A stretch of DNA of 64,000 nt from an uncultured Clostridia bacterium (GCA_947631245.1 CANRKP010000001.1:44028-108027), one strand, 5' to 3'; positions 1 through 64,000 are shown, counted from the stretch's first letter. Notes: generated by a model from the letters alone, not told the origin. A program made the numbers and translations.

Positions 1-1988
1 TCGACGCCCACATCCCGGCGAAGGTGAAGAAGTACATCGCCGAGAACAACATCAACTTCTACATCATCAACGGCACGGGCATCGCCGCCGAGCGCATCGG
101 CAACGCGAAGGTCAAAAACACCGTGCTCCAGTCCGCGTTCTTCTCGCTCGCCAACATCCTTCCGAAGGCGGACGCCATCGAATACATGAAGAAGATGGCG
201 TACAAGTCCTACATCAAGAAGGGTCAGGCGATGGTCGACCTCAACTACGCCGCGATCGATGCGGGCGGAGACGCCTATGTCAAGGTCGACGTTCCCGAAT
301 CCTGGAAGAACCCGACGCCCGACGCGAAGGCTCCCGAATTCAAGTCCGACCGTCCCGAGCTCGACGAGTTCGTCAACTCGATAGTTGAGTCCGTCGACGC
401 TATGCGCGGCGACTCGCTGCCCGTCTCCGCATTCGAGAAGTATGTGGACGGCACGTTCCCGCAGGGCGCCGCCGCCTCCGAGAAGCGCGGCGTCGCCGTC
501 AACGTCCCCGTTTGGGACGCCTCGAAGTGCATCCAGTGCAACTTCTGCTCGTTCGTCTGCCCGCACGCAACGATCCGCCCGTTCGCTATGACCGAGACCG
601 AAGCTGCCGCGGCTCCCGCAGACACGAAGTTCACCGAGAAGCCCGTCGTCAAGACGAACTACAAGTTCACGGTCGCCGTCAGCCCGCTCGACTGCATGGG
701 CTGCGCGCTCTGCGTCAAGGTCTGCAAGGTCGGCGCGCTCGAAATGGTCCCGCGCGACACGCAGCTCTCTCAGCAGCCCGTGTTCGACTACGCTGTGGCA
801 AACGTCTCCGAGAAAAAGGAGCTCATCAACAACACCGTCAAGGGCAGCCAGTTCAAGCAGCCGCTGCTTGAGTTCTCCGGCTCCTGTGCAGGATGCGCCG
901 AGACGTCATACGCACGCCTCATCACACAGCTCTTCGGCGAGAGAATGTATATCTCGAACGCGACCGGATGCTCCTCCATTTGGGGCGGCTCCGCTCCCGC
1001 GACGCCTTACACCGTCAACCGTGAGACGGGCAGAGGTCCGGCTTGGGCGAACTCCCTCTTTGAGGACAACGCCGAGCACGGCTACGGCATGTACCTCGCT
1101 CAGAAGTACCGCCGCGAAGTCCTCGCCGACAAGGTGAAGGAGCTCGTCTCCCTTGAGAAGTGCCCCGACAGCCTGAAGGCTGCCGCCGAGGCATGGCTCG
1201 AGTCCAAGGACGACAGCGCGAAGACCGACGAGGTCTCCTCGGCACTGCTTTCCGAAGCAAAGAAGATCGACTGCGACTGCGAGGTCGGAAAGATCGCGAA
1301 GTACATAGTCGAGAACGGCGACATGCTCGGAAAGAAGTCTGTTTGGATATTCGGCGGCGACGGCTGGGCATACGACATCGGCTTCGGCGGACTTGACCAC
1401 GTCCTCGCTTCCGGCGAAAACGTCAACGTCATGGTCTTCGACACCGAGGTCTACTCCAACACGGGTGGACAGGCGTCCAAGGCTTCGCAGATGGGTCAGG
1501 TCGCTCAGTTCGCGGCCGCCGGCAAGGCGATAGGCAAGAAAAACCTCGCCGAGATCGCAATGTCCTACGGCTACGTCTACGTCGCACAGATCGCTATGGG
1601 CGCGGACATGAACCAGACGATAAAGGCTCTCACCGAGGCCGAGGCATACGAGGGACCGTCTCTCGTCATCGGCTACGCTCCGTGCGAGATGCACGGCGTC
1701 AAGGGCGGCATGACGAACTGCCAGCTCGAAATGAAGCGCGCGGTCGACGCCGGCTACTGGCAGATGTTCCGCTACAATCCGGCAAAGAAGGCGGCGGGCG
1801 AGAACCCGTTCTCCATCGACTGCAAGGAGCCGACGGCGGACTACATCGACTTCATCAAGAGCGAGACGCGCTACAGCCGTTTGGCTCAGAGCTTCCCCGA
1901 AAGAGCCGAAAAGCTCTTCGGCGAGGCAAAGACCAAGGCCGCGGAGAAGTACGAGCATCTCAAGAAGCTCGTCGAGCTCTATAAGTAA
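1..1988 (+). CDS. nifJ: pyruvate:ferredoxin/flavodoxin oxidoreductase (single-chain PFOR), C-terminal ~660 aa; 5' end outside window
   Basis: The frame is open from base 3 (DAHIPAKVKKY precedes the listed Met at 24). It has two ferredoxin-type 4Fe-4S motifs (CIQCNFCSFVCP, CMGCALCVKVCK) and a TPP-binding GGDGWAYDIGFGGLDH...NTGGQ segment. A hairpin terminator follows. Confidence 0.95.
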   Translation, partial: DAHIPAKVKKYIAENNINFYIINGTGIAAERIGNAKVKNTVLQSAFFSLANILPKADAIEYMKKMAYKSYIKKGQAMVDLNYAAIDAGGDAYVKVDVPESWKNPTPDAKAPEFKSDRPELDEFVNSIVESVDAMRGDSLPVSAFEKYVDGTFPQGAAASEKRGVAVNVPVWDASKCIQCNFCSFVCPHATIRPFAMTETEAAAAPADTKFTEKPVVKTNYKFTVAVSPLDCMGCALCVKVCKVGALEMVPRDTQLSQQPVFDYAVANVSEKKELINNTVKGSQFKQPLLEFSGSCAGCAETSYARLITQLFGERMYISNATGCSSIWGGSAPATPYTVNRETGRGPAWANSLFEDNAEHGYGMYLAQKYRREVLADKVKELVSLEKCPDSLKAAAEAWLESKDDSAKTDEVSSALLSEAKKIDCDCEVGKIAKYIVENGDMLGKKSVWIFGGDGWAYDIGFGGLDHVLASGENVNVMVFDTEVYSNTGGQASKASQMGQVAQFAAAGKAIGKKNLAEIAMSYGYVYVAQIAMGADMNQTIKALTEAEAYEGPSLVIGYAPCEMHGVKGGMTNCQLEMKRAVDAGYWQMFRYNPAKKAAGENPFSIDCKEPTADYIDFIKSETRYSRLAQSFPERAEKLFGEAKTKAAEKYEHLKKLVELYK

Positions 1989-2011
1989 TAGGCTGTTAGG
2001 AATAATGACCC

Positions 2012-2057
2012 GGGGGGAGGAACTTTGAAAAGTTCCTCCCCCCGTTCCCCTTTCTTT
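2012..2057 (+). terminator. rho-independent terminator of PFOR gene
   Basis: A 13-bp perfect stem (GGGGGGAGGAACT / AGTTCCTCCCCCC; 2012-2024 and 2031-2043) is followed by a T-rich tract. Confidence 0.75.
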
Positions 2058-2083
2058 AAACTTTAATTGAAGGGGGCATTTTT
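2012..2083. repeat. intergenic hairpin element, copy 1
   Basis: The hairpin plus ~40 nt of flank aligns by eye with 38122-38200 (GGGGAGGAA..CTTT..AAAGTT..CCTCCCC GT.CCCCTT..TT.AAACTTT.A.T.AA..AGGG.GGC.TTTTT). Confidence 0.5.
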
Positions 2084-2323
2084 CTATACCTTCACTGTGA
2101 GCTCAGTGCCGTCTTCTGTGCTGACGTGAATGAGCTCGAGGCCGCGATAGCGGCGCCAGTACGTTTTGCGCGCCGCCGCCGACAGCGCGAGCATCATCGC
2201 CCTCGCGTCCTCGCTCAAATCTTCCCCTCCGAATCGGACGGCGGCGCGCAGTCCTAACGTCACAAAACAGTTCGGAAAAATGAGCAGAAGCCGCACACCC
2301 TCCGTCCGCATTCTGACCTTCAT
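2084..2323 (-). CDS. small hypothetical protein (79 aa), resembles the C-terminal domain of the upstream XRE regulator
   Basis: Its ATG overlaps the regulator stop (ATGA at 2320-2323). KVRMRTEGVRLLLIFP...GLELIHVSTEDGTELTVKV parallels LKIRVISDEAKVSINLP...GKLVEVEVSEDNTKVEIWVE of the regulator. Confidence 0.5.
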   Translation of the reverse strand: MKVRMRTEGVRLLLIFPNCFVTLGLRAAVRFGGEDLSEDARAMMLALSAAARKTYWRRYRGLELIHVSTEDGTELTVKV

Positions 2324-2823
2324 TCGACCCAGATCTCCACTTTTGTATTGTCCTCGCTCACTTCCACCTCAACGAGCTTTCCCATGACGCCGACGTTTGC
2401 GAGCGCGATCACACGGTCGAGGTCTATGCTTTCGAGCGCGCTTTTTACGCCTTTAAGCGAGTCGCTTCCGCTGAGGTCTACGGCTCCGCTCGTCAGAGCC
2501 AGCTTTGCTATCTCAAGCGGCAGATTTATGCTCACCTTTGCCTCGTCTGAAATCACGCGTATTTTAAGTATCGCGCGCGACGGGTCGAAGTCGCTTTTCG
2601 AGACCGCGACGGTGTCTGCCTTTTTTACGCCCAAAAGCTCGTCGCAGCTGATGCCGAATACCTCCGACAGCCTCGGCAGAAGCGAAATATCCGGCGAGGT
2701 TATGGCGTTTTCCCATTTTGAGACGGCTTGGGGCGTGACGGAGCATTTTTCCGCCAAATCCTCCTGCGTGAGCCCGCATTTCTTGCGGTAGTATGTGATG
2801 CGTTCGTCGAGTGTGTCGAGCAT
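2320..2823 (-). CDS. XRE-family helix-turn-helix transcriptional regulator with extra C-terminal domain
   Basis: The N-terminal segment ITYYRKKCGLTQEDLAEKCSVTPQAVSKWENAITSPDISLLPRLSEVFGISCDELLG is a classic Cro/C1-type HTH. Confidence 0.85.
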   Translation of the reverse strand: MLDTLDERITYYRKKCGLTQEDLAEKCSVTPQAVSKWENAITSPDISLLPRLSEVFGISCDELLGVKKADTVAVSKSDFDPSRAILKIRVISDEAKVSINLPLEIAKLALTSGAVDLSGSDSLKGVKSALESIDLDRVIALANVGVMGKLVEVEVSEDNTKVEIWVE

Positions 2824-2938
2824 TTTTTATAACTCTCCTTTTTCTTTTTGCGCGGCATTTTTTCTGCCGCGGCTTTTTTTACGCCCTTATTTTAGACCGA
2901 GGCGCGCCGACCCGCCATAAATCGAACGGGGAATTTTA

Positions 2939-2976
2939 TAACTTGTCGGTTGATTTTTTTGTAACCTGTCGGTTGA
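2939..2976. promoter_or_regulatory. direct repeat TAAC[T/C]TGTCGGTTGA x2 (23-bp offset) upstream of the XRE regulator gene; candidate operator overlapping a TTACAA-17-TATAAA promoter on the minus strand
   Basis: Copies at 2939-2953 and 2962-2976 are 14/15 identical. On the minus strand the sequence reads TTACAA-17 nt-TATAAA. Confidence 0.4.
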
Positions 2977-2984
2977 GATGGGGG

Positions 2985-3048
2985 CAAAACAGAATAAAAA
3001 CAGGGGAAATGACGCCGCGCGCGGCTCACTCCCCCGTTTTTTGTTTTT
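2985..3048. terminator. hairpin terminator downstream of pgsA-like gene (T-runs on both strands)
   Basis: A GGGG...CCCC outer stem encloses a GCCGCGCGCGGC palindrome (3003-3035). GTTTTTTGTTTTT follows on the plus strand and CTGTTTTTATTCTGTTTT on the minus strand. Confidence 0.55.
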
Positions 3049-3058
3049 CTCATACTTG

Positions 3059-3658
3059 TTATTCGTCGTATTTCTTATTGAAGAAGAACAGGTACGACAC
3101 GGCGGAGAACACCATCACTCCGGCGCAGACGAAGAGCAGCGACGTTTCGAGCACCGGCGGCATCGGAATGAAGAGTATCAGCGCGAACATCGCGTTCAGC
3201 GCGACGGTGCTCACCTTTCCGTACCACTTTGCGCCCGAGACCTTACCCGTCCTTCTGACGGCGAAAAATCCCGACAGCGCCGTCGCTATCTCCTTCGCCG
3301 CCATGAGACCGAACAGCATCCACGCCGTCCACCCCTCGGACCTCGTGACCGCGATGCAGATGACGAGCGACGCCTGCGTCAGCTTATCCGCGAGCGGGTC
3401 GAGCATCTTCCCGACGTCCGATATCATGTTGAATTTGCGCGCTATTATCCCGTCCGCAATATCTGACGCATACGATAACGCAAGAAGGCACGCGGAGAAA
3501 AAGCGCCTGCCGAGTCCGATATAAAGATAAAGTATCACCGGTATGAGCGCTATCCTCAAAAAGCTGAGAATATTCGGCAGCGTCCAAATATCCTTTTTCT
3601 TCGCCCGCCCCTTTATCACCGGGTATTTTTCCTTTGTCTCGTTTTCCTTATTTTTCAC
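3059..3658 (-). CDS. pgsA: CDP-alcohol phosphatidyltransferase (CDP-diacylglycerol-glycerol-3-phosphate 3-phosphatidyltransferase-like)
   Basis: Contains the CDP-alcohol motif DIADGIIARKFNMISDVGKMLDPLADKL and is a multi-pass membrane protein. The ORF extends to 3778, but that stretch overlaps the recombinase gene. A GTG at 3658 gives a typical ~200 aa protein, so the start is uncertain. Confidence 0.8.
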   Translation of the reverse strand: MKNKENETKEKYPVIKGRAKKKDIWTLPNILSFLRIALIPVILYLYIGLGRRFFSACLLALSYASDIADGIIARKFNMISDVGKMLDPLADKLTQASLVICIAVTRSEGWTAWMLFGLMAAKEIATALSGFFAVRRTGKVSGAKWYGKVSTVALNAMFALILFIPMPPVLETSLLFVCAGVMVFSAVSYLFFFNKKYDE

Positions 3659-4736
3659 CGGTTGTTGCTTCCTTTCTCGCGACCCGCCTTTTCTTCTCGG
3701 CTTTCTCTCCGTTCCCGACGCCGAAATCCGCAAGCGGATTTCTTGCGACGGCCTCCTCCATGCCCTCGTTTGAAACATGGGTGTAAATTTGGGTCGTGTT
3801 GAGCTGTTCGTGACCGAGTATTTCTTTGAGCACCCTTACGTCCACCTGCCCCGACTGATACATCAGCGTCGCCGCCGTATGGCGGAGCTTGTGCGTCGAG
3901 AAGTGCTTATATTCGAGCCCGGCGGCGCCTAAATATTTTCCGACGAGCCACTGTACCGTCTTTATGCTTATCCGCTTTCCCTGAGCCGAGAGGAACAACG
4001 CGTTCTCCCCTTTGTTCTTCACTGGATGCGCCGCGCGCACCGGCAGATAGTCCGTGAGCGCCGCGCGGCACGCGTCGTTAAGATATACGATGCGCTCCTT
4101 GTTCCCCTTGCCTATGACGCGGAGCGAGCGCAGCTCCCTGTCGATATCGGGGAGCGATATGCCAACGAGCTCGGACAAGCGCATGCCGGTATTCAAAAAC
4201 AGCGTGATTATTGCGTAATCGCGGTCGCGGTTCTTCGAGCTCTCGTCCCCCTTGACCGCCTCGAGCAGGTCTATGCTCTCCTCGAGCGTCAGATGCTTCG
4301 GCAGCGTTTTTCGCTTTTTCGGGGACTCTATATTCGCGGCGGGATTTACCTCAAGAATGCCTTTTTTCTGCGTCAGGTATTTGTAAAACGCCTTTATCGC
4401 CGACAGCTTTCTCGCCTTGGCGCACGAGCCGTTGTGCCGCGTGCCGTCCACATACAAAAGAAATTCGTATATGTCCGCCGTCGTGACCGCGGAGATGACG
4501 TCGATGCCGATGCCGCTTATGTCGAGCGTGTCGAAGACCTCGTCCGTTTTCGGCAGACCCTCTCGGTCCGCCTTTATGTAGCGCCAAAACATACGGAGGT
4601 CAACGCAGTATTCCTCGACCGTTTTTGCCGAGCAGCCCTGTATCGATTTTTTATATGACGCGAACTCTCTCACAAGAGCCGGGAGCTCGCGCATTTCCAC
4701 AGGCATACGGTGCCCTCCTTTCCGCACGTTCCGCAC
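3648..4736 (-). CDS. tyrosine recombinase, XerC/XerD family
   Basis: The C-terminal catalytic region HKLRHTAATLMYQSGQVDVRVLKEILGHEQLNTTQIYTHV carries the R..H-R-Y signature. The N-terminal SAM-like domain reads FASYKKSIQGCSAKTVEEYCVDLRMFWRYI. An alternative start is Met11 (4706). Confidence 0.85.
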   Translation of the reverse strand: MRNVRKGGHRMPVEMRELPALVREFASYKKSIQGCSAKTVEEYCVDLRMFWRYIKADREGLPKTDEVFDTLDISGIGIDVISAVTTADIYEFLLYVDGTRHNGSCAKARKLSAIKAFYKYLTQKKGILEVNPAANIESPKKRKTLPKHLTLEESIDLLEAVKGDESSKNRDRDYAIITLFLNTGMRLSELVGISLPDIDRELRSLRVIGKGNKERIVYLNDACRAALTDYLPVRAAHPVKNKGENALFLSAQGKRISIKTVQWLVGKYLGAAGLEYKHFSTHKLRHTAATLMYQSGQVDVRVLKEILGHEQLNTTQIYTHVSNEGMEEAVARNPLADFGVGNGEKAEKKRRVARKEATTGEK

Positions 4737-4887
4737 ATGACATTATGCACATGATACTATATTATACAAAATTTTTTCGCGGTTGTAAACAAGAAAATGA
4801 ATTCTTTGTAAACTTTATGCCCGCGCTATTGCGTTTTCGCGGAAAATTTTATAAAATATTATATGATTGAAGTTATAGGAGGTTTCG

Positions 4888-5502
4888 ATGCGCGATTTTC
4901 TGAAAGCTAACGGAAGGCTGATATGGAGGCTCATACTGAACCAGTTCGGGCTGACGGTATTCGGTCTTATGACAGCGATGGCTGCCGCCGCCGTCGACAA
5001 CGCGATGGCGGGAGAAGGAGAGGTCCGCAGGACGTGCATGATCTGCGTCAGCATTTTCGCGATCCTGTTTTATATGTTCGTTGACTACACCGCGATAAAG
5101 GAAGAGGGACAGCGCGACAAGATACGCGCCGACGCGGGCAGGATAACAGCCGACCCGTGGCGCGGCGTGAAAATAGCGCTCTCTGCCTCCGCCGTCAACT
5201 TCATTCTCGGCGTATGCGTCATTCTTTTCGGCATACTCGGAGCCGAAAACGGTCTCGGGCTTGAATGGGCGGGGGCAGCAAGCGGGACCGCAAAGGTCGT
5301 AGCGCTCGTTATTCAGGCTATGTACTGGGGCGTCCTTCTCGGTCTGCCCGGAGTTACGACGATAGCGGCGATCCCGTCGTTTCTCTATCTTTTAATACCG
5401 CTCCCCGCTTTCATCTGCGCCTCTCTCGCTTATTTGGCGGGTCTGCACGACGTAAGTCTCATACGCCGTATCAAGAGCTTCCTGACGCCTGAAGAAAAGT
5501 AA
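4888..5502 (+). CDS. hypothetical polytopic membrane protein
   Basis: An AGGAGG RBS sits 6 nt upstream of the ATG. The protein has several long hydrophobic segments and the gene is followed by a strong hairpin terminator. No recognisable motif. Confidence 0.6.
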   Translation: MRDFLKANGRLIWRLILNQFGLTVFGLMTAMAAAAVDNAMAGEGEVRRTCMICVSIFAILFYMFVDYTAIKEEGQRDKIRADAGRITADPWRGVKIALSASAVNFILGVCVILFGILGAENGLGLEWAGAASGTAKVVALVIQAMYWGVLLGLPGVTTIAAIPSFLYLLIPLPAFICASLAYLAGLHDVSLIRRIKSFLTPEEK

Positions 5503-5508
5503 CGCCTC

Positions 5509-5548
5509 GGGGCGGGACACAGCCAAAGTGTCCCGCCCCGCTTTTTTA
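5509..5548. terminator. bidirectional terminator between convergent membrane-protein and MATE genes
   Basis: A 12-bp perfect stem (GGGGCGGGACAC / GTGTCCCGCCCC) is followed by GCTTTTTTA. Confidence 0.8.
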
Positions 5549-6937
5549 TTATGTCTTTTCCGCCGCCGCGTCAGTCTCCGACCTTTTTAGCTGCCTGTAA
5601 TACGGCAAAAACACGATGAGAGATACTGCGAGCGCCGCCGCGTCCGCAAGAGGTATCGCCCACACGATGCCGTATATGCCGAACAGGCGCTCAAACAAAA
5701 GCATGAGAGGGATATCCACTATCCCCTTTCGCAGAAACGAAAGGATGAGCGGCTGCACGCGCTTCCCCGTCGCCTGAAATATCGTGATTATCATAAATCC
5801 GGGCGCCGTCGTGATGCACGTCAGCGCGATTATACGCAAAAAGTTCGTGCCGTATTCCACCGTTTTCTCCGACTTTATGAACAGCCTTGCCATAGGCGCG
5901 GCACACGTCAGGAGCCACACGGCCCCCGCAACGGCAACACAGAAGCACATCGTCATCGTCGTTTTTATCGCCTTGTTCATTCTCTTCCTGTTGCCGGACG
6001 TGAAATTGTACCCTATGAGCGGCAGCGAGCCCTGCGTCATGCCCTGCGCTATCGCGAACGCGAGCATATCTATCTTCTTCGCGATCCCGATGCCCGCCGT
6101 CGCCTCGTCCGAATACGAGCCTATGAGGTGGTTCAGCATCATGTTGGAAATTGACGCGAGCGACGAGGAAGCAAAGCTCGGCAGCCCGACGGTCAGCACC
6201 TCAAACGGTATCCTGTCGCCCGTCGTATACGCGCGCGGGTCGAGCGTTGCCGACATGCGCCCGCGGTGCGAGAATATGAAAAATGCGAAGAACACCGCGG
6301 TCGCAAGGTTTGAAAGCATCGTCGCTATCGCGGCACCGGCGACCCCCATGCCGAGCCCGAAAATGAATATTGGGTCGAGTATCATGTTAAGTATGCCGCC
6401 CGCGGCGACGCCGACGCTCGCGACCGAGGAATACCCCTCGGCGCGTATCATATGCGCGAGCGTGTTGTTCATTACCGTCGGCAGCGCGCCGACCGTTATC
6501 GTCCAAAAGACATACTCCTTCGCAAATCCGAACGACTCCTTCGTCGTCGCGCCGAGCACCGGCAGCATAACGGAGCGGAGCGCGCCTATGACGACGCCGT
6601 AGAGCACGGCGGCGACCGCCGCAGTCCAGATGCAGAAGGCGGATGCGCGGCGCGCGCGTTCGCGGTCGCCGTCGCCCAGCGAGCGCGAGATGAGGCTCGC
6701 GCCGCCTATGCCGAACAAGTTCGCTATTGCGTTGAAGAAAATAAACAGCGGCATCGCCACCTGCACGGCGGCGACCTCGGCGGGGTCGCCGAGCTGACCT
6801 ATAAAATATGTGTCCGCCATATTGTATATGACGGTTATGACCTGACCTATAACGGTCGGCAATGCGAGCGCAATCACCGCCCTGCCGACGGGCACAGTCT
6901 CGAAAAGCTCGCTTTTTTCCGTTTTCACTCTGTCCAC
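5549..6937 (-). CDS. MATE family efflux transporter
   Basis: About 12 hydrophobic helices and a typical MATE N-terminus (LALPTVIGQVITVIYNMADTYFIGQLGDP). The ORF runs to 7030, but the basic N-terminal extension looks non-native. GTG codons at 6937 and 6928 are candidate starts, so the start is uncertain. Confidence 0.82.
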   Translation of the reverse strand: MDRVKTEKSELFETVPVGRAVIALALPTVIGQVITVIYNMADTYFIGQLGDPAEVAAVQVAMPLFIFFNAIANLFGIGGASLISRSLGDGDRERARRASAFCIWTAAVAAVLYGVVIGALRSVMLPVLGATTKESFGFAKEYVFWTITVGALPTVMNNTLAHMIRAEGYSSVASVGVAAGGILNMILDPIFIFGLGMGVAGAAIATMLSNLATAVFFAFFIFSHRGRMSATLDPRAYTTGDRIPFEVLTVGLPSFASSSLASISNMMLNHLIGSYSDEATAGIGIAKKIDMLAFAIAQGMTQGSLPLIGYNFTSGNRKRMNKAIKTTMTMCFCVAVAGAVWLLTCAAPMARLFIKSEKTVEYGTNFLRIIALTCITTAPGFMIITIFQATGKRVQPLILSFLRKGIVDIPLMLLFERLFGIYGIVWAIPLADAAALAVSLIVFLPYYRQLKRSETDAAAEKT

Positions 6938-7083
6938 ATCCAACAAAAAATTTCGGGCAAGCGGAGCACCGCACGCCCGAAATATTATTATACACCGTTT
7001 TTCACGCCGTGTCAAATCACCGCGCCGCAACGCCTCTCACAGGAGCTACGCGAGAGATCACGCCGCAAAGCAAAAACCCATAT

Positions 7084-7683
7084 TCACAGAAGTTCCGCCA
7101 GCTTCTCCACCGCGTCCCCGCCGCAGAGCAGCGCCCCGTGCTCGTAGAGATACGCCTCCGTTCCGCGCGGACAGCGCTCGCCTCCGTATTCTCCGCACAC
7201 GATGTCGAGCCTCTTTCCGGCGTCATATGTAAGCAGATAATATCCTCCGCCCCGCCCTGCGTATGCCGACGTCTCGCCGCAGCAGCATCCCGGCGACCGC
7301 AAAAGCCTTCCGCAGACGGCGAGCAGCGCTCCGAAGTCGGGAAAAGCGTATGCCGTCGGCGTCGGCGTCTGTCTTCGCGGCGGCGCCGGTGTTTTGACCT
7401 GTGCTGATGTCATCTGTCTCGGCATTTTTTCCCCTTCACCTCCGGTCGTGTTGTCTGTGAGCGTCACGAACAGCTCGCAGCCGCCCGCCGCGGACTCGTA
7501 TATCTGCACGAACAGCCTGCCCGAGTCAGGGTCGAAGCCGCAGGCGTCGCGCAGAAGCGAGCGCAGCCGCCTTTTTCCGTCGGCAGTCTCGATATCTACC
7601 GGCACGGCGAGATCGTAAGCGAAAAGGTCCTCCCTTGTGCACGTTATCTTCACCTTTTTCCCGCTTATCCGTATCGTCTCCAT
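7084..7683 (-). CDS. MecA-like adaptor protein (short clostridial type)
   Basis: METIRISGKKVKITCTREDLFAYDL... at the N-terminus and ...AYLYEHGALLCGGDAVEKLAELL at the C-terminus resemble the MecA N- and C-terminal patterns. The start was moved to the internal ATG at 7683, because the upstream extension looks spurious. Confidence 0.55.
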   Translation of the reverse strand: METIRISGKKVKITCTREDLFAYDLAVPVDIETADGKRRLRSLLRDACGFDPDSGRLFVQIYESAAGGCELFVTLTDNTTGGEGEKMPRQMTSAQVKTPAPPRRQTPTPTAYAFPDFGALLAVCGRLLRSPGCCCGETSAYAGRGGGYYLLTYDAGKRLDIVCGEYGGERCPRGTEAYLYEHGALLCGGDAVEKLAELL

Positions 7684-7854
7684 CGGTACCCCTCCGCGCT
7701 CTTTACAGCTACTATATATTATAGTCGCATTCCCGCCCAAACGGTACTCAAAATTTGCACCAATCGGGGAAAAATAATGCATCGGCGCCGCAAAAAAGAG
7801 AGTATCAGCCCGCCGGAGCTGAAATTGGCAGAGGGAGACGGGCGGGGGTGACTT

Positions 7855-7891
7855 TGTGATAAAAAGAAGATGCCGCTTTCGCGGCGTCTTC
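7855..7891 (-). terminator. terminator of the envelope operon (after DxHW gene)
   Basis: An 11-bp stem (7866-7876 and 7881-7891) is followed by a T-run on the minus strand (TTCTTTTTATC). Confidence 0.8.
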
Positions 7892-8013
7892 CTTCCTCCC
7901 CCCGCGCCCCCATCTTCAAAAACTTTTATGACTTGATTTTTGGGTCGGTTTATGGAAGAAGAGGGGGTGGAAAATCAGGTTTTTTCGGTTGTGATTATAC
8001 TTTGATACGGATT

Positions 8014-9441
8014 TTATTCTCCCATTATTTCGGGCGGCGTGACGGCGCCGGAGATGTAGTATTTCCCGTTGCTTTCGATGAGGACGCGGACGCCCTCCGC
8101 TTTGTCCCAAAGCTCCGTGTCAAGATATGCCGAGAAACCGTTGTCTCCGGGAGCGTCCGCGCCGAGCAGCTCTTCCTCGAATATCGGGAACGCCTCGTAT
8201 GCGTATGTTCCGTCCGCCGTATCGACGAGCAGGTACGCCCTGTAGCCGACGTCGAGATATTTTTCGTCCACAGTGCCGTAGACGTGCGCCATTCCTCCGC
8301 GCTTTTCGTATCCGAACGCGGCGTCTCCGTCCCCCATTGCCGATGCGTCGGCGGAGGCCTCCGCCTCGGGCGCCCTCATTATCGGCGCGCGGCGCGCAAG
8401 ATTTATGAGATTGCGCTCCACTATCTCAAGGACGCACACGTCATATCCGCCGCCCTCGAGCTTCTCTATCGGGAACGGGTACGCGCGCGAGAACTCCGCC
8501 TCTGCAAAGCTGCCGGCGAAGAACTCCTGCATCGTGTTGCAGAACGAGTCTCGGAACATCAAAAGCTTTCCGTGTCCCGAGCCGTTTTTCATTGTCAGGC
8601 TTAGCGCCTCGACGTTTTTCTCATGCGATGTGATGCGGTAGCCGAAATCGTATTCGGGATAATACTGCACGTCGGGCTCGGCGGCGTTTGAATACACCAT
8701 CTTCGCAAGATCGCCGGGCCAGTCGGCGCGCGCCTCAAACGTCATCCCCTCATAGCTTTTATGCTCGAAACCGACGGCGTCCATTATCGTTCTGTAGCCG
8801 AGGAGCGCGCCCCTGTAGTCCCAGTGGCTGTCGAGCCTTTGGTAGAGCACCTCGTCCTCAGCCTTAAGCGCGCCGAGAACGTCCGCCGCCGTCACTCCGT
8901 ACCGCGAGACCGCGTCCGCGACGAGCTCATAATTTCCCTTGCCAGAGAGCGGAATATAATTGTAAGGCATATTTTCCGTGTAGACAGTGTTCTTGTTCGG
9001 CACGACGGCAACGGCGAAAAGCGTGCCGTTTTCTTTCGCGTACTGCTCCATCATCAACAGCGTCCTGCCGATGTTTGAGGCGTTTCTTTCCGTGATCGTC
9101 GCGGTGTTGAGATAGTCCGCCGCGGTCTCCGCGTAGAACAGCCAGCCGCCGCGCCCGAGTATCACGTCGTCCTCGGACGAGCTGCCGAACAGCTTCGAGC
9201 GCAGAGCGCCGTTCGCCTCGACGAGAAGCCCACGCATCCCTATGTGCTCGGAAATATATGTGTCGAGCTGCTGCGTGAAATCCGCGTTGAAGCCGCCGTT
9301 CTCATTAAAAAAGGACGGAAATTCGGAGAGCTCGCGGTTTTCGGTATTTTCCCCGTCTTCAGGAAGCAGAAACATCAGCGCCGCCGGAAGTAGGAGCATC
9401 AGTATGAATATTATAAGGTAGACGACCGTGATCTTTTTCAC
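8014..9441 (-). CDS. DHHW/AlgJ-AlgX-like SGNH-type O-acyltransferase partner, N-terminal membrane anchor
   Basis: Single N-terminal TM segment (VVYLIIFILMLLLPAALMFLL) and a DxHW motif (RLDSHWDYRGALLGY). It sits immediately downstream of an MBOAT gene. Confidence 0.78.
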   Translation of the reverse strand: MKKITVVYLIIFILMLLLPAALMFLLPEDGENTENRELSEFPSFFNENGGFNADFTQQLDTYISEHIGMRGLLVEANGALRSKLFGSSSEDDVILGRGGWLFYAETAADYLNTATITERNASNIGRTLLMMEQYAKENGTLFAVAVVPNKNTVYTENMPYNYIPLSGKGNYELVADAVSRYGVTAADVLGALKAEDEVLYQRLDSHWDYRGALLGYRTIMDAVGFEHKSYEGMTFEARADWPGDLAKMVYSNAAEPDVQYYPEYDFGYRITSHEKNVEALSLTMKNGSGHGKLLMFRDSFCNTMQEFFAGSFAEAEFSRAYPFPIEKLEGGGYDVCVLEIVERNLINLARRAPIMRAPEAEASADASAMGDGDAAFGYEKRGGMAHVYGTVDEKYLDVGYRAYLLVDTADGTYAYEAFPIFEEELLGADAPGDNGFSAYLDTELWDKAEGVRVLIESNGKYYISGAVTPPEIMGE

Positions 9442-9493
9442 CGTGAGCCTCCTTTCGTTTCGGTTTTATTCTTCTTGCCTGCCATATGTCAAA

Positions 9494-10921
9494 TCAGAAC
9501 CTGAAATATATGAACGGGTTGTAGCTCGCCGACGCGAGCGCCATATACGACAGCACAAGTATCACGAGCCCGCCCGCCATGGTCAGAATCTCGAGCGGTC
9601 TGTGCTTCTCCGTCAGCCTGCGCCACAGCATTGCGGGGTACGGCGTCGACCCGATGACGGCGGCGGCAAAGACGAAGAGATAGTATGGCGAGAGGAACGC
9701 AGCCGCGGCAGCGTAACCCGCGCCGCCCCGCGCGCCGAAGCCCGCCATCGCCGCGAAGAACGTGCCCGCCTGCGAAAGCGTTTCCGCGCGGAAGAGGACA
9801 AAGCCCAACGTCACGGCGGCGAGAACGTACACATGCGAGAAGAAGCGGCGCACGCGCCCGCATCTTTTTTCGTCCCCCTCCCTGTAAACGGGGATGACGT
9901 TTAAAGACTCAAGCACGAGCAGCGTCCCGTGGTAGAGGCCCCAAAGGATGAAAGTCCAGTTTGCACCGTGCCACAGTCCCGTCATGAGGAAAACGATATA
10001 TCTGTTGCGGAGCGTATTCGCCTTGCCGTGTCTGTTGCCGCCGAGCGGAATATAAAGATACTCGCGGAACCAGGACGAGAGCGAGATATGCCATCTTCGC
10101 CAAAAATCCTGAATGCTTACGGAAATATACGGGTGGTCGAAATTCTCCGCGAACGTGAAGCCGAACATATGCCCGAGCCCTATCGCCATATCGGAATACC
10201 CGGAGAAATCGAAGTATATCTGCATCAGATACGACAGCGCGCCGACCCACGCCGCGAGCGTGCCGACTTCGTCATTGCCGAGCGCGAATATCGTGTCCGC
10301 CGCAAAACCCATGGCGTTTGAGATAAGTATCTTTTTCCCGAGCCCGCAAAGGAAGCGGAAGCTGCCCGTCTTCATCTTTTCCGCCGTCACGCGCCGCTCC
10401 GCTATTTGGAGCGCGACGTCATGATAACGTATGATGGGACCCGCTATCAGCTGCGGGAAGAAAGAGATGTAGAGCAGCAGGCGCGGGAAGCTGCGCTGCT
10501 CCTCCGCGTCGCCTCTGTACACGTCTATGACGTAGGAGAGCGCCTGAAACGTGTAAAACGATATCCCGATAGGCAGCCTTATCTCCGGCACCGGGAGCGC
10601 CGCCCATTCGGGGAGGCAGGCGTTTATGATGCCCGCGAAGAAGCCCGCGTATTTGAAAACGAACAAAAGCGACAGATTCACCGTCACCGCCGCCGCCAAA
10701 ATCGCGCGGTTCTTTCTCTTTCCGACAACGAGCCCGAAAACGTAGTTCAAAACTACCGATGCGAGCATCAGAAGGATGTACACGGGCTCGCCGTATGCAT
10801 AGAAAACGAGGCTGCCCAGTATGAGCAGCGCGTTTTTCGCGCGGATGCCGGGCAGCACCGTATGAAGTATCAGGACTCCGGAGAGAAAGAAGCAAAGGAA
10901 TGAAAACGAACTGAAAACCAT
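9494..10921 (-). CDS. MBOAT family membrane-bound O-acyltransferase (AlgI/DltB/PatA-like)
   Basis: Polytopic membrane protein with MBOAT hallmarks (FWRRWHISLSSWFREYLYIPLGGNR...TGLWHGANWTFILWG). Confidence 0.9.
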   Translation of the reverse strand: MVFSSFSFLCFFLSGVLILHTVLPGIRAKNALLILGSLVFYAYGEPVYILLMLASVVLNYVFGLVVGKRKNRAILAAAVTVNLSLLFVFKYAGFFAGIINACLPEWAALPVPEIRLPIGISFYTFQALSYVIDVYRGDAEEQRSFPRLLLYISFFPQLIAGPIIRYHDVALQIAERRVTAEKMKTGSFRFLCGLGKKILISNAMGFAADTIFALGNDEVGTLAAWVGALSYLMQIYFDFSGYSDMAIGLGHMFGFTFAENFDHPYISVSIQDFWRRWHISLSSWFREYLYIPLGGNRHGKANTLRNRYIVFLMTGLWHGANWTFILWGLYHGTLLVLESLNVIPVYREGDEKRCGRVRRFFSHVYVLAAVTLGFVLFRAETLSQAGTFFAAMAGFGARGGAGYAAAAAFLSPYYLFVFAAAVIGSTPYPAMLWRRLTEKHRPLEILTMAGGLVILVLSYMALASASYNPFIYFRF

Positions 10922-10930
10922 ACTTTTTTC

Positions 10931-13258
10931 TCAGACCGCGGGCGGGTACAGACTGTGGTCCCACTCGTAGCGGACGCCTTTTAAATGTTTGTTGTTTATA
11001 GCCTCGAGCTCTTTGTCCGTCAAAAGGTAGATGTCCATCTTCGAGCGCTCGGTGTCCATATGCCTCCATACGCCGGGCTCGACCTCGACGAGCAGCCAGT
11101 TATGCTCGGAATAGACGGCGCCCTTGCCGACGACGGTTATGACGTTGTAGCCAGCCGCCTGCATCATCAGCTTTGTCAGCGACATGTAGTCGTAGCACGC
11201 GCCCTTCTTGTTGTTGAGCAAGCGGCACGCCATCTCCTTTTCGGAGTCGAGCTTCTTGTAATACTTGTACTTGTAGTTGTCGCGAACGTAGAGGAATATG
11301 TCTCTCATGCCGCGCCCGTACTTGTTGAGCAGTATTTCTATATACTCGTCGATGTTTTCGGGCGTGATCTTCTTGAACTTGTCCTCTTTGCTCGTCGCGA
11401 CGCCGTCCTTGTCGATGATATATCCGTCGATCTCGGTGCTCACCGCGAGCTCGCCGTCATCGTAGAAGTAGTACTTTTTCTTTTCTATAGTCTGCCAGCC
11501 GATGTACATCTTGCCCGTCTTGTCGAAATATCTCTTCTTCCCCTCGACGGTCTGCCAGCCCGTGACCGCGCGTCCTTCGCTGTCAAAGTAGTATTTTGCC
11601 TTCGAAATAGTGTGCCAGCCGCCGGAAGGCTTTCCGTTCTCGTCGAAGTACCAATACTTGCCGTCGACCTCCGTGAGACCCGTCGCGACATATCCGTTCT
11701 TGTAGCAGACGCCGTCGTGCCACCCTTCGCGGAGCGAGCCGTCGTCGGAGAAGAGGTATTTCACGCCGTCTATCTTTTTCTCTCCCGTCGTGGGCACGCC
11801 CTCGGACGTAAGATAATAGCGGACGCCGTTGACCTTTGCCCAGCCCGTGACCATTGCGAAGTCGTCGCCGAACAGCCGCCGCTTGCCGTCAGCCGTCTGC
11901 CAGCCGGAGAGCGCGCTCCCCTCGCTGCCAAAGAGATAATACTTTCCTTCGACGGCGATAAATCCCGTCTGCTTTATGCCGTCTTCGCCGAAGAAGTACA
12001 GCGCGTCCCCTACCGTGAGAAGACCCGACACGGGCTTGCCGTCTTCGCCGAGATAATATACGTCGCCGCCGCGCTTGACCCAGCCGTCCTGACGCGCGCC
12101 GTCGTCACCGAAATAATATGTGCTCCCGTCGACATTCTGCCAGCCTGTCCTTGCGGCGCCGTCGCCGCCGAGATAGTATTTCTTCCCGTCGATATCCTGC
12201 CAGCCCGTTTTGATAACGCCGTCGTCTCCGAGATAATATCTACTGCCGCCGAGCGTCTGCCAGCCCGAGAGCCGCTCCCCGTCGCCGCCGAATATATATT
12301 CCTTTCCGTCAACGGAGGCGCGTCCGGTCGCCATCGCGCCGTCATCCCCGAACCAGTACGTTTTCCCGTCTACATTTTGCCAGCCCGAAAGTCTTGCTCC
12401 GTCGTCGCCGAAAAGATACGTCTTCCCGTCCTTTTCCGCCATACCGTAAACGAGCTTTCCGTCGTCGCCTAAAAGGACCGTGCTGCCGTCGCGTTCGCTC
12501 CAGCCCGTAACCATCGCGCCGTCGCCGTCAAACAGATATGTTCCGTCCGAAAGCTCCGTCCAGCCGACCGCGAGCTTTCCGTCATCATAGGCATAGTAAG
12601 TCTTACTGTCGCACTCGTTCATGCCGTAAAGGACTGCGCCGCCCTCTCCGGCGAGATACATCCCGTCCTCGGTCTTAAAGAGACCCGACGCCGCCATTCC
12701 GTGCTCGTCGCGGCAGAATAGCCCGTCCTCTGTCTCGATAACTCCCGTCAGCAGCTTGCCGTCGTCTCCGAGGTCATACTTCTCCCCTTCGATATCGACG
12801 ACACCCGTCATGATGCCGCCTTCCTGCGTCTGATAGTATACGCTCTCCCCGTCGGTGACCCAGCCCTCGACGAACAGCCCGTCGTCGGAGAACACATACT
12901 CCGTCCCCGCGACCTCCGTCATGCCCGTCAGATACTGACCGTCGACATAATAGCGCGTTCCCTCGCCGGATCTGCTCCAGCCCGTTGCGTGAGCCCTTGC
13001 GTAAATGAACGCCGCGCCTCCCACAATAAGTACGACGGCGGCGGAAGCTCCCGCGAGCGCCGCCGTCATCCTGCGCCCCTTTTTCGCCGACGCGTCTGCG
13101 GCGGAAGCCTTTTTCGGTCGGGACGCCTTTTTTTCGTGCTTTTTATCGGAGCCTGTACCGGAGGCGGACGCCTCTTTTCTGGCTTCCTCTTTCGCTCGGC
13201 GGCGCGCTCTTTCGGATTTATCCTTTGCGCCCGCCTTCGCTGCCTTCGATCTGCCCAT
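10931..13258 (-). CDS. membrane-anchored cell-wall-binding-repeat protein with C-terminal transglutaminase-like cysteine peptidase domain
   Basis: The N-terminal ~65 aa are Lys/Ala-rich and are followed by a TM segment. About two dozen ~20-aa repeats of the type GW..vdGktYyFgdDGam.tG follow. The C-terminus carries a Cys-His-Asp core (KKGACYDYMS ... EHNWLLVEV ... RHMDTE). Confidence 0.85.
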   Translation of the reverse strand: MGRSKAAKAGAKDKSERARRRAKEEARKEASASGTGSDKKHEKKASRPKKASAADASAKKGRRMTAALAGASAAVVLIVGGAAFIYARAHATGWSRSGEGTRYYVDGQYLTGMTEVAGTEYVFSDDGLFVEGWVTDGESVYYQTQEGGIMTGVVDIEGEKYDLGDDGKLLTGVIETEDGLFCRDEHGMAASGLFKTEDGMYLAGEGGAVLYGMNECDSKTYYAYDDGKLAVGWTELSDGTYLFDGDGAMVTGWSERDGSTVLLGDDGKLVYGMAEKDGKTYLFGDDGARLSGWQNVDGKTYWFGDDGAMATGRASVDGKEYIFGGDGERLSGWQTLGGSRYYLGDDGVIKTGWQDIDGKKYYLGGDGAARTGWQNVDGSTYYFGDDGARQDGWVKRGGDVYYLGEDGKPVSGLLTVGDALYFFGEDGIKQTGFIAVEGKYYLFGSEGSALSGWQTADGKRRLFGDDFAMVTGWAKVNGVRYYLTSEGVPTTGEKKIDGVKYLFSDDGSLREGWHDGVCYKNGYVATGLTEVDGKYWYFDENGKPSGGWHTISKAKYYFDSEGRAVTGWQTVEGKKRYFDKTGKMYIGWQTIEKKKYYFYDDGELAVSTEIDGYIIDKDGVATSKEDKFKKITPENIDEYIEILLNKYGRGMRDIFLYVRDNYKYKYYKKLDSEKEMACRLLNNKKGACYDYMSLTKLMMQAAGYNVITVVGKGAVYSEHNWLLVEVEPGVWRHMDTERSKMDIYLLTDKELEAINNKHLKGVRYEWDHSLYPPAV
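11416..12982 (-). repeat. coding tandem array of ~60-nt units (cell-wall/choline-binding-type repeats)
   Basis: Periodic GW/YYF/DDG pattern in the translation. The opposite strand carries a long artefactual ORF (10985..12472) created by the repeat codon pattern. Confidence 0.85.
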
Positions 13259-14028
13259 TAACCGGTCACCCCTTCGTCGATTATATCGATGCTTTCGAGT
13301 ATGTCTGACTCGTCGAACGTAAACGAAGCGACGATATCGGTCCCCTCGAGCCTGTACTCATATGTGCCGAAATAGCTGTCGGACGCAAAGCCGTACATAT
13401 CGAGCAGCTCCTCCGCCGTCGTCTTTCCGACCTCGGCGCCCTTGTTTGTCTTATAATCGGGAGACGTTATGTAGATATCGTATATGATCTGTTTTCCGTC
13501 TTCCGCGACGGTAAAGACGACGAATTCCTCGCCGCCGTAATAATAGTTCGTGTCGTATCCGCCGTCAAGGCATGCCTGCCCCTCGACTACCTCGGCATCG
13601 CCGACCTTTTCGTAGTTCGGGAGAAAATCGTCCCCGATGCGTATCACAACGCCGTTTACGGTGACGGTCGCGTCATCCTCCGTGAATTTGCCGGTCTCGC
13701 CCGCTGCGCCCGCCGTCGTCTCGTCGGAAGGCTCGTCAGACGGCTTGTCCGTCTCCTTCGCGTCGGTGCCGGGTGCCTCGGTCTGCGGTCCGTCCGTGCC
13801 GGGGGCGTCGGTGCCGGGAGTTTCCTCCGCCGCGTCCGTCGCTTTGTCTTCTCCGACCGTTTCTTTGTCGTTTTTTCCGCCGACGTTTATATGCACGTTC
13901 GTTCCCTCGCCCGTGCCGTCCGTCTGCTTGTCCTCATCTCCGCTGCAAGCCGCGAGCGACAGAATGACGAACGCGGAGAGCGTGGCGGCGCCGAGCTTCA
14001 GAAATTTATATAAATCGAATTTTTTCAT
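13258..14028 (-). CDS. secreted lipoprotein, hypothetical
   Basis: Signal peptide with a lipobox (FVILSLAACSG), followed by an acidic Thr/Glu/Asp/Pro-rich linker and a C-terminal globular domain. The stop overlaps the next gene's start (TAATG at 13256-13260). Confidence 0.7.
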   Translation of the reverse strand: MKKFDLYKFLKLGAATLSAFVILSLAACSGDEDKQTDGTGEGTNVHINVGGKNDKETVGEDKATDAAEETPGTDAPGTDGPQTEAPGTDAKETDKPSDEPSDETTAGAAGETGKFTEDDATVTVNGVVIRIGDDFLPNYEKVGDAEVVEGQACLDGGYDTNYYYGGEEFVVFTVAEDGKQIIYDIYITSPDYKTNKGAEVGKTTAEELLDMYGFASDSYFGTYEYRLEGTDIVASFTFDESDILESIDIIDEGVTG

Positions 14029-14101
14029 GCGTCAGATCTCCCTTTTCCGATATTTTGAGGGTCCAATCGACCTTTTTTAAGAATTGAGATTATCTTATAA
14101 G

Positions 14102-14131
14102 AGTATATACCAAAAATCGACCTCTTGTCAA
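14102..14131 (-). promoter_or_regulatory. sigma-70-type promoter of the envelope operon
   Basis: Minus strand TTGACA (14131-14126), 18-nt spacer, TATACT (14107-14102). Confidence 0.5.
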
Positions 14132-14196
14132 TATATTCGCGGTACAAATACGACGGAAATTAAGCATTTCCGCCCCGCAAAAGTTCCGCATACTTC

Positions 14197-14250
14197 ACAA
14201 AAAAATGAAGCCCGCGGGGAGCCTCTTCTGCATAAAGGGCTCCCCGCGGG
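14197..14250 (-). terminator. terminator of flavodiiron gene
   Basis: A 13-bp perfect stem (CCCGCGGGGAGCC / GGCTCCCCGCGGG) is followed on the minus strand by CTTCATTTTTTTG. Confidence 0.8.
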
Positions 14251-14288
14251 CAAAAAGTCGGGCGGGTTTTAAATTATTCCGCGTTTCG

Positions 14289-14320
14289 TTATTCTGTTAT
14301 TCTATTATTCTATTATTCTA
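14289..14320. repeat. 8-bp tandem repeat (TTATTCTG, then TTATTCTA x3)
   Basis: Four contiguous units. The last unit contains the stop codon (TAA on the minus strand, 14313-14315) of the flavodiiron gene. Confidence 0.8.
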
Positions 14321-16106
14321 TCGGCTCAAAGTCGGCGGGACCGTGCTTGCAGAGCGGGCAGACGAAGTCCTCTGGCAGCTCGTCCCCCTCGTAGACGTAA
14401 CCGCAGACGCGGCAGACCCATCCGCGCTTGCCCTCCGTCTTCGGCTTCGGCTTGACGTTTTTCTGATAGTATGTGTACGTCATCGTCTCGGCGTCGGAGA
14501 TGACGCGCGCCTCCGTCACGTCGCATATGAACATCCCGTGCGTGCCGAGGTCCACATAGTCGACGACGGAGAGAGACAAAAACGAATTGATGTAGCGGGA
14601 GAGGAAAGGAAGTCCGTTGTCGGAACAGAGCATTTCCATGCCCTCGAATTTGTTCGCGTTGCGCCCCGAGCGGAAGCCGAAGTTCTCGAACACAGAGAAC
14701 GGCGCCTCGACCGAGAGACAGCAGACGTTCATCTTTCCCGACCCCTTTATTATGTGGTGGGAATAGTTCTCCTTGTTTATCGTGACGGCGACGCGGTTCG
14801 GCGTGTTTGTCACCTGGCACACGGTATTGACGATGAGACCGTTCGGCTTTTTGCCGTCGCTGCACGTTACGACGTAGAGACCGTAGCCTATGTTGAAGAG
14901 CGCGGACAGGTCGTGCTTGTTCGCGGTCTCACCGCTCTGTGCGATATAGTCGCGGCAGAGCTCCTCGGCGAGCGCCTCGAGCTCGCCCGAGCTCCTCTCG
15001 TCGAGCGCGGAACGGATAGTCACCGTCGTGTCGGTGTATGTGATGTTCTTCGAGCCCTCGAGCATCTTCTTTATCGTCTTGGCGGCGAGCGGCGCCCATG
15101 AGCCGTTCTCTATGATGCCGACCCTGCGGTCGCGGTAGCCGCGCTCCGTCAGATGGTTTATGAACTCGCGCATGAAGGGGAATATCTCTGCGTTGTACGT
15201 CGTCGTCGCGAGCACGAGCTTGCCGTAACGGAACGCGTCCTCGACCGCCTCCGCCATGTCGGAGCGGGCAAGGTCCGTGACGACTATCTTCGGGCAGCCC
15301 TTCGAGCGCAGCTTGTCCGCGAGCTTTTCGACCGCCTCCTTCGTATGACCGTAGACGGACGTATACGCTATCATTATGCCCTCGGTCTCGACGGAATACG
15401 ACGACCATATCTTATAAAGATTGATATAATAACCGAGGTCCTCGGTAAGGACGGGACCGTGAAGCGGGCATATCTTCGCGATGTCGAGCCCCTCCGCCTT
15501 TTTGAGCAGGGATGTGACCTGCGCGCCGTATTTGCCCACGATGCCGACGTAGTAGCGGCGCGCCTCGCATGCCCAGTCGTCCTCCTCGCGGTCGAGCGCG
15601 CCGAATTTGCCGAAGCCGTCCGCGGAGAAGAGCACGCGGTCGCGGTCGTCGTATGTCACGATGACCTCGGGCCAGTGCACCATCGGCGCCGTGATAAACG
15701 TGAGCGTATGCTCACCGAGCGGGAGCTTGTCCCCCTCTCCGACGACGATGCGCCTGTCCTCAAATTCGGTGCCGAAAAACTGTTTCATCATCGCAAACGC
15801 CTTTGCGGACGAAACGACGACCGCCTTCGGGTACGCAGCGCAGAAGCGCTCGATCCCCGAGCTGTGGTCGGGCTCCATGTGCTGAACGACGAGGTAGTCG
15901 GGCTGCCTGCCGCCGAGTTCGCGGTCGAGATTGTCGAGCCACTCGTGGACGAACCTGCCGTCAACGGTGTCCATGACGGCGCACTTGCCGTCCTTTATGA
16001 GATATGAGTTGTACGCCATGCCGTTCGGCACTATGTACTGCCCCTCGAAAAGGTCTATATCATGGTCGTTGACCCCGATATAACGTATGTCTTTTGTTAT
16101 CTCCAT
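14313..16106 (-). CDS. multidomain flavodiiron protein: metallo-beta-lactamase-like diiron + flavodoxin + flavin-reductase-like + rubredoxin
   Basis: The diiron ligand motif is HMEPDH. The flavodoxin segment reads IMIAYTSVYGHTKEAVEKLA and the flavin reductase-like segment reads LYVVTCSDGKKPNGLIVNTVCQVT. The C-terminal rubredoxin is WVCRVCGYVYEG...FVCPLCKHG. The start is set at the ATG at 16106 (MEITKDIRYIG, GGGAGA RBS); the 112-codon upstream extension was rejected. Confidence 0.9.
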   Translation of the reverse strand: MEITKDIRYIGVNDHDIDLFEGQYIVPNGMAYNSYLIKDGKCAVMDTVDGRFVHEWLDNLDRELGGRQPDYLVVQHMEPDHSSGIERFCAAYPKAVVVSSAKAFAMMKQFFGTEFEDRRIVVGEGDKLPLGEHTLTFITAPMVHWPEVIVTYDDRDRVLFSADGFGKFGALDREEDDWACEARRYYVGIVGKYGAQVTSLLKKAEGLDIAKICPLHGPVLTEDLGYYINLYKIWSSYSVETEGIMIAYTSVYGHTKEAVEKLADKLRSKGCPKIVVTDLARSDMAEAVEDAFRYGKLVLATTTYNAEIFPFMREFINHLTERGYRDRRVGIIENGSWAPLAAKTIKKMLEGSKNITYTDTTVTIRSALDERSSGELEALAEELCRDYIAQSGETANKHDLSALFNIGYGLYVVTCSDGKKPNGLIVNTVCQVTNTPNRVAVTINKENYSHHIIKGSGKMNVCCLSVEAPFSVFENFGFRSGRNANKFEGMEMLCSDNGLPFLSRYINSFLSLSVVDYVDLGTHGMFICDVTEARVISDAETMTYTYYQKNVKPKPKTEGKRGWVCRVCGYVYEGDELPEDFVCPLCKHGPADFEPIE

Positions 16107-16143
16107 ATCAAACTGTCTCCCTTTACGGTTTTTTCTTATATTG

Positions 16144-16172
16144 AGTATACTCCATCTCGGGGAAAGTTTCAA
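16144..16172 (-). promoter_or_regulatory. promoter of flavodiiron gene
   Basis: Minus strand TTGAAA, 17 nt, TATACT. It lies ~38 nt upstream of the ATG at 16106. Confidence 0.6.
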
Positions 16173-16209
16173 TACCCCAAAAAAACTTTGCGGGCGCGAA
16201 AGCCAAAAT

Positions 16210-16221
16210 CCGACGCGTCGG
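16210..16221. promoter_or_regulatory. perfect 12-bp palindrome CCGACGCGTCGG between divergent promoters
   Basis: Read directly from the sequence. It is centred between the -35 elements of the flavodiiron and DUF5685-like promoters. Confidence 0.3.
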
Positions 16222-16241
16222 TGAGAGAGCAAAAAAAGCAC

Positions 16242-16270
16242 TTGAAAATTTTGCCCCTCTGATGTAGAAT
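16242..16270 (+). promoter_or_regulatory. promoter of DUF5685-like/J-domain/membrane operon
   Basis: TTGAAA (16242-16247), 17 nt, TAGAAT (16265-16270) preceded by TG. Confidence 0.6.
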
Positions 16271-16309
16271 ATATTATGTATAAGTATCTGACGGCAAAGG
16301 AGTGTCGGC

Positions 16310-17161
16310 GTGTTCGGATATGTGAAAGCGTATGCGCCGGAGCTGCGCGTCCGCGAAGCGGAGTATTACCGCGCCGTCTACTGCGGACTTTGCCGCGCGA
16401 TGAGAAAATCTCTCGGCGTGACCTCCGCCGCTGCCCTCTCATACGACATCGTCTTTCTCATACTGACGAGGATGGCGCTCCTTGACGAATACTACGGCGT
16501 AAGCCGACGCCGCTGCCCCATAAAGCTCCGCCGCCGCACGATGACGGACCCCGGCGGGCAGATAATGTACGGCGCCGCCGTATCCGCCCTTCTCACCTCA
16601 CGCAAGCTCGAGGACGACGTCCGCGACGAGCGCGGCGGACGCCGCGCGGCTGCGCGCGCCGCCCTGCCGTTCTCGCGCAGGCATATGAGGCGCGCGGGCA
16701 TAGACGGATCTCTCGTCCGCGAGGTCGACGGCAGGCTGTCGGAATTATATGCGCTCGAGTCGGAAAAAAAGTCCGGTGAGCGCGTGTTCGGCGAGCTTTT
16801 GGCGCTCGTATTTTCCCACGGGATCGAGGGGGACGGGGCAAAGATAGCGCGCGCCGTCGGAAACGGAGTCGGGCGGGCGATATACATTCTCGACGCCGTC
16901 GACGACATGGCGGAGGACGAAAAAAAAGGCAGATGGAACCCCGTCGCCGCCGCCTGGGAGGGACTGCCCGTCGAGCGCGCCGCGGAGGCGGAAGCGGAGG
17001 CCGTGCGGCTGATCCTTTCGGAGGCGGGCGCCGCGTCCGAGCTCATAGACAGCGACGGCGAGCCCGCCGCCATTGTGAAAAACATCCTCTTTATCGGGAT
17101 ACCGAAGGAGGCTGACAGGATAATGAAAAAGCATATCAAAGGAGGGGAAGAAAAGGCTTGA
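16310..17161 (+). CDS. DUF5685-like hypothetical protein
   Basis: GTG start with an AAGGAG RBS 7 nt upstream. The N-terminus [31 protein letters not shown] matches my recollection of the DUF5685 family signature. This is unverified. Confidence 0.7.
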
Positions 17162-17796
17162 AGGACCCCTATAAGACGCTCGGCGTCTCAAGAGACGCCT
17201 CGGACGCCGAAATAAAAAAGGCATACTACGCGCTTGCGAAGAAATATCATCCCGACAATTATCAGGGCACAGACCTCTCGGACGTCGCCGAAGAGAAGAT
17301 GAAGGAGGTCAACGAGGCTTACGCCGAGATAGAAAGGCTCCGCGCCTCCGGCAGCACGGGCTCCGCATACGATTACGCCTACGATGACGACAACGGCGGC
17401 AGCGGCGGCGCATCGCAGAGCGGCGGCTCGTATTCGTCCTCATACAGGCAGGTGCGGATACTCATAAACGAGCGGCGATATGACCGCGCGATGACGATAC
17501 TGACGGCCGTTCCCGAGAGCGGGCGCGACGCCGAATGGCAGTACCTTTACGGCTGTGTGCTGCTCGGCTGCGGCAACTACGCGGACGGGATATCATATGT
17601 CGAGAGGGCGTGCTACATGGACCCCGAAAACGTCGAGTACGCGCGCACGCGCGCATCACTGCGGAACCGCTCGTATTCGTACGGCACGCCTTACAGGGGC
17701 AGCTCCGAGACGGACATATGCCGCGTCTGTCAGACGCTTTGGCTCATGGACTGCTGCTGCGAATGCATGGGCGGCGACTTCATCCGCTGCTGCTGA
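17158..17796 (+). CDS. J-domain protein with Cys-rich C-terminal tail
   Basis: The J domain with HPD motif reads [33 protein letters not shown]. There are 8 Cys in the last ~26 residues ([25 protein letters not shown]). The TTG start overlaps the upstream stop (TTGA at 17158-17161). Confidence 0.85.
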
Positions 17797-17815
17797 CATC
17801 ATAACGGAGGCATGA

Positions 17816-18355
17816 ATGAAAACGGAAAATCGCAGCAGAAAGACGCGGCGGACCGCGCTCTGCGGGATACTTTCCGCCGTATCGGTCGCAATAATTTATA
17901 TCGCCGTCATAACAGACCTTTTCTCCTACACCGGTCTCTGCGTCGCCGCCGTCATCGTCCTTTTCGTGAAGGTCGAATACGGCATGGGCGCCGCCGTCTC
18001 CGTTTACGGCGTCGTCTCGGTGCTTTCGCTCCTTATACTGCCGGACAAATCGGCGGCGGTTTTATACGCGGCGATAGCGGGACTTTACCCCCTCTTCAAG
18101 TCATACTTTGACATGATACGTCCGGCGGCGCTCCGCTGGCTTTCAAAGCTCGCCGCCGCAAACGGCATCGCTGCGGCAATATACTTCGTCGGACGGGCGC
18201 TCTTCTTTCCCGACGCGGAGTCCCCGCTGCTCGTCGCCGCCACCTTCGTCCTTTTCTCGGCAGTTTTTGTGATCTGCGACCTGCTCTTCGACAAGCTGAC
18301 GCTCATATATACGCTAAAATACCGCTCCGTTCTGAAAAGGCGCGGCATACTGTGA
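17816..18355 (+). CDS. hypothetical multi-pass membrane protein
   Basis: A GGAGG RBS lies 5 nt upstream of the ATG at 17816. The protein has 5-6 hydrophobic segments. The overlapping ORF starting at 17812 was rejected because it has no RBS spacing. Confidence 0.6.
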   Translation: MKTENRSRKTRRTALCGILSAVSVAIIYIAVITDLFSYTGLCVAAVIVLFVKVEYGMGAAVSVYGVVSVLSLLILPDKSAAVLYAAIAGLYPLFKSYFDMIRPAALRWLSKLAAANGIAAAIYFVGRALFFPDAESPLLVAATFVLFSAVFVICDLLFDKLTLIYTLKYRSVLKRRGIL

Positions 18356-18391
18356 CAACACAAGTTTTTTAAAAGGAGATACGATCCCAAA

Positions 18392-19279
18392 ATGATACGT
18401 TCAATGACAGCCTTCGGGCGCGCCGTGCACGAGGAGGGCGGAAAACGCTACACCGTCGAGCTCCGCTCCGTGAACGGCAAGTTCCTTGACCTGTCCGTCC
18501 GCTTCCCGAGGCAGTACGGCTTCGCGGAGCCTAAGATAAAGTCCTATCTGTCCGCAAACGGCATCTCGCGCGGCAAGGTGGACGTATATCTCGGCGTCGA
18601 GGTCATCGAGCAGCGCGGCGTCACGATAACGCTCGACCGCGCGCTCGCCGCGTCCTATATCGACGCGCTCACCTCCCTGCGGGACGAATTCGGTCTGCGT
18701 GACGACATATCCGTCTCCCGCGTCGCAGCGTTCCACGATATTTTCACCGTCGCCTCCGCTGAAGAGGACATAGACGCCGAGTGGGCGGCGATCGAAGCTG
18801 CTCTCTCGGAGGCGCTCGGCGGATTTCTCGCAATGCGCGCAGAGGAGGGCGGGAAGCTCGCCGCCGACACGCTTTTAAAGCTCGAGGAGATCGAGACCGC
18901 GGCAGCGGAAATAAAGACCGTATCGGAGGCGAACATAGAAGGGTACCCCGAAAAGCTCGCCGAGCGCATATCGTCTCTTCTAGAGAACGGCGGCGTTGAG
19001 ATAAACGAGCAGCGGATCTTAACCGAGGCGGCGATATTCGCCGACAAGGTTTCGATAGACGAAGAGCTCGTCCGCCTCGCCTCCCACATATCCGCGTTCC
19101 GTTCCATCCTCGCCAACGAGGAGGCGGTCGGCAGGAAGCTCGACTTCCTCATTCAGGAGATAAACCGCGAGACCAACACGATAGGCTCGAAATCGCAGGA
19201 CACAAAAATAGCGCATCTCGTCGTCGACATCAAGTGCACGGTCGAGAAGATACGCGAGCAGATACAGAATTTAGAGTGA
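18392..19279 (+). CDS. yicC: YicC/YloC family stress-induced endoribonuclease
   Basis: N-terminal MIRSMTAFGRA and C-terminal LIQEINRETNTIGSKS...IKCTVEKIREQIQNLE motifs. The synteny with remA is conserved. Confidence 0.9.
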   Translation: MIRSMTAFGRAVHEEGGKRYTVELRSVNGKFLDLSVRFPRQYGFAEPKIKSYLSANGISRGKVDVYLGVEVIEQRGVTITLDRALAASYIDALTSLRDEFGLRDDISVSRVAAFHDIFTVASAEEDIDAEWAAIEAALSEALGGFLAMRAEEGGKLAADTLLKLEEIETAAAEIKTVSEANIEGYPEKLAERISSLLENGGVEINEQRILTEAAIFADKVSIDEELVRLASHISAFRSILANEEAVGRKLDFLIQEINRETNTIGSKSQDTKIAHLVVDIKCTVEKIREQIQNLE

Positions 19280-19283
19280 CGAT

Positions 19284-19541
19284 ATGACGCCTGTTACATT
19301 CATCAATATCGGATATTCCAACATGGTATCCGCCGAGCACGTCATAGCCGTTATCGGCAGCGACACCGCCCCCGCCAAGCGCCTTATCGGCGAGGCGAAG
19401 GAAAACGGCCGCGTCATAGACGCGACGTGCGGCAAGCGCACGCTGTCAGTCATTGTGACAGACAGCGACCACGTCATTCTCTCCGCCCTCTCGCCCGATG
19501 CCATCGGCAGACGCGCCGGCGGACAGGATGCGGGCGAATAA
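19284..19541 (+). CDS. remA: RemA/YlzA (DUF370) biofilm regulator-like protein
   Basis: FINIGYSNMVSAEHVIAVIGSDTAPAKRLIGEAKENGRVIDATCGKRTLSVIVTDSDHVILSAL is the typical RemA sequence. Confidence 0.9.
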   Translation: MTPVTFINIGYSNMVSAEHVIAVIGSDTAPAKRLIGEAKENGRVIDATCGKRTLSVIVTDSDHVILSALSPDAIGRRAGGQDAGE

Positions 19542-19615
19542 GAAACAAGGGGCCGATTGCCTTTTGCATAAAAAATAAAAGCGATTTTATCACATTCACC
19601 GAAAGGAAACTCACA

Positions 19616-19894
19616 ATGTCAATGATCTCTCCCTCCATCGATGAGCTGACAAAAGGTCAGTTCAACCGCTACACCCTCGTCATAGCGACAGCGAAATGCG
19701 CGCGCCTCGTGACGAACGAATACGTCAAGCAGCGCGAGGTCGCCGAGACGAGGATAGCGAACAAGGAGACGGACAAGATGCTCGCCTCCATGATAAAGCG
19801 CGAATTTCGCGACGAAAAGGCGGTCAAATCCGCGGTAACGCGGCTCGCGGCGGGCGAATTTAAAATAGTCCCCACAGAACCGGGCGAGTTCTGA
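19616..19894 (+). CDS. rpoZ: DNA-directed RNA polymerase subunit omega
   Basis: MISPSIDELTKGQFNRYTLVIATAKCARLV is a typical omega N-terminus. The start is set at the ATG at 19616 inside the longer ORF 19427..19894. Confidence 0.88.
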   Translation: MSMISPSIDELTKGQFNRYTLVIATAKCARLVTNEYVKQREVAETRIANKETDKMLASMIKREFRDEKAVKSAVTRLAAGEFKIVPTEPGEF

Positions 19895-19902
19895 TCTCTC
19901 CT

Positions 19903-22437
19903 TTGTCTGACAAAATACCGGTCCCCGCGGGCGGCGGATTTGCGGGGTGCCGCATACTCGACGTTCCGTTCCACGCCGATCGGGAATACACATACCGCAT
20001 ACCGTTCGGGCTGACGGACGATATCGTCCCCGGCGTGTTCGTGACGGTGCCGTTCGGCGGCGGGAACAGAACAAAGACCGCCGTCGTAACGTCGCTCCAA
20101 CCGGGGACGGATCACGAAAACTGCAAGCCCATAATAGGGATAACGAACAGTGACGTCACGCTGCCGGAGGAATACCTCGGGCTGTGCGCGTTTCTCTGCG
20201 AGCACACGCTCTGCACGTTCGGCGAGGCGGTGCATGCCGCCGTTCCGCGCGGGGCGCTCTCGCGTGCAGGCGACAGCTACGAGGCGACGGACGCCGCCCC
20301 GCCGGAAAAGCTGCCCCCCTCGCTTTTCTATATCTACAGTTTCGTCCGCGCCGCAGGGTCCCCCGTGCCTGAAGCAAAGCTGCTCGCGGAATTCGGCGGC
20401 GGCGACGCGAAGCCCCACATCGCCTCTCTCGTGAAGGCGGGGCTCCTGCGCCGCACGCCCGGCGTCAGCGAGCCCACAAACGTCATTGTCGAGACGCTCG
20501 TCTCCCTCTCCGTTTCAAAAGAAGCGGCGGAGGCGTATGCCGCGGACGCCAAGGTGCGCTCTAAGCGGTGCCGCGATATCGCTTCGTTTCTCGCCGAGAA
20601 CGGCGGGCGGGCGACGGAGTCCGAGCTGAAAAACGCATTCGGCACCGTTTCCGTACAGCTCAAAAAGCTGCGGGACTTTGGCATCGTCAGTCTCGACACC
20701 CGCCGCGTCATGCGTAATCCCTTTGCGGACGTGCCGGTCAAAGATACGCCGCTCACGCTCTCCGAGGAGCAGTCGCGCGCGGCAAAGACGCTGTCGGCGC
20801 TTTTTCACTCCGGCGAGCCGAAGGCGGCGCTCCTTTACGGGGTGACGGGGAGCGGCAAGACTTCCGTCATCCGCGCGATGATAGACGAAGTCACAAAAGA
20901 GGGGAGAGGCGTCATAATCCTCGTCCCCGAGATATCGCTGACGCCGCAGACAGTCTCCATATACTGCGGGAGCTACGGCTCGCGCGTCGCCGTGATGCAT
21001 TCCTCGCTCTCAGACGGCGAGCGCCTCGACGCGTGGGAGCGCGCGCGCTCCGGCGACGCCGACATCGTCATCGGCACACGTAGCGCCGTTTTCGCCCCCG
21101 TGAAAAACCTCGGCATGATAGTTATCGACGAGGAACAGGAGCACACATACAAATCGGACCAGCAGCCGAGATACACCGCGCACGACGTCGCGCGTTACCG
21201 CTGCGCGCACTCAAACGCGCTGATGCTCCTTTCGAGCGCGACGCCGTCGCTTTCCTCGTTTTACAAGGCGAAGGAGGGCGTATACACTCTCGTTTCGCTC
21301 AAAGAACGGTACGGAGGCGCGCGCCTGCCCGACGTTCTGGTAGCAGACATGAGAGAGGACAGGGCAAGCGGCTCCTCGTCCCCGCTCGGTCACGTTCTGA
21401 GGGACGCCGTAAGCGAGACGCTCTCGCGCGGCGAGCAGGCGGTGCTCTTTCTCAACAGGCGGGGCTACAACAACTTTCTTTCATGCCGCAAATGCGGCGA
21501 GGCTGTGCGCTGTCCTCACTGCTCCGTCGCGCTGACGTATCATGCGACGCGGCGCATAAACGAGACCGACAACCGCGAGGACTACCGCGCCGAGCACGTC
21601 TCGGGCGGAAGGCTCGAATGCCACTACTGCGGCTACCGCGCTCCGGCACCCGAAAAATGCCCCTCATGCGGGGGCGAGGACCTCTTCTACATGGGCTGGG
21701 GGACGCAGCGCGTCGAGCAGGAGCTGAACTCGCTCTTTCCGAGCGCGCGCGTGCTCCGCATGGACGCGGACACGACGCGGACGAAGACGTCATATGACGA
21801 GATACTCGGCGCGTTCGGCAGAGGGGAGGCGGATATCCTGCTCGGGACGCAGATGGTGACTAAGGGGCACGACTTCCCGTCGGTCACGCTCGTCGGCATA
21901 CTGCTCGCGGAGTCGTCGCTCTTCCTCGACGATTATAGGGCAGCGGAGCGCACGTTCTCGATGATAACGCAGGCGACGGGACGCGCCGGGCGCGCCTCGC
22001 TCCCGGGACGCGCTATAATTCAGACGTACACTCCCGACAACGCCTGCATCGGATACGCGTGCCGGCAGGATTATGACGGCTTTTACGAAAACGAGATACG
22101 CCTGCGCCGCGCGTTCGTTTTCCCTCCGTTCTGCGACATCGCGCAGATAACGCTCACCTCGACCGACGAGGCGGAGCTCTCAGGCTCCGTTCTCCGACTT
22201 GCGGAGGAGATAAAGGAGCTCTCCAAAGACAGGTTCTCCGACGTGCCGATACTTATGTTCGGTCCGTTCGAGGCACCCGTTTACCGAGTGAACGGAAGAT
22301 TCCGCATGCGCGTCGTCTGCAAATGCAAACTGACGCGGCGCACGCGGACGCTCTTCGCAAACGTCATGCGCTCGTTCTCCCGCGGACTTTCCCGCAGGGT
22401 CACGATATCCATAGACTACAATCCCACAAGCATCTGA
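19903..22437 (+). CDS. priA: primosomal protein N' (replication restart helicase PriA)
   Basis: Walker A is GVTGSGKT and the DEEH box is VIDEEQEHTYK. The Zn-binding Cys clusters are CRKCGEAVRCPHCSVALTYH...CHYCGY...CPSCGG. The only in-frame start is the TTG at 19903, which has no obvious RBS. Confidence 0.92.
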   Translation: MSDKIPVPAGGGFAGCRILDVPFHADREYTYRIPFGLTDDIVPGVFVTVPFGGGNRTKTAVVTSLQPGTDHENCKPIIGITNSDVTLPEEYLGLCAFLCEHTLCTFGEAVHAAVPRGALSRAGDSYEATDAAPPEKLPPSLFYIYSFVRAAGSPVPEAKLLAEFGGGDAKPHIASLVKAGLLRRTPGVSEPTNVIVETLVSLSVSKEAAEAYAADAKVRSKRCRDIASFLAENGGRATESELKNAFGTVSVQLKKLRDFGIVSLDTRRVMRNPFADVPVKDTPLTLSEEQSRAAKTLSALFHSGEPKAALLYGVTGSGKTSVIRAMIDEVTKEGRGVIILVPEISLTPQTVSIYCGSYGSRVAVMHSSLSDGERLDAWERARSGDADIVIGTRSAVFAPVKNLGMIVIDEEQEHTYKSDQQPRYTAHDVARYRCAHSNALMLLSSATPSLSSFYKAKEGVYTLVSLKERYGGARLPDVLVADMREDRASGSSSPLGHVLRDAVSETLSRGEQAVLFLNRRGYNNFLSCRKCGEAVRCPHCSVALTYHATRRINETDNREDYRAEHVSGGRLECHYCGYRAPAPEKCPSCGGEDLFYMGWGTQRVEQELNSLFPSARVLRMDADTTRTKTSYDEILGAFGRGEADILLGTQMVTKGHDFPSVTLVGILLAESSLFLDDYRAAERTFSMITQATGRAGRASLPGRAIIQTYTPDNACIGYACRQDYDGFYENEIRLRRAFVFPPFCDIAQITLTSTDEAELSGSVLRLAEEIKELSKDRFSDVPILMFGPFEAPVYRVNGRFRMRVVCKCKLTRRTRTLFANVMRSFSRGLSRRVTISIDYNPTSI

Positions 22438-22449
22438 AAGGAACTCCGG

Positions 22450-22929
22450 ATGGCACTTTTAAGAATACGCAGAAAAGGCGACCTCGCGCTCCGCGCCAAG
22501 AGCCGCCCCGTAGACAAAATAACGGACCGCATACTGACCCTGCTCGACGACATGGCGGACACGCTCCATGACGCCGACGGCGTCGGTCTTGCCGCGCCTC
22601 AGGTCGGCGTCCGCCGCCGCATCGTCCTCATTGAAACCGAAGAGACGGGTCTTCTCGAGCTGATCAACCCCGAGATAATATCCTCCGAGGGCGAGCAGCT
22701 CGAGCGCGAAGGCTGCCTCTCCATCCCCGGCGAATGGGGAGTGACGCGCCGCCCCGCGAAGGTCACGGTGCGCGCGCTCGACAGGGATTTTGTCGAGCAC
22801 ACATACGAGGGTGAAGGTCTGCTCGCGCGCGCGTTCTGTCATGAGATAGACCACCTCGACGGCAAGCTCTATACGGACCCTGGCACCCTCGTCCGCATGG
22901 TGGACCCCGACGAGGAGGACGACGAATAA
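22450..22929 (+). CDS. def: peptide deformylase
   Basis: Motifs GVGLAAPQ, EGCLSIPG and HEIDHLDG. Confidence 0.95.
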   Translation: MALLRIRRKGDLALRAKSRPVDKITDRILTLLDDMADTLHDADGVGLAAPQVGVRRRIVLIETEETGLLELINPEIISSEGEQLEREGCLSIPGEWGVTRRPAKVTVRALDRDFVEHTYEGEGLLARAFCHEIDHLDGKLYTDPGTLVRMVDPDEEDDE

Positions 22930-22936
22930 CGATACG

Positions 22937-23878
22937 ATGAAGATACTCTTTTTCGGCACGCCCGATTTCGCCGCAGTCTCGCTCCGCGCCGTCGCCGGCA
23001 CGGGCGAGGACATCGTCGGCGTCATAACGCAGCCCGACAGACCGAAGGGACGCGGCTACACTTTATTTCCCTCGCCCGTAAAGGCGGAGGCTCTTTCGCT
23101 CGGCATCCCCGTATTCACGCCCGAGCGCGTGCGGGGCGACGAGTTCGCGAAAACGCTCGCGGAGCTTGACCCGGATCTCATTCTCGTCGTCGCATACGGC
23201 AAGATACTGCCTGAAAACGTGCTCTCCTACCCCCGCTTCGGCTGCGTCAACGCGCACGCGTCGCTCTTGCCCAAGTACAGAGGCGCCGCGCCTATACAGC
23301 GCGCGATCATGGCGGGCGAGCGCGAGACGGGCGTCACCGCGATGTATATGGACGAAGGGCTCGACACCGGAGACATCATACTGACAAGAAAAGTGAAAAT
23401 AGAGGACGGCGACAATTTTGAAGCCGTCCATGACAAGCTCGCCGAGGCGGGAGCAGACGCGCTCTGCGCCGTCATCGCGGGCATAAAGGCGGGTACTCTC
23501 ACCCGCACAAAGCAGCCCGAGGAGGGCGCAAGCTACGCGCACAAAATAGAGGACTGTGACATGAGACTAGACTTTTCCCATGACGCCGCCTCGCTTTCGT
23601 GCCGCATCCGCGCGCTCTCGCCCGTCCCCGCCGCATACACGACGCTGCCCGACGGACGCCGCCTGCGCGTTTACGCCTCCCTTTCCGAAGCGGAGACGCA
23701 TGCCGAGGCTCTGCCCGGCACCGTAATTTCCGTCTCGGGCGGACGCATCGGCGTCGCCTGCGGCAGCGGGACGATCTATCTCACCGAAGTCCAGCCCGAG
23801 GGCAAGCGGCGAATGAGCGCCGCAGACTTCATAAACGGTCGGGGCATATCTCCCGGCGGTGTGCTCGGCGGAAAATGA
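22937..23878 (+). CDS. fmt: methionyl-tRNA formyltransferase
   Basis: KILFFGTPDFA, NAHASLLPKYRGAAPIQ, and the conserved def-fmt order. Confidence 0.95.
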   Translation: MKILFFGTPDFAAVSLRAVAGTGEDIVGVITQPDRPKGRGYTLFPSPVKAEALSLGIPVFTPERVRGDEFAKTLAELDPDLILVVAYGKILPENVLSYPRFGCVNAHASLLPKYRGAAPIQRAIMAGERETGVTAMYMDEGLDTGDIILTRKVKIEDGDNFEAVHDKLAEAGADALCAVIAGIKAGTLTRTKQPEEGASYAHKIEDCDMRLDFSHDAASLSCRIRALSPVPAAYTTLPDGRRLRVYASLSEAETHAEALPGTVISVSGGRIGVACGSGTIYLTEVQPEGKRRMSAADFINGRGISPGGVLGGK

Positions 23879-25182
23879 GCCCCCAAAGCCTGCAAACCGT
23901 CCGCGCGGCGGCGCTATTGACGCTCGTAAGAGCGGAGAAGGGCGGAAAATACCTCAATCTTGAGCTCGACGCCGCACAGCGCAGATTTAATTTTCACGAC
24001 GCCGACCGTGCGCTGTTTGCCGCGCTCGTCTACGGCGTCTGCGAGCGCGCGATAACGCTTGATTTTGAGATATCGCATCTCACCTCGCGCGCGGCTGACA
24101 CTCTCGACGCCGAAACGCGCACCGCGCTTCGGCTCGGGCTTTATCAGCTTTTATACATGGACAAAATACCGCCGCACGCCGCCGTCAACGAGACGGTCTC
24201 GGCGTGTCCTGCGCGCTCGCGCCCGCTCGTGAACGCCGCGCTTCGGCGCTCGCTTCGCGAGGGCGCGTGCCTCCATATCCCGGAGGGTCTCACGAAAGCC
24301 GAACGGCTGTCGGCGGAGCACTCGCTCCCCCTTCCTCTCGTCCGCTCATGGCTCGCCGATTACGGCGAGGAGACACCGGCGCTCTGCGCCGCAACTCACC
24401 GCCGCCCGTCCGTGACGCTGCGCGTCAACACGCTGAAAACGGACACCGAACGGCTCCTATCCGTGATACCGGGCGCACATCGGAACGGTCTTTTTCCCGA
24501 TATGATAGACCTGCCGGCATCAGGTGCCGTAACGGAGCTTCCGGGCTTTGACGAGGGGCTGTGGTTCGTTGAGGACGCCGCCTCGCGCCTCGCCGTCGCC
24601 GCCGCCTCGCCGAGGCGAGGCGACACCGTCGTCGACGTGTGCTCCGCTCCGGGCGGAAAGAGCTTTTCGGCGGCGATAGATATGGAAAACGAGGGCAAAA
24701 TTTATTCCTTTGACCTTCACGAAAACAAGCTCGGTCTCATAAGGCGCGGAGCCGAGAGGATCGGGATAGACATCATCCGCGCGTCCGCTCGCGACGGCAG
24801 GGAGCCCGACCCCGCTCTCTTCGGCTCGGCAGACGTCGTCCTTTGCGACGTCCCCTGCTCAGGGCTCGGCGTAATTGCGAAAAAGCCCGACATAAGATAT
24901 AAGGACCTGTCTGCGGCAAATGCGCTGCCCGAGGTTCAGCTTGCGATACTTTCGGCGTCCGCCTCCTATGTAAAGCCCGGCGGCGTGCTGCTTTATTCGA
25001 CTTGCACTCTGCGCCGCGCGGAAAACGAGGACGTCGTATCCTCGTTTCTCTCCCGCTTCGGGCAGTTTCGCCCCGAACCGTTCTCGGTATCAGGCATAGA
25101 CGCAAAGGACGGTACGCTTACCCTCATGCCCCACAAAAACAGCACTGACGGCTTCTTCGTCGCAAAGCTCAGAAAGGCTTAG
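23875..25182 (+). CDS. rsmB: 16S rRNA (cytosine967-C5)-methyltransferase
   Basis: The ATG at 23875 overlaps the fmt stop (ATGA). It has a NusB-like N-terminal domain, a SAM site (DVCSAPGGKS) and catalytic DVPCSG and TCT motifs. The longer ORF starting at 23599 overlaps fmt and was rejected. Confidence 0.9.
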   Translation: MSPQSLQTVRAAALLTLVRAEKGGKYLNLELDAAQRRFNFHDADRALFAALVYGVCERAITLDFEISHLTSRAADTLDAETRTALRLGLYQLLYMDKIPPHAAVNETVSACPARSRPLVNAALRRSLREGACLHIPEGLTKAERLSAEHSLPLPLVRSWLADYGEETPALCAATHRRPSVTLRVNTLKTDTERLLSVIPGAHRNGLFPDMIDLPASGAVTELPGFDEGLWFVEDAASRLAVAAASPRRGDTVVDVCSAPGGKSFSAAIDMENEGKIYSFDLHENKLGLIRRGAERIGIDIIRASARDGREPDPALFGSADVVLCDVPCSGLGVIAKKPDIRYKDLSAANALPEVQLAILSASASYVKPGGVLLYSTCTLRRAENEDVVSSFLSRFGQFRPEPFSVSGIDAKDGTLTLMPHKNSTDGFFVAKLRKA

Positions 25183-25221
25183 CAAGGCTTAGCAAAGCTA
25201 AGCCTCTAAGCCTCTGAGCCT
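25175..25221. repeat. GGCTTAGC direct and inverted repeat cluster at the rsmB stop codon
   Basis: GGCTTAGCAA occurs twice, followed by the inverted copies GCTAAGCC, TCTAAGCC and TCTGAGCC. Together they can form an imperfect ~18-bp hairpin. The rsmB TAG stop lies inside the first unit. Confidence 0.75.
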
Positions 25222-25241
25222 CAAAATGAGAGAAAGACTGT

Positions 25242-26351
25242 ATGAACGAAAAGACAGACATTCAAAGACTTCTGCCCGATGAGCTCGAGGCGCTCATAAC
25301 GTCGCCTCCGTACTCGCAGCCGCGTTACCGCGCAAAGCAAATATTCTCAAAGCTGCACCGCGGCGTGCGCTTCTCCGATATGACAGACCTGCCGCTCTCC
25401 CTGCGCGCGCAGCTCGGGGACAGCTGCCTTGACACGCTCCCCACGGTCGCCGAGAAGCTCGTCTCATCCGCGGACGGGACCGTCAAATACCTTTTCCGCC
25501 TCTACGACGGCAACTGCATAGAGTCCGTGCTCATGAGATACGAGCACGGCAACACGCTCTGCGTTTCCTCGCAGGTCGGCTGCCGCATGGGGTGCCGGTT
25601 CTGCGCGTCGACAAAGTCGGGACGCGTGCGCGATCTCTCCGCCTCCGAGATAGAGGGCGAGGTCATCGCGGCGGAGCTCGACTCCGGTCTCCGCATTTCC
25701 AACATCGTCATGATGGGAATCGGCGAGCCGCTCGACAACTTCGACGAGACCGTGCGGTTCCTGCGCCTCATCAGCTGCCCCGACGGGCTCGGGATAGGAC
25801 TGCGCCACGTCTCGGTCTCGACGTGCGGGCTCGTCCCAGGGATAAGGAAGCTCGCGTCGCTCGACCTGCCCGTGACGCTTTCGGTGTCGCTCCACGCCGC
25901 AGACGACGGCGAGCGCTCCGCCATAATGCCCGTAAACAACGCATACTCTATTGCGGAGCTTTTGACCGCGTGCCGCGAGTGGTTCCTCACTACCGGGCGG
26001 CGCATATCGTTTGAATACACTCTGATCTCGGGAAAAAACGATTCCGCCGAGGACGCGCGGCGGCTCGCCCGCGTCCTCGCGCGCCATATGAGCGACGGGG
26101 GAAAAAGGCTCCCGATGCACGTCAATCTCATCCCCTACAACGACGTCGACGGGACGGGATTTTCCCGCTCCGACAAAGACGCTGTCTGCCGCTTTCGGGA
26201 AACTCTCGAGGCGTCCGGCGTCACGGCGACGGTCAGGCGGAGGCTCGGTCCCGACATAAACGCCGCGTGCGGGCAGCTCAGGATAAACGCCGCTCGAAAT
26301 CAATCATCTCAATCGCACGGAAACACGGAAAGGACTAAAGGAGCGAAATGA
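25242..26351 (+). CDS. rlmN: 23S rRNA/tRNA (adenine-C2)-methyltransferase, radical SAM
   Basis: Radical SAM motif CRMGCRFCAST, GIGEPL, and a second catalytic Cys near the C-terminus (NAACGQL). Confidence 0.95.
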   Translation: MNEKTDIQRLLPDELEALITSPPYSQPRYRAKQIFSKLHRGVRFSDMTDLPLSLRAQLGDSCLDTLPTVAEKLVSSADGTVKYLFRLYDGNCIESVLMRYEHGNTLCVSSQVGCRMGCRFCASTKSGRVRDLSASEIEGEVIAAELDSGLRISNIVMMGIGEPLDNFDETVRFLRLISCPDGLGIGLRHVSVSTCGLVPGIRKLASLDLPVTLSVSLHAADDGERSAIMPVNNAYSIAELLTACREWFLTTGRRISFEYTLISGKNDSAEDARRLARVLARHMSDGGKRLPMHVNLIPYNDVDGTGFSRSDKDAVCRFRETLEASGVTATVRRRLGPDINAACGQLRINAARNQSSQSHGNTERTKGAK

Positions 26352-27109
26352 CGCAGTATTCCGCAAAGACAGACCGCGGACAGAAGCGCGGTTCAAATCA
26401 GGACTCCTTCTCGACGCTCGAGATATCCCCCGACATGCATTTCTTTCTCGTCTGCGACGGGATGGGAGGCGCAAACGGAGGGGAGGAGGCGTCGCGCATA
26501 GCCTGCGAGGTCGCAACGGCGAGCATACGCCGCGACCTTGAGGTCGTGCTCGGTGATCCGGATCTCGACACCGATAAATATATACCGAAGATACTCTCCT
26601 ACGCGGCGCGGGAGGCAAACCTCGCCGTATACGACAGGGCGCAGGAAGAACCGTCCCTCAAGGGGATGGGGACGACGTTCGTCGCCGCCGTGATACGCAG
26701 GGACAAGCTGTACGCCGTAAACGTCGGAGACAGCAGGCTCTACATAATAAGGGACAACGACGCGCAGCAGGTCACCCGCGACCACTCCTACGTCCAGTAT
26801 CTCGTCGACATAGGTCTCATCACCTCCTCCGAGGCGCAGACCTCCTCGAAGCGCAACATCATAATGCGCGCGATAGGCGTTTACGAGACTGTCGAGCCCG
26901 ACACATACACCGTCAGCCTTGACAGCGGCTCCTACATCCTGCTCTGCTCCGACGGGCTATACACGATGGCGGGCGGCGCCGAGCTCATTTCGATAGTCAC
27001 CGGGGACGGCAGCCTCGACGAAAAGGCGGACGCCCTGATACGGGCGGCAAACGAGAACGGCGGCCGCGACAACATCACCGTTATCCTCGCGCACACCGAC
27101 GATAACTGA
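26348..27109 (+). CDS. PP2C-family Ser/Thr protein phosphatase (Stp/PrpC)
   Basis: Motifs FLVCDGMGG, GTTFVAA, NVGDSR, LCSDGL and GGRDNITV. The start overlaps the rlmN stop. Confidence 0.9.
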   Translation: MTQYSAKTDRGQKRGSNQDSFSTLEISPDMHFFLVCDGMGGANGGEEASRIACEVATASIRRDLEVVLGDPDLDTDKYIPKILSYAAREANLAVYDRAQEEPSLKGMGTTFVAAVIRRDKLYAVNVGDSRLYIIRDNDAQQVTRDHSYVQYLVDIGLITSSEAQTSSKRNIIMRAIGVYETVEPDTYTVSLDSGSYILLCSDGLYTMAGGAELISIVTGDGSLDEKADALIRAANENGGRDNITVILAHTDDN

Positions 27110-27123
27110 AGGGAGACGCTCAG

Positions 27124-28845
27124 ATGGAATCATATGAAAGACTCGTCGGGCAGACGCTCGACGGCAGATATAAAATAGAGCGCGTCGTCGGCATCGGCGG
27201 CATGGCGGTCGTTTTCCGCGCCTCCGACATCGTCGCGCACCGCACGGTGGCGATAAAGATGCTCAAGGAGGAGACGGCGAGGGACGAGGCGGCTGTCAGG
27301 CGCTTCATCAACGAATCAAAGGCGGTCGCGATGCTATCGCACCCCAATATAGTTTCGATATACGACGTCTCCGTCAGCGGAGAATCGAAATACATCGTCA
27401 TGGAGTTCATCGAGGGCATCACCCTCAAGAGCTACATGAAGAACAAGGGACCGCTCCCGTGGGGCGAGGCGGTCGGATACTGCAAGCAGGTGCTCCGCGC
27501 GCTGATCCACGCGCACGGACGCGGCATCGTCCACCGCGACATCAAGCCGCAGAACATAATGCTGCTCAATAACGGCGTCATAAAGGTCGCAGACTTCGGC
27601 ATCGCGAAGCTGCCGAACGCCGAGACAGTAACGATGACGGATCACGCGATCGGCACCGTTTACTACATCTCCCCCGAGCAGGCGAGCGGTCTTGAGATAG
27701 ACGCGCGCTCCGACATATATTCGACCGGCGTCCTCCTTTACGAAATGGCAACGGGGAGACTGCCGTTCAACGCGGAATCTCCCGTCTCCGTCGCCCTCAT
27801 GCAGATACAGGACACGCCTACCCCTCCGTCGGAGATAAATCCCGAAATACCGCACGGGCTCGAGCAGATAATCCTCACCGCGATGGAAAAGTCGCCGAAG
27901 AAGCGCTTTCAGACGGCGGAGCAGATGTTCCGCTGGCTCGACGCGCTCGAGCGCAACAGCTCGATAGTCTTCAAGCCGCTCTCAACCCCCATAGAGCAGA
28001 GGACGTCGGGGACCTCCTCAGGCAAAAAGCAGCAGAAGGAGCGGAGGACAGACAGGAATTATCTCGGAGCGTCTATGCTGCCGATAATACTCGGAGTTTC
28101 CTTCGCGTTCCTCTTCGCCTGCATAATCAGCGCCTATTATCTTTGGACGGAGGTGCTCTTCAACGAGGAGCTGAACAAGACCTACATCCTCACAGTCGAC
28201 AATTTCGTCGGCACGGAATACTACATCGGCATGGAGGACGCGCTTGCCGTGCGCGATTACGCAGTCACGATAGAATTCGTCTACGACGCCGAAACGCCGG
28301 CGGGCACCGTCATAGCGCAGGAGCCTAAGGCGAACGACAAGCGCCGCGTCGAAACGGGAAAGACGCCCTGCAAGCTCGAGCTGACCGTCAGCCGGGGCAC
28401 CGAGACGTTCCAGCTCCCCGACTGCCTGATGCAGGACTACCGCACGGTCGAGGACTCGCTCTCGAAGGTGTACGGCGTCGTCCCCGTCATAGTCGAGGAC
28501 TACAACGTCGCCGTCTCAAGCGGGCTCGTATACAGGACGGAGCCCGCGTCCGGCTCGACCGTGAAAATGGGGGACACCGTCACGCTTTACGTCAGCCGCG
28601 GCACCGAGATCGAGACGAAGATGGTGCCCGACTTCTACGGGCTCTCCGAGCTCGACGCGCGCATACAGATAGAAAAGAACAACCTTACGGTCGGCAGCGT
28701 CTCGTATGAGTATTCAAACGAACGCGCCGGCACCGTCATACGCCAGAGCCGCCGCGCCTTCGACTCCGTGCCGGAGGGCACCGCGATCGACTTCGTCGTC
28801 AGTCTCGGTCCCGAGACTGCGCCCGAGAACACGCCGCAGCCGTGA
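27124..28845 (+). CDS. prkC: Ser/Thr protein kinase with TM segment and extracellular PASTA repeats (PrkC/PknB type)
   Basis: Kinase motifs GIGGMAVVF, VAIK, HRDIKPQN, DFGIA and SPEQ. A central TM segment is followed by three PASTA-like repeats. Confidence 0.92.
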   Translation: MESYERLVGQTLDGRYKIERVVGIGGMAVVFRASDIVAHRTVAIKMLKEETARDEAAVRRFINESKAVAMLSHPNIVSIYDVSVSGESKYIVMEFIEGITLKSYMKNKGPLPWGEAVGYCKQVLRALIHAHGRGIVHRDIKPQNIMLLNNGVIKVADFGIAKLPNAETVTMTDHAIGTVYYISPEQASGLEIDARSDIYSTGVLLYEMATGRLPFNAESPVSVALMQIQDTPTPPSEINPEIPHGLEQIILTAMEKSPKKRFQTAEQMFRWLDALERNSSIVFKPLSTPIEQRTSGTSSGKKQQKERRTDRNYLGASMLPIILGVSFAFLFACIISAYYLWTEVLFNEELNKTYILTVDNFVGTEYYIGMEDALAVRDYAVTIEFVYDAETPAGTVIAQEPKANDKRRVETGKTPCKLELTVSRGTETFQLPDCLMQDYRTVEDSLSKVYGVVPVIVEDYNVAVSSGLVYRTEPASGSTVKMGDTVTLYVSRGTEIETKMVPDFYGLSELDARIQIEKNNLTVGSVSYEYSNERAGTVIRQSRRAFDSVPEGTAIDFVVSLGPETAPENTPQP

Positions 28846-29801
28846 CAGTAAAAGGCAGGCTGACGCGCGGCGTCGGCGGGCTTTACGCCGTGACCGCTCC
28901 CGACGGGAGCGAATACCTCTGCCGCGCGCGCGGTCACTTCCGCCGCGACGGCATCTCACCCACCGTCGGCGACATCGTGACCGTTCTTATCGGCGAGGAT
29001 ATCGAACCCGAAAAAGGTGAAAAAAAGGGGGGCGGCGCAAGCGGGAACGCCGACATTGACGGCGTCATTGACGAAATAGAACCGCGCAAAAATCTTCTGA
29101 TACGCCCACCGATGGCAAATCTAGACATCATCTTTGCCGTCATCCCCACCTGCCGTCCCGAGCCCGACCTGCTTCTCGTCGACAAGCTTTTGTCGATAGC
29201 GGAGCACGCGGACATAGACGCCGCAGTCATAATCACGAAATGCGAGCTCGACCCCGAGGCGGCAAAAAGGACGGCGGATATATACAGGCGCTCGGGATAC
29301 GGCGTTTTCCCCGTCAGCTCCTACGACGGGACGGGGACCGAGGCGCTCGGCGCCTTCATCGGCTCCCTCGGGGACGGCGCCGTGACGGCGTTCGCGGGCG
29401 CGTCGGGAGCCGGGAAATCGACGCTTCTGAACAGGCTCTTTCCCTCCCTTTCGCTCAAGACCGGGGAGCTTTCGCACAAGATATCGCGCGGCAGGCAGAC
29501 GACGCGCCACGTCGAGCTTTACCCGACGGGCAGCGGCGCCTATATCGCCGACACGCCGGGCTTTTCCCTTCTCGACTTTGAGAGATTCGACTTTTTCTCC
29601 GTCGAGGCGCTGCCGTTCACGTTCCGTGAATTCGAGCCGTACCACGGCAAGTGCAGGTATACGAAATGCACCCACGTCTGCGAGGACGGCTGCGCCGTCA
29701 TCGCCGCAGTCAACGAGGGGAAGATCCCCCGCTGCCGCCACGAGAGCTACCGCGTTCTTTACGACACGCTGAAAAACAAGCACCCTTGGGATAAAAAATA
29801 A
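28842..29801 (+). CDS. rsgA: ribosome small-subunit-dependent GTPase A
   Basis: Circularly permuted GTPase (ITKCEL, GASGAGKSTLLN) with a C-terminal Zn motif (CRYTKCTHVCEDGCAV). GTG start overlapping the prkC stop. Confidence 0.92.
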   Translation: MTVKGRLTRGVGGLYAVTAPDGSEYLCRARGHFRRDGISPTVGDIVTVLIGEDIEPEKGEKKGGGASGNADIDGVIDEIEPRKNLLIRPPMANLDIIFAVIPTCRPEPDLLLVDKLLSIAEHADIDAAVIITKCELDPEAAKRTADIYRRSGYGVFPVSSYDGTGTEALGAFIGSLGDGAVTAFAGASGAGKSTLLNRLFPSLSLKTGELSHKISRGRQTTRHVELYPTGSGAYIADTPGFSLLDFERFDFFSVEALPFTFREFEPYHGKCRYTKCTHVCEDGCAVIAAVNEGKIPRCRHESYRVLYDTLKNKHPWDKK

Positions 29802-29804
29802 AAA

Positions 29805-29848
29805 AGACCGGTGCCCGGCAAAAAGCCTAGGGGACCGGTCCTTTTTTC
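29805..29848 (+). terminator. probable terminator after rsgA
   Basis: A GACCGGT / ACCGGTC stem is followed by CTTTTTTCC. The stem is short and alternative folds are possible. Confidence 0.5.
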
Positions 29849-30045
29849 CGCCCGCAGCGCGCGTTATTTTTTTACGCCGAAGATGCGCTTTAAGAGCGGC
29901 ACGAAGAATTTCGGCGGTCTGACTACTACTATCTTCACCTCTGAATACCTCCGTTCGGAGCTTTCTCATATGACATAATATGCGCCCGCCCGCCGCCGCG
30001 TGCCTTGATTTTACGCGCCTTTTTTTCAAAATAATTTCCTCGGCG

Positions 30046-30074
30046 TTGATACATCCGTCAAAATATGATAAAAT
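30046..30074 (+). promoter_or_regulatory. promoter of yifB/comM-like gene
   Basis: TTGATA, 17 nt, TAAAAT, with an upstream TGn extended -10. Confidence 0.6.
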
Positions 30075-30120
30075 AAGAGAAATGATGCGTTTATGATTTA
30101 ATATTTATGGGGGACATATA

Positions 30121-31683
30121 ATGCTGTCGGCAGTTTTTTGCGCCGGTATCTCGGGAATAGACGGATTTATGGTTACGGCGGAATGCAGCGCCACGGGCGC
30201 GCTCCCGTGTTTTGAGGTGGTCGGTCTGCCGGACGCCGCGGTCCGCGAGTCTAAGGAGCGCATACGCGCCGCCGTCGAAAACAGCGCGTTTCGCTTTCCC
30301 GAAGCGGCGCTGACTCTCAATCTCGCGCCCGCGGACAGAAAAAAGGAGGGCTCCTCCTATGACCTCGCGATGCTCACCGCCATACTTCACGCCGGCGGCG
30401 TCATCGACCGCGAAACGGACCTTTCCGACAAATGCTTCTCCGGCGAGCTCTCCCTCTCCGGCAATATACGCCCCGTCCGCGGCGTTCTCTGCATGTGCGT
30501 CGCCGCGCGCGACGCGGGACTGCGCGAATTCTACACCGCGCCCGAAAACGCCGCCGAAGCCGCGGTCGTCGATGGCATGACGGTCTACGCCGTGCCCGAC
30601 GTAAGGGCGCTCGTCTCGCACCTTAACGGGGAGACGCCGCTTGCGCCGTATGCCGCCGAGCCGGAGGAAGAAAGCGAACCGTTCGCGGGACTTGATTTTG
30701 CCGACGTCAAGGGGCAGGAAAGAGTCAAGCGCGCCCTCGAAATAGCCGCCGCGGGCGGGCACAACGTTCTTCTCATCGGTCCTCCCGGCACGGGAAAATC
30801 CATGCTCGCGAAAAGGCTCCCCTCGATACTTCCGCCGCTCTCGTTTGAAGAGTCTCTCGAGGTGACAAAGGTCCATTCCGTTTCCGGCATCCTGCCTCCG
30901 GGCACGGGTCTCGTCAAGACGCGCCCGTTCCGCTCGCCGCACCATACGATGTCGGCGCCGTCTCTCGTCGGAGGCGGAAAAATCCCGACACCGGGCGAGA
31001 TCTCGCTAGCGCACAACGGCGTTTTGTTCCTCGACGAGCTGCCCGAATTTTCAAAATCGGTGACGGAGTCTCTGCGGCAGCCGCTCGAGGACAGGCGCGT
31101 CACGATAACGCGCGCGAACGGCCGCGTCACATACCCGTCCTCGTTCCAGCTCGTCTGCGCCATGAATCCGTGCCGCTGCGGGTACTACGGTCATCCCACG
31201 CACCCGTGCACATGCTCCGAGGGCGACATACATAAGTATTTATCGAAGATAAGCGGGCCCCTGCTCGACAGGATAGACATACAGGTAGAGGTGCCGTCGC
31301 TTTCGTACTCCGAGCTCGCATCGGGCGGAAGACCCGCCGAGAGCTCCGCCGCGATACGCGAACGCGTCATAAAGGCGCGCAAAATCGCGTCCGAACGGCT
31401 TGCCGTCACAATGGACGACCCCGACGGCGACATTCCCGTCGGCGGCGTCCGCTGCAACGCGGACCTTACGCCCCGTCTCATCCGCCGCTTCTGCCGCCCG
31501 GACGAGGGCGCCTCCCGCATCCTCGAGGGCGCTTTCTCCAAAATGGGACTGTCTGCGCGCGCATACGACAGGATACTCCGCGTCGCGCGCACGATAGCGG
31601 ACCTCGACGGCTCGGACGATATCAGGGCGTCGCACGTCGCCGAGGCGGTCCAGCTCCGCTCCCTCGACAGAAAATACTGGTGA
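30121..31683 (+). CDS. YifB/ComM family Mg-chelatase-like AAA ATPase
   Basis: The N-terminal Lon-protease-like domain reads [19 protein letters not shown]. Walker A is GPPGTGKSM and Walker B is [12 protein letters not shown]-terminal ChlI-like helix bundle is present. Confidence 0.92.
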
Positions 31684-31714
31684 AAAACTCCGCGTTAAAT
31701 GCAGGTCAGAAAAA

Positions 31715-32599
31715 ATGAAAAAGCTGCACATAATGAACCCCGCCGCAGGACGCGGCGCGCTCCCCGACCTCTCCTCGCTCGAAGGTGAAGCATATATTAC
31801 AAAAGCCCCCGGCGACGCCGTTCGTTTTCTTCGGGAGCGCCTTTCCTCCGACGAGGACGAATACCGCGTCTTCGCCTACGGCGGCGACGGAACGCTGAAC
31901 GAGGTCGTCACGGGCATTATGCACGCCGGCGCGGGCCGCCGCTGCGTCCTCTCGCCGGTGCCGACCGGCAGCGGGAATGATTTTGCGCGCGTTCTTGACG
32001 GGAACTGTGGCATTTTTGACTGCGACGTCATAAAATATAACGAACGCTACGCAATAAACGAGATCAACACGGGCTTTGACACAGGCGTCGTCGTGAGAAC
32101 TAACGACATAAAGCGCTTTCCCTTGATAAAAGGGACCGCCGCATACATACTCGGCGTCGTAGGCGAGCTTATACAAAAGAAGGCGTCCGAGCTGAAGCTG
32201 ACGCTGCTCGGCGTCGACGGAAAAGAGGAGACGTTTGAGGGCAAATATCTTCTCTGCCTCCTTTCAAACGGCTCATTTTACGGCGGCGGCTTCAAGGCGG
32301 CGCCGACGGCGGAAATATCGGACGGCGTGCTCGACTTCTTTTTGGCGAGCGACATGAGCCGCACGCGCTTTCTCGGTCTTGTCGGCAAATACCGCGCCGG
32401 CGAGCACCTCACGAAAGACGGCGCCGTCATACAAAAGGCCGCCGACGTCCTTATATACCGCCGCTGCGTCTCGCTCCGCCTTGAGGGAATGAAACGGTTC
32501 TCCGCCGACGGCGAGGTATACGGCGCGGACGAGGGCTATGTGATCGAAGCCTCGGTTGTTCCGTCAGCGTTGAGAGTTGCTCCCGCAAGGGAGGACTGA
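31715..32599 (+). CDS. diacylglycerol kinase family lipid kinase (YegS/DagK-like)
   Basis: GGDGTLNEVV motif, PTGSGNDFAR, and ~294 aa in length. Confidence 0.85.
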   Translation: MKKLHIMNPAAGRGALPDLSSLEGEAYITKAPGDAVRFLRERLSSDEDEYRVFAYGGDGTLNEVVTGIMHAGAGRRCVLSPVPTGSGNDFARVLDGNCGIFDCDVIKYNERYAINEINTGFDTGVVVRTNDIKRFPLIKGTAAYILGVVGELIQKKASELKLTLLGVDGKEETFEGKYLLCLLSNGSFYGGGFKAAPTAEISDGVLDFFLASDMSRTRFLGLVGKYRAGEHLTKDGAVIQKAADVLIYRRCVSLRLEGMKRFSADGEVYGADEGYVIEASVVPSALRVAPARED

Positions 32600-32627
32600 T
32601 GCAATATCTGACCCCGGAGAAAAAAAT

Positions 32628-33557
32628 ATGCACAAATTTTTTGACCTGCACTGCGACACCGTTCACAAAATCCCGGAGGACGGCGGGATGCTCTCCCTTC
32701 CGTCCGCACATGTTGATATCGAAAGGCTGGAGGCGGGCGGATACGGACTTATGACGTTTGCCGCGTTCGTGAACGCAGGCCGCACCGACGACCCATACGG
32801 CGACTGCCTCCGCCTGATCGAACGCATGAACACCGCCGTAAACGAAAGCGGCGGCAGGCTCGCGCATGTCACGACGAAAAGGTCCCTTGCCGAAAACGAA
32901 AAAAACGGCGCCATATCGGCGCTTTTGTCCGCGGAGGAAGGCGGCGTCATTGAGGACGACCTATCGCGGATAGATGAGCTCTTCCGCCTCGGCGTCCGCA
33001 TGATGACGTTCACATGGAATTACGACAACGACATCGCGGGCTCCGCGAACGGAGAGGAAAAATACGGGCTTTCCGACTTCGGACGGGAATTTCTCGGCAG
33101 GCTTGAGGGGGCGGGCATAATTGCCGACGTGTCCCACCTTTCCGACAAGGGCTTCTACGACGTCGCCGAGGCGGCGACGCGACCGTTCGTCGCCAGCCAC
33201 AGCAACGCGCGCGCCGTCTTTTCACATCCCCGCAATCTCACCGACGACATGATACGCATAATAGGCGGCCGCGGCGGCATCATAGGGCTGAACTTCTGCG
33301 CCGATTTCATCGGCGGGGACGGCGGTCTTGATATGCTGTGCCGCCACGCCCGCGAGCTTGCCGACTGCGGCGGCATAGAATGCGTCGCCATAGGCGGCGA
33401 CTTTGACGGCATACCGACGAACCCCGCCATCCCCGACTGTTCAGCCCTGCCCACGCTGTCCTGCGCGCTCTCCGATTTCGGCTTCACATCTCGCGAGGTC
33501 GACCTTATAACGGGCGGCAACGCGGAGCGGTTCCTCGCCGAAAATCTGCCGGAATAG
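32628..33557 (+). CDS. membrane dipeptidase family (peptidase M19) protein
   Basis: FFDLHCDT at the N-terminus, DVSHLSDKGFYD and ASHSNARA motifs. The start is set at the ATG at 32628. Confidence 0.85.
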   Translation: MHKFFDLHCDTVHKIPEDGGMLSLPSAHVDIERLEAGGYGLMTFAAFVNAGRTDDPYGDCLRLIERMNTAVNESGGRLAHVTTKRSLAENEKNGAISALLSAEEGGVIEDDLSRIDELFRLGVRMMTFTWNYDNDIAGSANGEEKYGLSDFGREFLGRLEGAGIIADVSHLSDKGFYDVAEAATRPFVASHSNARAVFSHPRNLTDDMIRIIGGRGGIIGLNFCADFIGGDGGLDMLCRHARELADCGGIECVAIGGDFDGIPTNPAIPDCSALPTLSCALSDFGFTSREVDLITGGNAERFLAENLPE

Positions 33558-33570
33558 AAGGGATCCTGTC

Positions 33571-34644
33571 TCAGTAAAATATCGTCTCGCGGCGCTTTTT
33601 TGTGACGCCGGGGAGATACGTCCCCGCCTCGAGCCTGCTGCCCGACGGGATGAACGCGCCCTCTCCGATAACGCAGCCGCTCCCGATGACGACGCCGTCG
33701 CCGACGGTGACGCCGCGGCAGAATATCGTATCCTCCGCCCTCACCTCGACGCCGAGCGTCACGCCTCTGCCGAGCACGCAGCCCGTGAGCACGGTCCCCG
33801 CGCCCGCGCGGCAGTCCTCGGAAACTATGGCTCCCGTGGGGGACACCGCCGCCGTGACGCCTCTTATCTTGTTTTTCGCCGCGTCAAAGCAGGCGCGGCG
33901 ATACGTTTCCGGCGTGCCTATGTCGCACCAATAGCCCTTGGCCTCATATCCGAAGACGTCAAGCCCGCGCTCCAGCATAAGGGGGAAAAGGTCGCGACCG
34001 AAATCGTATTCGCGGCGCGGTATCATCGATACCGCGTTTTTTGAAAGGATATATATCCCCGTATTCACGAGCGCCTGTCCGCGTCTGTCGCGCGGCTTTT
34101 CCTCAAAAGACACGATCCTTTTATACGCGTCGGGCGCGCCGCTTTCTATCGGGCAGGCGTCGTCGGAGCACGCCTCCGCCTCGGTACTGACGCAGCCGTA
34201 TTTCCACGGCTCGTCCGACACTGTCAAAAGCAGCGTCGCGTCGGCGCCCGTTTCCCTGTGCGCCGAAAGCGCGGGGCGAAGGTCGAAATCGCAGACCGAG
34301 TCGCCGGAAAGAACTATGAGTTCTTCAAAAGTGTCGTCGTAAAACCGCTCTCCTACGGCTGCGGCCACGCTGCCCGCCGTCCCGAGCGGCGCGTCTTCGA
34401 TATAATAATCGAGCGACACGCCGAAGCTCTCTTTTCCGAAGCGGTCAACGATGTCCTCGTATCTGTACTGTACCGTGATGCCGACCTCGCGAAGCCCCGC
34501 CTCGCCCGCCATTCGGAGCGCGAAGCCGAGCGCGGGGATGCCGCCGACCTCGAGGTTCGGCTTCGGCATTGTATCCGTTATGGGGCGCAGTCTTTCTCCG
34601 CGTCCGCCCGCCATTATTACGGCGGCTGTCTTTTTCTCTGTCAT
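33571..34644 (-). CDS. sugar-phosphate nucleotidyltransferase with C-terminal left-handed beta-helix domain
   Basis: The N-terminal segment AVIMAGGRGERLRPITDTMPKPNLEVGG is the NTP-transferase signature. The C-terminus has hexapeptide-type repeats. Confidence 0.85.
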   Translation of the reverse strand: MTEKKTAAVIMAGGRGERLRPITDTMPKPNLEVGGIPALGFALRMAGEAGLREVGITVQYRYEDIVDRFGKESFGVSLDYYIEDAPLGTAGSVAAAVGERFYDDTFEELIVLSGDSVCDFDLRPALSAHRETGADATLLLTVSDEPWKYGCVSTEAEACSDDACPIESGAPDAYKRIVSFEEKPRDRRGQALVNTGIYILSKNAVSMIPRREYDFGRDLFPLMLERGLDVFGYEAKGYWCDIGTPETYRRACFDAAKNKIRGVTAAVSPTGAIVSEDCRAGAGTVLTGCVLGRGVTLGVEVRAEDTIFCRGVTVGDGVVIGSGCVIGEGAFIPSGSRLEAGTYLPGVTKKRRETIFY

Positions 34645-34812
34645 ATGATAAAACGCGCGGGCACATCTCCCGCGGTACCTTTCTTCGTTTGCTGTGACTT
34701 ATTTTGCGTGCGGAGCGTTTTTTTTATTCGCCGCCGCACGCGGCGGTGAATATTCAAAAAAAGGCAGGCAATAATAGGTAGTGTTGAGAGCCTGATTTCG
34801 GAGTGAGAACAA

Positions 34813-35091
34813 ATGCTTAAAGGCTGCGAGCGTAGAATGATAAAAATAGAGAACACGGACAGCGAGCTTTTCGAATCCGCGTATTTCATAATAAGGCAGA
34901 ACGTGCCGCTTCCGAAAAAGAAACGGCGCGAGGATATGCTGCGCGAGGCGGAGCGCATCGTTTCCGACAAGACGGTGCCGGGTGAGACAAAAAGGCGCTC
35001 AGGCAGGCGGCTTTTTATAGAACGCGCGTCCTTCTTCGCGTCAGGCGCCGCGGTCTCCGCCGTCGTCGCTCTACTGCTGCGGCTTTTGTAG
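34813..35091 (+). CDS. hypothetical small protein with C-terminal TM segment
   Basis: A GGAGTGAG RBS lies 5 nt upstream. The charged N-terminal region is followed by a hydrophobic tail (ASFFASGAAVSAVVALLL). No motif recognised. Confidence 0.45.
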   Translation: MLKGCERRMIKIENTDSELFESAYFIIRQNVPLPKKKRREDMLREAERIVSDKTVPGETKRRSGRRLFIERASFFASGAAVSAVVALLLRLL

Positions 35092-35387
35092 TCTCTACTT
35101 GACAAACGGGGCGCTTTTGTGTTAAACTATGACGCAGGGTCAAGCGCCCCCTTTAATTTAGGCTTTTCGGCGCGCGGGCTGACGCGCCGGTAAATATATT
35201 TTCCCCGTTTTTCCTACATAAATTTCACAAAGATCATTTGAGGAAACACGCGTTTTCCTCTTTTTAGGCATGCACATTTTTTGATCAGACGCGTCCGTCT
35301 TTCGCGTACGTCTTTGTCCGTCGGCAAAAGGCGGGCGACGTCCCATGCGTCTTTATGTACCTGCCATTTTTTAGAGAAAGGACTTAT

Positions 35388-37076
35388 ATGGCAAAAAAGA
35401 AAAAGACAAAAGCAACAGGCAAAATAAAAGTTTTTGCTCTCGGCGGACTTGACGAGATAGGCAAAAACCTTTACGTTATCGAATATGAAAACGACATAAT
35501 AATCGTCGACTGCGGGCTCGGATTTCCCGATGAGGATATGCCCGGCGTCGACCTCGTCATACCCGACATCACATATCTTGAAAAGAATGCAGACCGCGTC
35601 CGCGGCATCTTCATCACGCACGGTCACGAGGACCACATCGGCGCGCTCCCCTATGTGCTGCGAACGCTCCACGTCCCCGTTTACGCGACGCGGCTCACTA
35701 TCGGCATCATAGAGAGCAAGCTCTCGGAGCACAAATTCGACTACAAACCCGAGCTGAACTGCGTTGCCGCAGGCGACGTCATAAAGGCGAGCGACGATAT
35801 TACGGTCGAGTTTATCCGCGTCAACCACAGCATAGCTGACGCATGCGCGCTCGCGATAAAGACGCCTCTCGGCTACATCATACATTCCGGCGACTTCAAA
35901 TTTGACCTCTCCCCGATAGACGGCGAGGTCATGGACGTCAAGAGGCTCGCGGAGATAGGAGCCGAGGGAGTGCTCCTCCTCATGTGCGACTCCACGAACG
36001 CCGAACGCCCCGGATACACTCCGTCTGAGCGGACCGTCGGCAATTCATTTGACCAAATATTCGCCTCTCACGCGACGAACCGCATAATCATAGCGACGTT
36101 CTCTTCAAACGTCCACCGCGTGCAGCAGATAATAGACAACAGCGTCCGCTACGGCAGAAAGGTCGCGATAACGGGGCGCAGCATGCTCACCGTCGTCGGC
36201 GCGGCAACGCGCCTCGGGTACATGGATTTTCCGGACGGCGCCATCATCGACATAAACGATATAAAGAAATACCCCGACAACCGCGTGACCATCATCACGA
36301 CGGGCTCTCAGGGCGAGCCTATGTCCGCCCTCTACCGCATGGCGTTCGGCGACCACTCAAACGTCACGGTCGGCAAAAACGACATTGTAATCATCTCCGC
36401 GAACGCGATACCGGGCAACGAAAAGCTCGTCGGCAAGATAGTCAACGAGCTCTACCGCTGCGGCGCCGAGGTATATAACGACACCTCGTCTCCTATCCAC
36501 GTTTCGGGGCATGCGTGCCAGGAGGATCTCAAGTTCATGCACGCTCTGACGAAACCAAAATACTTCATGCCCATCCACGGCGAACGCCGCCACCTTATGG
36601 AGCACCGCAAGCTCGCGATGTTCATGGGCGAGCGCTCGGAGAACATTTTTGTTCCCGAGCTCGGGCGCGTTCTTGAAATAGACGAGAGCGGCGCGCGCTT
36701 CTCGGGCACCGTTCCGTCCGGCCGCCTGCTCGTGGACGGCACCGGCGTCGGCGACGTCGGCAGCGTCGTGCTCCGCGACCGCATACTGCTCTCTCAGGAC
36801 GGTCTCATCGTCGTATCCGCCGCGATAGACACGCTCGCGCGCGACATCGTGTCGACCCCCGAGATCTACACCCGCGGCTTCATATACGTCAAGGAGTCCG
36901 AGGAGCTGATGGAGGAGATGCGCTCTGTCGCAAGGGACGCGCTCGAACGCGGCATCCTCGACTACAAGCGCGACATTTCGGAAATAAAAAACGACGTCAG
37001 AGACGCGCTTTCAAAATTCGTCTCACGCCGCGTAAAACGACGCCCCATAATCCTGCCCATAATAATAGAAGTTTAA
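35388..37076 (+). CDS. rnj: ribonuclease J
   Basis: The beta-CASP metallo-beta-lactamase motif is ITHGHEDHIGALP, with an N-terminus of KVFALGGLDEIGKN. The length and C-terminal domain are typical. The start is set at the ATG at 35388, which has an upstream RBS. Confidence 0.95.
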   Translation: MAKKKKTKATGKIKVFALGGLDEIGKNLYVIEYENDIIIVDCGLGFPDEDMPGVDLVIPDITYLEKNADRVRGIFITHGHEDHIGALPYVLRTLHVPVYATRLTIGIIESKLSEHKFDYKPELNCVAAGDVIKASDDITVEFIRVNHSIADACALAIKTPLGYIIHSGDFKFDLSPIDGEVMDVKRLAEIGAEGVLLLMCDSTNAERPGYTPSERTVGNSFDQIFASHATNRIIIATFSSNVHRVQQIIDNSVRYGRKVAITGRSMLTVVGAATRLGYMDFPDGAIIDINDIKKYPDNRVTIITTGSQGEPMSALYRMAFGDHSNVTVGKNDIVIISANAIPGNEKLVGKIVNELYRCGAEVYNDTSSPIHVSGHACQEDLKFMHALTKPKYFMPIHGERRHLMEHRKLAMFMGERSENIFVPELGRVLEIDESGARFSGTVPSGRLLVDGTGVGDVGSVVLRDRILLSQDGLIVVSAAIDTLARDIVSTPEIYTRGFIYVKESEELMEEMRSVARDALERGILDYKRDISEIKNDVRDALSKFVSRRVKRRPIILPIIIEV

Positions 37077-37145
37077 GGCGGGAAAGGGACGCATAAAAAA
37101 GCCCCCGCTTGCGCGGGGTCGCTGCGAAAGGAAGTTTTTTCACAT

Positions 37146-37445
37146 ATGGTCAAACACGTTATCTGCTGGAGGCTCCGCACGGATCACGACGAGGCGGAGG
37201 TCAGGGCAAAGGTGGAGTTCTGCAAGAACGCGTTCTCCCGCCTTCCCTCCGTTATCCCCGGGCTCGTCTCGATGAAGCTCTACACCGAGCCCATGACCTC
37301 GTCGACATGCGATCTTATGCTTGACGCGATTTTTGAGGACGAGGCGTCGTACATAGCTTACAAGACGAACCCCGATCATCTCGCCGTCGCATCCGTCATA
37401 CGTCCGCTCGTTTCCGACCGCGTATGCATGGACTGCGTCGTGTAA
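37146..37445 (+). CDS. Dabb (stress-responsive alpha/beta barrel) family protein
   Basis: About 99 aa with the pattern MVKHVICWRL...H.AV, typical of Dabb domain proteins. Confidence 0.75.
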   Translation: MVKHVICWRLRTDHDEAEVRAKVEFCKNAFSRLPSVIPGLVSMKLYTEPMTSSTCDLMLDAIFEDEASYIAYKTNPDHLAVASVIRPLVSDRVCMDCVV

Positions 37446-37477
37446 AGCAGCGCAAATAATAAGACGAAACTGCGTTT

Positions 37478-38101
37478 ATGGACGTCTTTTTCGCAAGCGT
37501 ACCTCATTTTGCGGCGCACACTGTGACATTTTTATTTTTGTCACTATCGGGCTTTAAGCTCGCGGTCGTGATCGCCGTCGCCGCGGCGGCGATAATTGCA
37601 TCTGCCATCATGTTCGTGCGCGGACGACGCCGATTTTCGGACTATGCCGCGGTGCTCGCGTCAGCGGCGGTGCTTTTTGCAATTATTCTTCTCGTGGATT
37701 TCAAGCTCCCCTCCGATTATTTTTCGGATACAGGCTCCCCATCAGACAGGGTCGGCGCCGCCGTCGTTTCGTTTGACGCGTCCGCCGTTGCGGGACGGGA
37801 CGGCGTCTCTCCCGAAAACGGCGTGCTGCTCGCGCCCGTGTCCGTCTCGATAGGCGAAGGCGAGACAGTCCTTGACTTAGCGCTGCGCGCCGCAAAAAGC
37901 GCGGGGCTGCCGTTGGCGCTCGACGCCTCCGGCACATATATTTCATCTGTCGGCGGCATAGGAGAGCGCGCATTCGGCGCTTACTCCGGCTGGGTCGTAT
38001 ATATAAACGGCGAATTTCCCTCCGTCGGCGCAAATGAGCTGACCGTAAAGGACGGCGACGTCATCGAATGGCGTTACACGACGGGCGAGGAATTCGAATA
38101 G
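37478..38101 (+). CDS. DUF4430-like membrane-anchored/secreted protein
   Basis: N-terminal TM segments and a C-terminal SGWVVYINGEFPSVGANELTVKDGDVIEWRYT pattern, which I recall as typical of DUF4430. Confidence 0.65.
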   Translation: MDVFFASVPHFAAHTVTFLFLSLSGFKLAVVIAVAAAAIIASAIMFVRGRRRFSDYAAVLASAAVLFAIILLVDFKLPSDYFSDTGSPSDRVGAAVVSFDASAVAGRDGVSPENGVLLAPVSVSIGEGETVLDLALRAAKSAGLPLALDASGTYISSVGGIGERAFGAYSGWVVYINGEFPSVGANELTVKDGDVIEWRYTTGEEFE

Positions 38102-38121
38102 ATGCGTGGTGGGGACATTAC

Positions 38122-38170
38122 GGGGAGGAAAACTTTTAAAAAAGTTTTCCTCCCCGTACCCCTTGTTTCA
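38122..38170 (+). terminator. terminator after DUF4430-like gene (also copy 2 of the repeated hairpin element)
   Basis: A 16-bp stem (GGGGAGGAAAACTTTT / AAAAGTTTTCCTCCCC) is followed by a T-rich tract. Confidence 0.7.
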
Positions 38171-38179
38171 AAACTTTCA

Positions 38180-38208
38180 ATAAAAAGGGAGGCGTTTTTC
38201 GCCTCCCC
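38180..38208 (-). terminator. terminator of phosphofructokinase gene
   Basis: A GGGAGGCG / CGCCTCCC stem (38187-38194 and 38200-38207) is followed by a minus-strand T-run (CTTTTTATTG). Confidence 0.7.
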
Positions 38209-38229
38209 GATATATTTTTATGTGTCTTA

Positions 38230-39480
38230 TTACTCGACTCTTACCTTTTTGAGGCGTGCAAATCTCGGCAGCCCGTCTTCCTTCACCATCTGCGTTTCGC
38301 CCTGGATGAGGGGGAGGCAGTACTCTATGAACTTCTCGTTCATGCCGTCGCGCGTCTCGTTCATCCACTCGAGCGGGACCTTCTTTTCCGCGTTGGCGAC
38401 AACGGAAAGGTCGATGAGCTCGGGCTCGCAGACGTATTTGCCGTTCTCGTCGTATGTGCGGCGGAAGCCCACCATCTTGTCGGTTTCGCCCTTGACGGCG
38501 TATTCGACCGCCATTTTGCCCGACATGAAGCTCTCGTCTATATCCGTCTGCGACGCGGAGTGAGCCGCGCAGCGCTGGAGGAGCGAAAGCTCGATGCCGC
38601 GGACCTTTGCGCCCGTCGCTTCTTTTACGACGCCGGCGAGATATGCGGCAAGTCCTCCCATCTGGGCGTGACCGAAGCTGTCCTTCTGTGAGGCGAGGTC
38701 TGAGCCGTACTCGGCGATATACCTTCCGTCCTTGTCGTGAATGCCCTCGGAGACGCAGACGATGACCTTGCCGCGCTCCTCGTAAAGCGAAGAGACTTTC
38801 TTCTTGAACGCTTCGAGGTCAAAATCGACCTCGGGCAGATATATGAGGTCGGGTCCGCTGCCCTTGTATGCGGCGAGAGAGGAGGCGGCCGTGAGCCATC
38901 CGGCGTTTCTGCCCATGATCTCGATAACGGTTATCATTCCCGTATCGTAAACGCGGGCGTCGCGGTAGACCTCCATGACGGAGGTTGCGATATACTTTGC
39001 AGCCGATGCAAAGCCGGGGCAGTGATCGGTCACCGCGAGATCGTTGTCTATCGTCTTCGGAATGCCCATGACGCGGCACTCGTAGCCGTTTTTGAGGCAG
39101 TATTTGCTTATCTTGTTGCAGGTGTCCATGCTGTCGTTTCCGCCGTTGTAGAAGAAGTAGCGGATATTGTGCTTTTTGAACACCTCGAGGATGCGGCGGT
39201 AGTCTGTATCGTCGACATCGGGATCCTTGAGCTTGTAGCGGCATGAGCCGAGCGCGCTCGAGGGAGTATATTTCAGAAGCTCAAGCTCTGCGGGATCCTC
39301 AGCGGCCATATCTATGAGCCTGTCGTAGAGAACGCCGCGTATTCCGTTCTCGGCGCCGTAAACGCCCGTGATAACGTCGCTGTCAAGCGCCGTTCTTATC
39401 GCGCCGTAAGCGCTCGCGTTGATGACCGAGGTGGGGCCGCCGGACTGACCGATAACGGCTGCGCCTTTGAGTGTTGCCAT
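38230..39480 (-). CDS. phosphofructokinase family protein, probably PPi-dependent (diphosphate-fructose-6-phosphate 1-phosphotransferase)
   Basis: AVIGQSGGPTSVINAS, GGNDS, PKTIDND and MGR motifs. The ~416 aa size matches the clostridial Pfp type. The start is set at the ATG at 39480. Confidence 0.88.
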   Translation of the reverse strand: MATLKGAAVIGQSGGPTSVINASAYGAIRTALDSDVITGVYGAENGIRGVLYDRLIDMAAEDPAELELLKYTPSSALGSCRYKLKDPDVDDTDYRRILEVFKKHNIRYFFYNGGNDSMDTCNKISKYCLKNGYECRVMGIPKTIDNDLAVTDHCPGFASAAKYIATSVMEVYRDARVYDTGMITVIEIMGRNAGWLTAASSLAAYKGSGPDLIYLPEVDFDLEAFKKKVSSLYEERGKVIVCVSEGIHDKDGRYIAEYGSDLASQKDSFGHAQMGGLAAYLAGVVKEATGAKVRGIELSLLQRCAAHSASQTDIDESFMSGKMAVEYAVKGETDKMVGFRRTYDENGKYVCEPELIDLSVVANAEKKVPLEWMNETRDGMNEKFIEYCLPLIQGETQMVKEDGLPRFARLKKVRVE

Positions 39481-39640
39481 GGTATTTTGTATCTCCTTTA
39501 TTTTCTTATATCTGTCGTTTTTCCGAATTCCGAGCCAATGCATATTTTATCACACAATGGAGATAAAAACAATGAGAAAACAGGATATATTCGCGTGATT
39601 TTGCCCTCTTTTTTTGTCGACTTTGCAGCGTCTTTGCCGC

Positions 39641-39677
39641 AAATATCCCCCGCGGCGCATGCGCGGGGGATATTTTT
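39641..39677 (-). terminator. probable terminator of yitT
   Basis: A 12-bp perfect stem (ATATCCCCCGCG / CGCGGGGGATAT) starts 6 nt after the stop codon. The minus-strand T-run is weak. Confidence 0.55.
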
Positions 39678-39679
39678 CC

Positions 39680-40558
39680 TCAGAGCTCCTCTGCGGCAAA
39701 GCCCTCTCCCAAAACCTCTTTTGCGTCCGTCAGTATCATGAACGCCTTCGGGTCGACACGCTTGACCGTCGCTTTGACGCGATAGAGCTCGTGCGGCTTG
39801 ACGACGCAGAGAATGACGTTTTTGTCCGTGTGCGAATACCAGCCCTCGCCGCGCAAAAGCGTGACGCCGCGGTCGAGCTCCTCCGCTATGGCTTTCGATA
39901 TCTCGTCCGACTTATCCGAAATTATGAACGACATCTTCGCGCTCTTGTTGCCGTCTATGATATAGTCGACGGCAAATGTATACGCGTATATCGAAATGAC
40001 GGAATAGAATACAGTATTAAGGCTCTTCGTTATGAGCGCGGAGCCGCCTATGACAAACAGGTCTATGATGAATATGATGCGCCCCGTCGAAAGGCTCTTT
40101 ATCAGCTTCTGCTTCAGCATGACGCCCGCGAGGTCGCTGCCTCCCGTATTGTAGCCGCGCGACATCATCATGCCGGCGCCGACACCGAGCAGAAGACCGC
40201 CCATTATCGCGGCGAGCAGCGGGTCGTCCGTCATCGACATATGAAGGAGCTCGAGCAGGTTCGACATCGTCGACGTCATGAGCACGGCGACGACGACGCG
40301 CCACAAAACTCTCCATCCGTATATCTTCAACCCGAAAAGAATTATGGGGATGTTGATAAGGAGTATCATCGAACCTATCGTGAGACTGGGGAAAAGGATG
40401 TTGATCGTTGTCGCGATACCTGTCGCGCCTCCCATTATCGTCCCGGACGGACCGATAAAAAACGCAATCGCAATGCCGTATATGGCGCTGCCGAGCAAAA
40501 GCGCCGCCGCCTCCGAAAGCAACGCCCGCACATTGACGGGAGTTTTTTCCTTGTTCAT
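39680..40558 (-). CDS. YitT family membrane protein (with C-terminal DUF2179 domain)
   Basis: Polytopic N-terminal part with a soluble C-terminal domain (DRGVTLLRGEGWYSHTDKNVILCVV...RVDPKAFMILTDAKEVLGEGF). Confidence 0.85.
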   Translation of the reverse strand: MNKEKTPVNVRALLSEAAALLLGSAIYGIAIAFFIGPSGTIMGGATGIATTINILFPSLTIGSMILLINIPIILFGLKIYGWRVLWRVVVAVLMTSTMSNLLELLHMSMTDDPLLAAIMGGLLLGVGAGMMMSRGYNTGGSDLAGVMLKQKLIKSLSTGRIIFIIDLFVIGGSALITKSLNTVFYSVISIYAYTFAVDYIIDGNKSAKMSFIISDKSDEISKAIAEELDRGVTLLRGEGWYSHTDKNVILCVVKPHELYRVKATVKRVDPKAFMILTDAKEVLGEGFAAEEL

Positions 40559-40777
40559 CTGTTTTTCTTGTTTCTCCGATTTCTTTATTTCCGCACATAT
40601 ATTTTATTCCCGAAACGGCCCTTTGTCAATCATAAAGAAGCGGTGCGCCAAAATATTTTCCGCACTGAAAAAAGCGGCAGCCCTGTCTCTTTTTTCGCAG
40701 TATGACGGTCTCTTTGCCGGCGCACAATAATATCGCGGCGAGGTGCCGCAGAAAAAACAAAACAGCGAGAAAAAGCG

Positions 40778-41227
40778 ATGAACACACCCGATAAGGAGAT
40801 GTACTGCGAGGTCTACCGCAGCTCAAAGATGGGCACGGAGTCGATCATGGCGCTTCTGCCAAAGGTCGAAAACGAACAGCTCAGAGCCGATATGGTCACT
40901 CAGATGAACGGCTACGGCAGCTTCGCCGAGCGCGCCAAAAACGGACTTTCCGAGGCGCACATCGAGGCGCAGGAGGAGAAAAAGTCCAAGGTTTTCGCCG
41001 CGAAGTCCGGCATCGCCGCAGAGACGCTCTTTGACTCGTCGGCATCCCATATTGCGGAGCTGATGATAAGAGGAAGCGGCGCGGACATCGTTTCGATAAC
41101 GCGTTCGCAGAACGAGGCGACGCACGGTCAGGTCCGTATATCGGAGGCGACTCCGGCATTCAGGCTCTGCTCGGAACTCGTCGATTTCGAAAATCAGAAC
41201 ATCGAGCGCATGAAAAAGTATCTGTAA
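40778..41227 (+). CDS. hypothetical protein (likely all-helical)
   Basis: ORF of 149 aa followed by a G/C hairpin terminator. No motif recognised. Confidence 0.5.
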   Translation: MNTPDKEMYCEVYRSSKMGTESIMALLPKVENEQLRADMVTQMNGYGSFAERAKNGLSEAHIEAQEEKKSKVFAAKSGIAAETLFDSSASHIAELMIRGSGADIVSITRSQNEATHGQVRISEATPAFRLCSELVDFENQNIERMKKYL

Positions 41228-41251
41228 ACGATATGGATACAAGGAAAAAGC

Positions 41252-41283
41252 GGGGGGAATGCTTTCCCCCCGTTATTCCTTTC
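41252..41283 (+). terminator. terminator after the 149-aa ORF
   Basis: A GGGGGGAA / TTCCCCCC stem with a 4-nt loop is followed by GTTATTCCTTTC. Confidence 0.65.
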
Positions 41284-43153
41284 AGCGTCTGCCGCCGGGA
41301 CCTCCGAAGCCGCCGGGCCTTCCGCCGCCGCCTCCGGGTCCTCCGCCGCCGAAGCCGCCTCCCTCTCCGTATATGAGAGAGGTCATTTTTATTTCATACG
41401 AGTTTCCGCCGACCAAAAGCGTGTATTCTCCGCCCTCTTTTATCCCGGGCGCGCTTATTACGACGGAATTATACGACTTTGCTGGCTGAAACTCTGCGAG
41501 CACATCTCCGTTTTCGTCCGTGAGCGTAACTTTGCCGCCATCGCTGCTGCCGACGTTATACATAATGGCTCCCTGCGTAGAGGATGAGCCGAAATTTTCC
41601 GCCATTCCGGAGGCTCCGACCGCAACGACGACGCCGCCCGTGATCTTCCCCTCCGTCGCGTAGTCGAGCGCGCCGTTGCCGCTGTTCGTCGGACCGTCGA
41701 CGTAAGTCTCGCCGCCCTCGACGAAAAGCGCGCCGTTTGAGTCGAGCCCGTCGCCGGACGCGTTTACATATACTCTTCCTCCCGAAATGAGCAGGTATAC
41801 TTCCGTCCCGCTCTCCGTCTCAGACGGGGCTCCGGGACGTCCTCCGCCGAACATTCCGCCGGTATCTCCCGTTCCATCGGAGGCGTTGAAGCCGTCGTCG
41901 TCGGAAACTATGCTCACCTCACCGTCCGAGACGGTTATTGTTTTACCTTCTATGCCCTCGTAGCTCTTCTTTATGTCAACGCTGCCGCCCGAGATGACAA
42001 TGCTGCCGTCCGCGTGTATCCCGTCGTCGCCGGAGGAAATAGAGATCTCCCCTCCCGAGACATTCACGTTTCCGTCGCTGTGCACCGCGTCGTCAGCCGT
42101 GTCGACCGTTATGACGCCGCCCGAAACGGCAACGGCGGCGCTGCCCTTTATCCCCTTTTGGCTGACGGTATCGTCCGACGTGTCGGCGGAGCCTCCGAAG
42201 CCGCTGAAACCGCCCCACATGCCGCCCGTGTGCTGCTCGCCGTTTTTGCTGCCGCCGCCCGCGGTCACTTTTATCTCCCCGCCGGAGACATTCACTTCTC
42301 TTCCGGCGTATATCCCGTCTCCGTCGGCGGTTATGTCAAATCTGCCGCCCGTTATGACAACGTTCCCGCGCTCCGCGTCGTCGTCGTTTTCGGAACGTAT
42401 GCCGTCCTTGCCCGAGACGAGCGTCAGCGTGCCGCCCGCGACGGCGGCGCAGTCCTTGCCGGAGAGCGCGTGCCCCTCGGGCGCGCTGACGGAGAATTCA
42501 CCGCCCGTTATTTTAAGGTCGTCCTTTGAGACTATCCCGTCGCCCTTCTCGGAGCTGACCGTCAGCTTCCCCTCGCCGTTGAAGGTTATATCCTCGCGGG
42601 AGAAAATGGCGCCGTCGACGTTTACGGTATCTCCCGTTTCGGCGTCGGTATCCGGCGAAAACTCACCTTTCGACGAAAGGAAATTCTCGCTCCCGCGGGC
42701 GAGCGTGACGAAGACCTTGTCTGCGCTTTTCACATACAGCGCCGCCGAGCCTTCGTTCGTTATGTCGACGCCGTCGAGCACAAGCTGTATCTTGTCGCTC
42801 TTATCCGCCTCAATTTTGACGGAGCCGTTTTTCACATTCCCGGAGAGAACGTAGACGCCCGCCTCCGTTATCAGATTTTCGCCTTCCGACAGCGTCAGCC
42901 TGACCGCGCCGTCCTCGTCGTAATCGGTTTCGAGGTCGCGGGCGGAGAACACGTCGTCGGGGTCGATACTCGTAACGATGTCATTATTTCCCGCCGTATC
43001 CGACGGCGCTTTTATATCGTTATTTTCTCCCGTCACGCCGCCGGTCTCATCGCCCTTGTTTTCAGAAACCGCGGGGCTGCATCCGCACAAAAGAAGGCAA
43101 ATGACCAAGGCTGCCGGCACAAATTTATATCTTTTCATGAGCGCACGCTCCAA
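41282..43153 (-). CDS. Cthe_2159-like carbohydrate-binding beta-helix lipoprotein with Gly/Pro-rich C-terminal tail
   Basis: The lipobox is LLLCGCS. Recurrent repeats of the type V.V.GG.i.I....DGI.s.G.v.isGG suggest a parallel beta-helix. The tail reads GEGGGFGGGGPGGGGGRPGGFGGPGGRR. Confidence 0.72.
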   Translation of the reverse strand: MERALMKRYKFVPAALVICLLLCGCSPAVSENKGDETGGVTGENNDIKAPSDTAGNNDIVTSIDPDDVFSARDLETDYDEDGAVRLTLSEGENLITEAGVYVLSGNVKNGSVKIEADKSDKIQLVLDGVDITNEGSAALYVKSADKVFVTLARGSENFLSSKGEFSPDTDAETGDTVNVDGAIFSREDITFNGEGKLTVSSEKGDGIVSKDDLKITGGEFSVSAPEGHALSGKDCAAVAGGTLTLVSGKDGIRSENDDDAERGNVVITGGRFDITADGDGIYAGREVNVSGGEIKVTAGGGSKNGEQHTGGMWGGFSGFGGSADTSDDTVSQKGIKGSAAVAVSGGVITVDTADDAVHSDGNVNVSGGEISISSGDDGIHADGSIVISGGSVDIKKSYEGIEGKTITVSDGEVSIVSDDDGFNASDGTGDTGGMFGGGRPGAPSETESGTEVYLLISGGRVYVNASGDGLDSNGALFVEGGETYVDGPTNSGNGALDYATEGKITGGVVVAVGASGMAENFGSSSTQGAIMYNVGSSDGGKVTLTDENGDVLAEFQPAKSYNSVVISAPGIKEGGEYTLLVGGNSYEIKMTSLIYGEGGGFGGGGPGGGGGRPGGFGGPGGRR

Positions 43154-43271
43154 AAAATTTTTTATGATGTGATTTTACCCAAATAACGTAAAGATATAAT
43201 GTTCGTCATGTGAAATAAAGGTGACGGGGAGCGGAAAATTTATCAACCCTGCGCCGTAAGCATGCACATGC

Positions 43272-43333
43272 GAAAAAAATCGGGGGGGAAAGGCTTTCAT
43301 TGCCGCCGCAGACGCGCCGGAAAGCCCTTCCCC
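43272..43333 (-). terminator. terminator of trxB
   Basis: A ~14-bp stem with one mismatch (43285-43298 and 43320-43333) is followed on the minus strand by GATTTTTTTCG. Confidence 0.7.
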
Positions 43334-43358
43334 TGTGTATTTGTTATATTTTATCCTC

Positions 43359-44279
43359 TCACCCGAGATATCTGCACGCGGCGACTGCGGCGGCGGCGCC
43401 GTCTGCGGTCGCCGTCGTTATCTGGCGCACGGTCTTCGTGCGGCAGTCTCCGGCGACGAAAACGCCAGGCGTCTCCGTGACGCACGTCTCGTCAGACATG
43501 ATATATCCTGCCTCGTCAAGGCTCGTCATCGCCTCGAACGGCTGATTCTTCGGCTCAAGTCCTACGGCGACGAACGCGCCGTCGCAGACGATATCCTCCA
43601 TCCTCCCGTCCGCCGTGTGCTTCACGGTGACGCCGCCGAAGCTGCCGTCGTCACGCTTTATGAACTTATCGACAGTGACGCCGCATATGACGTTTACGTT
43701 TTCGCGGGCAAGGAGCGAGTTCTGAAGCGTCTTCTCCCCCGTCAGAAAATCGAGGTTCTGAAGCACCGTGACGCTTTTGCAGCCGTCGGCGAGCATCAGC
43801 GCCTCGCCGAGCGCGGAGTTTCCCCCGCCGACAACGGCGACGTCTCGCCCGCGGTAGAACGCGCCGTCGCACACGGCGCAGAACGACACGCCCTCTCCTA
43901 TAAGGTCCGCCTCTCCCGGAACGCCGAGCCGCCTGTGCTCAGCACCCGCCGCGATTATTACTGCGCGCGCCTCATACTCGGCGCCGCTCTCGCAGCGCAC
44001 GGTCTTGACATAGTCGGGCGCGCCGCCCTCCGTGATGCCAGTGACTTCCTCAAGCTCCGTTTCGGCTCCGAGTTCGAGCACCTGCGTCACCATCGCGTCC
44101 GCGATCTCGTTGCCGGACGCGGACTGAAGACCGGGATAATTCTCTATCTTCGGGGAATACGTCATCTGCCCGCCGAACGCCGCCTTCTCAAGCAGAAGCA
44201 CGCTCTTTTCCGAGCGCCGCGCGTATATCGCCGCCGTGAGTCCGGCGGGACCCGCGCCTATTATAATAATATCGTACAT
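43359..44279 (-). CDS. trxB: thioredoxin-disulfide reductase
   Basis: The FAD site is IIIGAGPAGLTAA, the redox-active motif is CAVCDG and the NADPH site is VVGGGNSALGEA. Confidence 0.92.
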   Translation of the reverse strand: MYDIIIIGAGPAGLTAAIYARRSEKSVLLLEKAAFGGQMTYSPKIENYPGLQSASGNEIADAMVTQVLELGAETELEEVTGITEGGAPDYVKTVRCESGAEYEARAVIIAAGAEHRRLGVPGEADLIGEGVSFCAVCDGAFYRGRDVAVVGGGNSALGEALMLADGCKSVTVLQNLDFLTGEKTLQNSLLARENVNVICGVTVDKFIKRDDGSFGGVTVKHTADGRMEDIVCDGAFVAVGLEPKNQPFEAMTSLDEAGYIMSDETCVTETPGVFVAGDCRTKTVRQITTATADGAAAAVAACRYLG

Positions 44280-44289
44280 ATACCTTCCT

Positions 44290-44355
44290 CCATAATAAAA
44301 AGGCTCTGGGGAGCCTTAAAACCGGCGACGGGGGAGGGAGTTTTCCCCCTCCCCC
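44290..44355 (-). terminator. two tandem hairpins between the nrdD stop and the trxB RBS (partial terminator/attenuator?)
   Basis: Hairpin B is GGGGGAGGG / CCCTCCCCC (44330-44355). Hairpin A is AAGGCTC / GAGCCTT (44300-44317). Hairpin A is followed on the minus strand by TTTTTATTATGG, which runs directly into the GGAGG RBS of trxB. Confidence 0.55.
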
Positions 44356-44365
44356 GAAGCTTTTC

Positions 44366-46756
44366 TTATGCCTTCGCGGGTTCTCCGGCTATATAGCGCT
44401 TGATGTTTGCGACGCCTGCGTATTTCTCCGTGTCGTCTCCTCTGACGACGACGAGCGTCGGCGCCTGGCGTATGCCGAACTCCTTTGTGAGCTCGCGGTC
44501 TTCCTCCGCCAAGAGCTTATCGTAGCCGATTCCGGCGCGGTCGAGCAGAGACACCGCTATCTTGCAGTTCGGGCAGGTCGCCGTCGTGAAGAGGTAGAGG
44601 TTCTCCCCGCCGGACGCCACCAGCTGCTCGGCGGGCTCATTTTCCACCGATGCGGACGTGTTTTCGGGCACCTCGTTCTGTATGAACGCGCCGACGTCGT
44701 ATTCGAGCCTGTCGCGGAACTCCTGCGCCTTGCCCGCGTTCCAGTTGCGGACCGGGCGGTAGTAGCCGGTTATACGGCTGTATACCTCGGTCTCCTCGCC
44801 GCACTCGGGGCACTCGAAGTGCTCGCCCGAGATGTAGCCGTGCTCTGGGCAGATAGAGTACGTCGGCGACATCGTGTAGTACGGGAGCTTGTAGTTCTCC
44901 GCTATCTTGCGGACGAGCGCCGCCGTCGAGCGCCAGTCGGGAAGTCTCTCGCCGAGGAACGCGTGGAAAACGGTGCCGGACGTGTAGAGCGTCTGAAGCT
45001 CGTCCTGTATGTCGAGCGCGGAGAATACGTCGTCGGTAAATCCGACGGGCAGATGCGAGCTGTTCGTGTAATACGGCGTCCCGCAGCGCTCGTTTGCCGT
45101 GATGATGTCCGGGTACTGTTCCTTGTCGTGCTTAGCGAGGCGGTACGACGTCGATTCAGCCGGGGTCGCCTCGAGATTGAAGAGGTCGCCGTACTTCTCC
45201 TGATAGTCGGAGAGGCGCTCTCTCATGTGGTTGAGCACATCCTTCGTGAACTGCTGCGCCTTCGGGTCGGTGAGGTCGCAGCGGAGCCACCTTGCGTTGA
45301 GGCACGCCTCGTTCATGCCGACAAGCCCTATCGTCGAGAAATGGTTTGCGAACGTGCCGAGGTAGCGCTTCGTGTACGGGTAGAGACCCGCGTCGAGCAG
45401 CTTTGTTATGACCGTGCGCTTCGTGTCGAGCGAGCGCGCCGCAATGTCCATCATGTGGTCGAGGCGGGAGTAGAACTCCTCCTCGGTCTTTGACAGATAC
45501 GCGATGCGGGGCATGTTTATCGTAACGACGCCTATCGAGCCCGTCGATTCGCCCGAGCCGAAGAAGCCTCCCGACTTCTTGCGGAGCTCGCGCAGGTCAA
45601 GTCTCAGGCGGCAGCACATCGAGCGCACGTCCGACGGCTCCATGTCGCTGTTGATATAGTTGGAGAAATAAGGCGTGCCGTACTTCGCCGTCATCTCGAA
45701 GAGCATCTTATTGTTCTCGGTCTCCGACCAGTCGAAGTCCCTTGTTATCGAGTACGTCGGGATCGGGTACTGGAAGCCGCGGCCGTTCGCGTCGCCCTCT
45801 ATCATTATCTCTATGAACGCCTTGTTGATGACGTCCATCTCCGCCTTGCAGTCGCCGTAGGTGAAGTCCATGTCCTTTCCGCCTACGATAGCGGGGAGGT
45901 TTTCAAGGTCTGCGGGGACTGTCCAGTCGAGCGTGATGTTGGAGAACGGAGCCTGCGTGCCCCAGCGGGACGGCGTGTTCACGCCGAAGATGAAGCTCTG
46001 TATGCACTGCTTGACCTCTTTGTATGTGAGGTTGTCCACTTTTACGAAAGGCGCCAAATATGTGTCGAACGAGGAGAACGCCTGCGCGCCCGCCCACTCG
46101 TTCTGCATAATGCCGAGGAAGTTCACCATCTGGTTGCAGAGGGTGGAGAGATGACTTGCCGGAGCTGACGTAATGCGCCCCGTGACGCCGCCGAGGCCCT
46201 CGCGTATAAGCTGCTTGAGCGACCAGCCCGCGCAGTATCCCGTCAGCATCGAAAGGTCGTGCAGATGGATGTCCGCGTTCCTGTGCGCGTCCGCGACCTC
46301 GCGGTCGTATATTTCCGACAGCCAGTAATTCGCCGTTATCGCGCCCGAGTTCGAGAGGATGAGACCGCCGACGGAATATGTGACCGTACTGTTCTCCTTG
46401 ACGCGCCAGTCGTCAGCGTTGACGTATTTGTCGACGAGCTCCTTGTAGTCGAGGATCGTGGAGCTCATGTTGCGTATCTTCTCGCGCTGGCGGCGGTAGA
46501 GGATGTAGGCCTTCGCGACGTCCGCATATCCCGCCTCGGAGAGCACCTTCTCGACGCTGTCCTGTATGTCCTCGACAGATATCCTGTCGTCCTTTATTTT
46601 GGAGGAAAAGTCAGCCGTGACCTTCAGAGAGAGAAGATCTATGACCGAGGGATGATAGTTCGTATGCTCGGCGTCAAACGCCTTTTCTATCGCCCTGCTT
46701 ATCTTGGAAATATCGAATTCCGCTATCTGTCCGTCACGTTTTATTACCTGATACAT
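44366..46756 (-). CDS. nrdD: anaerobic ribonucleoside-triphosphate reductase (class III) with C-terminal thioredoxin/glutaredoxin-like fusion
   Basis: The N-terminal ATP-cone reads VIKRDGQIAEFDISKI and the finger-loop Cys segment is RSMCCRLRLD. The Zn ribbon is CPEHG...CPECG and the glycyl radical motif is RITGYYRPV. An extra ~100 aa tail carries CPNC (LYLFTTATCPNCKIAV...APTLVVV). The start is the ATG at 46756 with GGAGG 5 nt upstream; the track's TTG at 46768 lies inside that RBS. Confidence 0.95.
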   Translation of the reverse strand: MYQVIKRDGQIAEFDISKISRAIEKAFDAEHTNYHPSVIDLLSLKVTADFSSKIKDDRISVEDIQDSVEKVLSEAGYADVAKAYILYRRQREKIRNMSSTILDYKELVDKYVNADDWRVKENSTVTYSVGGLILSNSGAITANYWLSEIYDREVADAHRNADIHLHDLSMLTGYCAGWSLKQLIREGLGGVTGRITSAPASHLSTLCNQMVNFLGIMQNEWAGAQAFSSFDTYLAPFVKVDNLTYKEVKQCIQSFIFGVNTPSRWGTQAPFSNITLDWTVPADLENLPAIVGGKDMDFTYGDCKAEMDVINKAFIEIMIEGDANGRGFQYPIPTYSITRDFDWSETENNKMLFEMTAKYGTPYFSNYINSDMEPSDVRSMCCRLRLDLRELRKKSGGFFGSGESTGSIGVVTINMPRIAYLSKTEEEFYSRLDHMMDIAARSLDTKRTVITKLLDAGLYPYTKRYLGTFANHFSTIGLVGMNEACLNARWLRCDLTDPKAQQFTKDVLNHMRERLSDYQEKYGDLFNLEATPAESTSYRLAKHDKEQYPDIITANERCGTPYYTNSSHLPVGFTDDVFSALDIQDELQTLYTSGTVFHAFLGERLPDWRSTAALVRKIAENYKLPYYTMSPTYSICPEHGYISGEHFECPECGEETEVYSRITGYYRPVRNWNAGKAQEFRDRLEYDVGAFIQNEVPENTSASVENEPAEQLVASGGENLYLFTTATCPNCKIAVSLLDRAGIGYDKLLAEEDRELTKEFGIRQAPTLVVVRGDDTEKYAGVANIKRYIAGEPAKA

Positions 46757-46812
46757 ATCTTCCTCCAACGTCCCTATGCAATTTATTTTGTATGACTACT
46801 TGTGCTGACATA

Positions 46813-46825
46813 CTACATTTTGTAG
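46813..46825. promoter_or_regulatory. imperfect palindrome CTACATTTTGTAG just downstream of the nrdD -10 (weak NrdR-box-like site)
   Basis: CTACA/TGTAG arms. The 16-mer on the minus strand, CTACAAAATGTAGTAT, matches about 11/16 consensus positions by eye. Confidence 0.35.
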
Positions 46826-46835
46826 CACGAGAGAA

Positions 46836-46865
46836 ATTATATCACAACCTGATGCACGGTGTCAA
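46836..46865 (-). promoter_or_regulatory. promoter of nrdD
   Basis: Minus strand TTGACA (46865-46860), 18 nt, TATAAT (46841-46836). It lies ~80 nt upstream of the ATG at 46756. Confidence 0.6.
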
Positions 46866-46908
46866 GACGGTTATAACATTTTGTCTGTGACAAAAACGGC
46901 GCTTTGTT

Positions 46909-46927
46909 TTTGTATATTATATACAAA
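46909..46927. promoter_or_regulatory. AT-rich palindrome TTGTATATTATATACAA upstream of the nrdD -35
   Basis: Perfect 8+1+8 palindrome. The arm polarity (G..C outside) differs from NrdR boxes, so it may bind another factor. Confidence 0.3.
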
Positions 46928-47046
46928 GCTCACTAATATCCGTTTTTGCTCGCCGTGTTCCCGAAAATGCCGTCGCGCACCTTTCGCTTTTTCATTATTC
47001 ATTTTCTCCGTCATCCGCCCGGCCATACATACAAAATATTGGGGCG

Positions 47047-47100
47047 CGAAAAAACGGGGGAGAGCTTCGCCGCCGCATATGCGCCGAAAAGCGCCTCCCC
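47047..47100 (-). terminator. terminator downstream of nrdG
   Basis: A GGGGAG...CTCCCC outer stem has GC-rich internal pairing and is followed on the minus strand by CGTTTTTTCGCG. Confidence 0.7.
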
Positions 47101-47121
47101 GTATCCGTGATTTGAATTTTT

Positions 47122-47139
47122 GACACAATATATTGTGTC
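47122..47139. promoter_or_regulatory. perfect 18-bp palindrome GACACAATATATTGTGTC matching the NrdR-box consensus
   Basis: Its central 16 bp, ACACAATATATTGTGT, fit the published NrdR box pattern acaCwAtATaTwGtgt at every position. It lies 8 nt after the nrdG stop and upstream of the nrdG terminator. Confidence 0.55.
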
Positions 47140-47147
47140 TTTAGAAC

Positions 47148-47840
47148 TCAGACGCCCCGCAGCGCCACCGTCTTAACGAACGGACGCGCGGCGTCCGCCA
47201 TTTTCTCCATCTCCTCCTTCGTCGGTGAGGTAAAGCCGCCGACGAGCAGCTCTCCCGAGTCGCGGAACTGCTGAAGATAATACCTCTCGGCGCCCGAGAT
47301 CCATTTTGCCGCGTCCGCAATGTCGTCCGGCGTATGCAGTTCTCTCGTCACCGTCGTGCGGAACTCGTACTCGATGCCGCAGGACAGAAGTATCTCAATC
47401 GAGTCCGAGACGCGCGAAATGAGCGCGTCTCCCGAGATCCCCGCGGTCTCTTTGTACTTTTCGCGCGAGTTTTTGATGTCCATCGCGACGTAATCGAGCA
47501 GACCCTCATCTATCATGGCGCGCAGCTTTTCCGGCTGCGTCCCGTTAGTATCGAGCTTCACCGCGAACCCGAGCTCCTTCACCCTTTTGGCAAAGTCCCC
47601 GATCCCGGGCTGTATCAGCGGCTCGCCGCCCGTTATCGCAACGCCCTCGAGGATGCCCGTGCGCTTTTTCAGAAACGCGTAAAACTCCTCCGTCTCCATG
47701 ACGGGCGGCGCCTCGCCCCTGACCAAAGACGCATTGTGGCAGAACGGGCAGCGCATATTGCAGCCCGCCGTGAAAACCGTGCAGGCGACCTTTCCCGGGA
47801 AATCGAGAAGCGTCAGTTTTTGTAATCCGTTTATCGTCAT
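47148..47840 (-). CDS. nrdG: anaerobic ribonucleoside-triphosphate reductase activating protein (radical SAM)
   Basis: LLDFPGKVACTVFTAGCNMRCPFCHN (CxxxCxxC) and GVAITGGEPL. About 230 aa, next to nrdD. Confidence 0.9.
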   Translation of the reverse strand: MTINGLQKLTLLDFPGKVACTVFTAGCNMRCPFCHNASLVRGEAPPVMETEEFYAFLKKRTGILEGVAITGGEPLIQPGIGDFAKRVKELGFAVKLDTNGTQPEKLRAMIDEGLLDYVAMDIKNSREKYKETAGISGDALISRVSDSIEILLSCGIEYEFRTTVTRELHTPDDIADAAKWISGAERYYLQQFRDSGELLVGGFTSPTKEEMEKMADAARPFVKTVALRGV

Positions 47841-47916
47841 TTTGCGGCTCCTGTCCTTTTTGAAGAGCCCGCCGGCAAAGTTTTGCCGGCGGACCGTTTT
47901 TTCTTTTACCGCGCCG

Positions 47917-49395
47917 TTATTTTTTGTCGGTCGCGTTTATCTCGATGCCCTTCATCGCCTTGTCGGCGTCGCTTATTACCTTCTCGGCGTCGTCCGCGAG
48001 CACATAGAAGCTCGAGCTTCCGTTGACGGTCAGAAGACAGCGGCGCGTGCTGTAACGGTAGAAGCCGTACTCCGTCGTCTTGCCTCCGTTCGTCGTCACT
48101 GAAAACTTCAGCATACATTTGTCCTCGTCCGCCGTGACGCCCTCGGGCGCCTCGCCCTCTATGCTGACGAGCAGCAGCGTCTTATAAAATTCGCGGAAAT
48201 TGCGTACGTTCGCTATCTGTCCGCAAACGTCGCCTATCACGATAAGATTGGGGTCGTCGTTCGGATGATGAGTGAGGCGGAACGTCTCGTCAACATCGCC
48301 GCCGTGCACCGATATCTCCTTAACGGACGTGATGCCGCGCGAGAACACCGACGACTCGACCCAGCGCAGAAGCCCCCATGAAAGGAAGTCAAAATCCGCC
48401 TCCGGCACCTTTATTATGTCCTCAAACGCCGACGTCGAAACGTAATAGTATCCGTCGACGGGCTCGCTTGCGACAAGGCGGAACTTATACCCCTCGTATT
48501 CGTAGGAGATGACATAGGGCTCGTCTTTCAGCCCGTATTTTTCAAGGTTTTCCGGGGTCAGGTCTATCGCCACAACTTCCTCTCCCTCGTATGCCGCGAG
48601 GGTCTGTATGGTCTTGTCGTAATAAGTCGAGAGCTGATACTCGCCCGGAAAAACGGAAACTGCGTCCGCGACCGCTGATGTTTCAAGCTCTGCAAGCTCC
48701 GCCGCCGTGAGGTTTCGGCAGGTGAGGAAATCTTCGCCGTAATGCTTTATCGAGAAATTGTCTATCTTGTAGTATTCCTTGGCGCTGACGCCGGCAGTCA
48801 GCATCGGCGACAGGAGGGCTTCGACGGGCGCGAGCACAGTCTCCTCGAACGAGGCGGAAAGGACGTATATCGCGTCCCTGCCCTCGTACATCGCGTAATA
48901 TCCGCCGCCCGAGATGATGCGTTCGCCTATCTTTACCGTGTGTACTGTCCCGCTGTTCGTCGTTATTTTATAGTACGCGGGGTCTGCGGCGTCCGAGAGT
49001 CCAAAGTCCTCGAGTTCCTCTGCCGTCGCGTGGTCGGAGAGCTTTTCGAGCGCGTATGTCGTGCCCGTGTTGACAACGAGCGCAGATATCTTTTCCGCGT
49101 CTCTCGCGAGCCTCTCGTGACCCTCGAGAATAAAGTCCTTCGCGTCCTTGTCGTAAACGAACTTATACGTCCCGTAGTCGTTGTGCACCTCGATCGAAGC
49201 CATATCCTCGCGCCGCACCTGCGGGAACATCAGAAGCACGCTGTACGCCTCTCCCTCTCCCGCGTCGGTGACGAGCGTCTCCGGCTGCGTCTCCTCGGGC
49301 GCCGTCATCGGACGGACGACGATAAAGTACGCCGCGGTCAGCACCGCGAAAACCGCGATGAGCACCGCTATCATTATCCTCTGTGTTTTGAGCAT
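47917..49395 (-). CDS. DUF4340-like protein with N-terminal TM anchor
   Basis: Single N-terminal TM segment (IMIAVLIAVFAVLTAAYFIVV). It sits directly after the GldG-like gene (TAAATG junction), the usual position of DUF4340 proteins. Confidence 0.68.
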   Translation of the reverse strand: MLKTQRIMIAVLIAVFAVLTAAYFIVVRPMTAPEETQPETLVTDAGEGEAYSVLLMFPQVRREDMASIEVHNDYGTYKFVYDKDAKDFILEGHERLARDAEKISALVVNTGTTYALEKLSDHATAEELEDFGLSDAADPAYYKITTNSGTVHTVKIGERIISGGGYYAMYEGRDAIYVLSASFEETVLAPVEALLSPMLTAGVSAKEYYKIDNFSIKHYGEDFLTCRNLTAAELAELETSAVADAVSVFPGEYQLSTYYDKTIQTLAAYEGEEVVAIDLTPENLEKYGLKDEPYVISYEYEGYKFRLVASEPVDGYYYVSTSAFEDIIKVPEADFDFLSWGLLRWVESSVFSRGITSVKEISVHGGDVDETFRLTHHPNDDPNLIVIGDVCGQIANVRNFREFYKTLLLVSIEGEAPEGVTADEDKCMLKFSVTTNGGKTTEYGFYRYSTRRCLLTVNGSSSFYVLADDAEKVISDADKAMKGIEINATDKK

Positions 49396-50907
49396 TTATT
49401 TGTACCTTCTTCTGACCGTGACGACGATGCAGGCGACGGCTATGCATATCGGCATTACGAGCACCAAGGTATATGTCCATGTGTTCGCCTGAGCCGTCGT
49501 TATGTCAAGGTCATAGTCCGCGAACACCTTGAACTCTATGCCGGCGGGGACGTTTTCCTTTCCGAGCGATATCAGAAGCGAGTGAATGACGTCGCGGTTC
49601 GAATGGACGTTGCTGTTCAGGTACTGCGGCGACACGAACTCGGGGCTGCCGCATGCGACGACATAGCTCGTGTAGTCCTCGTTGTCCACTATCTTGTATT
49701 CCTGCGATATCGTCATGAGACCGTAAACGCCGTCGGCGTCGCGCGTCTCCCCGTTCTCCGTCAGCTTCGCCGTGGAGCTCGTCATAAAGACGTCGGAAAT
49801 GACGCGGGAGCTTAGGTCGGACATATTTTTATTCTCCTCGACCCACGCGTGCTTTATAGGCGTGGCGGAGCGGAAGATCGCCTTAGGCTGGCTCGAAAGC
49901 TCCGTCAGCCTGCTGTATACGGCGGACGCAAGCTCGCTCTCCTCGGTGTTGTACTGACCGACGACGGAGAACCCGTCGACGGATACCGCGTTGTCGGGGT
50001 CGGAAACGGTGACGCCGGGCATAAAGACGACGCCCCATTCCTCAAGAAATTCCGAGAGATTTTTGAGATTTCCGACTCTCTCGGGCGAGACGAACGTCAT
50101 GACAGAGCCGAAGCCGTCGAGAAAATCGTCTATCTTCTCTATCTCCGACTTGCCGGTGTGCTCCTCGTAGATGCCGCCGAAATCGTACTGCGGGTCGTTG
50201 ATTATGAGAAGGCGCGCGTCCTCGGACATATCCTGCGTCGAAAGATCTATCGGTTCTACCTTGTAACCCGCGTCCTCTATAAGTGAGATGAACGTCGTCG
50301 CGTCTCCCGTCAGCGCCTCGCCGTGCCCCATCGTGAAGTACGCGATCGGCGTCTCCGACGCCGTCACCTGAAGTATCGCGGACGCGAACCTGTTCTCTCC
50401 GTCATAAGCCCAAATGTAGGTCGGATCCTCGGTGTCCTTGATGAAAAATCTCTCCGAGTCGTACTTGCGGTACTCGGTGCCCGACGAGATTATGACGGAC
50501 GTAGTCTTGACAAAGTCGGTCGCCACCGTGCGGAAGCGCTCGAGATATTTCTTGTCGCGCATGACGTCGCGGTATTCTATCTTTATATTATGGAACTTGT
50601 CGGCGAGGTTCTGCGCCGTATTGTGTATCATGAACAGCGCCGCGTCCGCGTCGACCTCGTCTTTGTCCTGACAGAACGTTATGAGGACGTCGCTGTCAAC
50701 ATTTTTGAGCACGTCGACCGTCGAGTCGTCGAGCGAGTAGAGAGACGTGGACGTCATATCTATATACCATCTGTACTTCGTCGCAAACGCGGAGAAAATG
50801 ACGTTCACTATTATCACGAGCGCGACGAAGGCGACCGTGAGAGCGGCGGACGTTCCGCCGTAGCGGAGCTTCTTGCTTTTTGCCATGCTGTTTATATTGT
50901 TCTTCAT
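49396..50907 (-). CDS. GldG-family ABC transporter auxiliary protein
   Basis: N- and C-terminal TM anchors flank a large extracytoplasmic domain, and the gene follows an ABC-2 permease. The start is set at the ATG at 50907 (GGGGGTG RBS) rather than the TTG at 50922. Confidence 0.78.
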   Translation of the reverse strand: MKNNINSMAKSKKLRYGGTSAALTVAFVALVIIVNVIFSAFATKYRWYIDMTSTSLYSLDDSTVDVLKNVDSDVLITFCQDKDEVDADAALFMIHNTAQNLADKFHNIKIEYRDVMRDKKYLERFRTVATDFVKTTSVIISSGTEYRKYDSERFFIKDTEDPTYIWAYDGENRFASAILQVTASETPIAYFTMGHGEALTGDATTFISLIEDAGYKVEPIDLSTQDMSEDARLLIINDPQYDFGGIYEEHTGKSEIEKIDDFLDGFGSVMTFVSPERVGNLKNLSEFLEEWGVVFMPGVTVSDPDNAVSVDGFSVVGQYNTEESELASAVYSRLTELSSQPKAIFRSATPIKHAWVEENKNMSDLSSRVISDVFMTSSTAKLTENGETRDADGVYGLMTISQEYKIVDNEDYTSYVVACGSPEFVSPQYLNSNVHSNRDVIHSLLISLGKENVPAGIEFKVFADYDLDITTAQANTWTYTLVLVMPICIAVACIVVTVRRRYK

Positions 50908-50924
50908 AAGGCGCACCCCCAAGA

Positions 50925-51629
50925 TCAGCCCCAGCGGCGCTTTTCATAAACGCGCACCGTCAGGAATATGGCGACCGCCGTTATCGAAAGATAATACAGC
51001 GTCGCGCCTATGTCGAATATCCCGTTCATGAAGTTGCCGAAGCGGGAGAATACCGATATCCAGCCGAGGACGGCACGGACGGCGTAAACGTCTATATACG
51101 CGTTCCCGAAGCTGGCGACGAGGAACACGAGGATCACAACGATAGTCAGAACGCACGCCGTCATCTGGTTCTCCGTCAGCGAGGATATGAGCAGCCCCAC
51201 GGCTATAAACGCGCTCCCTACGAGCAGCAGCGCTATTATGTCGCCGAAGAGTATCGCCGTCTCGGGCTCCGCGTGCGCGTAAAACGGGATGTAGTAGACA
51301 GCCGTCAGCGCGAGCACGCCCGCCATCATCGTCATCGCCGCGAAATACTTCGCGAGCACAAGGCTCGGGAGGCTGACGGGCGAGGTCAAGAGCATCTGCT
51401 CCGTCTTCGTTCTCCTCTCCTCCGAGAAGGACTTCATCGTCAGGACGGGCACGAGCACGACGAACACGAACACCATCGCCATAAAGTATGTTCTCGTGTT
51501 CCACGTTGCCTGCTGGAGGGTCGTGTACGAAAAGACGACGGCAGATATCAACAGCATCGCCGCGAGGAAGATATACCCGACGGGCGTCGTGAAATACGCC
51601 CTCATTTCCTTTTTATATATAGCTCCCAT
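50925..51629 (-). CDS. ABC-2 type transporter permease (GldF-like)
   Basis: Six hydrophobic helices; the gene lies between the ATPase and the GldG-like gene. Confidence 0.8.
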   Translation of the reverse strand: MGAIYKKEMRAYFTTPVGYIFLAAMLLISAVVFSYTTLQQATWNTRTYFMAMVFVFVVLVPVLTMKSFSEERRTKTEQMLLTSPVSLPSLVLAKYFAAMTMMAGVLALTAVYYIPFYAHAEPETAILFGDIIALLLVGSAFIAVGLLISSLTENQMTACVLTIVVILVFLVASFGNAYIDVYAVRAVLGWISVFSRFGNFMNGIFDIGATLYYLSITAVAIFLTVRVYEKRRWG

Positions 51630-51644
51630 TTCTTTTTCCCTTCC

Positions 51645-52727
51645 TTAATTCCGTGCGCCGAGGTCGGAATTGTCTATGACAGACTTCCGCTCTCTTCTCG
51701 ACTGCTTTTTGTTGTCCGCGCGGTCGACGAGGCGTATGAAGACCTCCTCGAGGTTCTCGCCGACGGGCTCAAGCCCGACGAGCGCCCAGTTATTTTGCGC
51801 GAGCGCGAAAAACAGGTTCTTTCTTATGTCGACGCCGGGCTCGCTCTCTATGATGTAGGTGTAAGCCTCTCCGTCGCGCTCGCTCTGCCTTTCGACGCGG
51901 AGAACGCCCTGCCTCGAGCGCAGAAGGTTCGTCACCTCGCGCGTGGGCCCGCATATCTTCGCAAGATATGTTCTCCCTTCCTCGGCGACGCGGACGATGT
52001 CTTCCTTTTCCTCGTCCGCTATGATCTTGCCCTTGTTGATTATTATTATCCTGTCGCACACCGTCTGCACCTCGGAGAGGATGTGGGTCGAGAGCAGGAC
52101 TGTGTGGTTCTCGCCGAGGGCGCGGATAAGCGAGCGGACCTCTATTATCTGCTTCGGGTCAAGACCGACCGTCGGCTCGTCGAGGATAATGAGCGGCGGG
52201 TTGCCGACGAGCGCCTGAGCTATGCCGACGCGCTGGCGGTACCCTTTCGAGAGGTTCTTTATGAGCCTGCCGCGCACGTCAGCTATTTTCGTCACGGAGC
52301 ATATCTCGTCAAGGTGCTTTTTCCTGTTGTATGTGCAGTTCTTGAGCTCGTATGTGAAATTGAGATATTCGTCGACGGTCATGTCTATATAGAGCGGCGG
52401 CTGCTCGGGAAGATATCCTATCATCCGCTTTGCCGCGGACGCCTCTTCGAGAACGTCGTGCCCAGCGACGCGCACGACGCCCGAGGTGCTCGAAAGAAAT
52501 CCCGTTATGACGTTTATCGTCGTCGATTTTCCGGCTCCGTTCGGTCCGAGAAAGCCGACGACCTCACCTTTTTTCACCTTGAAACTGATGTCGTCGACGG
52601 CGTACTTGTCGCCGAAACGGCGCACGAGGTTCTCGACCTCTATCATGTATTCGCTCTCACCGGTCGTCTCTTTCGCCTCCTGCGAGAGGTCGATATTCTG
52701 CCTGCCGGTCATCTCAGTCTTCCCCAT
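51645..52727 (-). CDS. ABC transporter ATP-binding protein
   Basis: Walker A is GPNGAGKST, the signature motif is LSKGYRQR and Walker B is LIILDEPTVGLD. An AGGAGA RBS lies 7 nt before the ATG at 52727. Confidence 0.92.
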   Translation of the reverse strand: MGKTEMTGRQNIDLSQEAKETTGESEYMIEVENLVRRFGDKYAVDDISFKVKKGEVVGFLGPNGAGKSTTINVITGFLSSTSGVVRVAGHDVLEEASAAKRMIGYLPEQPPLYIDMTVDEYLNFTYELKNCTYNRKKHLDEICSVTKIADVRGRLIKNLSKGYRQRVGIAQALVGNPPLIILDEPTVGLDPKQIIEVRSLIRALGENHTVLLSTHILSEVQTVCDRIIIINKGKIIADEEKEDIVRVAEEGRTYLAKICGPTREVTNLLRSRQGVLRVERQSERDGEAYTYIIESEPGVDIRKNLFFALAQNNWALVGLEPVGENLEEVFIRLVDRADNKKQSRRERKSVIDNSDLGARN

Positions 52728-52916
52728 TAAGGCTTCTCCTGTTTTTTCGGTTCTTTTTTATGTCGGCGCCGCGGCAGAGAGCCGGAGGCGCAAAAATGTA
52801 CTGCTTCATAGTATATCACATTTTGCATGAAAAATCTTCCCTATTTTTGCTTCGGGATGCGGTTTTTTCACGAAAATTATGTGAATATGCTGTGACGCTC
52901 AGGCTCCCGACCGTTT

Positions 52917-53732
52917 TTAAAGCGCTATGAGCGCGCCGGTGACGCCGCGTTTTTCTCCGTCGCGCCTGTGCGACCAGAACTCGCCTTCGTTTTCGAACGT
53001 GCATATGTCCGCCCTGTCGACGGCGCCTATCCCCGCCATTTCGAGCAGCCGCTCGTTCACGGACTGAAGGCTGCATCTCAGCCTCCCGTCGTCGCCCCGG
53101 CTTATATAGAGGTTTATCATGTCCTCCGCTCCTATCCGCATTTTCGGGTGCGGGGAGCGGGCGGCAAGAGATCTGAACTCGTCACAGAAATCCTCGCCTA
53201 CCGTGAAGCACTCGGAGCATATTGAAGGACCTATCGCCGCCCTTATCCGCGAACGGACGGCGCCGAGGCGGCACATCCTCTCGACCGCGACGGCCGCGAT
53301 CCCGCTAGCGGTCCCGCGCCATCCGGCATGGACCGCGGCGGCGACGCCCGCGCCCGCCTCGTAAAGGAGTATCGGCACGCAGTCCGCGCACTTGACCCCT
53401 ATCGGCACGCCCGGAATGTCGGTGACAAAGCCGTCCGCGACAAAGTCCGCGTCGGCAGTCGTCGCCGTGACGTACTCGACGCGGGCGGAGTGTATCTGCT
53501 TCGCCGTCGTGAAAACGTGCCTCTCCAAATGCTCCGTGACGCCGCACGCACCGGCAAAGATCCGCCTGTTTTCGTTTACGGTGCACATCGAGTCCCCGCG
53601 GCAGTAGCCGAGGTTGAGACCAGGCACCTCCCCGTCGGAGCTGCCGCCGACGCGAGTCGAAAACCCGTGACGCACATGCAGAAGCGTTGACTTATATATG
53701 ACCGTACCGTTCTTTTCTTCCTTATAAAACAT
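52917..53732 (-). CDS. pgeF: peptidoglycan editing factor PgeF (YfiH/DUF152 laccase-domain protein)
   Basis: Motifs HGFSTR, KCADCVPIL, HAGWRG and C.ECF are typical of this family. Confidence 0.88.
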   Translation of the reverse strand: MFYKEEKNGTVIYKSTLLHVRHGFSTRVGGSSDGEVPGLNLGYCRGDSMCTVNENRRIFAGACGVTEHLERHVFTTAKQIHSARVEYVTATTADADFVADGFVTDIPGVPIGVKCADCVPILLYEAGAGVAAAVHAGWRGTASGIAAVAVERMCRLGAVRSRIRAAIGPSICSECFTVGEDFCDEFRSLAARSPHPKMRIGAEDMINLYISRGDDGRLRCSLQSVNERLLEMAGIGAVDRADICTFENEGEFWSHRRDGEKRGVTGALIAL

Positions 53733-53734
53733 CG

Positions 53735-54625
53735 TTACCCCAAAAGCAGAAACTGCCTTATCGCGCGGACGGAGCCGTCGTGTACCTCTCCGACCGCAAA
53801 AAATCCCTCATTCTCCGAAAATAGCTTTGCGCGCTCGCCCTCCGAAAAGCCGGACGCCGGTACCGCCTGACCGTTTGCGATGCGGCGCACGTCACCGTCG
53901 CTCATCACGATCTCGCGAAGCGCGCCGAAAAGCCTCGCCGTCGGGAGCAGGGCATCCTCCGGCGACGATGCCGTTTCCTCGATGGTGCGCGCCTCCGAAA
54001 GCGAAAAGCCGCACGTCTTTGTCCGCCGCAGCGCCGCCATGCAGCCGCCGCAGCCGAGCTTTTTGCCGATGTCGGCGCAGAGCGTTCTTATGTATGTCCC
54101 GCCTGAGCAGCTGACGGTGAGAAAATATTCGTCCGCCCTCTCGGTCGGCGCCGTTCTTATATCGTATATCTCGACGCGGCACGGCTCGCGCTCGACGGTG
54201 ACGCCGCGCCTTGCGAGCTCGTAGAGCTTTTCGCCGCCCTTCTTCTTTGCCGAATACATCGGCGGCGTCTGCATGTATTCCCCGAGAAATCCGCGCGCGG
54301 CAGCCTCCACGTCAGGGACACTCGGCAGCGCCCGCGACGTCGATAGCACCTCGCCCGTTACGTCCTCTGTGTCCGTCACGACGCCGAGCCTCAGGCGCGC
54401 CTCGTATATCTTTTCGGACGCGGGTATTATGTCCGCCGCCTTCGCCGCCCTTCCGACGAGTATCACGAGCACCCCCGTCGCCATCGGGTCGAGCGTTCCC
54501 GTGTGGCCGACGCGCCGCGTGCCGTATATCTTCCTAATCTTCGCCACGACGTCAAACGACGTCATGCCCTCCGGCTTGTCGACGACAACGACGCCGAGCG
54601 GCTCCCTGCCGTCCCCGCGCGTCAA
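53735..54625 (-). CDS. truB: tRNA pseudouridine(55) synthase
   Basis: GVVVVDKPEGMTSFDVV and GHTGTLDPMATGVL (catalytic Asp). The start is probably the TTG at 54625, which overlaps the nrnA stop (TTGA). The longer Arg-rich extension to 54739 was rejected. Confidence 0.9.
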   Translation of the reverse strand: MTRGDGREPLGVVVVDKPEGMTSFDVVAKIRKIYGTRRVGHTGTLDPMATGVLVILVGRAAKAADIIPASEKIYEARLRLGVVTDTEDVTGEVLSTSRALPSVPDVEAAARGFLGEYMQTPPMYSAKKKGGEKLYELARRGVTVEREPCRVEIYDIRTAPTERADEYFLTVSCSGGTYIRTLCADIGKKLGCGGCMAALRRTKTCGFSLSEARTIEETASSPEDALLPTARLFGALREIVMSDGDVRRIANGQAVPASGFSEGERAKLFSENEGFFAVGEVHDGSVRAIRQFLLLG

Positions 54626-55608
54626 AACATTTCCTCCGAAAACGCGTCCGCAACGGCTGCCAGCGCCGCCTCCGCGCTCTTTTCGTACACCGTGCAGCCC
54701 GCGGCGCCCCTGTGTCCTCCGCCTCCGAAGCGCGCGCATACGGCGGCGCAGTCGACAGAGCGTCCGTCAAGAACGTTGCTCCTCGTCGAAACTCTCCATT
54801 CTCCCTCCGAGCTTTCGCGAAGAGACACGCCGACGAGCGCGCCCGAAACCGAGCGCATGAGGTCAGCCTCTGCAAAGTCGACGGGCAGAATGTCGTTTTC
54901 GGCGAGCTCTTTCGAGCTTGCCGACGTCGCGATGAGCTTCCCGTCAAAAAGCAGCTTCATGTTTGAAAGCGCGAGCCTCTCCGCCCGAAGCTCTCTCAGC
55001 GTTTTTACGGCGTGGAGCCTATGCGCGACGGTGACGGTGTCCGCCCCCATCTCGTGCAGCTCCGCCGCAGCCCTGTGCGTGTCCGCCGTCGTGTTCGCGA
55101 AGCGGAAGCTGCCTGTGTCGCCGCTTATGGCGGCATAAAGATATGTCGCCGCCGACACGGGCACCCTCATGCCGAATGTGTCGCGCAGGAGCTTTATTAT
55201 GCGGAAGACGATCTCGCCGCACGCCGCGGCGCCGGCGTCGACGACATTGTCGCAGAACGGTTCGCCCGTGCCGTGATGGTCTATCATAAGGTCAAATCTC
55301 TCGCCAGCGAGCGCGCCGAGCTGACGGGACGCCGCAACGTCGACCGCAAGGCGGAACGAACCGGGGCGCAGCTCTATTCCCGTCGGCGCGCCGTCCGTCA
55401 AAAATTTCAGGTACTCCGGCACCGTGTCTGTCAGAACGACGCGCGCGTGCCCGCCGTTTTCATTCATGAGCGCCGCGAGCGCGAGCGCGCATCCGAGCGT
55501 GTCCGCGTCCGGCGAGACGTGCGTCGCGATGTCGACGTCTCCCCCTGCCGCCGCGGCAAGGATTTCGGCTGCCCGGCTCTCCGTTGCGGCGCTTATTTTC
55601 TCAGTCAT
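54622..55608 (-). CDS. nrnA: DHH-family bifunctional oligoribonuclease/pAp phosphatase NrnA
   Basis: DHH motifs (HVSPDADTLG, IDHH), a DHHA1 C-terminus (GGGGHRGAAG), and a position between rbfA and truB. Confidence 0.88.
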   Translation of the reverse strand: MTEKISAATESRAAEILAAAAGGDVDIATHVSPDADTLGCALALAALMNENGGHARVVLTDTVPEYLKFLTDGAPTGIELRPGSFRLAVDVAASRQLGALAGERFDLMIDHHGTGEPFCDNVVDAGAAACGEIVFRIIKLLRDTFGMRVPVSAATYLYAAISGDTGSFRFANTTADTHRAAAELHEMGADTVTVAHRLHAVKTLRELRAERLALSNMKLLFDGKLIATSASSKELAENDILPVDFAEADLMRSVSGALVGVSLRESSEGEWRVSTRSNVLDGRSVDCAAVCARFGGGGHRGAAGCTVYEKSAEAALAAVADAFSEEMF

Positions 55609-55975
55609 TATTCTCCTCCACGCCCTTTTCTCTTCTTTCGTTTTCTATCTTTTTTAAGACCTCGGCGATGTGCGCGCCGTGCTCTATCGACCTGTCCGCC
55701 TCAAAAGTGAGCTCCGGCGTGACGCGGAGATTGAGCCGCTCCGCGAGGCGCGAGCGGATGAAGCCGGACGCGGAGCGGAGCCCGCGCATGATCTCTCCCT
55801 CGTCGCCCGAGAGCGAAGAGAAATACAGCCGGCAGTATTTGAGGTCGGCGGAGACGCGCGCGGATGTGACCGTGACGAACGCGTCCGCGACGCGCGGGTC
55901 CTTTATCTCGCGTATTATTTTCGCCATCTCCTCCGTTACGGCGCTGTTTATCTTGTCCTGTCTGTAATTCGCCAT
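55601..55975 (-). CDS. rbfA: ribosome-binding factor A
   Basis: RQDKINSAVTEEMAKIIREIKDPRV...VTVTSARVSADLKYCRLYFS is the typical RbfA sequence. Confidence 0.92.
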   Translation of the reverse strand: MANYRQDKINSAVTEEMAKIIREIKDPRVADAFVTVTSARVSADLKYCRLYFSSLSGDEGEIMRGLRSASGFIRSRLAERLNLRVTPELTFEADRSIEHGAHIAEVLKKIENERREKGVEENND

Positions 55976-56064
55976 TGCAAAAAGCCTCCCGTTTTTTCCT
56001 TGCCGGTCCCGCTCCCGTAAAGGGCGGTCGCCGCCCGCGTTCGGTTCGTGAGTTACTTCAATAT

Positions 56065-56093
56065 ATTATACAGCATAAAACGCCGCCTTTCAA
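56065..56093 (-). promoter_or_regulatory. promoter of rbfA-nrnA-truB-pgeF operon
   Basis: Minus strand TTGAAA (56093-56088), 17 nt, TATAAT (56070-56065). Confidence 0.65.
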
Positions 56094-56149
56094 TCATTTT
56101 TTTCGCCTCCGAGACGCGCGGAGAGAACGCGGAAATTTCCGATATCGTA

Positions 56150-56178
56150 GTGACAAGCGCGATTTGATGTGATATAAT
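56150..56178 (+). promoter_or_regulatory. strong extended -10 promoter P1 (GTGACA-17-TGaTATAAT), divergent from the rbfA promoter
   Basis: Read directly from the sequence. The next annotated plus-strand start codon is ~295 nt downstream. Confidence 0.55.
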
Positions 56179-56300
56179 AAACACAGTCTATGCCAAAGTC
56201 GCCTCGGCAGCGGCGACGACAGTCTGAGGATGCGTTTATTGACCAAAATTCCTTTTGATCTTATGCCGCCGCAAATCGGCGGCTCTAAGGCTGGAATTTG

Positions 56301-56309
56301 TGGTATAAT
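56301..56309 (+). promoter_or_regulatory. extended -10 element P2 (TGGTATAAT) without a clear -35
   Basis: It shares the 11-mer TGTGGTATAAT with P3. Confidence 0.35.
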
Positions 56310-56418
56310 GATTGTGTGATGTTTCCGGAAGCCATGCGCGGCAATGCCGCTTTGCCTTCCGACATCACTGCAATCATTGACGACCGCCGCCTCGCACTGC
56401 TTCACGCGCTCGGCGATG

Positions 56419-56427
56419 TGGTATAAT
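56419..56427 (+). promoter_or_regulatory. extended -10 element P3 (TGGTATAAT), likely the proximal promoter of the Ig-like lipoprotein gene
   Basis: It lies 46 nt upstream of the ATG at 56473. Confidence 0.45.
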
Positions 56428-56472
56428 AACTTATCTGTATCCCGATTTTCGAGAGAGGGACTTATATTTATT

Positions 56473-57996
56473 ATGAAAACAGTCAGTTCGGATATACATA
56501 CCCGCAAAAAACTTGCTCTGCGCGTGCTCGCCGCATCAATTTTCGCGCTTCTTGCGCTCATTTTTGTCTCGTGCGGCAGCGACAAGGGCGCGTACACGGT
56601 GCTCGCCCCCGTCGTAAACCCCGGAGACACGCTCACAGGTGACGACTTCATAATGTCGTCCGCGTTCACCCGCGTCCGCTACACCGCGACGATCGAGGGA
56701 GACGCGCCGACGAGCGAGCCCGGATACCACGAGATCGAGCTCATAGTCAAGGATTCTCACGGAGCCGAGCACAGGCACCGCTGCGGCTATACAGTCCGCT
56801 CCTACCTCTGCGACTCTGTCAGAATAGAGATGGGAAACCCCGTCACTGTCGAAAAATTCATCAACACCGCCGTTGACAGCTGGCGTCAGCGCATATTCAC
56901 GTTTGAGGATCCGCTCGCCGTCGCCGATCTCGGTCTCGGCACGCACAAGGTGACCGTCGTCGTCGACGGCACACCCTATACCTCGACGCTCATCCTTGAG
57001 GACACGACGCCGCCGCAGGCGCAGCCCGTCACCGTCCACATCACCTCGAAGACCTCGCCGCGCGCGGAGGATTTCGTCGCGGGCATAACAGACGCGACGT
57101 CCGTCGCCTGCACTTTCAAGGACACCTACGACTTCAACACTACCGACGACGTGCCCGTAACGATAGTCCTCACCGACGAGGCGGGCAACGTCACCGAGAT
57201 AAACGCGCTCGCAACGTGCGCCGTCGACACGACGCCGCCCGAGATACACAACGTCCGCGATATCACCGTCTACGTCGGAGACTCGCCCTCATACCGTGAA
57301 GGCATAACCGTCAGCGACGACTCCGGCGAGGTCCCGCGCCTCGTCGTCGACAACAGCCTTGTCAACCCGAACAAGATAGGCACATACGAGATAACATACA
57401 GCGCGGAGGACTCCTCCGGCAACCGCACAATAGTCCGCGCGACTGTCCACGTTGTCGAGCGCCCCGTCATTCCGGAGTCCGACGTCAAAGCCGCCGCAAA
57501 GGCGATATACGACGCCGAGATAGCGCCGTCCGCCGGAGAGGACAAGTTCTCCCGCGCGCTCGCGGTCTACAACTGGGTACGCTCCAACATCACGCTCGAC
57601 GCGAAGGCGAAGTTTGACGAAAACGACCCCGTCGGCGAGGCTTACAAGGTCCTGACTGAAAAGAAAGGCGGCGCGTTCTCCTTCATGCTCGCCTCGTCCG
57701 AGCTGCTCGAATGCGCCGGGATAAAGTCGACGCGCATAACGCGCCTCGCTTACGAAGGCGAAGCCGCGCACTGGTGGCTGCTCGTCGACATCGGCGACGG
57801 TCTCTACCACTTTGACGCCTGCCCGCGCACGGTCGGTGCGCCGTATGACGTTTTCATGTGCACCGACGCCGAGGTCGAGGCATATTGCCGCGACAACGCA
57901 ATAGAATATTATTACAGGTTCGATAAATCAAAATATCCTTCGAGAGGCACGGTATCGTACCGCGAGACCGCGCCGTCGGAGGGCAGAGAAGAGTGA
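56473..57996 (+). CDS. lipoprotein with Ig-like (DUF5011/HYR-type) repeats and C-terminal transglutaminase-like domain lacking the catalytic Cys
   Basis: The signal/lipobox is LALLALIFVSCGS. DTTPP-delimited Ig-like modules follow. The C-terminal KKGGAFSFMLAS...AHWWLLVDI...YHFDA retains His and Asp but has Ala where Cys is expected. The start is set at the ATG at 56473. Confidence 0.75.
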   Translation: MKTVSSDIHTRKKLALRVLAASIFALLALIFVSCGSDKGAYTVLAPVVNPGDTLTGDDFIMSSAFTRVRYTATIEGDAPTSEPGYHEIELIVKDSHGAEHRHRCGYTVRSYLCDSVRIEMGNPVTVEKFINTAVDSWRQRIFTFEDPLAVADLGLGTHKVTVVVDGTPYTSTLILEDTTPPQAQPVTVHITSKTSPRAEDFVAGITDATSVACTFKDTYDFNTTDDVPVTIVLTDEAGNVTEINALATCAVDTTPPEIHNVRDITVYVGDSPSYREGITVSDDSGEVPRLVVDNSLVNPNKIGTYEITYSAEDSSGNRTIVRATVHVVERPVIPESDVKAAAKAIYDAEIAPSAGEDKFSRALAVYNWVRSNITLDAKAKFDENDPVGEAYKVLTEKKGGAFSFMLASSELLECAGIKSTRITRLAYEGEAAHWWLLVDIGDGLYHFDACPRTVGAPYDVFMCTDAEVEAYCRDNAIEYYYRFDKSKYPSRGTVSYRETAPSEGREE

Positions 57997-58024
57997 CCGC
58001 ACGGTCACATTTTCGGGGTGAATT

Positions 58025-58525
58025 ATGCACAACGAGCTTACTAAAGTCGATATTGAAAAAATGCAGGAAGAGATAGAGGAGCGGATCGCAAGACGGGCGA
58101 CCTTAAAGGAAGCCGTCAAATCGGCCCGCGACCTCGGAGACCTTTCCGAAAACGACGAATACCGCTCCGCGAAGCGCGAGCTGAACCGCAACAACAGCCG
58201 CATACGTTATCTTGAAAACATGATCCGCACCGCCGTCGTCATCACGACGGACTCCGCGCCCGACGAGGCGGGGCTCTTCGACGAGCTGACGATATACTAT
58301 CCCGAGGACGACGAGGAGCGCACAATACGCATCGTAACAACGCTCCGAAACGACGTTTTCCGCGACTGCATCTCGAAGGAATCCCCCGTCGGCAAAGCAC
58401 TGCTCGGACACAAAGCGGGCGAGACCGTCACCGTCCGCGTGAACACGGGCGTCGAATATCCGATAAAAATTCTCTCGATAAAAAAAGGCGAGGACGACGA
58501 CTCGCTACCGATCGCGAAGTACTGA
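58025..58525 (+). CDS. greA: transcription elongation factor GreA
   Basis: The coiled-coil N-terminus carries the acidic tip motif (DLSENDEYRSAKRE). The C-terminal domain contains SPVGKALLGHKAGETV. Confidence 0.92.
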   Translation: MHNELTKVDIEKMQEEIEERIARRATLKEAVKSARDLGDLSENDEYRSAKRELNRNNSRIRYLENMIRTAVVITTDSAPDEAGLFDELTIYYPEDDEERTIRIVTTLRNDVFRDCISKESPVGKALLGHKAGETVTVRVNTGVEYPIKILSIKKGEDDDSLPIAKY

Positions 58526-58585
58526 AAAAACGGCATTTTCAGTGAAATTTTGACATCTTTGTTTGGCACAGGAAGAGGAAAAACA

Positions 58586-60136
58586 ATGAAGACAGAAGAT
58601 CTCCGTTTCCCTTATGACCGCTCCGCCATGCGCGAGCTGACGAAAGCGTCTCCCGAATGGCTCCATTTCGGCGCCGGAAACATATTCCGCGCGTTCCCCT
58701 GCGCGCTCGCTGAGCGCATGCTCGAAGAGGGGCTCACAACTCGCGGCATAATCGCTGCCGAGGGCTTTGACCGCGAGATAATCGAGCGCATATACAGACC
58801 TCACGACGACGTCTCGCTGCTCGTGACGCTTTGCGGCGACGGCAGCGTGAAAAAGACCCCCATCGGCAGCGTCGCCGAGTCCCTTTACGTCGACGACTCC
58901 GAATCCCGCCTCCGCGAGATATTCGTTTCCCCCTCACTTCACCTCGTGACGTTCACGATAACGGAGAAGGGGTACGTCGTCCCGCAGCCGATCCCGGACC
59001 TTGAAAGCTCCCCCGAGCACGCCGTCTCCTTCCTCGGAAAGCTGACGCATCTGCTCTACTACCGCTACACCGCGGGCGCGTTCCCGATAACGCTGCTCTC
59101 GCTCGACAACTGCTCCAGAAACGGGGAGCGGCTGCGCTCCGCCGTGCTCGCATACGCGCGCGGCTGGCAGGCGCGCGGGCTCTATATCCAGGCGTTCGTC
59201 GATTACCTGACGGACGAGGACCGCGTCGCGTTCCCGTGCAGCATGATAGACAAGATCACGCCGCGCCCTGACGCGCGTGTCGCGGAGCTCCTTTCGTCGT
59301 CGGGATTTGTTGACACGGAGACGGTCGTAACGGAAAAACACACATATATCGCTCCTTTCGTCAACGCGGAGGAGCCTCAGTACCTCGTCGTCGAGGATAA
59401 ATTCCCCGCCGGACGCCCGCCGCTCGACAAGGTCGGCGTCATCTTCACCGACCGGGACACGGTAAGCCTCGTCGAGCGCATGAAGGTATCGACGTGCCTC
59501 AACCCGCTTCACACCGCGCTCGCCGTCTTCGGCTGCCTTCTCGGCTATGACCTCATAAATGAAGAGATGAAGGATAAGACGCTCTCCGCCCTCGTCAACC
59601 GCCTCGGAAGAACGGAAGGACTCCCGGTCTCGGCGGACCCCGGCATAATCTCGCCTGAGGCGTTCCTTGACGAGGTCATAAACGTCCGGCTCCCGAACCC
59701 CTTCATGCCCGACACGCCGCAGAGAATAGCAACGGACACGTCGCAGAAGCTCTCCGTCCGCTTCGGACAGACCGTGAAGGAATACAGGAGCCGCGGGCTC
59801 TCTCTCGACTCTCTGACGGCCGTTCCGCTCGTCTATGCGGGCTGGTGCCGCTATCTGCTCGCCGTCGACGACGAGGGGAAGAGCTTCACCCCGAGCTCCG
59901 ACCCGAGGCTCGAGGAGGTCAGCGAACATCTTTCCGGAATAAAGGTCGGCGAGCCGTTAGGACAGGCCGCCGCCGAAGAGGCGCTGAGACCGATACTTTC
60001 GGATGTGACGATATTCGGGCTCGACATAACGGAAACGGAGCTTTTCCCTCGCGTCGCCGCGTATTTCGCCGACATGACAAAAGGTCCCGGCGCCGTCAGA
60101 GGAACGCTTGAAGCAGCGCTCGCCTCGGCAACGTGA
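58586..60136 (+). CDS. mannitol dehydrogenase family oxidoreductase (fructuronate/tagaturonate reductase-like)
   Basis: The N-terminal Rossmann segment WLHFGAGNIFRAF, the MIDKITPRPD motif and the length fit this family. The start is set at the ATG at 58586, which has an upstream AGGAAGAGGA. Confidence 0.82.
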   Translation: MKTEDLRFPYDRSAMRELTKASPEWLHFGAGNIFRAFPCALAERMLEEGLTTRGIIAAEGFDREIIERIYRPHDDVSLLVTLCGDGSVKKTPIGSVAESLYVDDSESRLREIFVSPSLHLVTFTITEKGYVVPQPIPDLESSPEHAVSFLGKLTHLLYYRYTAGAFPITLLSLDNCSRNGERLRSAVLAYARGWQARGLYIQAFVDYLTDEDRVAFPCSMIDKITPRPDARVAELLSSSGFVDTETVVTEKHTYIAPFVNAEEPQYLVVEDKFPAGRPPLDKVGVIFTDRDTVSLVERMKVSTCLNPLHTALAVFGCLLGYDLINEEMKDKTLSALVNRLGRTEGLPVSADPGIISPEAFLDEVINVRLPNPFMPDTPQRIATDTSQKLSVRFGQTVKEYRSRGLSLDSLTAVPLVYAGWCRYLLAVDDEGKSFTPSSDPRLEEVSEHLSGIKVGEPLGQAAAEEALRPILSDVTIFGLDITETELFPRVAAYFADMTKGPGAVRGTLEAALASAT

Positions 60137-60154
60137 CAAGAGAATACGCGATCC

Positions 60155-60197
60155 CGAAAAAACACCGGTCGCACGGCGGAGCACGCCGTGCGACCGG
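60155..60197 (-). terminator. terminator for GH43 gene
   Basis: A 14-bp perfect stem (CCGGTCGCACGGCG / CGCCGTGCGACCGG) is followed by a minus-strand T-run (GTGTTTTTTCGGG). Confidence 0.7.
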
Positions 60198-60217
60198 ATC
60201 TTATATTGCGCGAAAAC

Positions 60218-60247
60218 GGGGAGCCGTCAGGCTCCCCGCTGTTTTTG
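60218..60247 (+). terminator. terminator for mannitol-dehydrogenase-family gene
   Basis: A GGGGAGCC / GGCTCCCC stem with loop GTCA is followed by GCTGTTTTTG. Confidence 0.75.
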
Positions 60248-60250
60248 ATT

Positions 60251-61210
60251 CTACGCTCCGAACGCCGCCTTCACGCGTTCGTATTCCTCCCCTGTTATCG
60301 GAAGAATGCCGCCGTGGCGCTTCTTCGTCTTGCCGAGATCGTAGTCAGAGCTGTCCATTATCTCCATCTTCCCGCTCGAAAGGTCGCTGCAGAGCAGCGG
60401 CAGGTATCCCGCACCCTTCGCGAACTGGTCGAGCATGACGCACCACGTCCCGTCATGACGCAGAAACGCGATAGGTCCCTCAACGCCGGGAAGCGACGCG
60501 AGCGCCTCGCTCTTTATTTCTTTGAACTCGCCGATAAGATCGCGCCCGCAGTCGAGAATAACGCGCTTTGTAACCTCGTCCTTCGAGAAGCGGTAGAAAA
60601 CGCCGTCCTGCTTGACGATTGTCGTGTCGATGACGTCGTCGGCGAGCTCGATATAGAGCTTCGGCTCCGAAAAATTCCTGAAGTCCTTTGTATAAGAGCG
60701 GAATATCTCCTGCTTGCGGCGTCCGCTTTCGTCCATCAGCATCTTCGACGCCCAAAACACGAGATACGCGCCGCGTTCCTCGTCGTATGTGGCCTCCGGC
60801 GCCCAAACGCAGCCCGCGCCCTCAAGCCCCGTGTCATAGAGCCACGGCTCCGACCAATTCACGAGGTCGTCGGAGGAGAAGACGACGATGTTCCGGCTCC
60901 CCGCCTCCTGTGCGACGCCCCAGCCCTTGCCGTTCGCAATGCGGAGGTCGGTCGCGATTATGTAAAATTTTCCGTCGATCACGGAGCGGATGAGGAACGG
61001 ATCTCTCACGCCGCCCTCTCCAATCGTTGAGCGGAGGACGGGCTGCCCGCCGTTCATATCGCAGAAGTGAACGCCGTCGCGCGAAATAGAGAAGTATATC
61101 TGCTCCCCGTCGGGGCTCTCGCCTATAAAATGCACGAAGAGATAGCAGTTCTTTTCCTTTATAACCGCCTCTCTGTCCGTCTTTTCCTTTAAACCGAGTT
61201 CTGCTGTCAT
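60251..61210 (-). CDS. glycoside hydrolase family 43 protein
   Basis: Five-bladed propeller motifs: VRDPFLIR, WAPEATYDEERGAYLVFWAS and the catalytic Glu context VEGPIAF. Confidence 0.82.
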   Translation of the reverse strand: MTAELGLKEKTDREAVIKEKNCYLFVHFIGESPDGEQIYFSISRDGVHFCDMNGGQPVLRSTIGEGGVRDPFLIRSVIDGKFYIIATDLRIANGKGWGVAQEAGSRNIVVFSSDDLVNWSEPWLYDTGLEGAGCVWAPEATYDEERGAYLVFWASKMLMDESGRRKQEIFRSYTKDFRNFSEPKLYIELADDVIDTTIVKQDGVFYRFSKDEVTKRVILDCGRDLIGEFKEIKSEALASLPGVEGPIAFLRHDGTWCVMLDQFAKGAGYLPLLCSDLSSGKMEIMDSSDYDLGKTKKRHGGILPITGEEYERVKAAFGA

Positions 61211-61477
61211 GATCCTAAGTCACCATACCTTTCCGGCGCGGCATCACGTCATGTTTGCCGTCCGTATGCAAGCCGGCGCATTTGTCCGCGCCTTCTGCCG
61301 CAGTTTAATTTTACCACATAACCGCGCCGAAATCAACCCGATTTTCAATTATGTGCGTCCTCGCCGGTCTTTTTCGTTCCCTGAACACATTACCGTTCAT
61401 TTTACCGCCTCTTTTGGCGGGACCGTGAACAAAAGTAAACATTTCGTGAACAAATCCAAAAAAACCGCCTCGTTTCA

Positions 61478-61506
61478 TTTACATAAATAAGAAAACATGA
61501 TATACT
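61478..61506 (+). promoter_or_regulatory. promoter of LTA-synthase-like gene
   Basis: TTTACA, 17 nt, TATACT, with TGa immediately upstream of the -10. Confidence 0.6.
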
Positions 61507-61537
61507 TGTGTCCGACAAAAAAATGGGAGACAGACGC

Positions 61538-63421
61538 ATGAAAAACTGCGATAAGAATAAAAACGACTTTTCATTCCCGCCGCTGACGGCCGACAGCTCC
61601 CCCGAGGAGATGCGCCGCGTGACCGACGCCATATCCGATAACTCCGCGGCGGAAAACGGCAAAAAGCCTTCCGGGCGCGGCGGGAGCTTTGCTTTAAGGC
61701 TGCGCTCGCTGTTTGAGGACAAGCGCTCCCCGCGCCTGCGCCTTTCGATCTCGGCGTGCGCCGCGTTTGCATTCGTATTCACCTTTATCATATTCGGTCC
61801 GTTCGAGCTTTACATTCAGAGCGCGCGGTACCTCTCGTTCCCCTTCTCTGACCTCGTAATCCCCGTGCTGCTCGTCGGCACGGCGTCGTTTGCCGTGATA
61901 TTCGGCATACTCGCCCTTTTGAGGGGCAAGATATACAACTGCGCCGTGACCTCGCTTTTCGCCGTTACCGTCGCCGGCTATATCCAGCGCAATTTTCTGA
62001 ACGTCGACCACGGCACGCTCGACGGGCATGCAATAGAATGGACGGAGTATGCCTCCGCCGCCGTTCTCGATCTTTTATTTTGGCTCGCCGTCGCGGCGGC
62101 GGCGTTCCTGATCCTCTATTTCAGCCGCTGCATATGGACGCACACGGTGCGCGTCCTCTCCCTTATCCTTGTCGGCGCGCAGGCAGTGGCGCTCGCGGTG
62201 ATGCTTTTCAGCGGCGAGGGCACGGCGGCGCGCGAAAACAGCGTCATCTGCTCGACCGAGGGGCTCTACAACGTCACCGACGGCGAAAACGTCGTCTTCT
62301 TCCTTCTCGACAGATACGACAATCAGTTTGCGGACAAGCTGCTCGAAAAAAATCCCGCATGGAAAGAGCTGCTCTCCGGCTTTACATACTACCACAACTT
62401 CACCGGCAGTTACACGCGGACGATGCCCTCCGTCACATATCTTCTGACGGGCATAAAGTGCGACTACACGATGCCGTACGACGAGTATTTCAAAGAGGCG
62501 TGGAGCTCCTCCCTGTTTCTGCCCGGCATAAAGCGCGCGGGATACGCAGTCCGGATATATTCCGACGCGGCATATGCCTTCGGCGACTCCGCAAACCTGT
62601 CCGGGATTGCAGACAACTTCGTCGACGCGAAGCAGTCAGTCAACACGTCGCTGATGCTTGACTACATGTTCCGTTTGGCGGCATATGTTTACTCGCCCGA
62701 GGCGCTGAAGCCATATTTTTGGATGTATACTGGCGACTTCGCCGCGATAAGCGAGGGTCACGGGACGTATACCGTGAACGACCCGAAATTTTGGGGCGGC
62801 TTCAGGGAAGAGGGATTGACCGTCGAGCACGGGCGCGGGATGTTCACCTTCTACCACCTCTCGGGCTCTCACGAGCCGTATATAATGAACGAGGAAGGCA
62901 AAAAGGTCCCGCTCGGCACGGGAACGGACGCGCAGCTCGCGCAGACCGCCGGCGACATGAACATGATATTCCAATATCTCGACGCGCTGCGTGAGGCGGG
63001 CACGTTTGACAATACGACCATCATAATCTCCGCCGACCACGGCAGAACGGGCACACTTCGCGAGCTCGACGGCGTGCGCTGCCCTGCGCTGTTCATCAAG
63101 CCCGCGCACGCGGACTGTAAAGAACCGATGAAGATCTCAAACAAACAGGTCTGCCAGGACAACCTCCGCGCCTCGATACTTTCCTATCTCGGGATAGATC
63201 CCGCCGAGTACGGCCGCACCGTCGAGAGCATCGGAGAGGATGAGGAGGTCGTCCGCCTCTTCTACATGCAGGCGTGCGACGAGAGCCGCCGTCACCGCGA
63301 CGTCGAGACAGTCACATACGAGATACGCGGAGACGCGAATGTATTCGACAACTGGCGCGAGGTGGAAAGGACGCCGATACTGTTTCCTTTCTATGACTCC
63401 GACCCGATAAATCACTTTTAA
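61538..63421 (+). CDS. LTA synthase/sulfatase-family membrane protein (phosphoglycerol-transferase-like)
   Basis: The N-terminal part is polytopic membrane. The extracellular sulfatase-type domain has motifs VVFFLLDRYD, SGSHEPY and ISADHGRTG. The start is ambiguous between the GTG at 61508, the ATG at 61523 and the ATG at 61538. I prefer 61538 because a GGGAGA RBS lies 8 nt upstream and the predicted promoter TSS is near 61513. Confidence 0.8.
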   Translation: MKNCDKNKNDFSFPPLTADSSPEEMRRVTDAISDNSAAENGKKPSGRGGSFALRLRSLFEDKRSPRLRLSISACAAFAFVFTFIIFGPFELYIQSARYLSFPFSDLVIPVLLVGTASFAVIFGILALLRGKIYNCAVTSLFAVTVAGYIQRNFLNVDHGTLDGHAIEWTEYASAAVLDLLFWLAVAAAAFLILYFSRCIWTHTVRVLSLILVGAQAVALAVMLFSGEGTAARENSVICSTEGLYNVTDGENVVFFLLDRYDNQFADKLLEKNPAWKELLSGFTYYHNFTGSYTRTMPSVTYLLTGIKCDYTMPYDEYFKEAWSSSLFLPGIKRAGYAVRIYSDAAYAFGDSANLSGIADNFVDAKQSVNTSLMLDYMFRLAAYVYSPEALKPYFWMYTGDFAAISEGHGTYTVNDPKFWGGFREEGLTVEHGRGMFTFYHLSGSHEPYIMNEEGKKVPLGTGTDAQLAQTAGDMNMIFQYLDALREAGTFDNTTIIISADHGRTGTLRELDGVRCPALFIKPAHADCKEPMKISNKQVCQDNLRASILSYLGIDPAEYGRTVESIGEDEEVVRLFYMQACDESRRHRDVETVTYEIRGDANVFDNWREVERTPILFPFYDSDPINHF

Positions 63422-63433
63422 AGGAGACGTGAG

Positions 63434-64000
63434 ATGAAAAAGCTCCTATTCATATGGTTTGCCGCCGCGTCCGCGCTGCTCTTCACGGTAACGGCTTCCG
63501 CTTATTCCGCGTATATAGACCCGTCCGCGATGACGTATATCATACAGATGATAGCGGGCATCGCGATAGCGGCGGGCGCCGGTCTCGGCTTTTACTTCCG
63601 CCGCATAAAGCGCGCCTTCGGCAAGCTCGGAAAGAAAAAAGACGGCGCCGCGGTAAACGACGCCTCGCTCACCGACGATTTCGACGACGATGACGACGAT
63701 GACGATTACGGCTTCGGCGACTACGAGCTCCCGACGGATAACACAGCGCCACAGGCTCCCCCGGCTGCCGAACCCGCTGCCACCCCTGCGTCAACTGCAA
63801 TCCCCGCGGCACCTGCGGCAGCCTCCGCCCCTGCGGAGCCTTTCCATCACGAAGTTCACAGCGCGCCCGCCGTCGTTTATGACAAATACGACGAGACGGG
63901 CGGGGACGCGCTCGCCGCCCTCGCCGCAGAAAACAATGCGCTGCGCGCGGAGCTTGCGCGGGAGCACGAAAAGGTCGAGATACTCATAAAAGCGCTCGCC
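63434..64000 (+). CDS. hypothetical membrane protein with acidic (poly-Asp) and Ala/Pro-rich regions; 3' end outside window
   Basis: This ORF is not in the ORF track because it has no stop inside the window. AAGGAG lies 6-7 nt before the ATG at 63434. My own translation is MKKLLFIWFAAASALLFTVTASAYSAYIDPSAMTYIIQMIAGIAIAAGAGLGFYFRRIKRAF...DDFDDDDDDDDYGF...PQAPPAAEPAATPAS..., and the frame is open to base 64000. Confidence 0.6.
   Translation, partial: MKKLLFIWFAAASALLFTVTASAYSAYIDPSAMTYIIQMIAGIAIAAGAGLGFYFRRIKRAFGKLGKKKDGAAVNDASLTDDFDDDDDDDDYGFGDYELPTDNTAPQAPPAAEPAATPASTAIPAAPAAASAPAEPFHHEVHSAPAVVYDKYDETGGDALAALAAENNALRAELAREHEKVEILIKALA

Follow-up and report, generated by a model that had tools for sequence, protein, structure and literature searches.

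A class III ribonucleotide reductase of gut Clostridia with a fused redoxin domain, encoded beside a thioredoxin-reductase-like flavoprotein that lacks the NADPH 2'-phosphate motif

Many strict anaerobes depend for their dNTPs solely on class III ribonucleotide reductase (RNR), an oxygen-sensitive enzyme whose reductant is settled for few representatives: formate for those of E. coli, T4, and L. lactis, and thioredoxin for that of N. bacilliformis. NrdD3 of Methanosarcina barkeri is said, in work attributed to Wei et al. in Biochemistry in 2015, to operate with an NrdH-like redoxin and a ferredoxin:disulfide reductase; reportedly, the latter is not a flavoprotein but an Fe-S enzyme, and no two of the components are fused. 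The NrdH redoxins carry the signature CVQC/WSGFRP. NrdH receives its electrons from thioredoxin reductase (TrxR), and its gene neighbours those of the RNR it serves (Rozman Grinberg et al. 2018, PMC6187632). The NrdD2 enzymes of N. bacilliformis and T. maritima are reduced by thioredoxin, TrxR, and NADPH, as Aurelius 2015, Lundin 2015, and Burnim 2022 relay from Wei et al. 2014. A third active-site Cys together with a Glu defines NrdD2 (Aurelius 2015, relaying Wei 2014), and in the classification of Burnim 2022 absence of the finger-loop Met is the criterion for "solely thioredoxin" subclades, with NrdD3 lacking the Glu and having a QCCR loop. In the Facklamia ignava fusion Grx::ATP-cone::NrdB, the Grx was shown experimentally to be the enzyme's own reductant (Rozman Grinberg et al. 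2018, PMC6187632). Among low-Mr TrxRs, the atypical forms treated in the cited sources are the NADH-preferring DvTR3 and T. maritima TR, the NAD(P)H-independent DvTRi, and the clostridial FFTR (Valette 2017, PMC5627308; Anjou 2024, PMC10880999).

Here we examine a locus from an uncultured Clostridia bacterium, contained in a 64,000-nt stretch of DNA (the window), in which elements of these systems appear in a different arrangement. An ORF check upheld the three collinear minus-strand genes of a preliminary description made from the sequence alone, and nrdG and nrdD score above the cut-offs of their family models:

47148..47840, minus strand: nrdG, radical-SAM activase of the class III RNR, 230 aa
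44366..46756, minus strand: nrdD, class III RNR whose C-terminus carries a redoxin domain, 796 aa and a stop codon
43359..44279, minus strand: trxB, low-Mr thioredoxin-reductase-like flavoprotein, 306 aa

Translation of nrdD is taken to begin at an ATG with GGAGGA in front of it; a start at the in-frame TTG at 46768 would lengthen the protein by 4 aa. NrdG scores 222.9 bits against TIGR02495 NrdG2 (cut-off 131.15) and is also matched by PF04055 and PF13353, while NrdD scores 1150 bits against NF006126 (cut-off 548), 640 bits against PF13597 over residues 121-686 (cut-off 26.2), and 522 bits against TIGR02487 (cut-off 326). The hallmarks of class III are all present: a glycyl-radical motif, a Zn ribbon, C381/C382, and the adjacent NrdG activase. 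No class I or II RNR was found in the 95.5%-complete genome, and this NrdD is its sole ribonucleotide reductase. Searches of the same genome returned no other Pfam-Grx match and no PFL (TIGR01255, PF02901); an NrdR gene is present, as is one free WCGPC thioredoxin elsewhere, with no reductase gene beside it.

The core of NrdD contains the following elements, placed by family model, alignment, or motif location:

46481..46750, minus strand: ATP-cone, residues 3-92 (PF03477, 82.4 bits)
46223..46243, minus strand: TGYCAGW with the beta-A cysteine C175, aligning with Tyr124-Cys125 of T. maritima NrdD
45605..45622, minus strand: finger loop S-M380-C381-C382-R383-L, of the double-cysteine MCCR type
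45155..45181, minus strand: FNLEATPAE with E529, a putative active-site base, aligning with the Glu in T. maritima NIEQVPAE
44750..44851, minus strand: Zn ribbon (residues 636-653) and glycyl-radical motif RITGYYRPV (residues 661-669, G664)

All of the key residues (C175 within an invariant TGYCAGW, M380-C381-C382-R383, E529, G664, and the Zn-ribbon ligands C636, H639, C649, and C652) are invariant in 47 of 47 fused NrdDs, and the MCCR loop appears in 80 of 81 rows read. This loop aligns with the SCCR of T. maritima NrdD, to which overall similarity is low (E 1.7e-36); by alignment alone, the formate-type (MGCR) NrdD of P. copri has Leu at the position of E529. Reduction by a thioredoxin system had been proposed for this enzyme, and the active site bears this out in part: the extra finger-loop Cys and the Glu that define NrdD2 are both there, but so is the formate-type Met, M380, whose absence marks the solely thioredoxin-dependent subclades. 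Judged from sequence, the active site thus has the thiol-dependent NrdD2 pattern with the formate-linked Met kept, and with M380 retained, the enzyme may also use formate. The same site type also occurs without a tethered domain. Ten tail-less NrdDs with MCCR were found in the same order, nine of them with xxxEATPAE by regex (8 YNLEATPAE, 1 FNYEATPAE), so this type of site does not need the tail; no trxB lies near any of the ten, and none of these 10 loci has a separate redoxin gene within 3 kb that would represent a split form.

The preliminary description had also noted about 100 extra residues after the glycyl-radical region, ending in a thioredoxin-fold module with CPNC. In fact 110 residues follow the end of the Pfam NrdD domain at residue 686, and they divide into a linker of about 30 residues and a domain of about 75:

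44606..44698, minus strand: linker, residues 687-717, predicted to be disordered and differing between tails in length and sequence
44387..44605, minus strand: thioredoxin-fold domain, residues 718-790, with C728-P-N-C731 (44564-44575) and a cis-Pro-type P766

Both HMM search and structure prediction bear out the fold. PF00462 (Glutaredoxin) matches residues 722-770 at 24.8 bits (cut-off 22.9), the model of the tail has a pLDDT of about 95 with the order beta-alpha-beta-alpha-beta-beta-alpha, and at E <= 0.001 Foldseek pairs it with at least 253 solved chains of Trx, Grx, or PDI. All 65 tails aligned have C-P-x-C and the cis-Pro-type Pro, and CPNC itself is found in 69 of 73 tails read. On model score, fold, and CxxC plus cis-Pro the domain therefore belongs to the PF00462/thioredoxin-fold group. 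Narrower assignments are not reached: the glutaredoxin equivalogs TIGR02181, NF007923, and TIGR02196 YruB score 18.6-22.5 bits (cut-offs 88-129) and NrdH-redoxin TIGR02194 scores 19.1 bits (cut-off 85.75). In structure comparison a glutaredoxin, BC3987, and NrdH match the tail equally well (Z 9.7-10.2), and the likeness to NrdH is one of fold, not of family membership. The linker has a pLDDT of 47-49, and residues 688-716 fall below 50 in a full-length AF2 model, which is poor overall (mean pLDDT 61) and was used solely to see the tail fold as a separate unit.

A search with the tail among 1.84 billion representatives gave 701 matches at E <= 0.001, most of them 75-170 aa long. These small matches were considered as free-standing ancestors of the tail and set aside as largely fragments, since most of the 10 checked lie on contigs shorter than 10 kb, cluster with full-length NrdD, or are named as RNR. 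One 90-aa tail-like protein on a 102-kb contig may be a genuine free-standing form.

The protein encoded downstream departs from canonical TrxR in several respects. TrxB scores 308.7 bits against TIGR01292, below the cut-off of 343.45. It keeps the FAD motif GAGPAG, the redox motif CAVC (residues 134-137), and the pyrophosphate motif GGGNSALGE (residues 151-159), in which the Glu is one position off (relatives have GGGNSALQE). The 2'-phosphate motif VxxxHRRDx[F/L]R is replaced by VTVLQNLDFLTG with all three Arg gone, residues 174-181 reading QNLDFLTG where HRRDxxRA is expected, and residues 128-130 are GEG, not the thioredoxin-contact G[R/K]G; E, N, D, or A occupies that position in 34 of 38 Q-type linked copies. 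The HRRD-type and G[R/K]G motifs are both sequence criteria for TrxR as set out in Valette 2017 (PMC5627308), and by the criteria in the cited sources the protein is not of the NADPH type (Valette 2017, PMC5627308; Anjou 2024, PMC10880999). An electron chain starting from NADPH, as first suggested for this locus, is thus unlikely at its first step, the 2'-phosphate motif being lost. With FAD, CAVC, and pyrophosphate motifs kept and the 2'-phosphate site gone, the logic of these motifs makes NADH the most likely donor; the literature searched offers no motif by which NADH-type and donor-protein-type TrxRs can be told apart.

Assignment of the linked TrxB as an FFTR was considered and rejected. 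The FFTR structures 6gna, 6gnc, and 6gnd match weakly (E 1e-26 to 1e-27) and over residues 2-169 alone, with 6gna at E 1.8e-27 compared with 3.4e-73 for the NADPH-type 7aaw, and the GGG motif is kept; the criterion given in Anjou 2024 (PMC10880999) is clustering with FFTRs and lack of both NAD(P)H motifs.

Docking of TrxB against the tail passed at a median score of 0.59 (best control 0.24; runs agreeing in 100% of contacts; partner pLDDT >=84), a mark that 116 of 157 solved complexes attain, as do 2 of 215 mismatched pairs, although scores at or below 0.60 take in just 18 of the 157 complexes plus both mismatches that passed. The modelled contact lends weak support to a TrxB-tail partnership, and since solved TrxR-Trx complexes exist, the pass may reflect likeness to them.

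The fused NrdD is not rare, and its layout is very common in gut bacteria. The tail is present in 791 protein clusters at NrdD length and matches at least 602 stretches of species-representative genomes; fused NrdD occurs in 122 of 301 genomes sampled from the same order (124 loci), and cultured carriers include Faecalibacterium, Roseburia, Blautia, and Pseudoflavonifractor. A survey of relatives likewise upheld the adjacency of trxB. In the order sample, 90 of the 124 tail-bearing loci have trxB downstream in the same orientation and no more than 600 nt away, and 5 more have it at 1.1-2.8 kb; among 71 named species-representative loci with a tail end, trxB lies within 600 nt in 47 and at 1.0-1.6 kb in 3, while 21, mostly Lachnospiraceae, had no trxB in the fetched stretch, 4 of these having less than 1 kb downstream. 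Eleven genomes have two TrxBs: the linked copy is of the Q[ND] type in all nine fetched, and the other copy is of the [H/Y/N]RR type in 11 of 11. In a tree made without the motif columns, the 11 unlinked copies all fall to the same side of a branch (SH-aLRT 85), and a single group of 41 rows (support 82) contains 37 of the 38 Q-type copies. Five genomes in which no trxB adjoins the gene for fused NrdD gave 12 matches, none of them a Q-type TrxB. By these sequence comparisons, the Q-type nrdD-linked TrxB is a distinct lineage; an HRR-type linked enzyme occurs in Faecalibacterium.

In the source genome no TrxR-like gene apart from the linked trxB scores above about 37 bits. The idea that it is dedicated to NrdD does not survive this finding: it is the single TrxR, with no extra copy, and must therefore also serve the free WCGPC thioredoxin, so that its position could partly reflect housekeeping co-regulation.

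Five candidate regulatory elements accompany the genes:

47123..47138, no strand assigned: perfect NrdR-box-like palindrome ACACAATATATTGTGT, 10 nt past the nrdG stop codon
47048..47102, minus strand: terminator-like hairpin and U-tract 3' of nrdG, from folding and shuffles
46836..46865, minus strand: promoter-like TTGACA-18-TATAAT with a TG extension, upstream of nrdD, from consensus match alone (12/12 hexamer)
44300..44356, minus strand: two hairpins in the nrdD-trxB spacer (44329-44356 and 44300-44317), with UUUAUUAU after the second
43272..43334, minus strand: terminator-like hairpin and T-tract 3' of trxB, GGGGAAGGGCTTT...AAAGCCTTTCCCC then CCCGATTTTTTT

The terminator assigned earlier to nrdG finds support in its hairpin (MFE -40.2 kcal/mol, z -3.36, equalled by 0 of 200 shuffles), which has GUUUUUU after the stem. 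The palindrome, scored against what we take to be the NrdR-box consensus, is the single match in the 64-kb window at up to 3 mismatches, where 0.13 are expected, and NrdR-box-like sites lie 5' of nrdD in 50 of 72 related loci compared with 0 of 72 controls. An Rfam search of 41000-50000 at E <= 1 found no riboswitch in the 391-nt nrdG-nrdD spacer; its sraA match (27 bits against a gathering score of 56) was dismissed as chance-level and lies outside the locus. The nrdD-trxB spacer of 86 nt had been described as leaving no room for a promoter, and none of the three promoter-like sites in 43000-48300 falls inside it, but the earlier account omitted the two hairpins there. Together they have an MFE of -41 kcal/mol (z -2.43), one of them is terminator-like, and a partial terminator, a processing site, or a stabiliser are all possible candidates for their role. 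The hairpin 3' of trxB was read by eye from the sequence and is missing from the list of the automated scan. In an RNA run, 5% of sampled words were present, and five short contigs of 90-99% identity, from a related strain, cover parts of trxB and nrdD; none spans the junction, and DNA in the run is possible.

On balance we think it probable that this is an NrdD2-like, thiol-type class III enzyme with a built-in electron carrier, recycled by the adjacent flavoprotein. Turnover would oxidise C175 and one finger-loop cysteine (C381 or C382) to a disulfide inside the NrdD barrel, with E529 acting as the base. The CPNC domain, swinging on its flexible linker, would re-reduce this disulfide either within the same subunit or across the dimer in the other one, and once oxidised would itself be recycled by the product of trxB, which would draw electrons most likely from NADH and, less likely, from a donor protein, for instance ferredoxin or flavodoxin. 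The same flavoprotein would also recycle the free thioredoxin of the source genome. The operon would probably be transcribed from a strong promoter 5' of nrdD, under NrdR control.

One may postulate instead that the tail serves activation or repair, keeping the cysteines of the Zn-ribbon/glycyl-radical domain reduced so that NrdG can install the radical, for example after a brief exposure to oxygen, with nucleotide reduction itself running on formate or free thioredoxin. Thioredoxin has an "activating role" for the class III RNR of E. coli (Padovani et al. 2001, as cited in Lundin 2015), and since the tail is joined directly after the Zn ribbon and glycyl-radical motif, these would be its nearest possible targets; the retained M380 and the presence of PFL in 57 of the 122 genomes with fused NrdD also suit this explanation. 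We nevertheless judge it unlikely, because the source genome has no PFL-like gene, so that formate supply is not evident there, because the invariant CC and Glu are the signature of thiol-based turnover as described in Aurelius 2015, and because the tight coupling of the reductase gene across many families would not obviously be explained.

The finger loop, holding both Met and double Cys, also invites the proposal of a dual-mode enzyme in which formate, used through a Met-Cys thiosulfuranyl route, is the main reductant where available and the redoxin and TrxB are a backup when it is scarce. The same option is raised for MCCR enzymes in Burnim 2022, and it would accommodate PFL being absent from the remaining genomes with fused NrdD, the source genome included. 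We find it distinctly unlikely here: with no formate source found in the source genome, reduction there would have to run mainly through thiols. Formate lack can be rejected as a driver of the fusion, since PFL is equally frequent with it and without it (85 of 179 genomes without; 47% in both), and the fusion thus does not track loss of formate production. That the adjacency means nothing for NrdD, with trxB a housekeeping TrxR sharing the operon and the fused domain a general-purpose redoxin for other targets, could appeal to trxB being the genome's only TrxR and to the free WCGPC thioredoxin having no adjacent reductase, but is highly improbable given the 11 genomes in which a distinct Q-type copy adjoins nrdD despite a separate HRR-type TrxB, the overwhelming prevalence of other NrdD tails (791 clusters, small matches being mostly fragments) among the tail's nearest relatives, and a covalent tether that argues for a local target.

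A tethered reductant would have consequences beyond this locus, the fused form being the common NrdD of Oscillospiraceae and Lachnospiraceae. If the tail is the reductant, it would explain the working of MCCR-type enzymes, would tie the DNA synthesis of dominant gut commensals to a particular reductant pool, and, with cultured hosts and a covalent carrier fit for trapping mixed disulfides, would offer a system in which to study the access of a protein dithiol to the buried class III site. More tentatively, and with somewhat less than even confidence in the whole, a large share of gut Clostridia may make all of their dNTPs by a relay from a non-NADPH flavoprotein to a tethered redoxin to the active-site disulfide, the linked reductase lineage having switched from NADPH to NADH or a low-potential protein donor, and the tail being the first "external" redox-active dithiol to form part of a class III RNR, in the role held by the C-terminal Cys pair in classes I and II. 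Were this relay true, genomes with the linked enzyme as their only TrxR would have an entire thioredoxin network independent of NADPH. In its own right, the motif-less TrxB may stand for a new cofactor type among low-Mr thioredoxin reductases.

The architecture had been put forward as biochemically uncharacterised, and in the literature available to us we found no description or assay of fused NrdD; it is not wholly unrecorded, however, as Table S1 of Rozman Grinberg et al. 2018 (PMC6187632) has one "Glutaredoxin:NrdD", from Lachnospiraceae bacterium TWA4 (subclass NrdDd), uncharacterised. With the NrdD2 systems of N. bacilliformis and T. maritima the enzyme shares the beta-A Cys, the double-Cys loop, the aligned Glu, and a presumed protein-dithiol reductant; those have SCCR without Met, free thioredoxin, and NADPH, whereas here there are MCCR, a fused redoxin, and a reductase encoded next door without the NADPH 2'-phosphate motif. 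M. barkeri NrdD3 is alike in being a class III RNR with a dedicated small redoxin and, reportedly, a non-NADPH reductase. The atypical TrxRs likewise have the TrxR scaffold with the HRRD 2'-phosphate motif replaced, but DvTRi has TQ/NGK and a degenerate GGG motif and the present TrxB has Q[ND]L..TGE and an intact GGGNSAL; in the portions of Valette 2017 and Anjou 2024 available to us, linkage to nrdD is not reported for DvTR3, T. maritima TR, DvTRi, or FFTR. E. coli NrdH (PDB 1h75) resembles the tail in its minimal fold of about 75 residues, Grx-like sequence, and Trx-like partner (Z 9.7, rmsd 1.7 A over 68 residues), and differs in being free-standing where the tail is covalently fused and carries CPNC. 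The F. ignava fusion likewise joins a small Grx-type domain to an RNR subunit; there the domain is N-terminal, on the radical-generating subunit of a glutathione-dependent class I enzyme, and here it lies at the C-terminus of the catalytic subunit, the enzyme is of class III, and the partner is TrxR-like.

ORF calling on the minus strand recovered nrdG, nrdD and trxB at exactly the coordinates of the preliminary description. The module and its surroundings comprise the following features:

47148-47840, minus strand: nrdG, NrdG2-type activase (TIGR02495, 222.9 bits)
47123-47138: perfect NrdR-box-like palindrome, after the nrdG stop codon and ahead of the hairpin listed next, sole match in the window (0.13 expected)
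3' of nrdG, after this palindrome: hairpin with U-tract (z -3.36)
46906-46927: AT-rich palindrome TGTATATAATATACA, spotted by eye
46836-46865: sigma-70-type promoter-like site, 12/12 consensus match
46811-46826: AT-rich palindrome CTACAAAATGTAG, directly 3' of the -10 element, spotted by eye
44366-46756, minus strand: nrdD, 796 aa (NF006126, 1150 bits)
43359-44279, minus strand: trxB, 306 aa, TrxR-like (TIGR01292, 308.7 bits, under the cut-off of 343.45)
3' of trxB: terminator-like hairpin, read straight from the sequence
41282-43153, minus strand: Cthe_2159 family protein, 623 aa, 291.6 bits, secreted-looking, with a Gly/Pro-rich C-terminus

The NrdR-box-like palindrome lies ~260 nt upstream of the strong promoter-like site; most relatives have it closer to nrdD, usually at -90 to -200. 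Within the 86-nt nrdD-trxB spacer lie two hairpins, with UUUAUUAU after the second, and a promoter scan of this spacer found no promoter-like site. The flanking genes are unrelated, with DUF4340 and ABC-transporter auxiliary genes on one side and, directly downstream of the trxB terminator, the carbohydrate-binding Cthe_2159-type gene on the other, which bears no relation to the RNR finding.

NrdD consists of an ATP-cone (3-92), the NrdD core (121-686) and a C-terminal match to Pfam Glutaredoxin (722-770) that passed the gathering score (24.8 versus 22.9 bits). We aligned 65 tails (the window and 64 related, non-redundant loci at <90% identity, from 70 extracted) and found a linker variable in length and sequence, then a conserved module with an invariant C-P-x-C and, farther on, an invariant Pro (QAPTL). 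AlphaFold2, given this alignment, modeled tail residues 33-105 (NrdD 718-790) at pLDDT ~95 with the topology beta-alpha-beta-alpha-beta-beta-alpha, and the linker at pLDDT <50. Foldseek matches to the model numbered at least 253 solved chains (E <= 0.001), the leading ones including thioredoxins, glutaredoxins, PDI a-domains and KaiB. A second, independent structure aligner placed a dithiol glutaredoxin (7c10), B. cereus BC3987 (3zij), GST N-terminal domains, thioredoxins and E. coli NrdH (1h75; rmsd 1.7 A across 68 residues) in a tie at Z 9.7-10.2. The closest ESM-Atlas clusters were Bacillota 'glutaredoxin family' proteins of 79-102 aa (score 0.97), and the tail reached none of the curated equivalog cut-offs for Grx3, YruB, NrdH or MJ0307. 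Given the model and the matches from both aligners, the tail is a minimal Grx/NrdH-type thioredoxin fold, in agreement with the thioredoxin-fold-like module of the preliminary description.

A scored search with the tail only returned 791 clusters (90% identity) at E <= 0.001 among 958 candidates, nearly always 786-802 aa long; those with names were 'ribonucleoside triphosphate reductase' from Clostridia or Ruminococcaceae MAGs. Species-representative genomes held at least 602 stretches coding for a relative, and the 80 loci retained included Faecalibacterium prausnitzii, Roseburia lenta, [Clostridium] symbiosum, Blautia, Pseudoflavonifractor and Clostridiales bacterium CCNA10. A tail-bearing NrdD (71-100% identity) was encoded in 122 of 301 genomes sampled evenly across the window's order. 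Among 50,697 phage records, the tail matched one putative phage, L121 (MT835493.1, 43931-51140), a human faecal scaffold recorded as UNVERIFIED 'Bacteriophage sp.', with nrdG, a fused nrdD (802 aa) and trxB, the last two separated by 3 nt.

The adjacency of trxB recurs in these relatives. Counting gene order from the best 150 matches of each search, we found trxB within 600 nt (gaps mostly 7-130 nt) in 90 of 124 tail-bearing loci of the order sample, farther away (1.1-2.8 kb) in 5 and none in 29, at least two of which lie at contig ends. Among 71 named loci the corresponding counts were 47, 3 (1.0-1.6 kb) and 21; four of these 21 have <1 kb of downstream sequence, and the 21 are for the most part Lachnospiraceae with assorted genes downstream. 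In 43 of the 71, an nrdG on the same strand precedes nrdD. Taken together, the sequence surveys indicate that the fused NrdD and its module are real, strongly conserved and very widespread.

The proposed electron chain, from NADPH through a dedicated TrxB and the fused thioredoxin to NrdD, probably holds in outline, although neither the 'dedicated' reductase nor the NADPH donor does. The window trxB is the sole real TrxR match in its genome (2.08 Mb, 95.5% complete); the others score <=37 bits. A single free, canonical WCGPC thioredoxin gene (G000:C5:37823-38122; L007 1498-2073, minus strand) is solitary, with no reductase close by; the long N-terminal extension of its ORF as read is probably a start-codon artefact. 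The same genome has one NrdD and an NrdR gene, and neither a class I or II RNR nor a PFL or PFL-like domain was found in it.

As for the donor, the 'vtivHRRDtLRA' position of solved NADPH-type TrxRs reads 'vtvlQNLDfLTG' in the window TrxB, and the pyrophosphate motif GGGNSAL is intact. Across 51 linked TrxBs, 29 carry Q[NDQ]x..T[GAC][ED] (Q-type), 17 keep HRR, Faecalibacterium among them, and five show other variants, two of these lacking both motifs (GDA...TLF). With the pyrophosphate motif retained and the 2'-phosphate arginines gone, NADH is the simplest guess; a protein donor may be an alternative. A third class of nrdD-linked TrxB, with GDA for GGG and TLF for HRR, occurs in loci L037, L083 and L121 (in the last, GDANTALQY ... 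TLFDRF, both NAD(P)H motifs gone); it looks NAD(P)H-independent, and the donor may thus differ between lineages. Eleven genomes have two TrxBs; all 9 of the linked copies that were retrieved were Q-type, and all 11 unlinked copies were [H/Y/N]RR-type. We reconstructed a quick maximum-likelihood tree (n=70, motif columns omitted), in which a branch with SH-aLRT 85 had all 11 unlinked copies to one side, and 41 rows formed a single derived group (support 82) that held 37 of the 38 Q-type copies and lay among HRR-type linked copies; support is moderate, and rooting on unlinked copies is an assumption. At the thioredoxin-contact G[R/K]G position, 34 of the 38 Q-type copies carry E, N, D or A (GEG in the window). 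No Q-type copy occurred among 12 TrxB hits from five genomes whose fused NrdD has no adjoining trxB. In one genus, g82, four TrxB homologs have a single in-frame TGA apiece (G215:C11:17028-17912, G230:C31:3063-3947, G296:C8:16141-17025, G152:C39:18217-19101), which may be a selenocysteine codon, the mark of a pseudogene or a recoding event; three of the four share a contig with a fused nrdD, from which they lie 1.4-2.8 kb downstream.

Docking of TrxB against the tail domain gave a median score of 0.59 (best control 0.24; partner pLDDT >=84; contacts agreeing 100% between runs), graded 'weak support'. Of 157 solved complexes, 116 reach the docking mark, as do 2 of 215 mismatched pairs; at scores <=0.60 it is reached by just 18 of the 157 plus both passing mismatches. 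As TrxR-Trx complexes have already been solved, the pass may reflect likeness to them.

Within NrdD, C175, M380-C381-C382-R383, E529, G664, the Zn-site residues and C728-P-N-C731-K are invariant in 47 fused sequences (the window and 46 of the 120 listed tail-search matches). MCCR occurs in 80 of 81 rows; the exception is L066 (~6400-9309), a MAG locus where a fused MCCR-type nrdD is directly followed by a second, single-Cys MGCR NrdD, which the extraction hit, and a short NrdG-like ORF, placing two RNR types side by side. CPNC is present in 69 of 73 tails (CPKC in two, CANC in one, none in one). Three observations count against a simple story: M380 is kept without exception in the 47; ten tail-less NrdDs of the order (~50% identity) also carry MCCR, with the Glu motif matched by regex in nine; and PFL is present in 57 of the 122 genomes that have a fused NrdD and in 85 of the 179 that lack one. 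The tail-less loci run nrdD then nrdG in 8 of 10, and none has a trxB or tail-like gene within 3 kb. In Burnim (2022), MCCR accounts for 83% of the double-Cys enzymes and is described as possibly compatible with either reductant.

A full-text literature search turned up no account of an NrdD with a C-terminal redoxin fusion and a linked TrxB; an earlier mention is possible in Wei (2014), its supplement or RNRdb. Table S1 in Rozman Grinberg (2018) has one 'Glutaredoxin:NrdD' protein. Burnim (2022), a study devoted to RNR extensions, recognizes nothing but the glycyl-radical domain at class III C-termini and contains neither 'thioredoxin-like' nor 'redoxin', and a 2026 review of glycyl radical enzymes mentions 'formate or thioredoxin/thioredoxin reductase' alone. 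Judged by its sequence, the fused NrdD is an apparently undescribed variant of thiol-dependent class III RNR. Its TGYC175AGW aligns with Tyr124-Cys125 of T. maritima NrdD, M380-C381-C382-R383 with the SCCR and E529 (FNLEATPAE) with the Glu of FNIEQVPAE in the same enzyme, whereas the formate-type P. copri NrdD (MGCR) has Leu at the position of E529.
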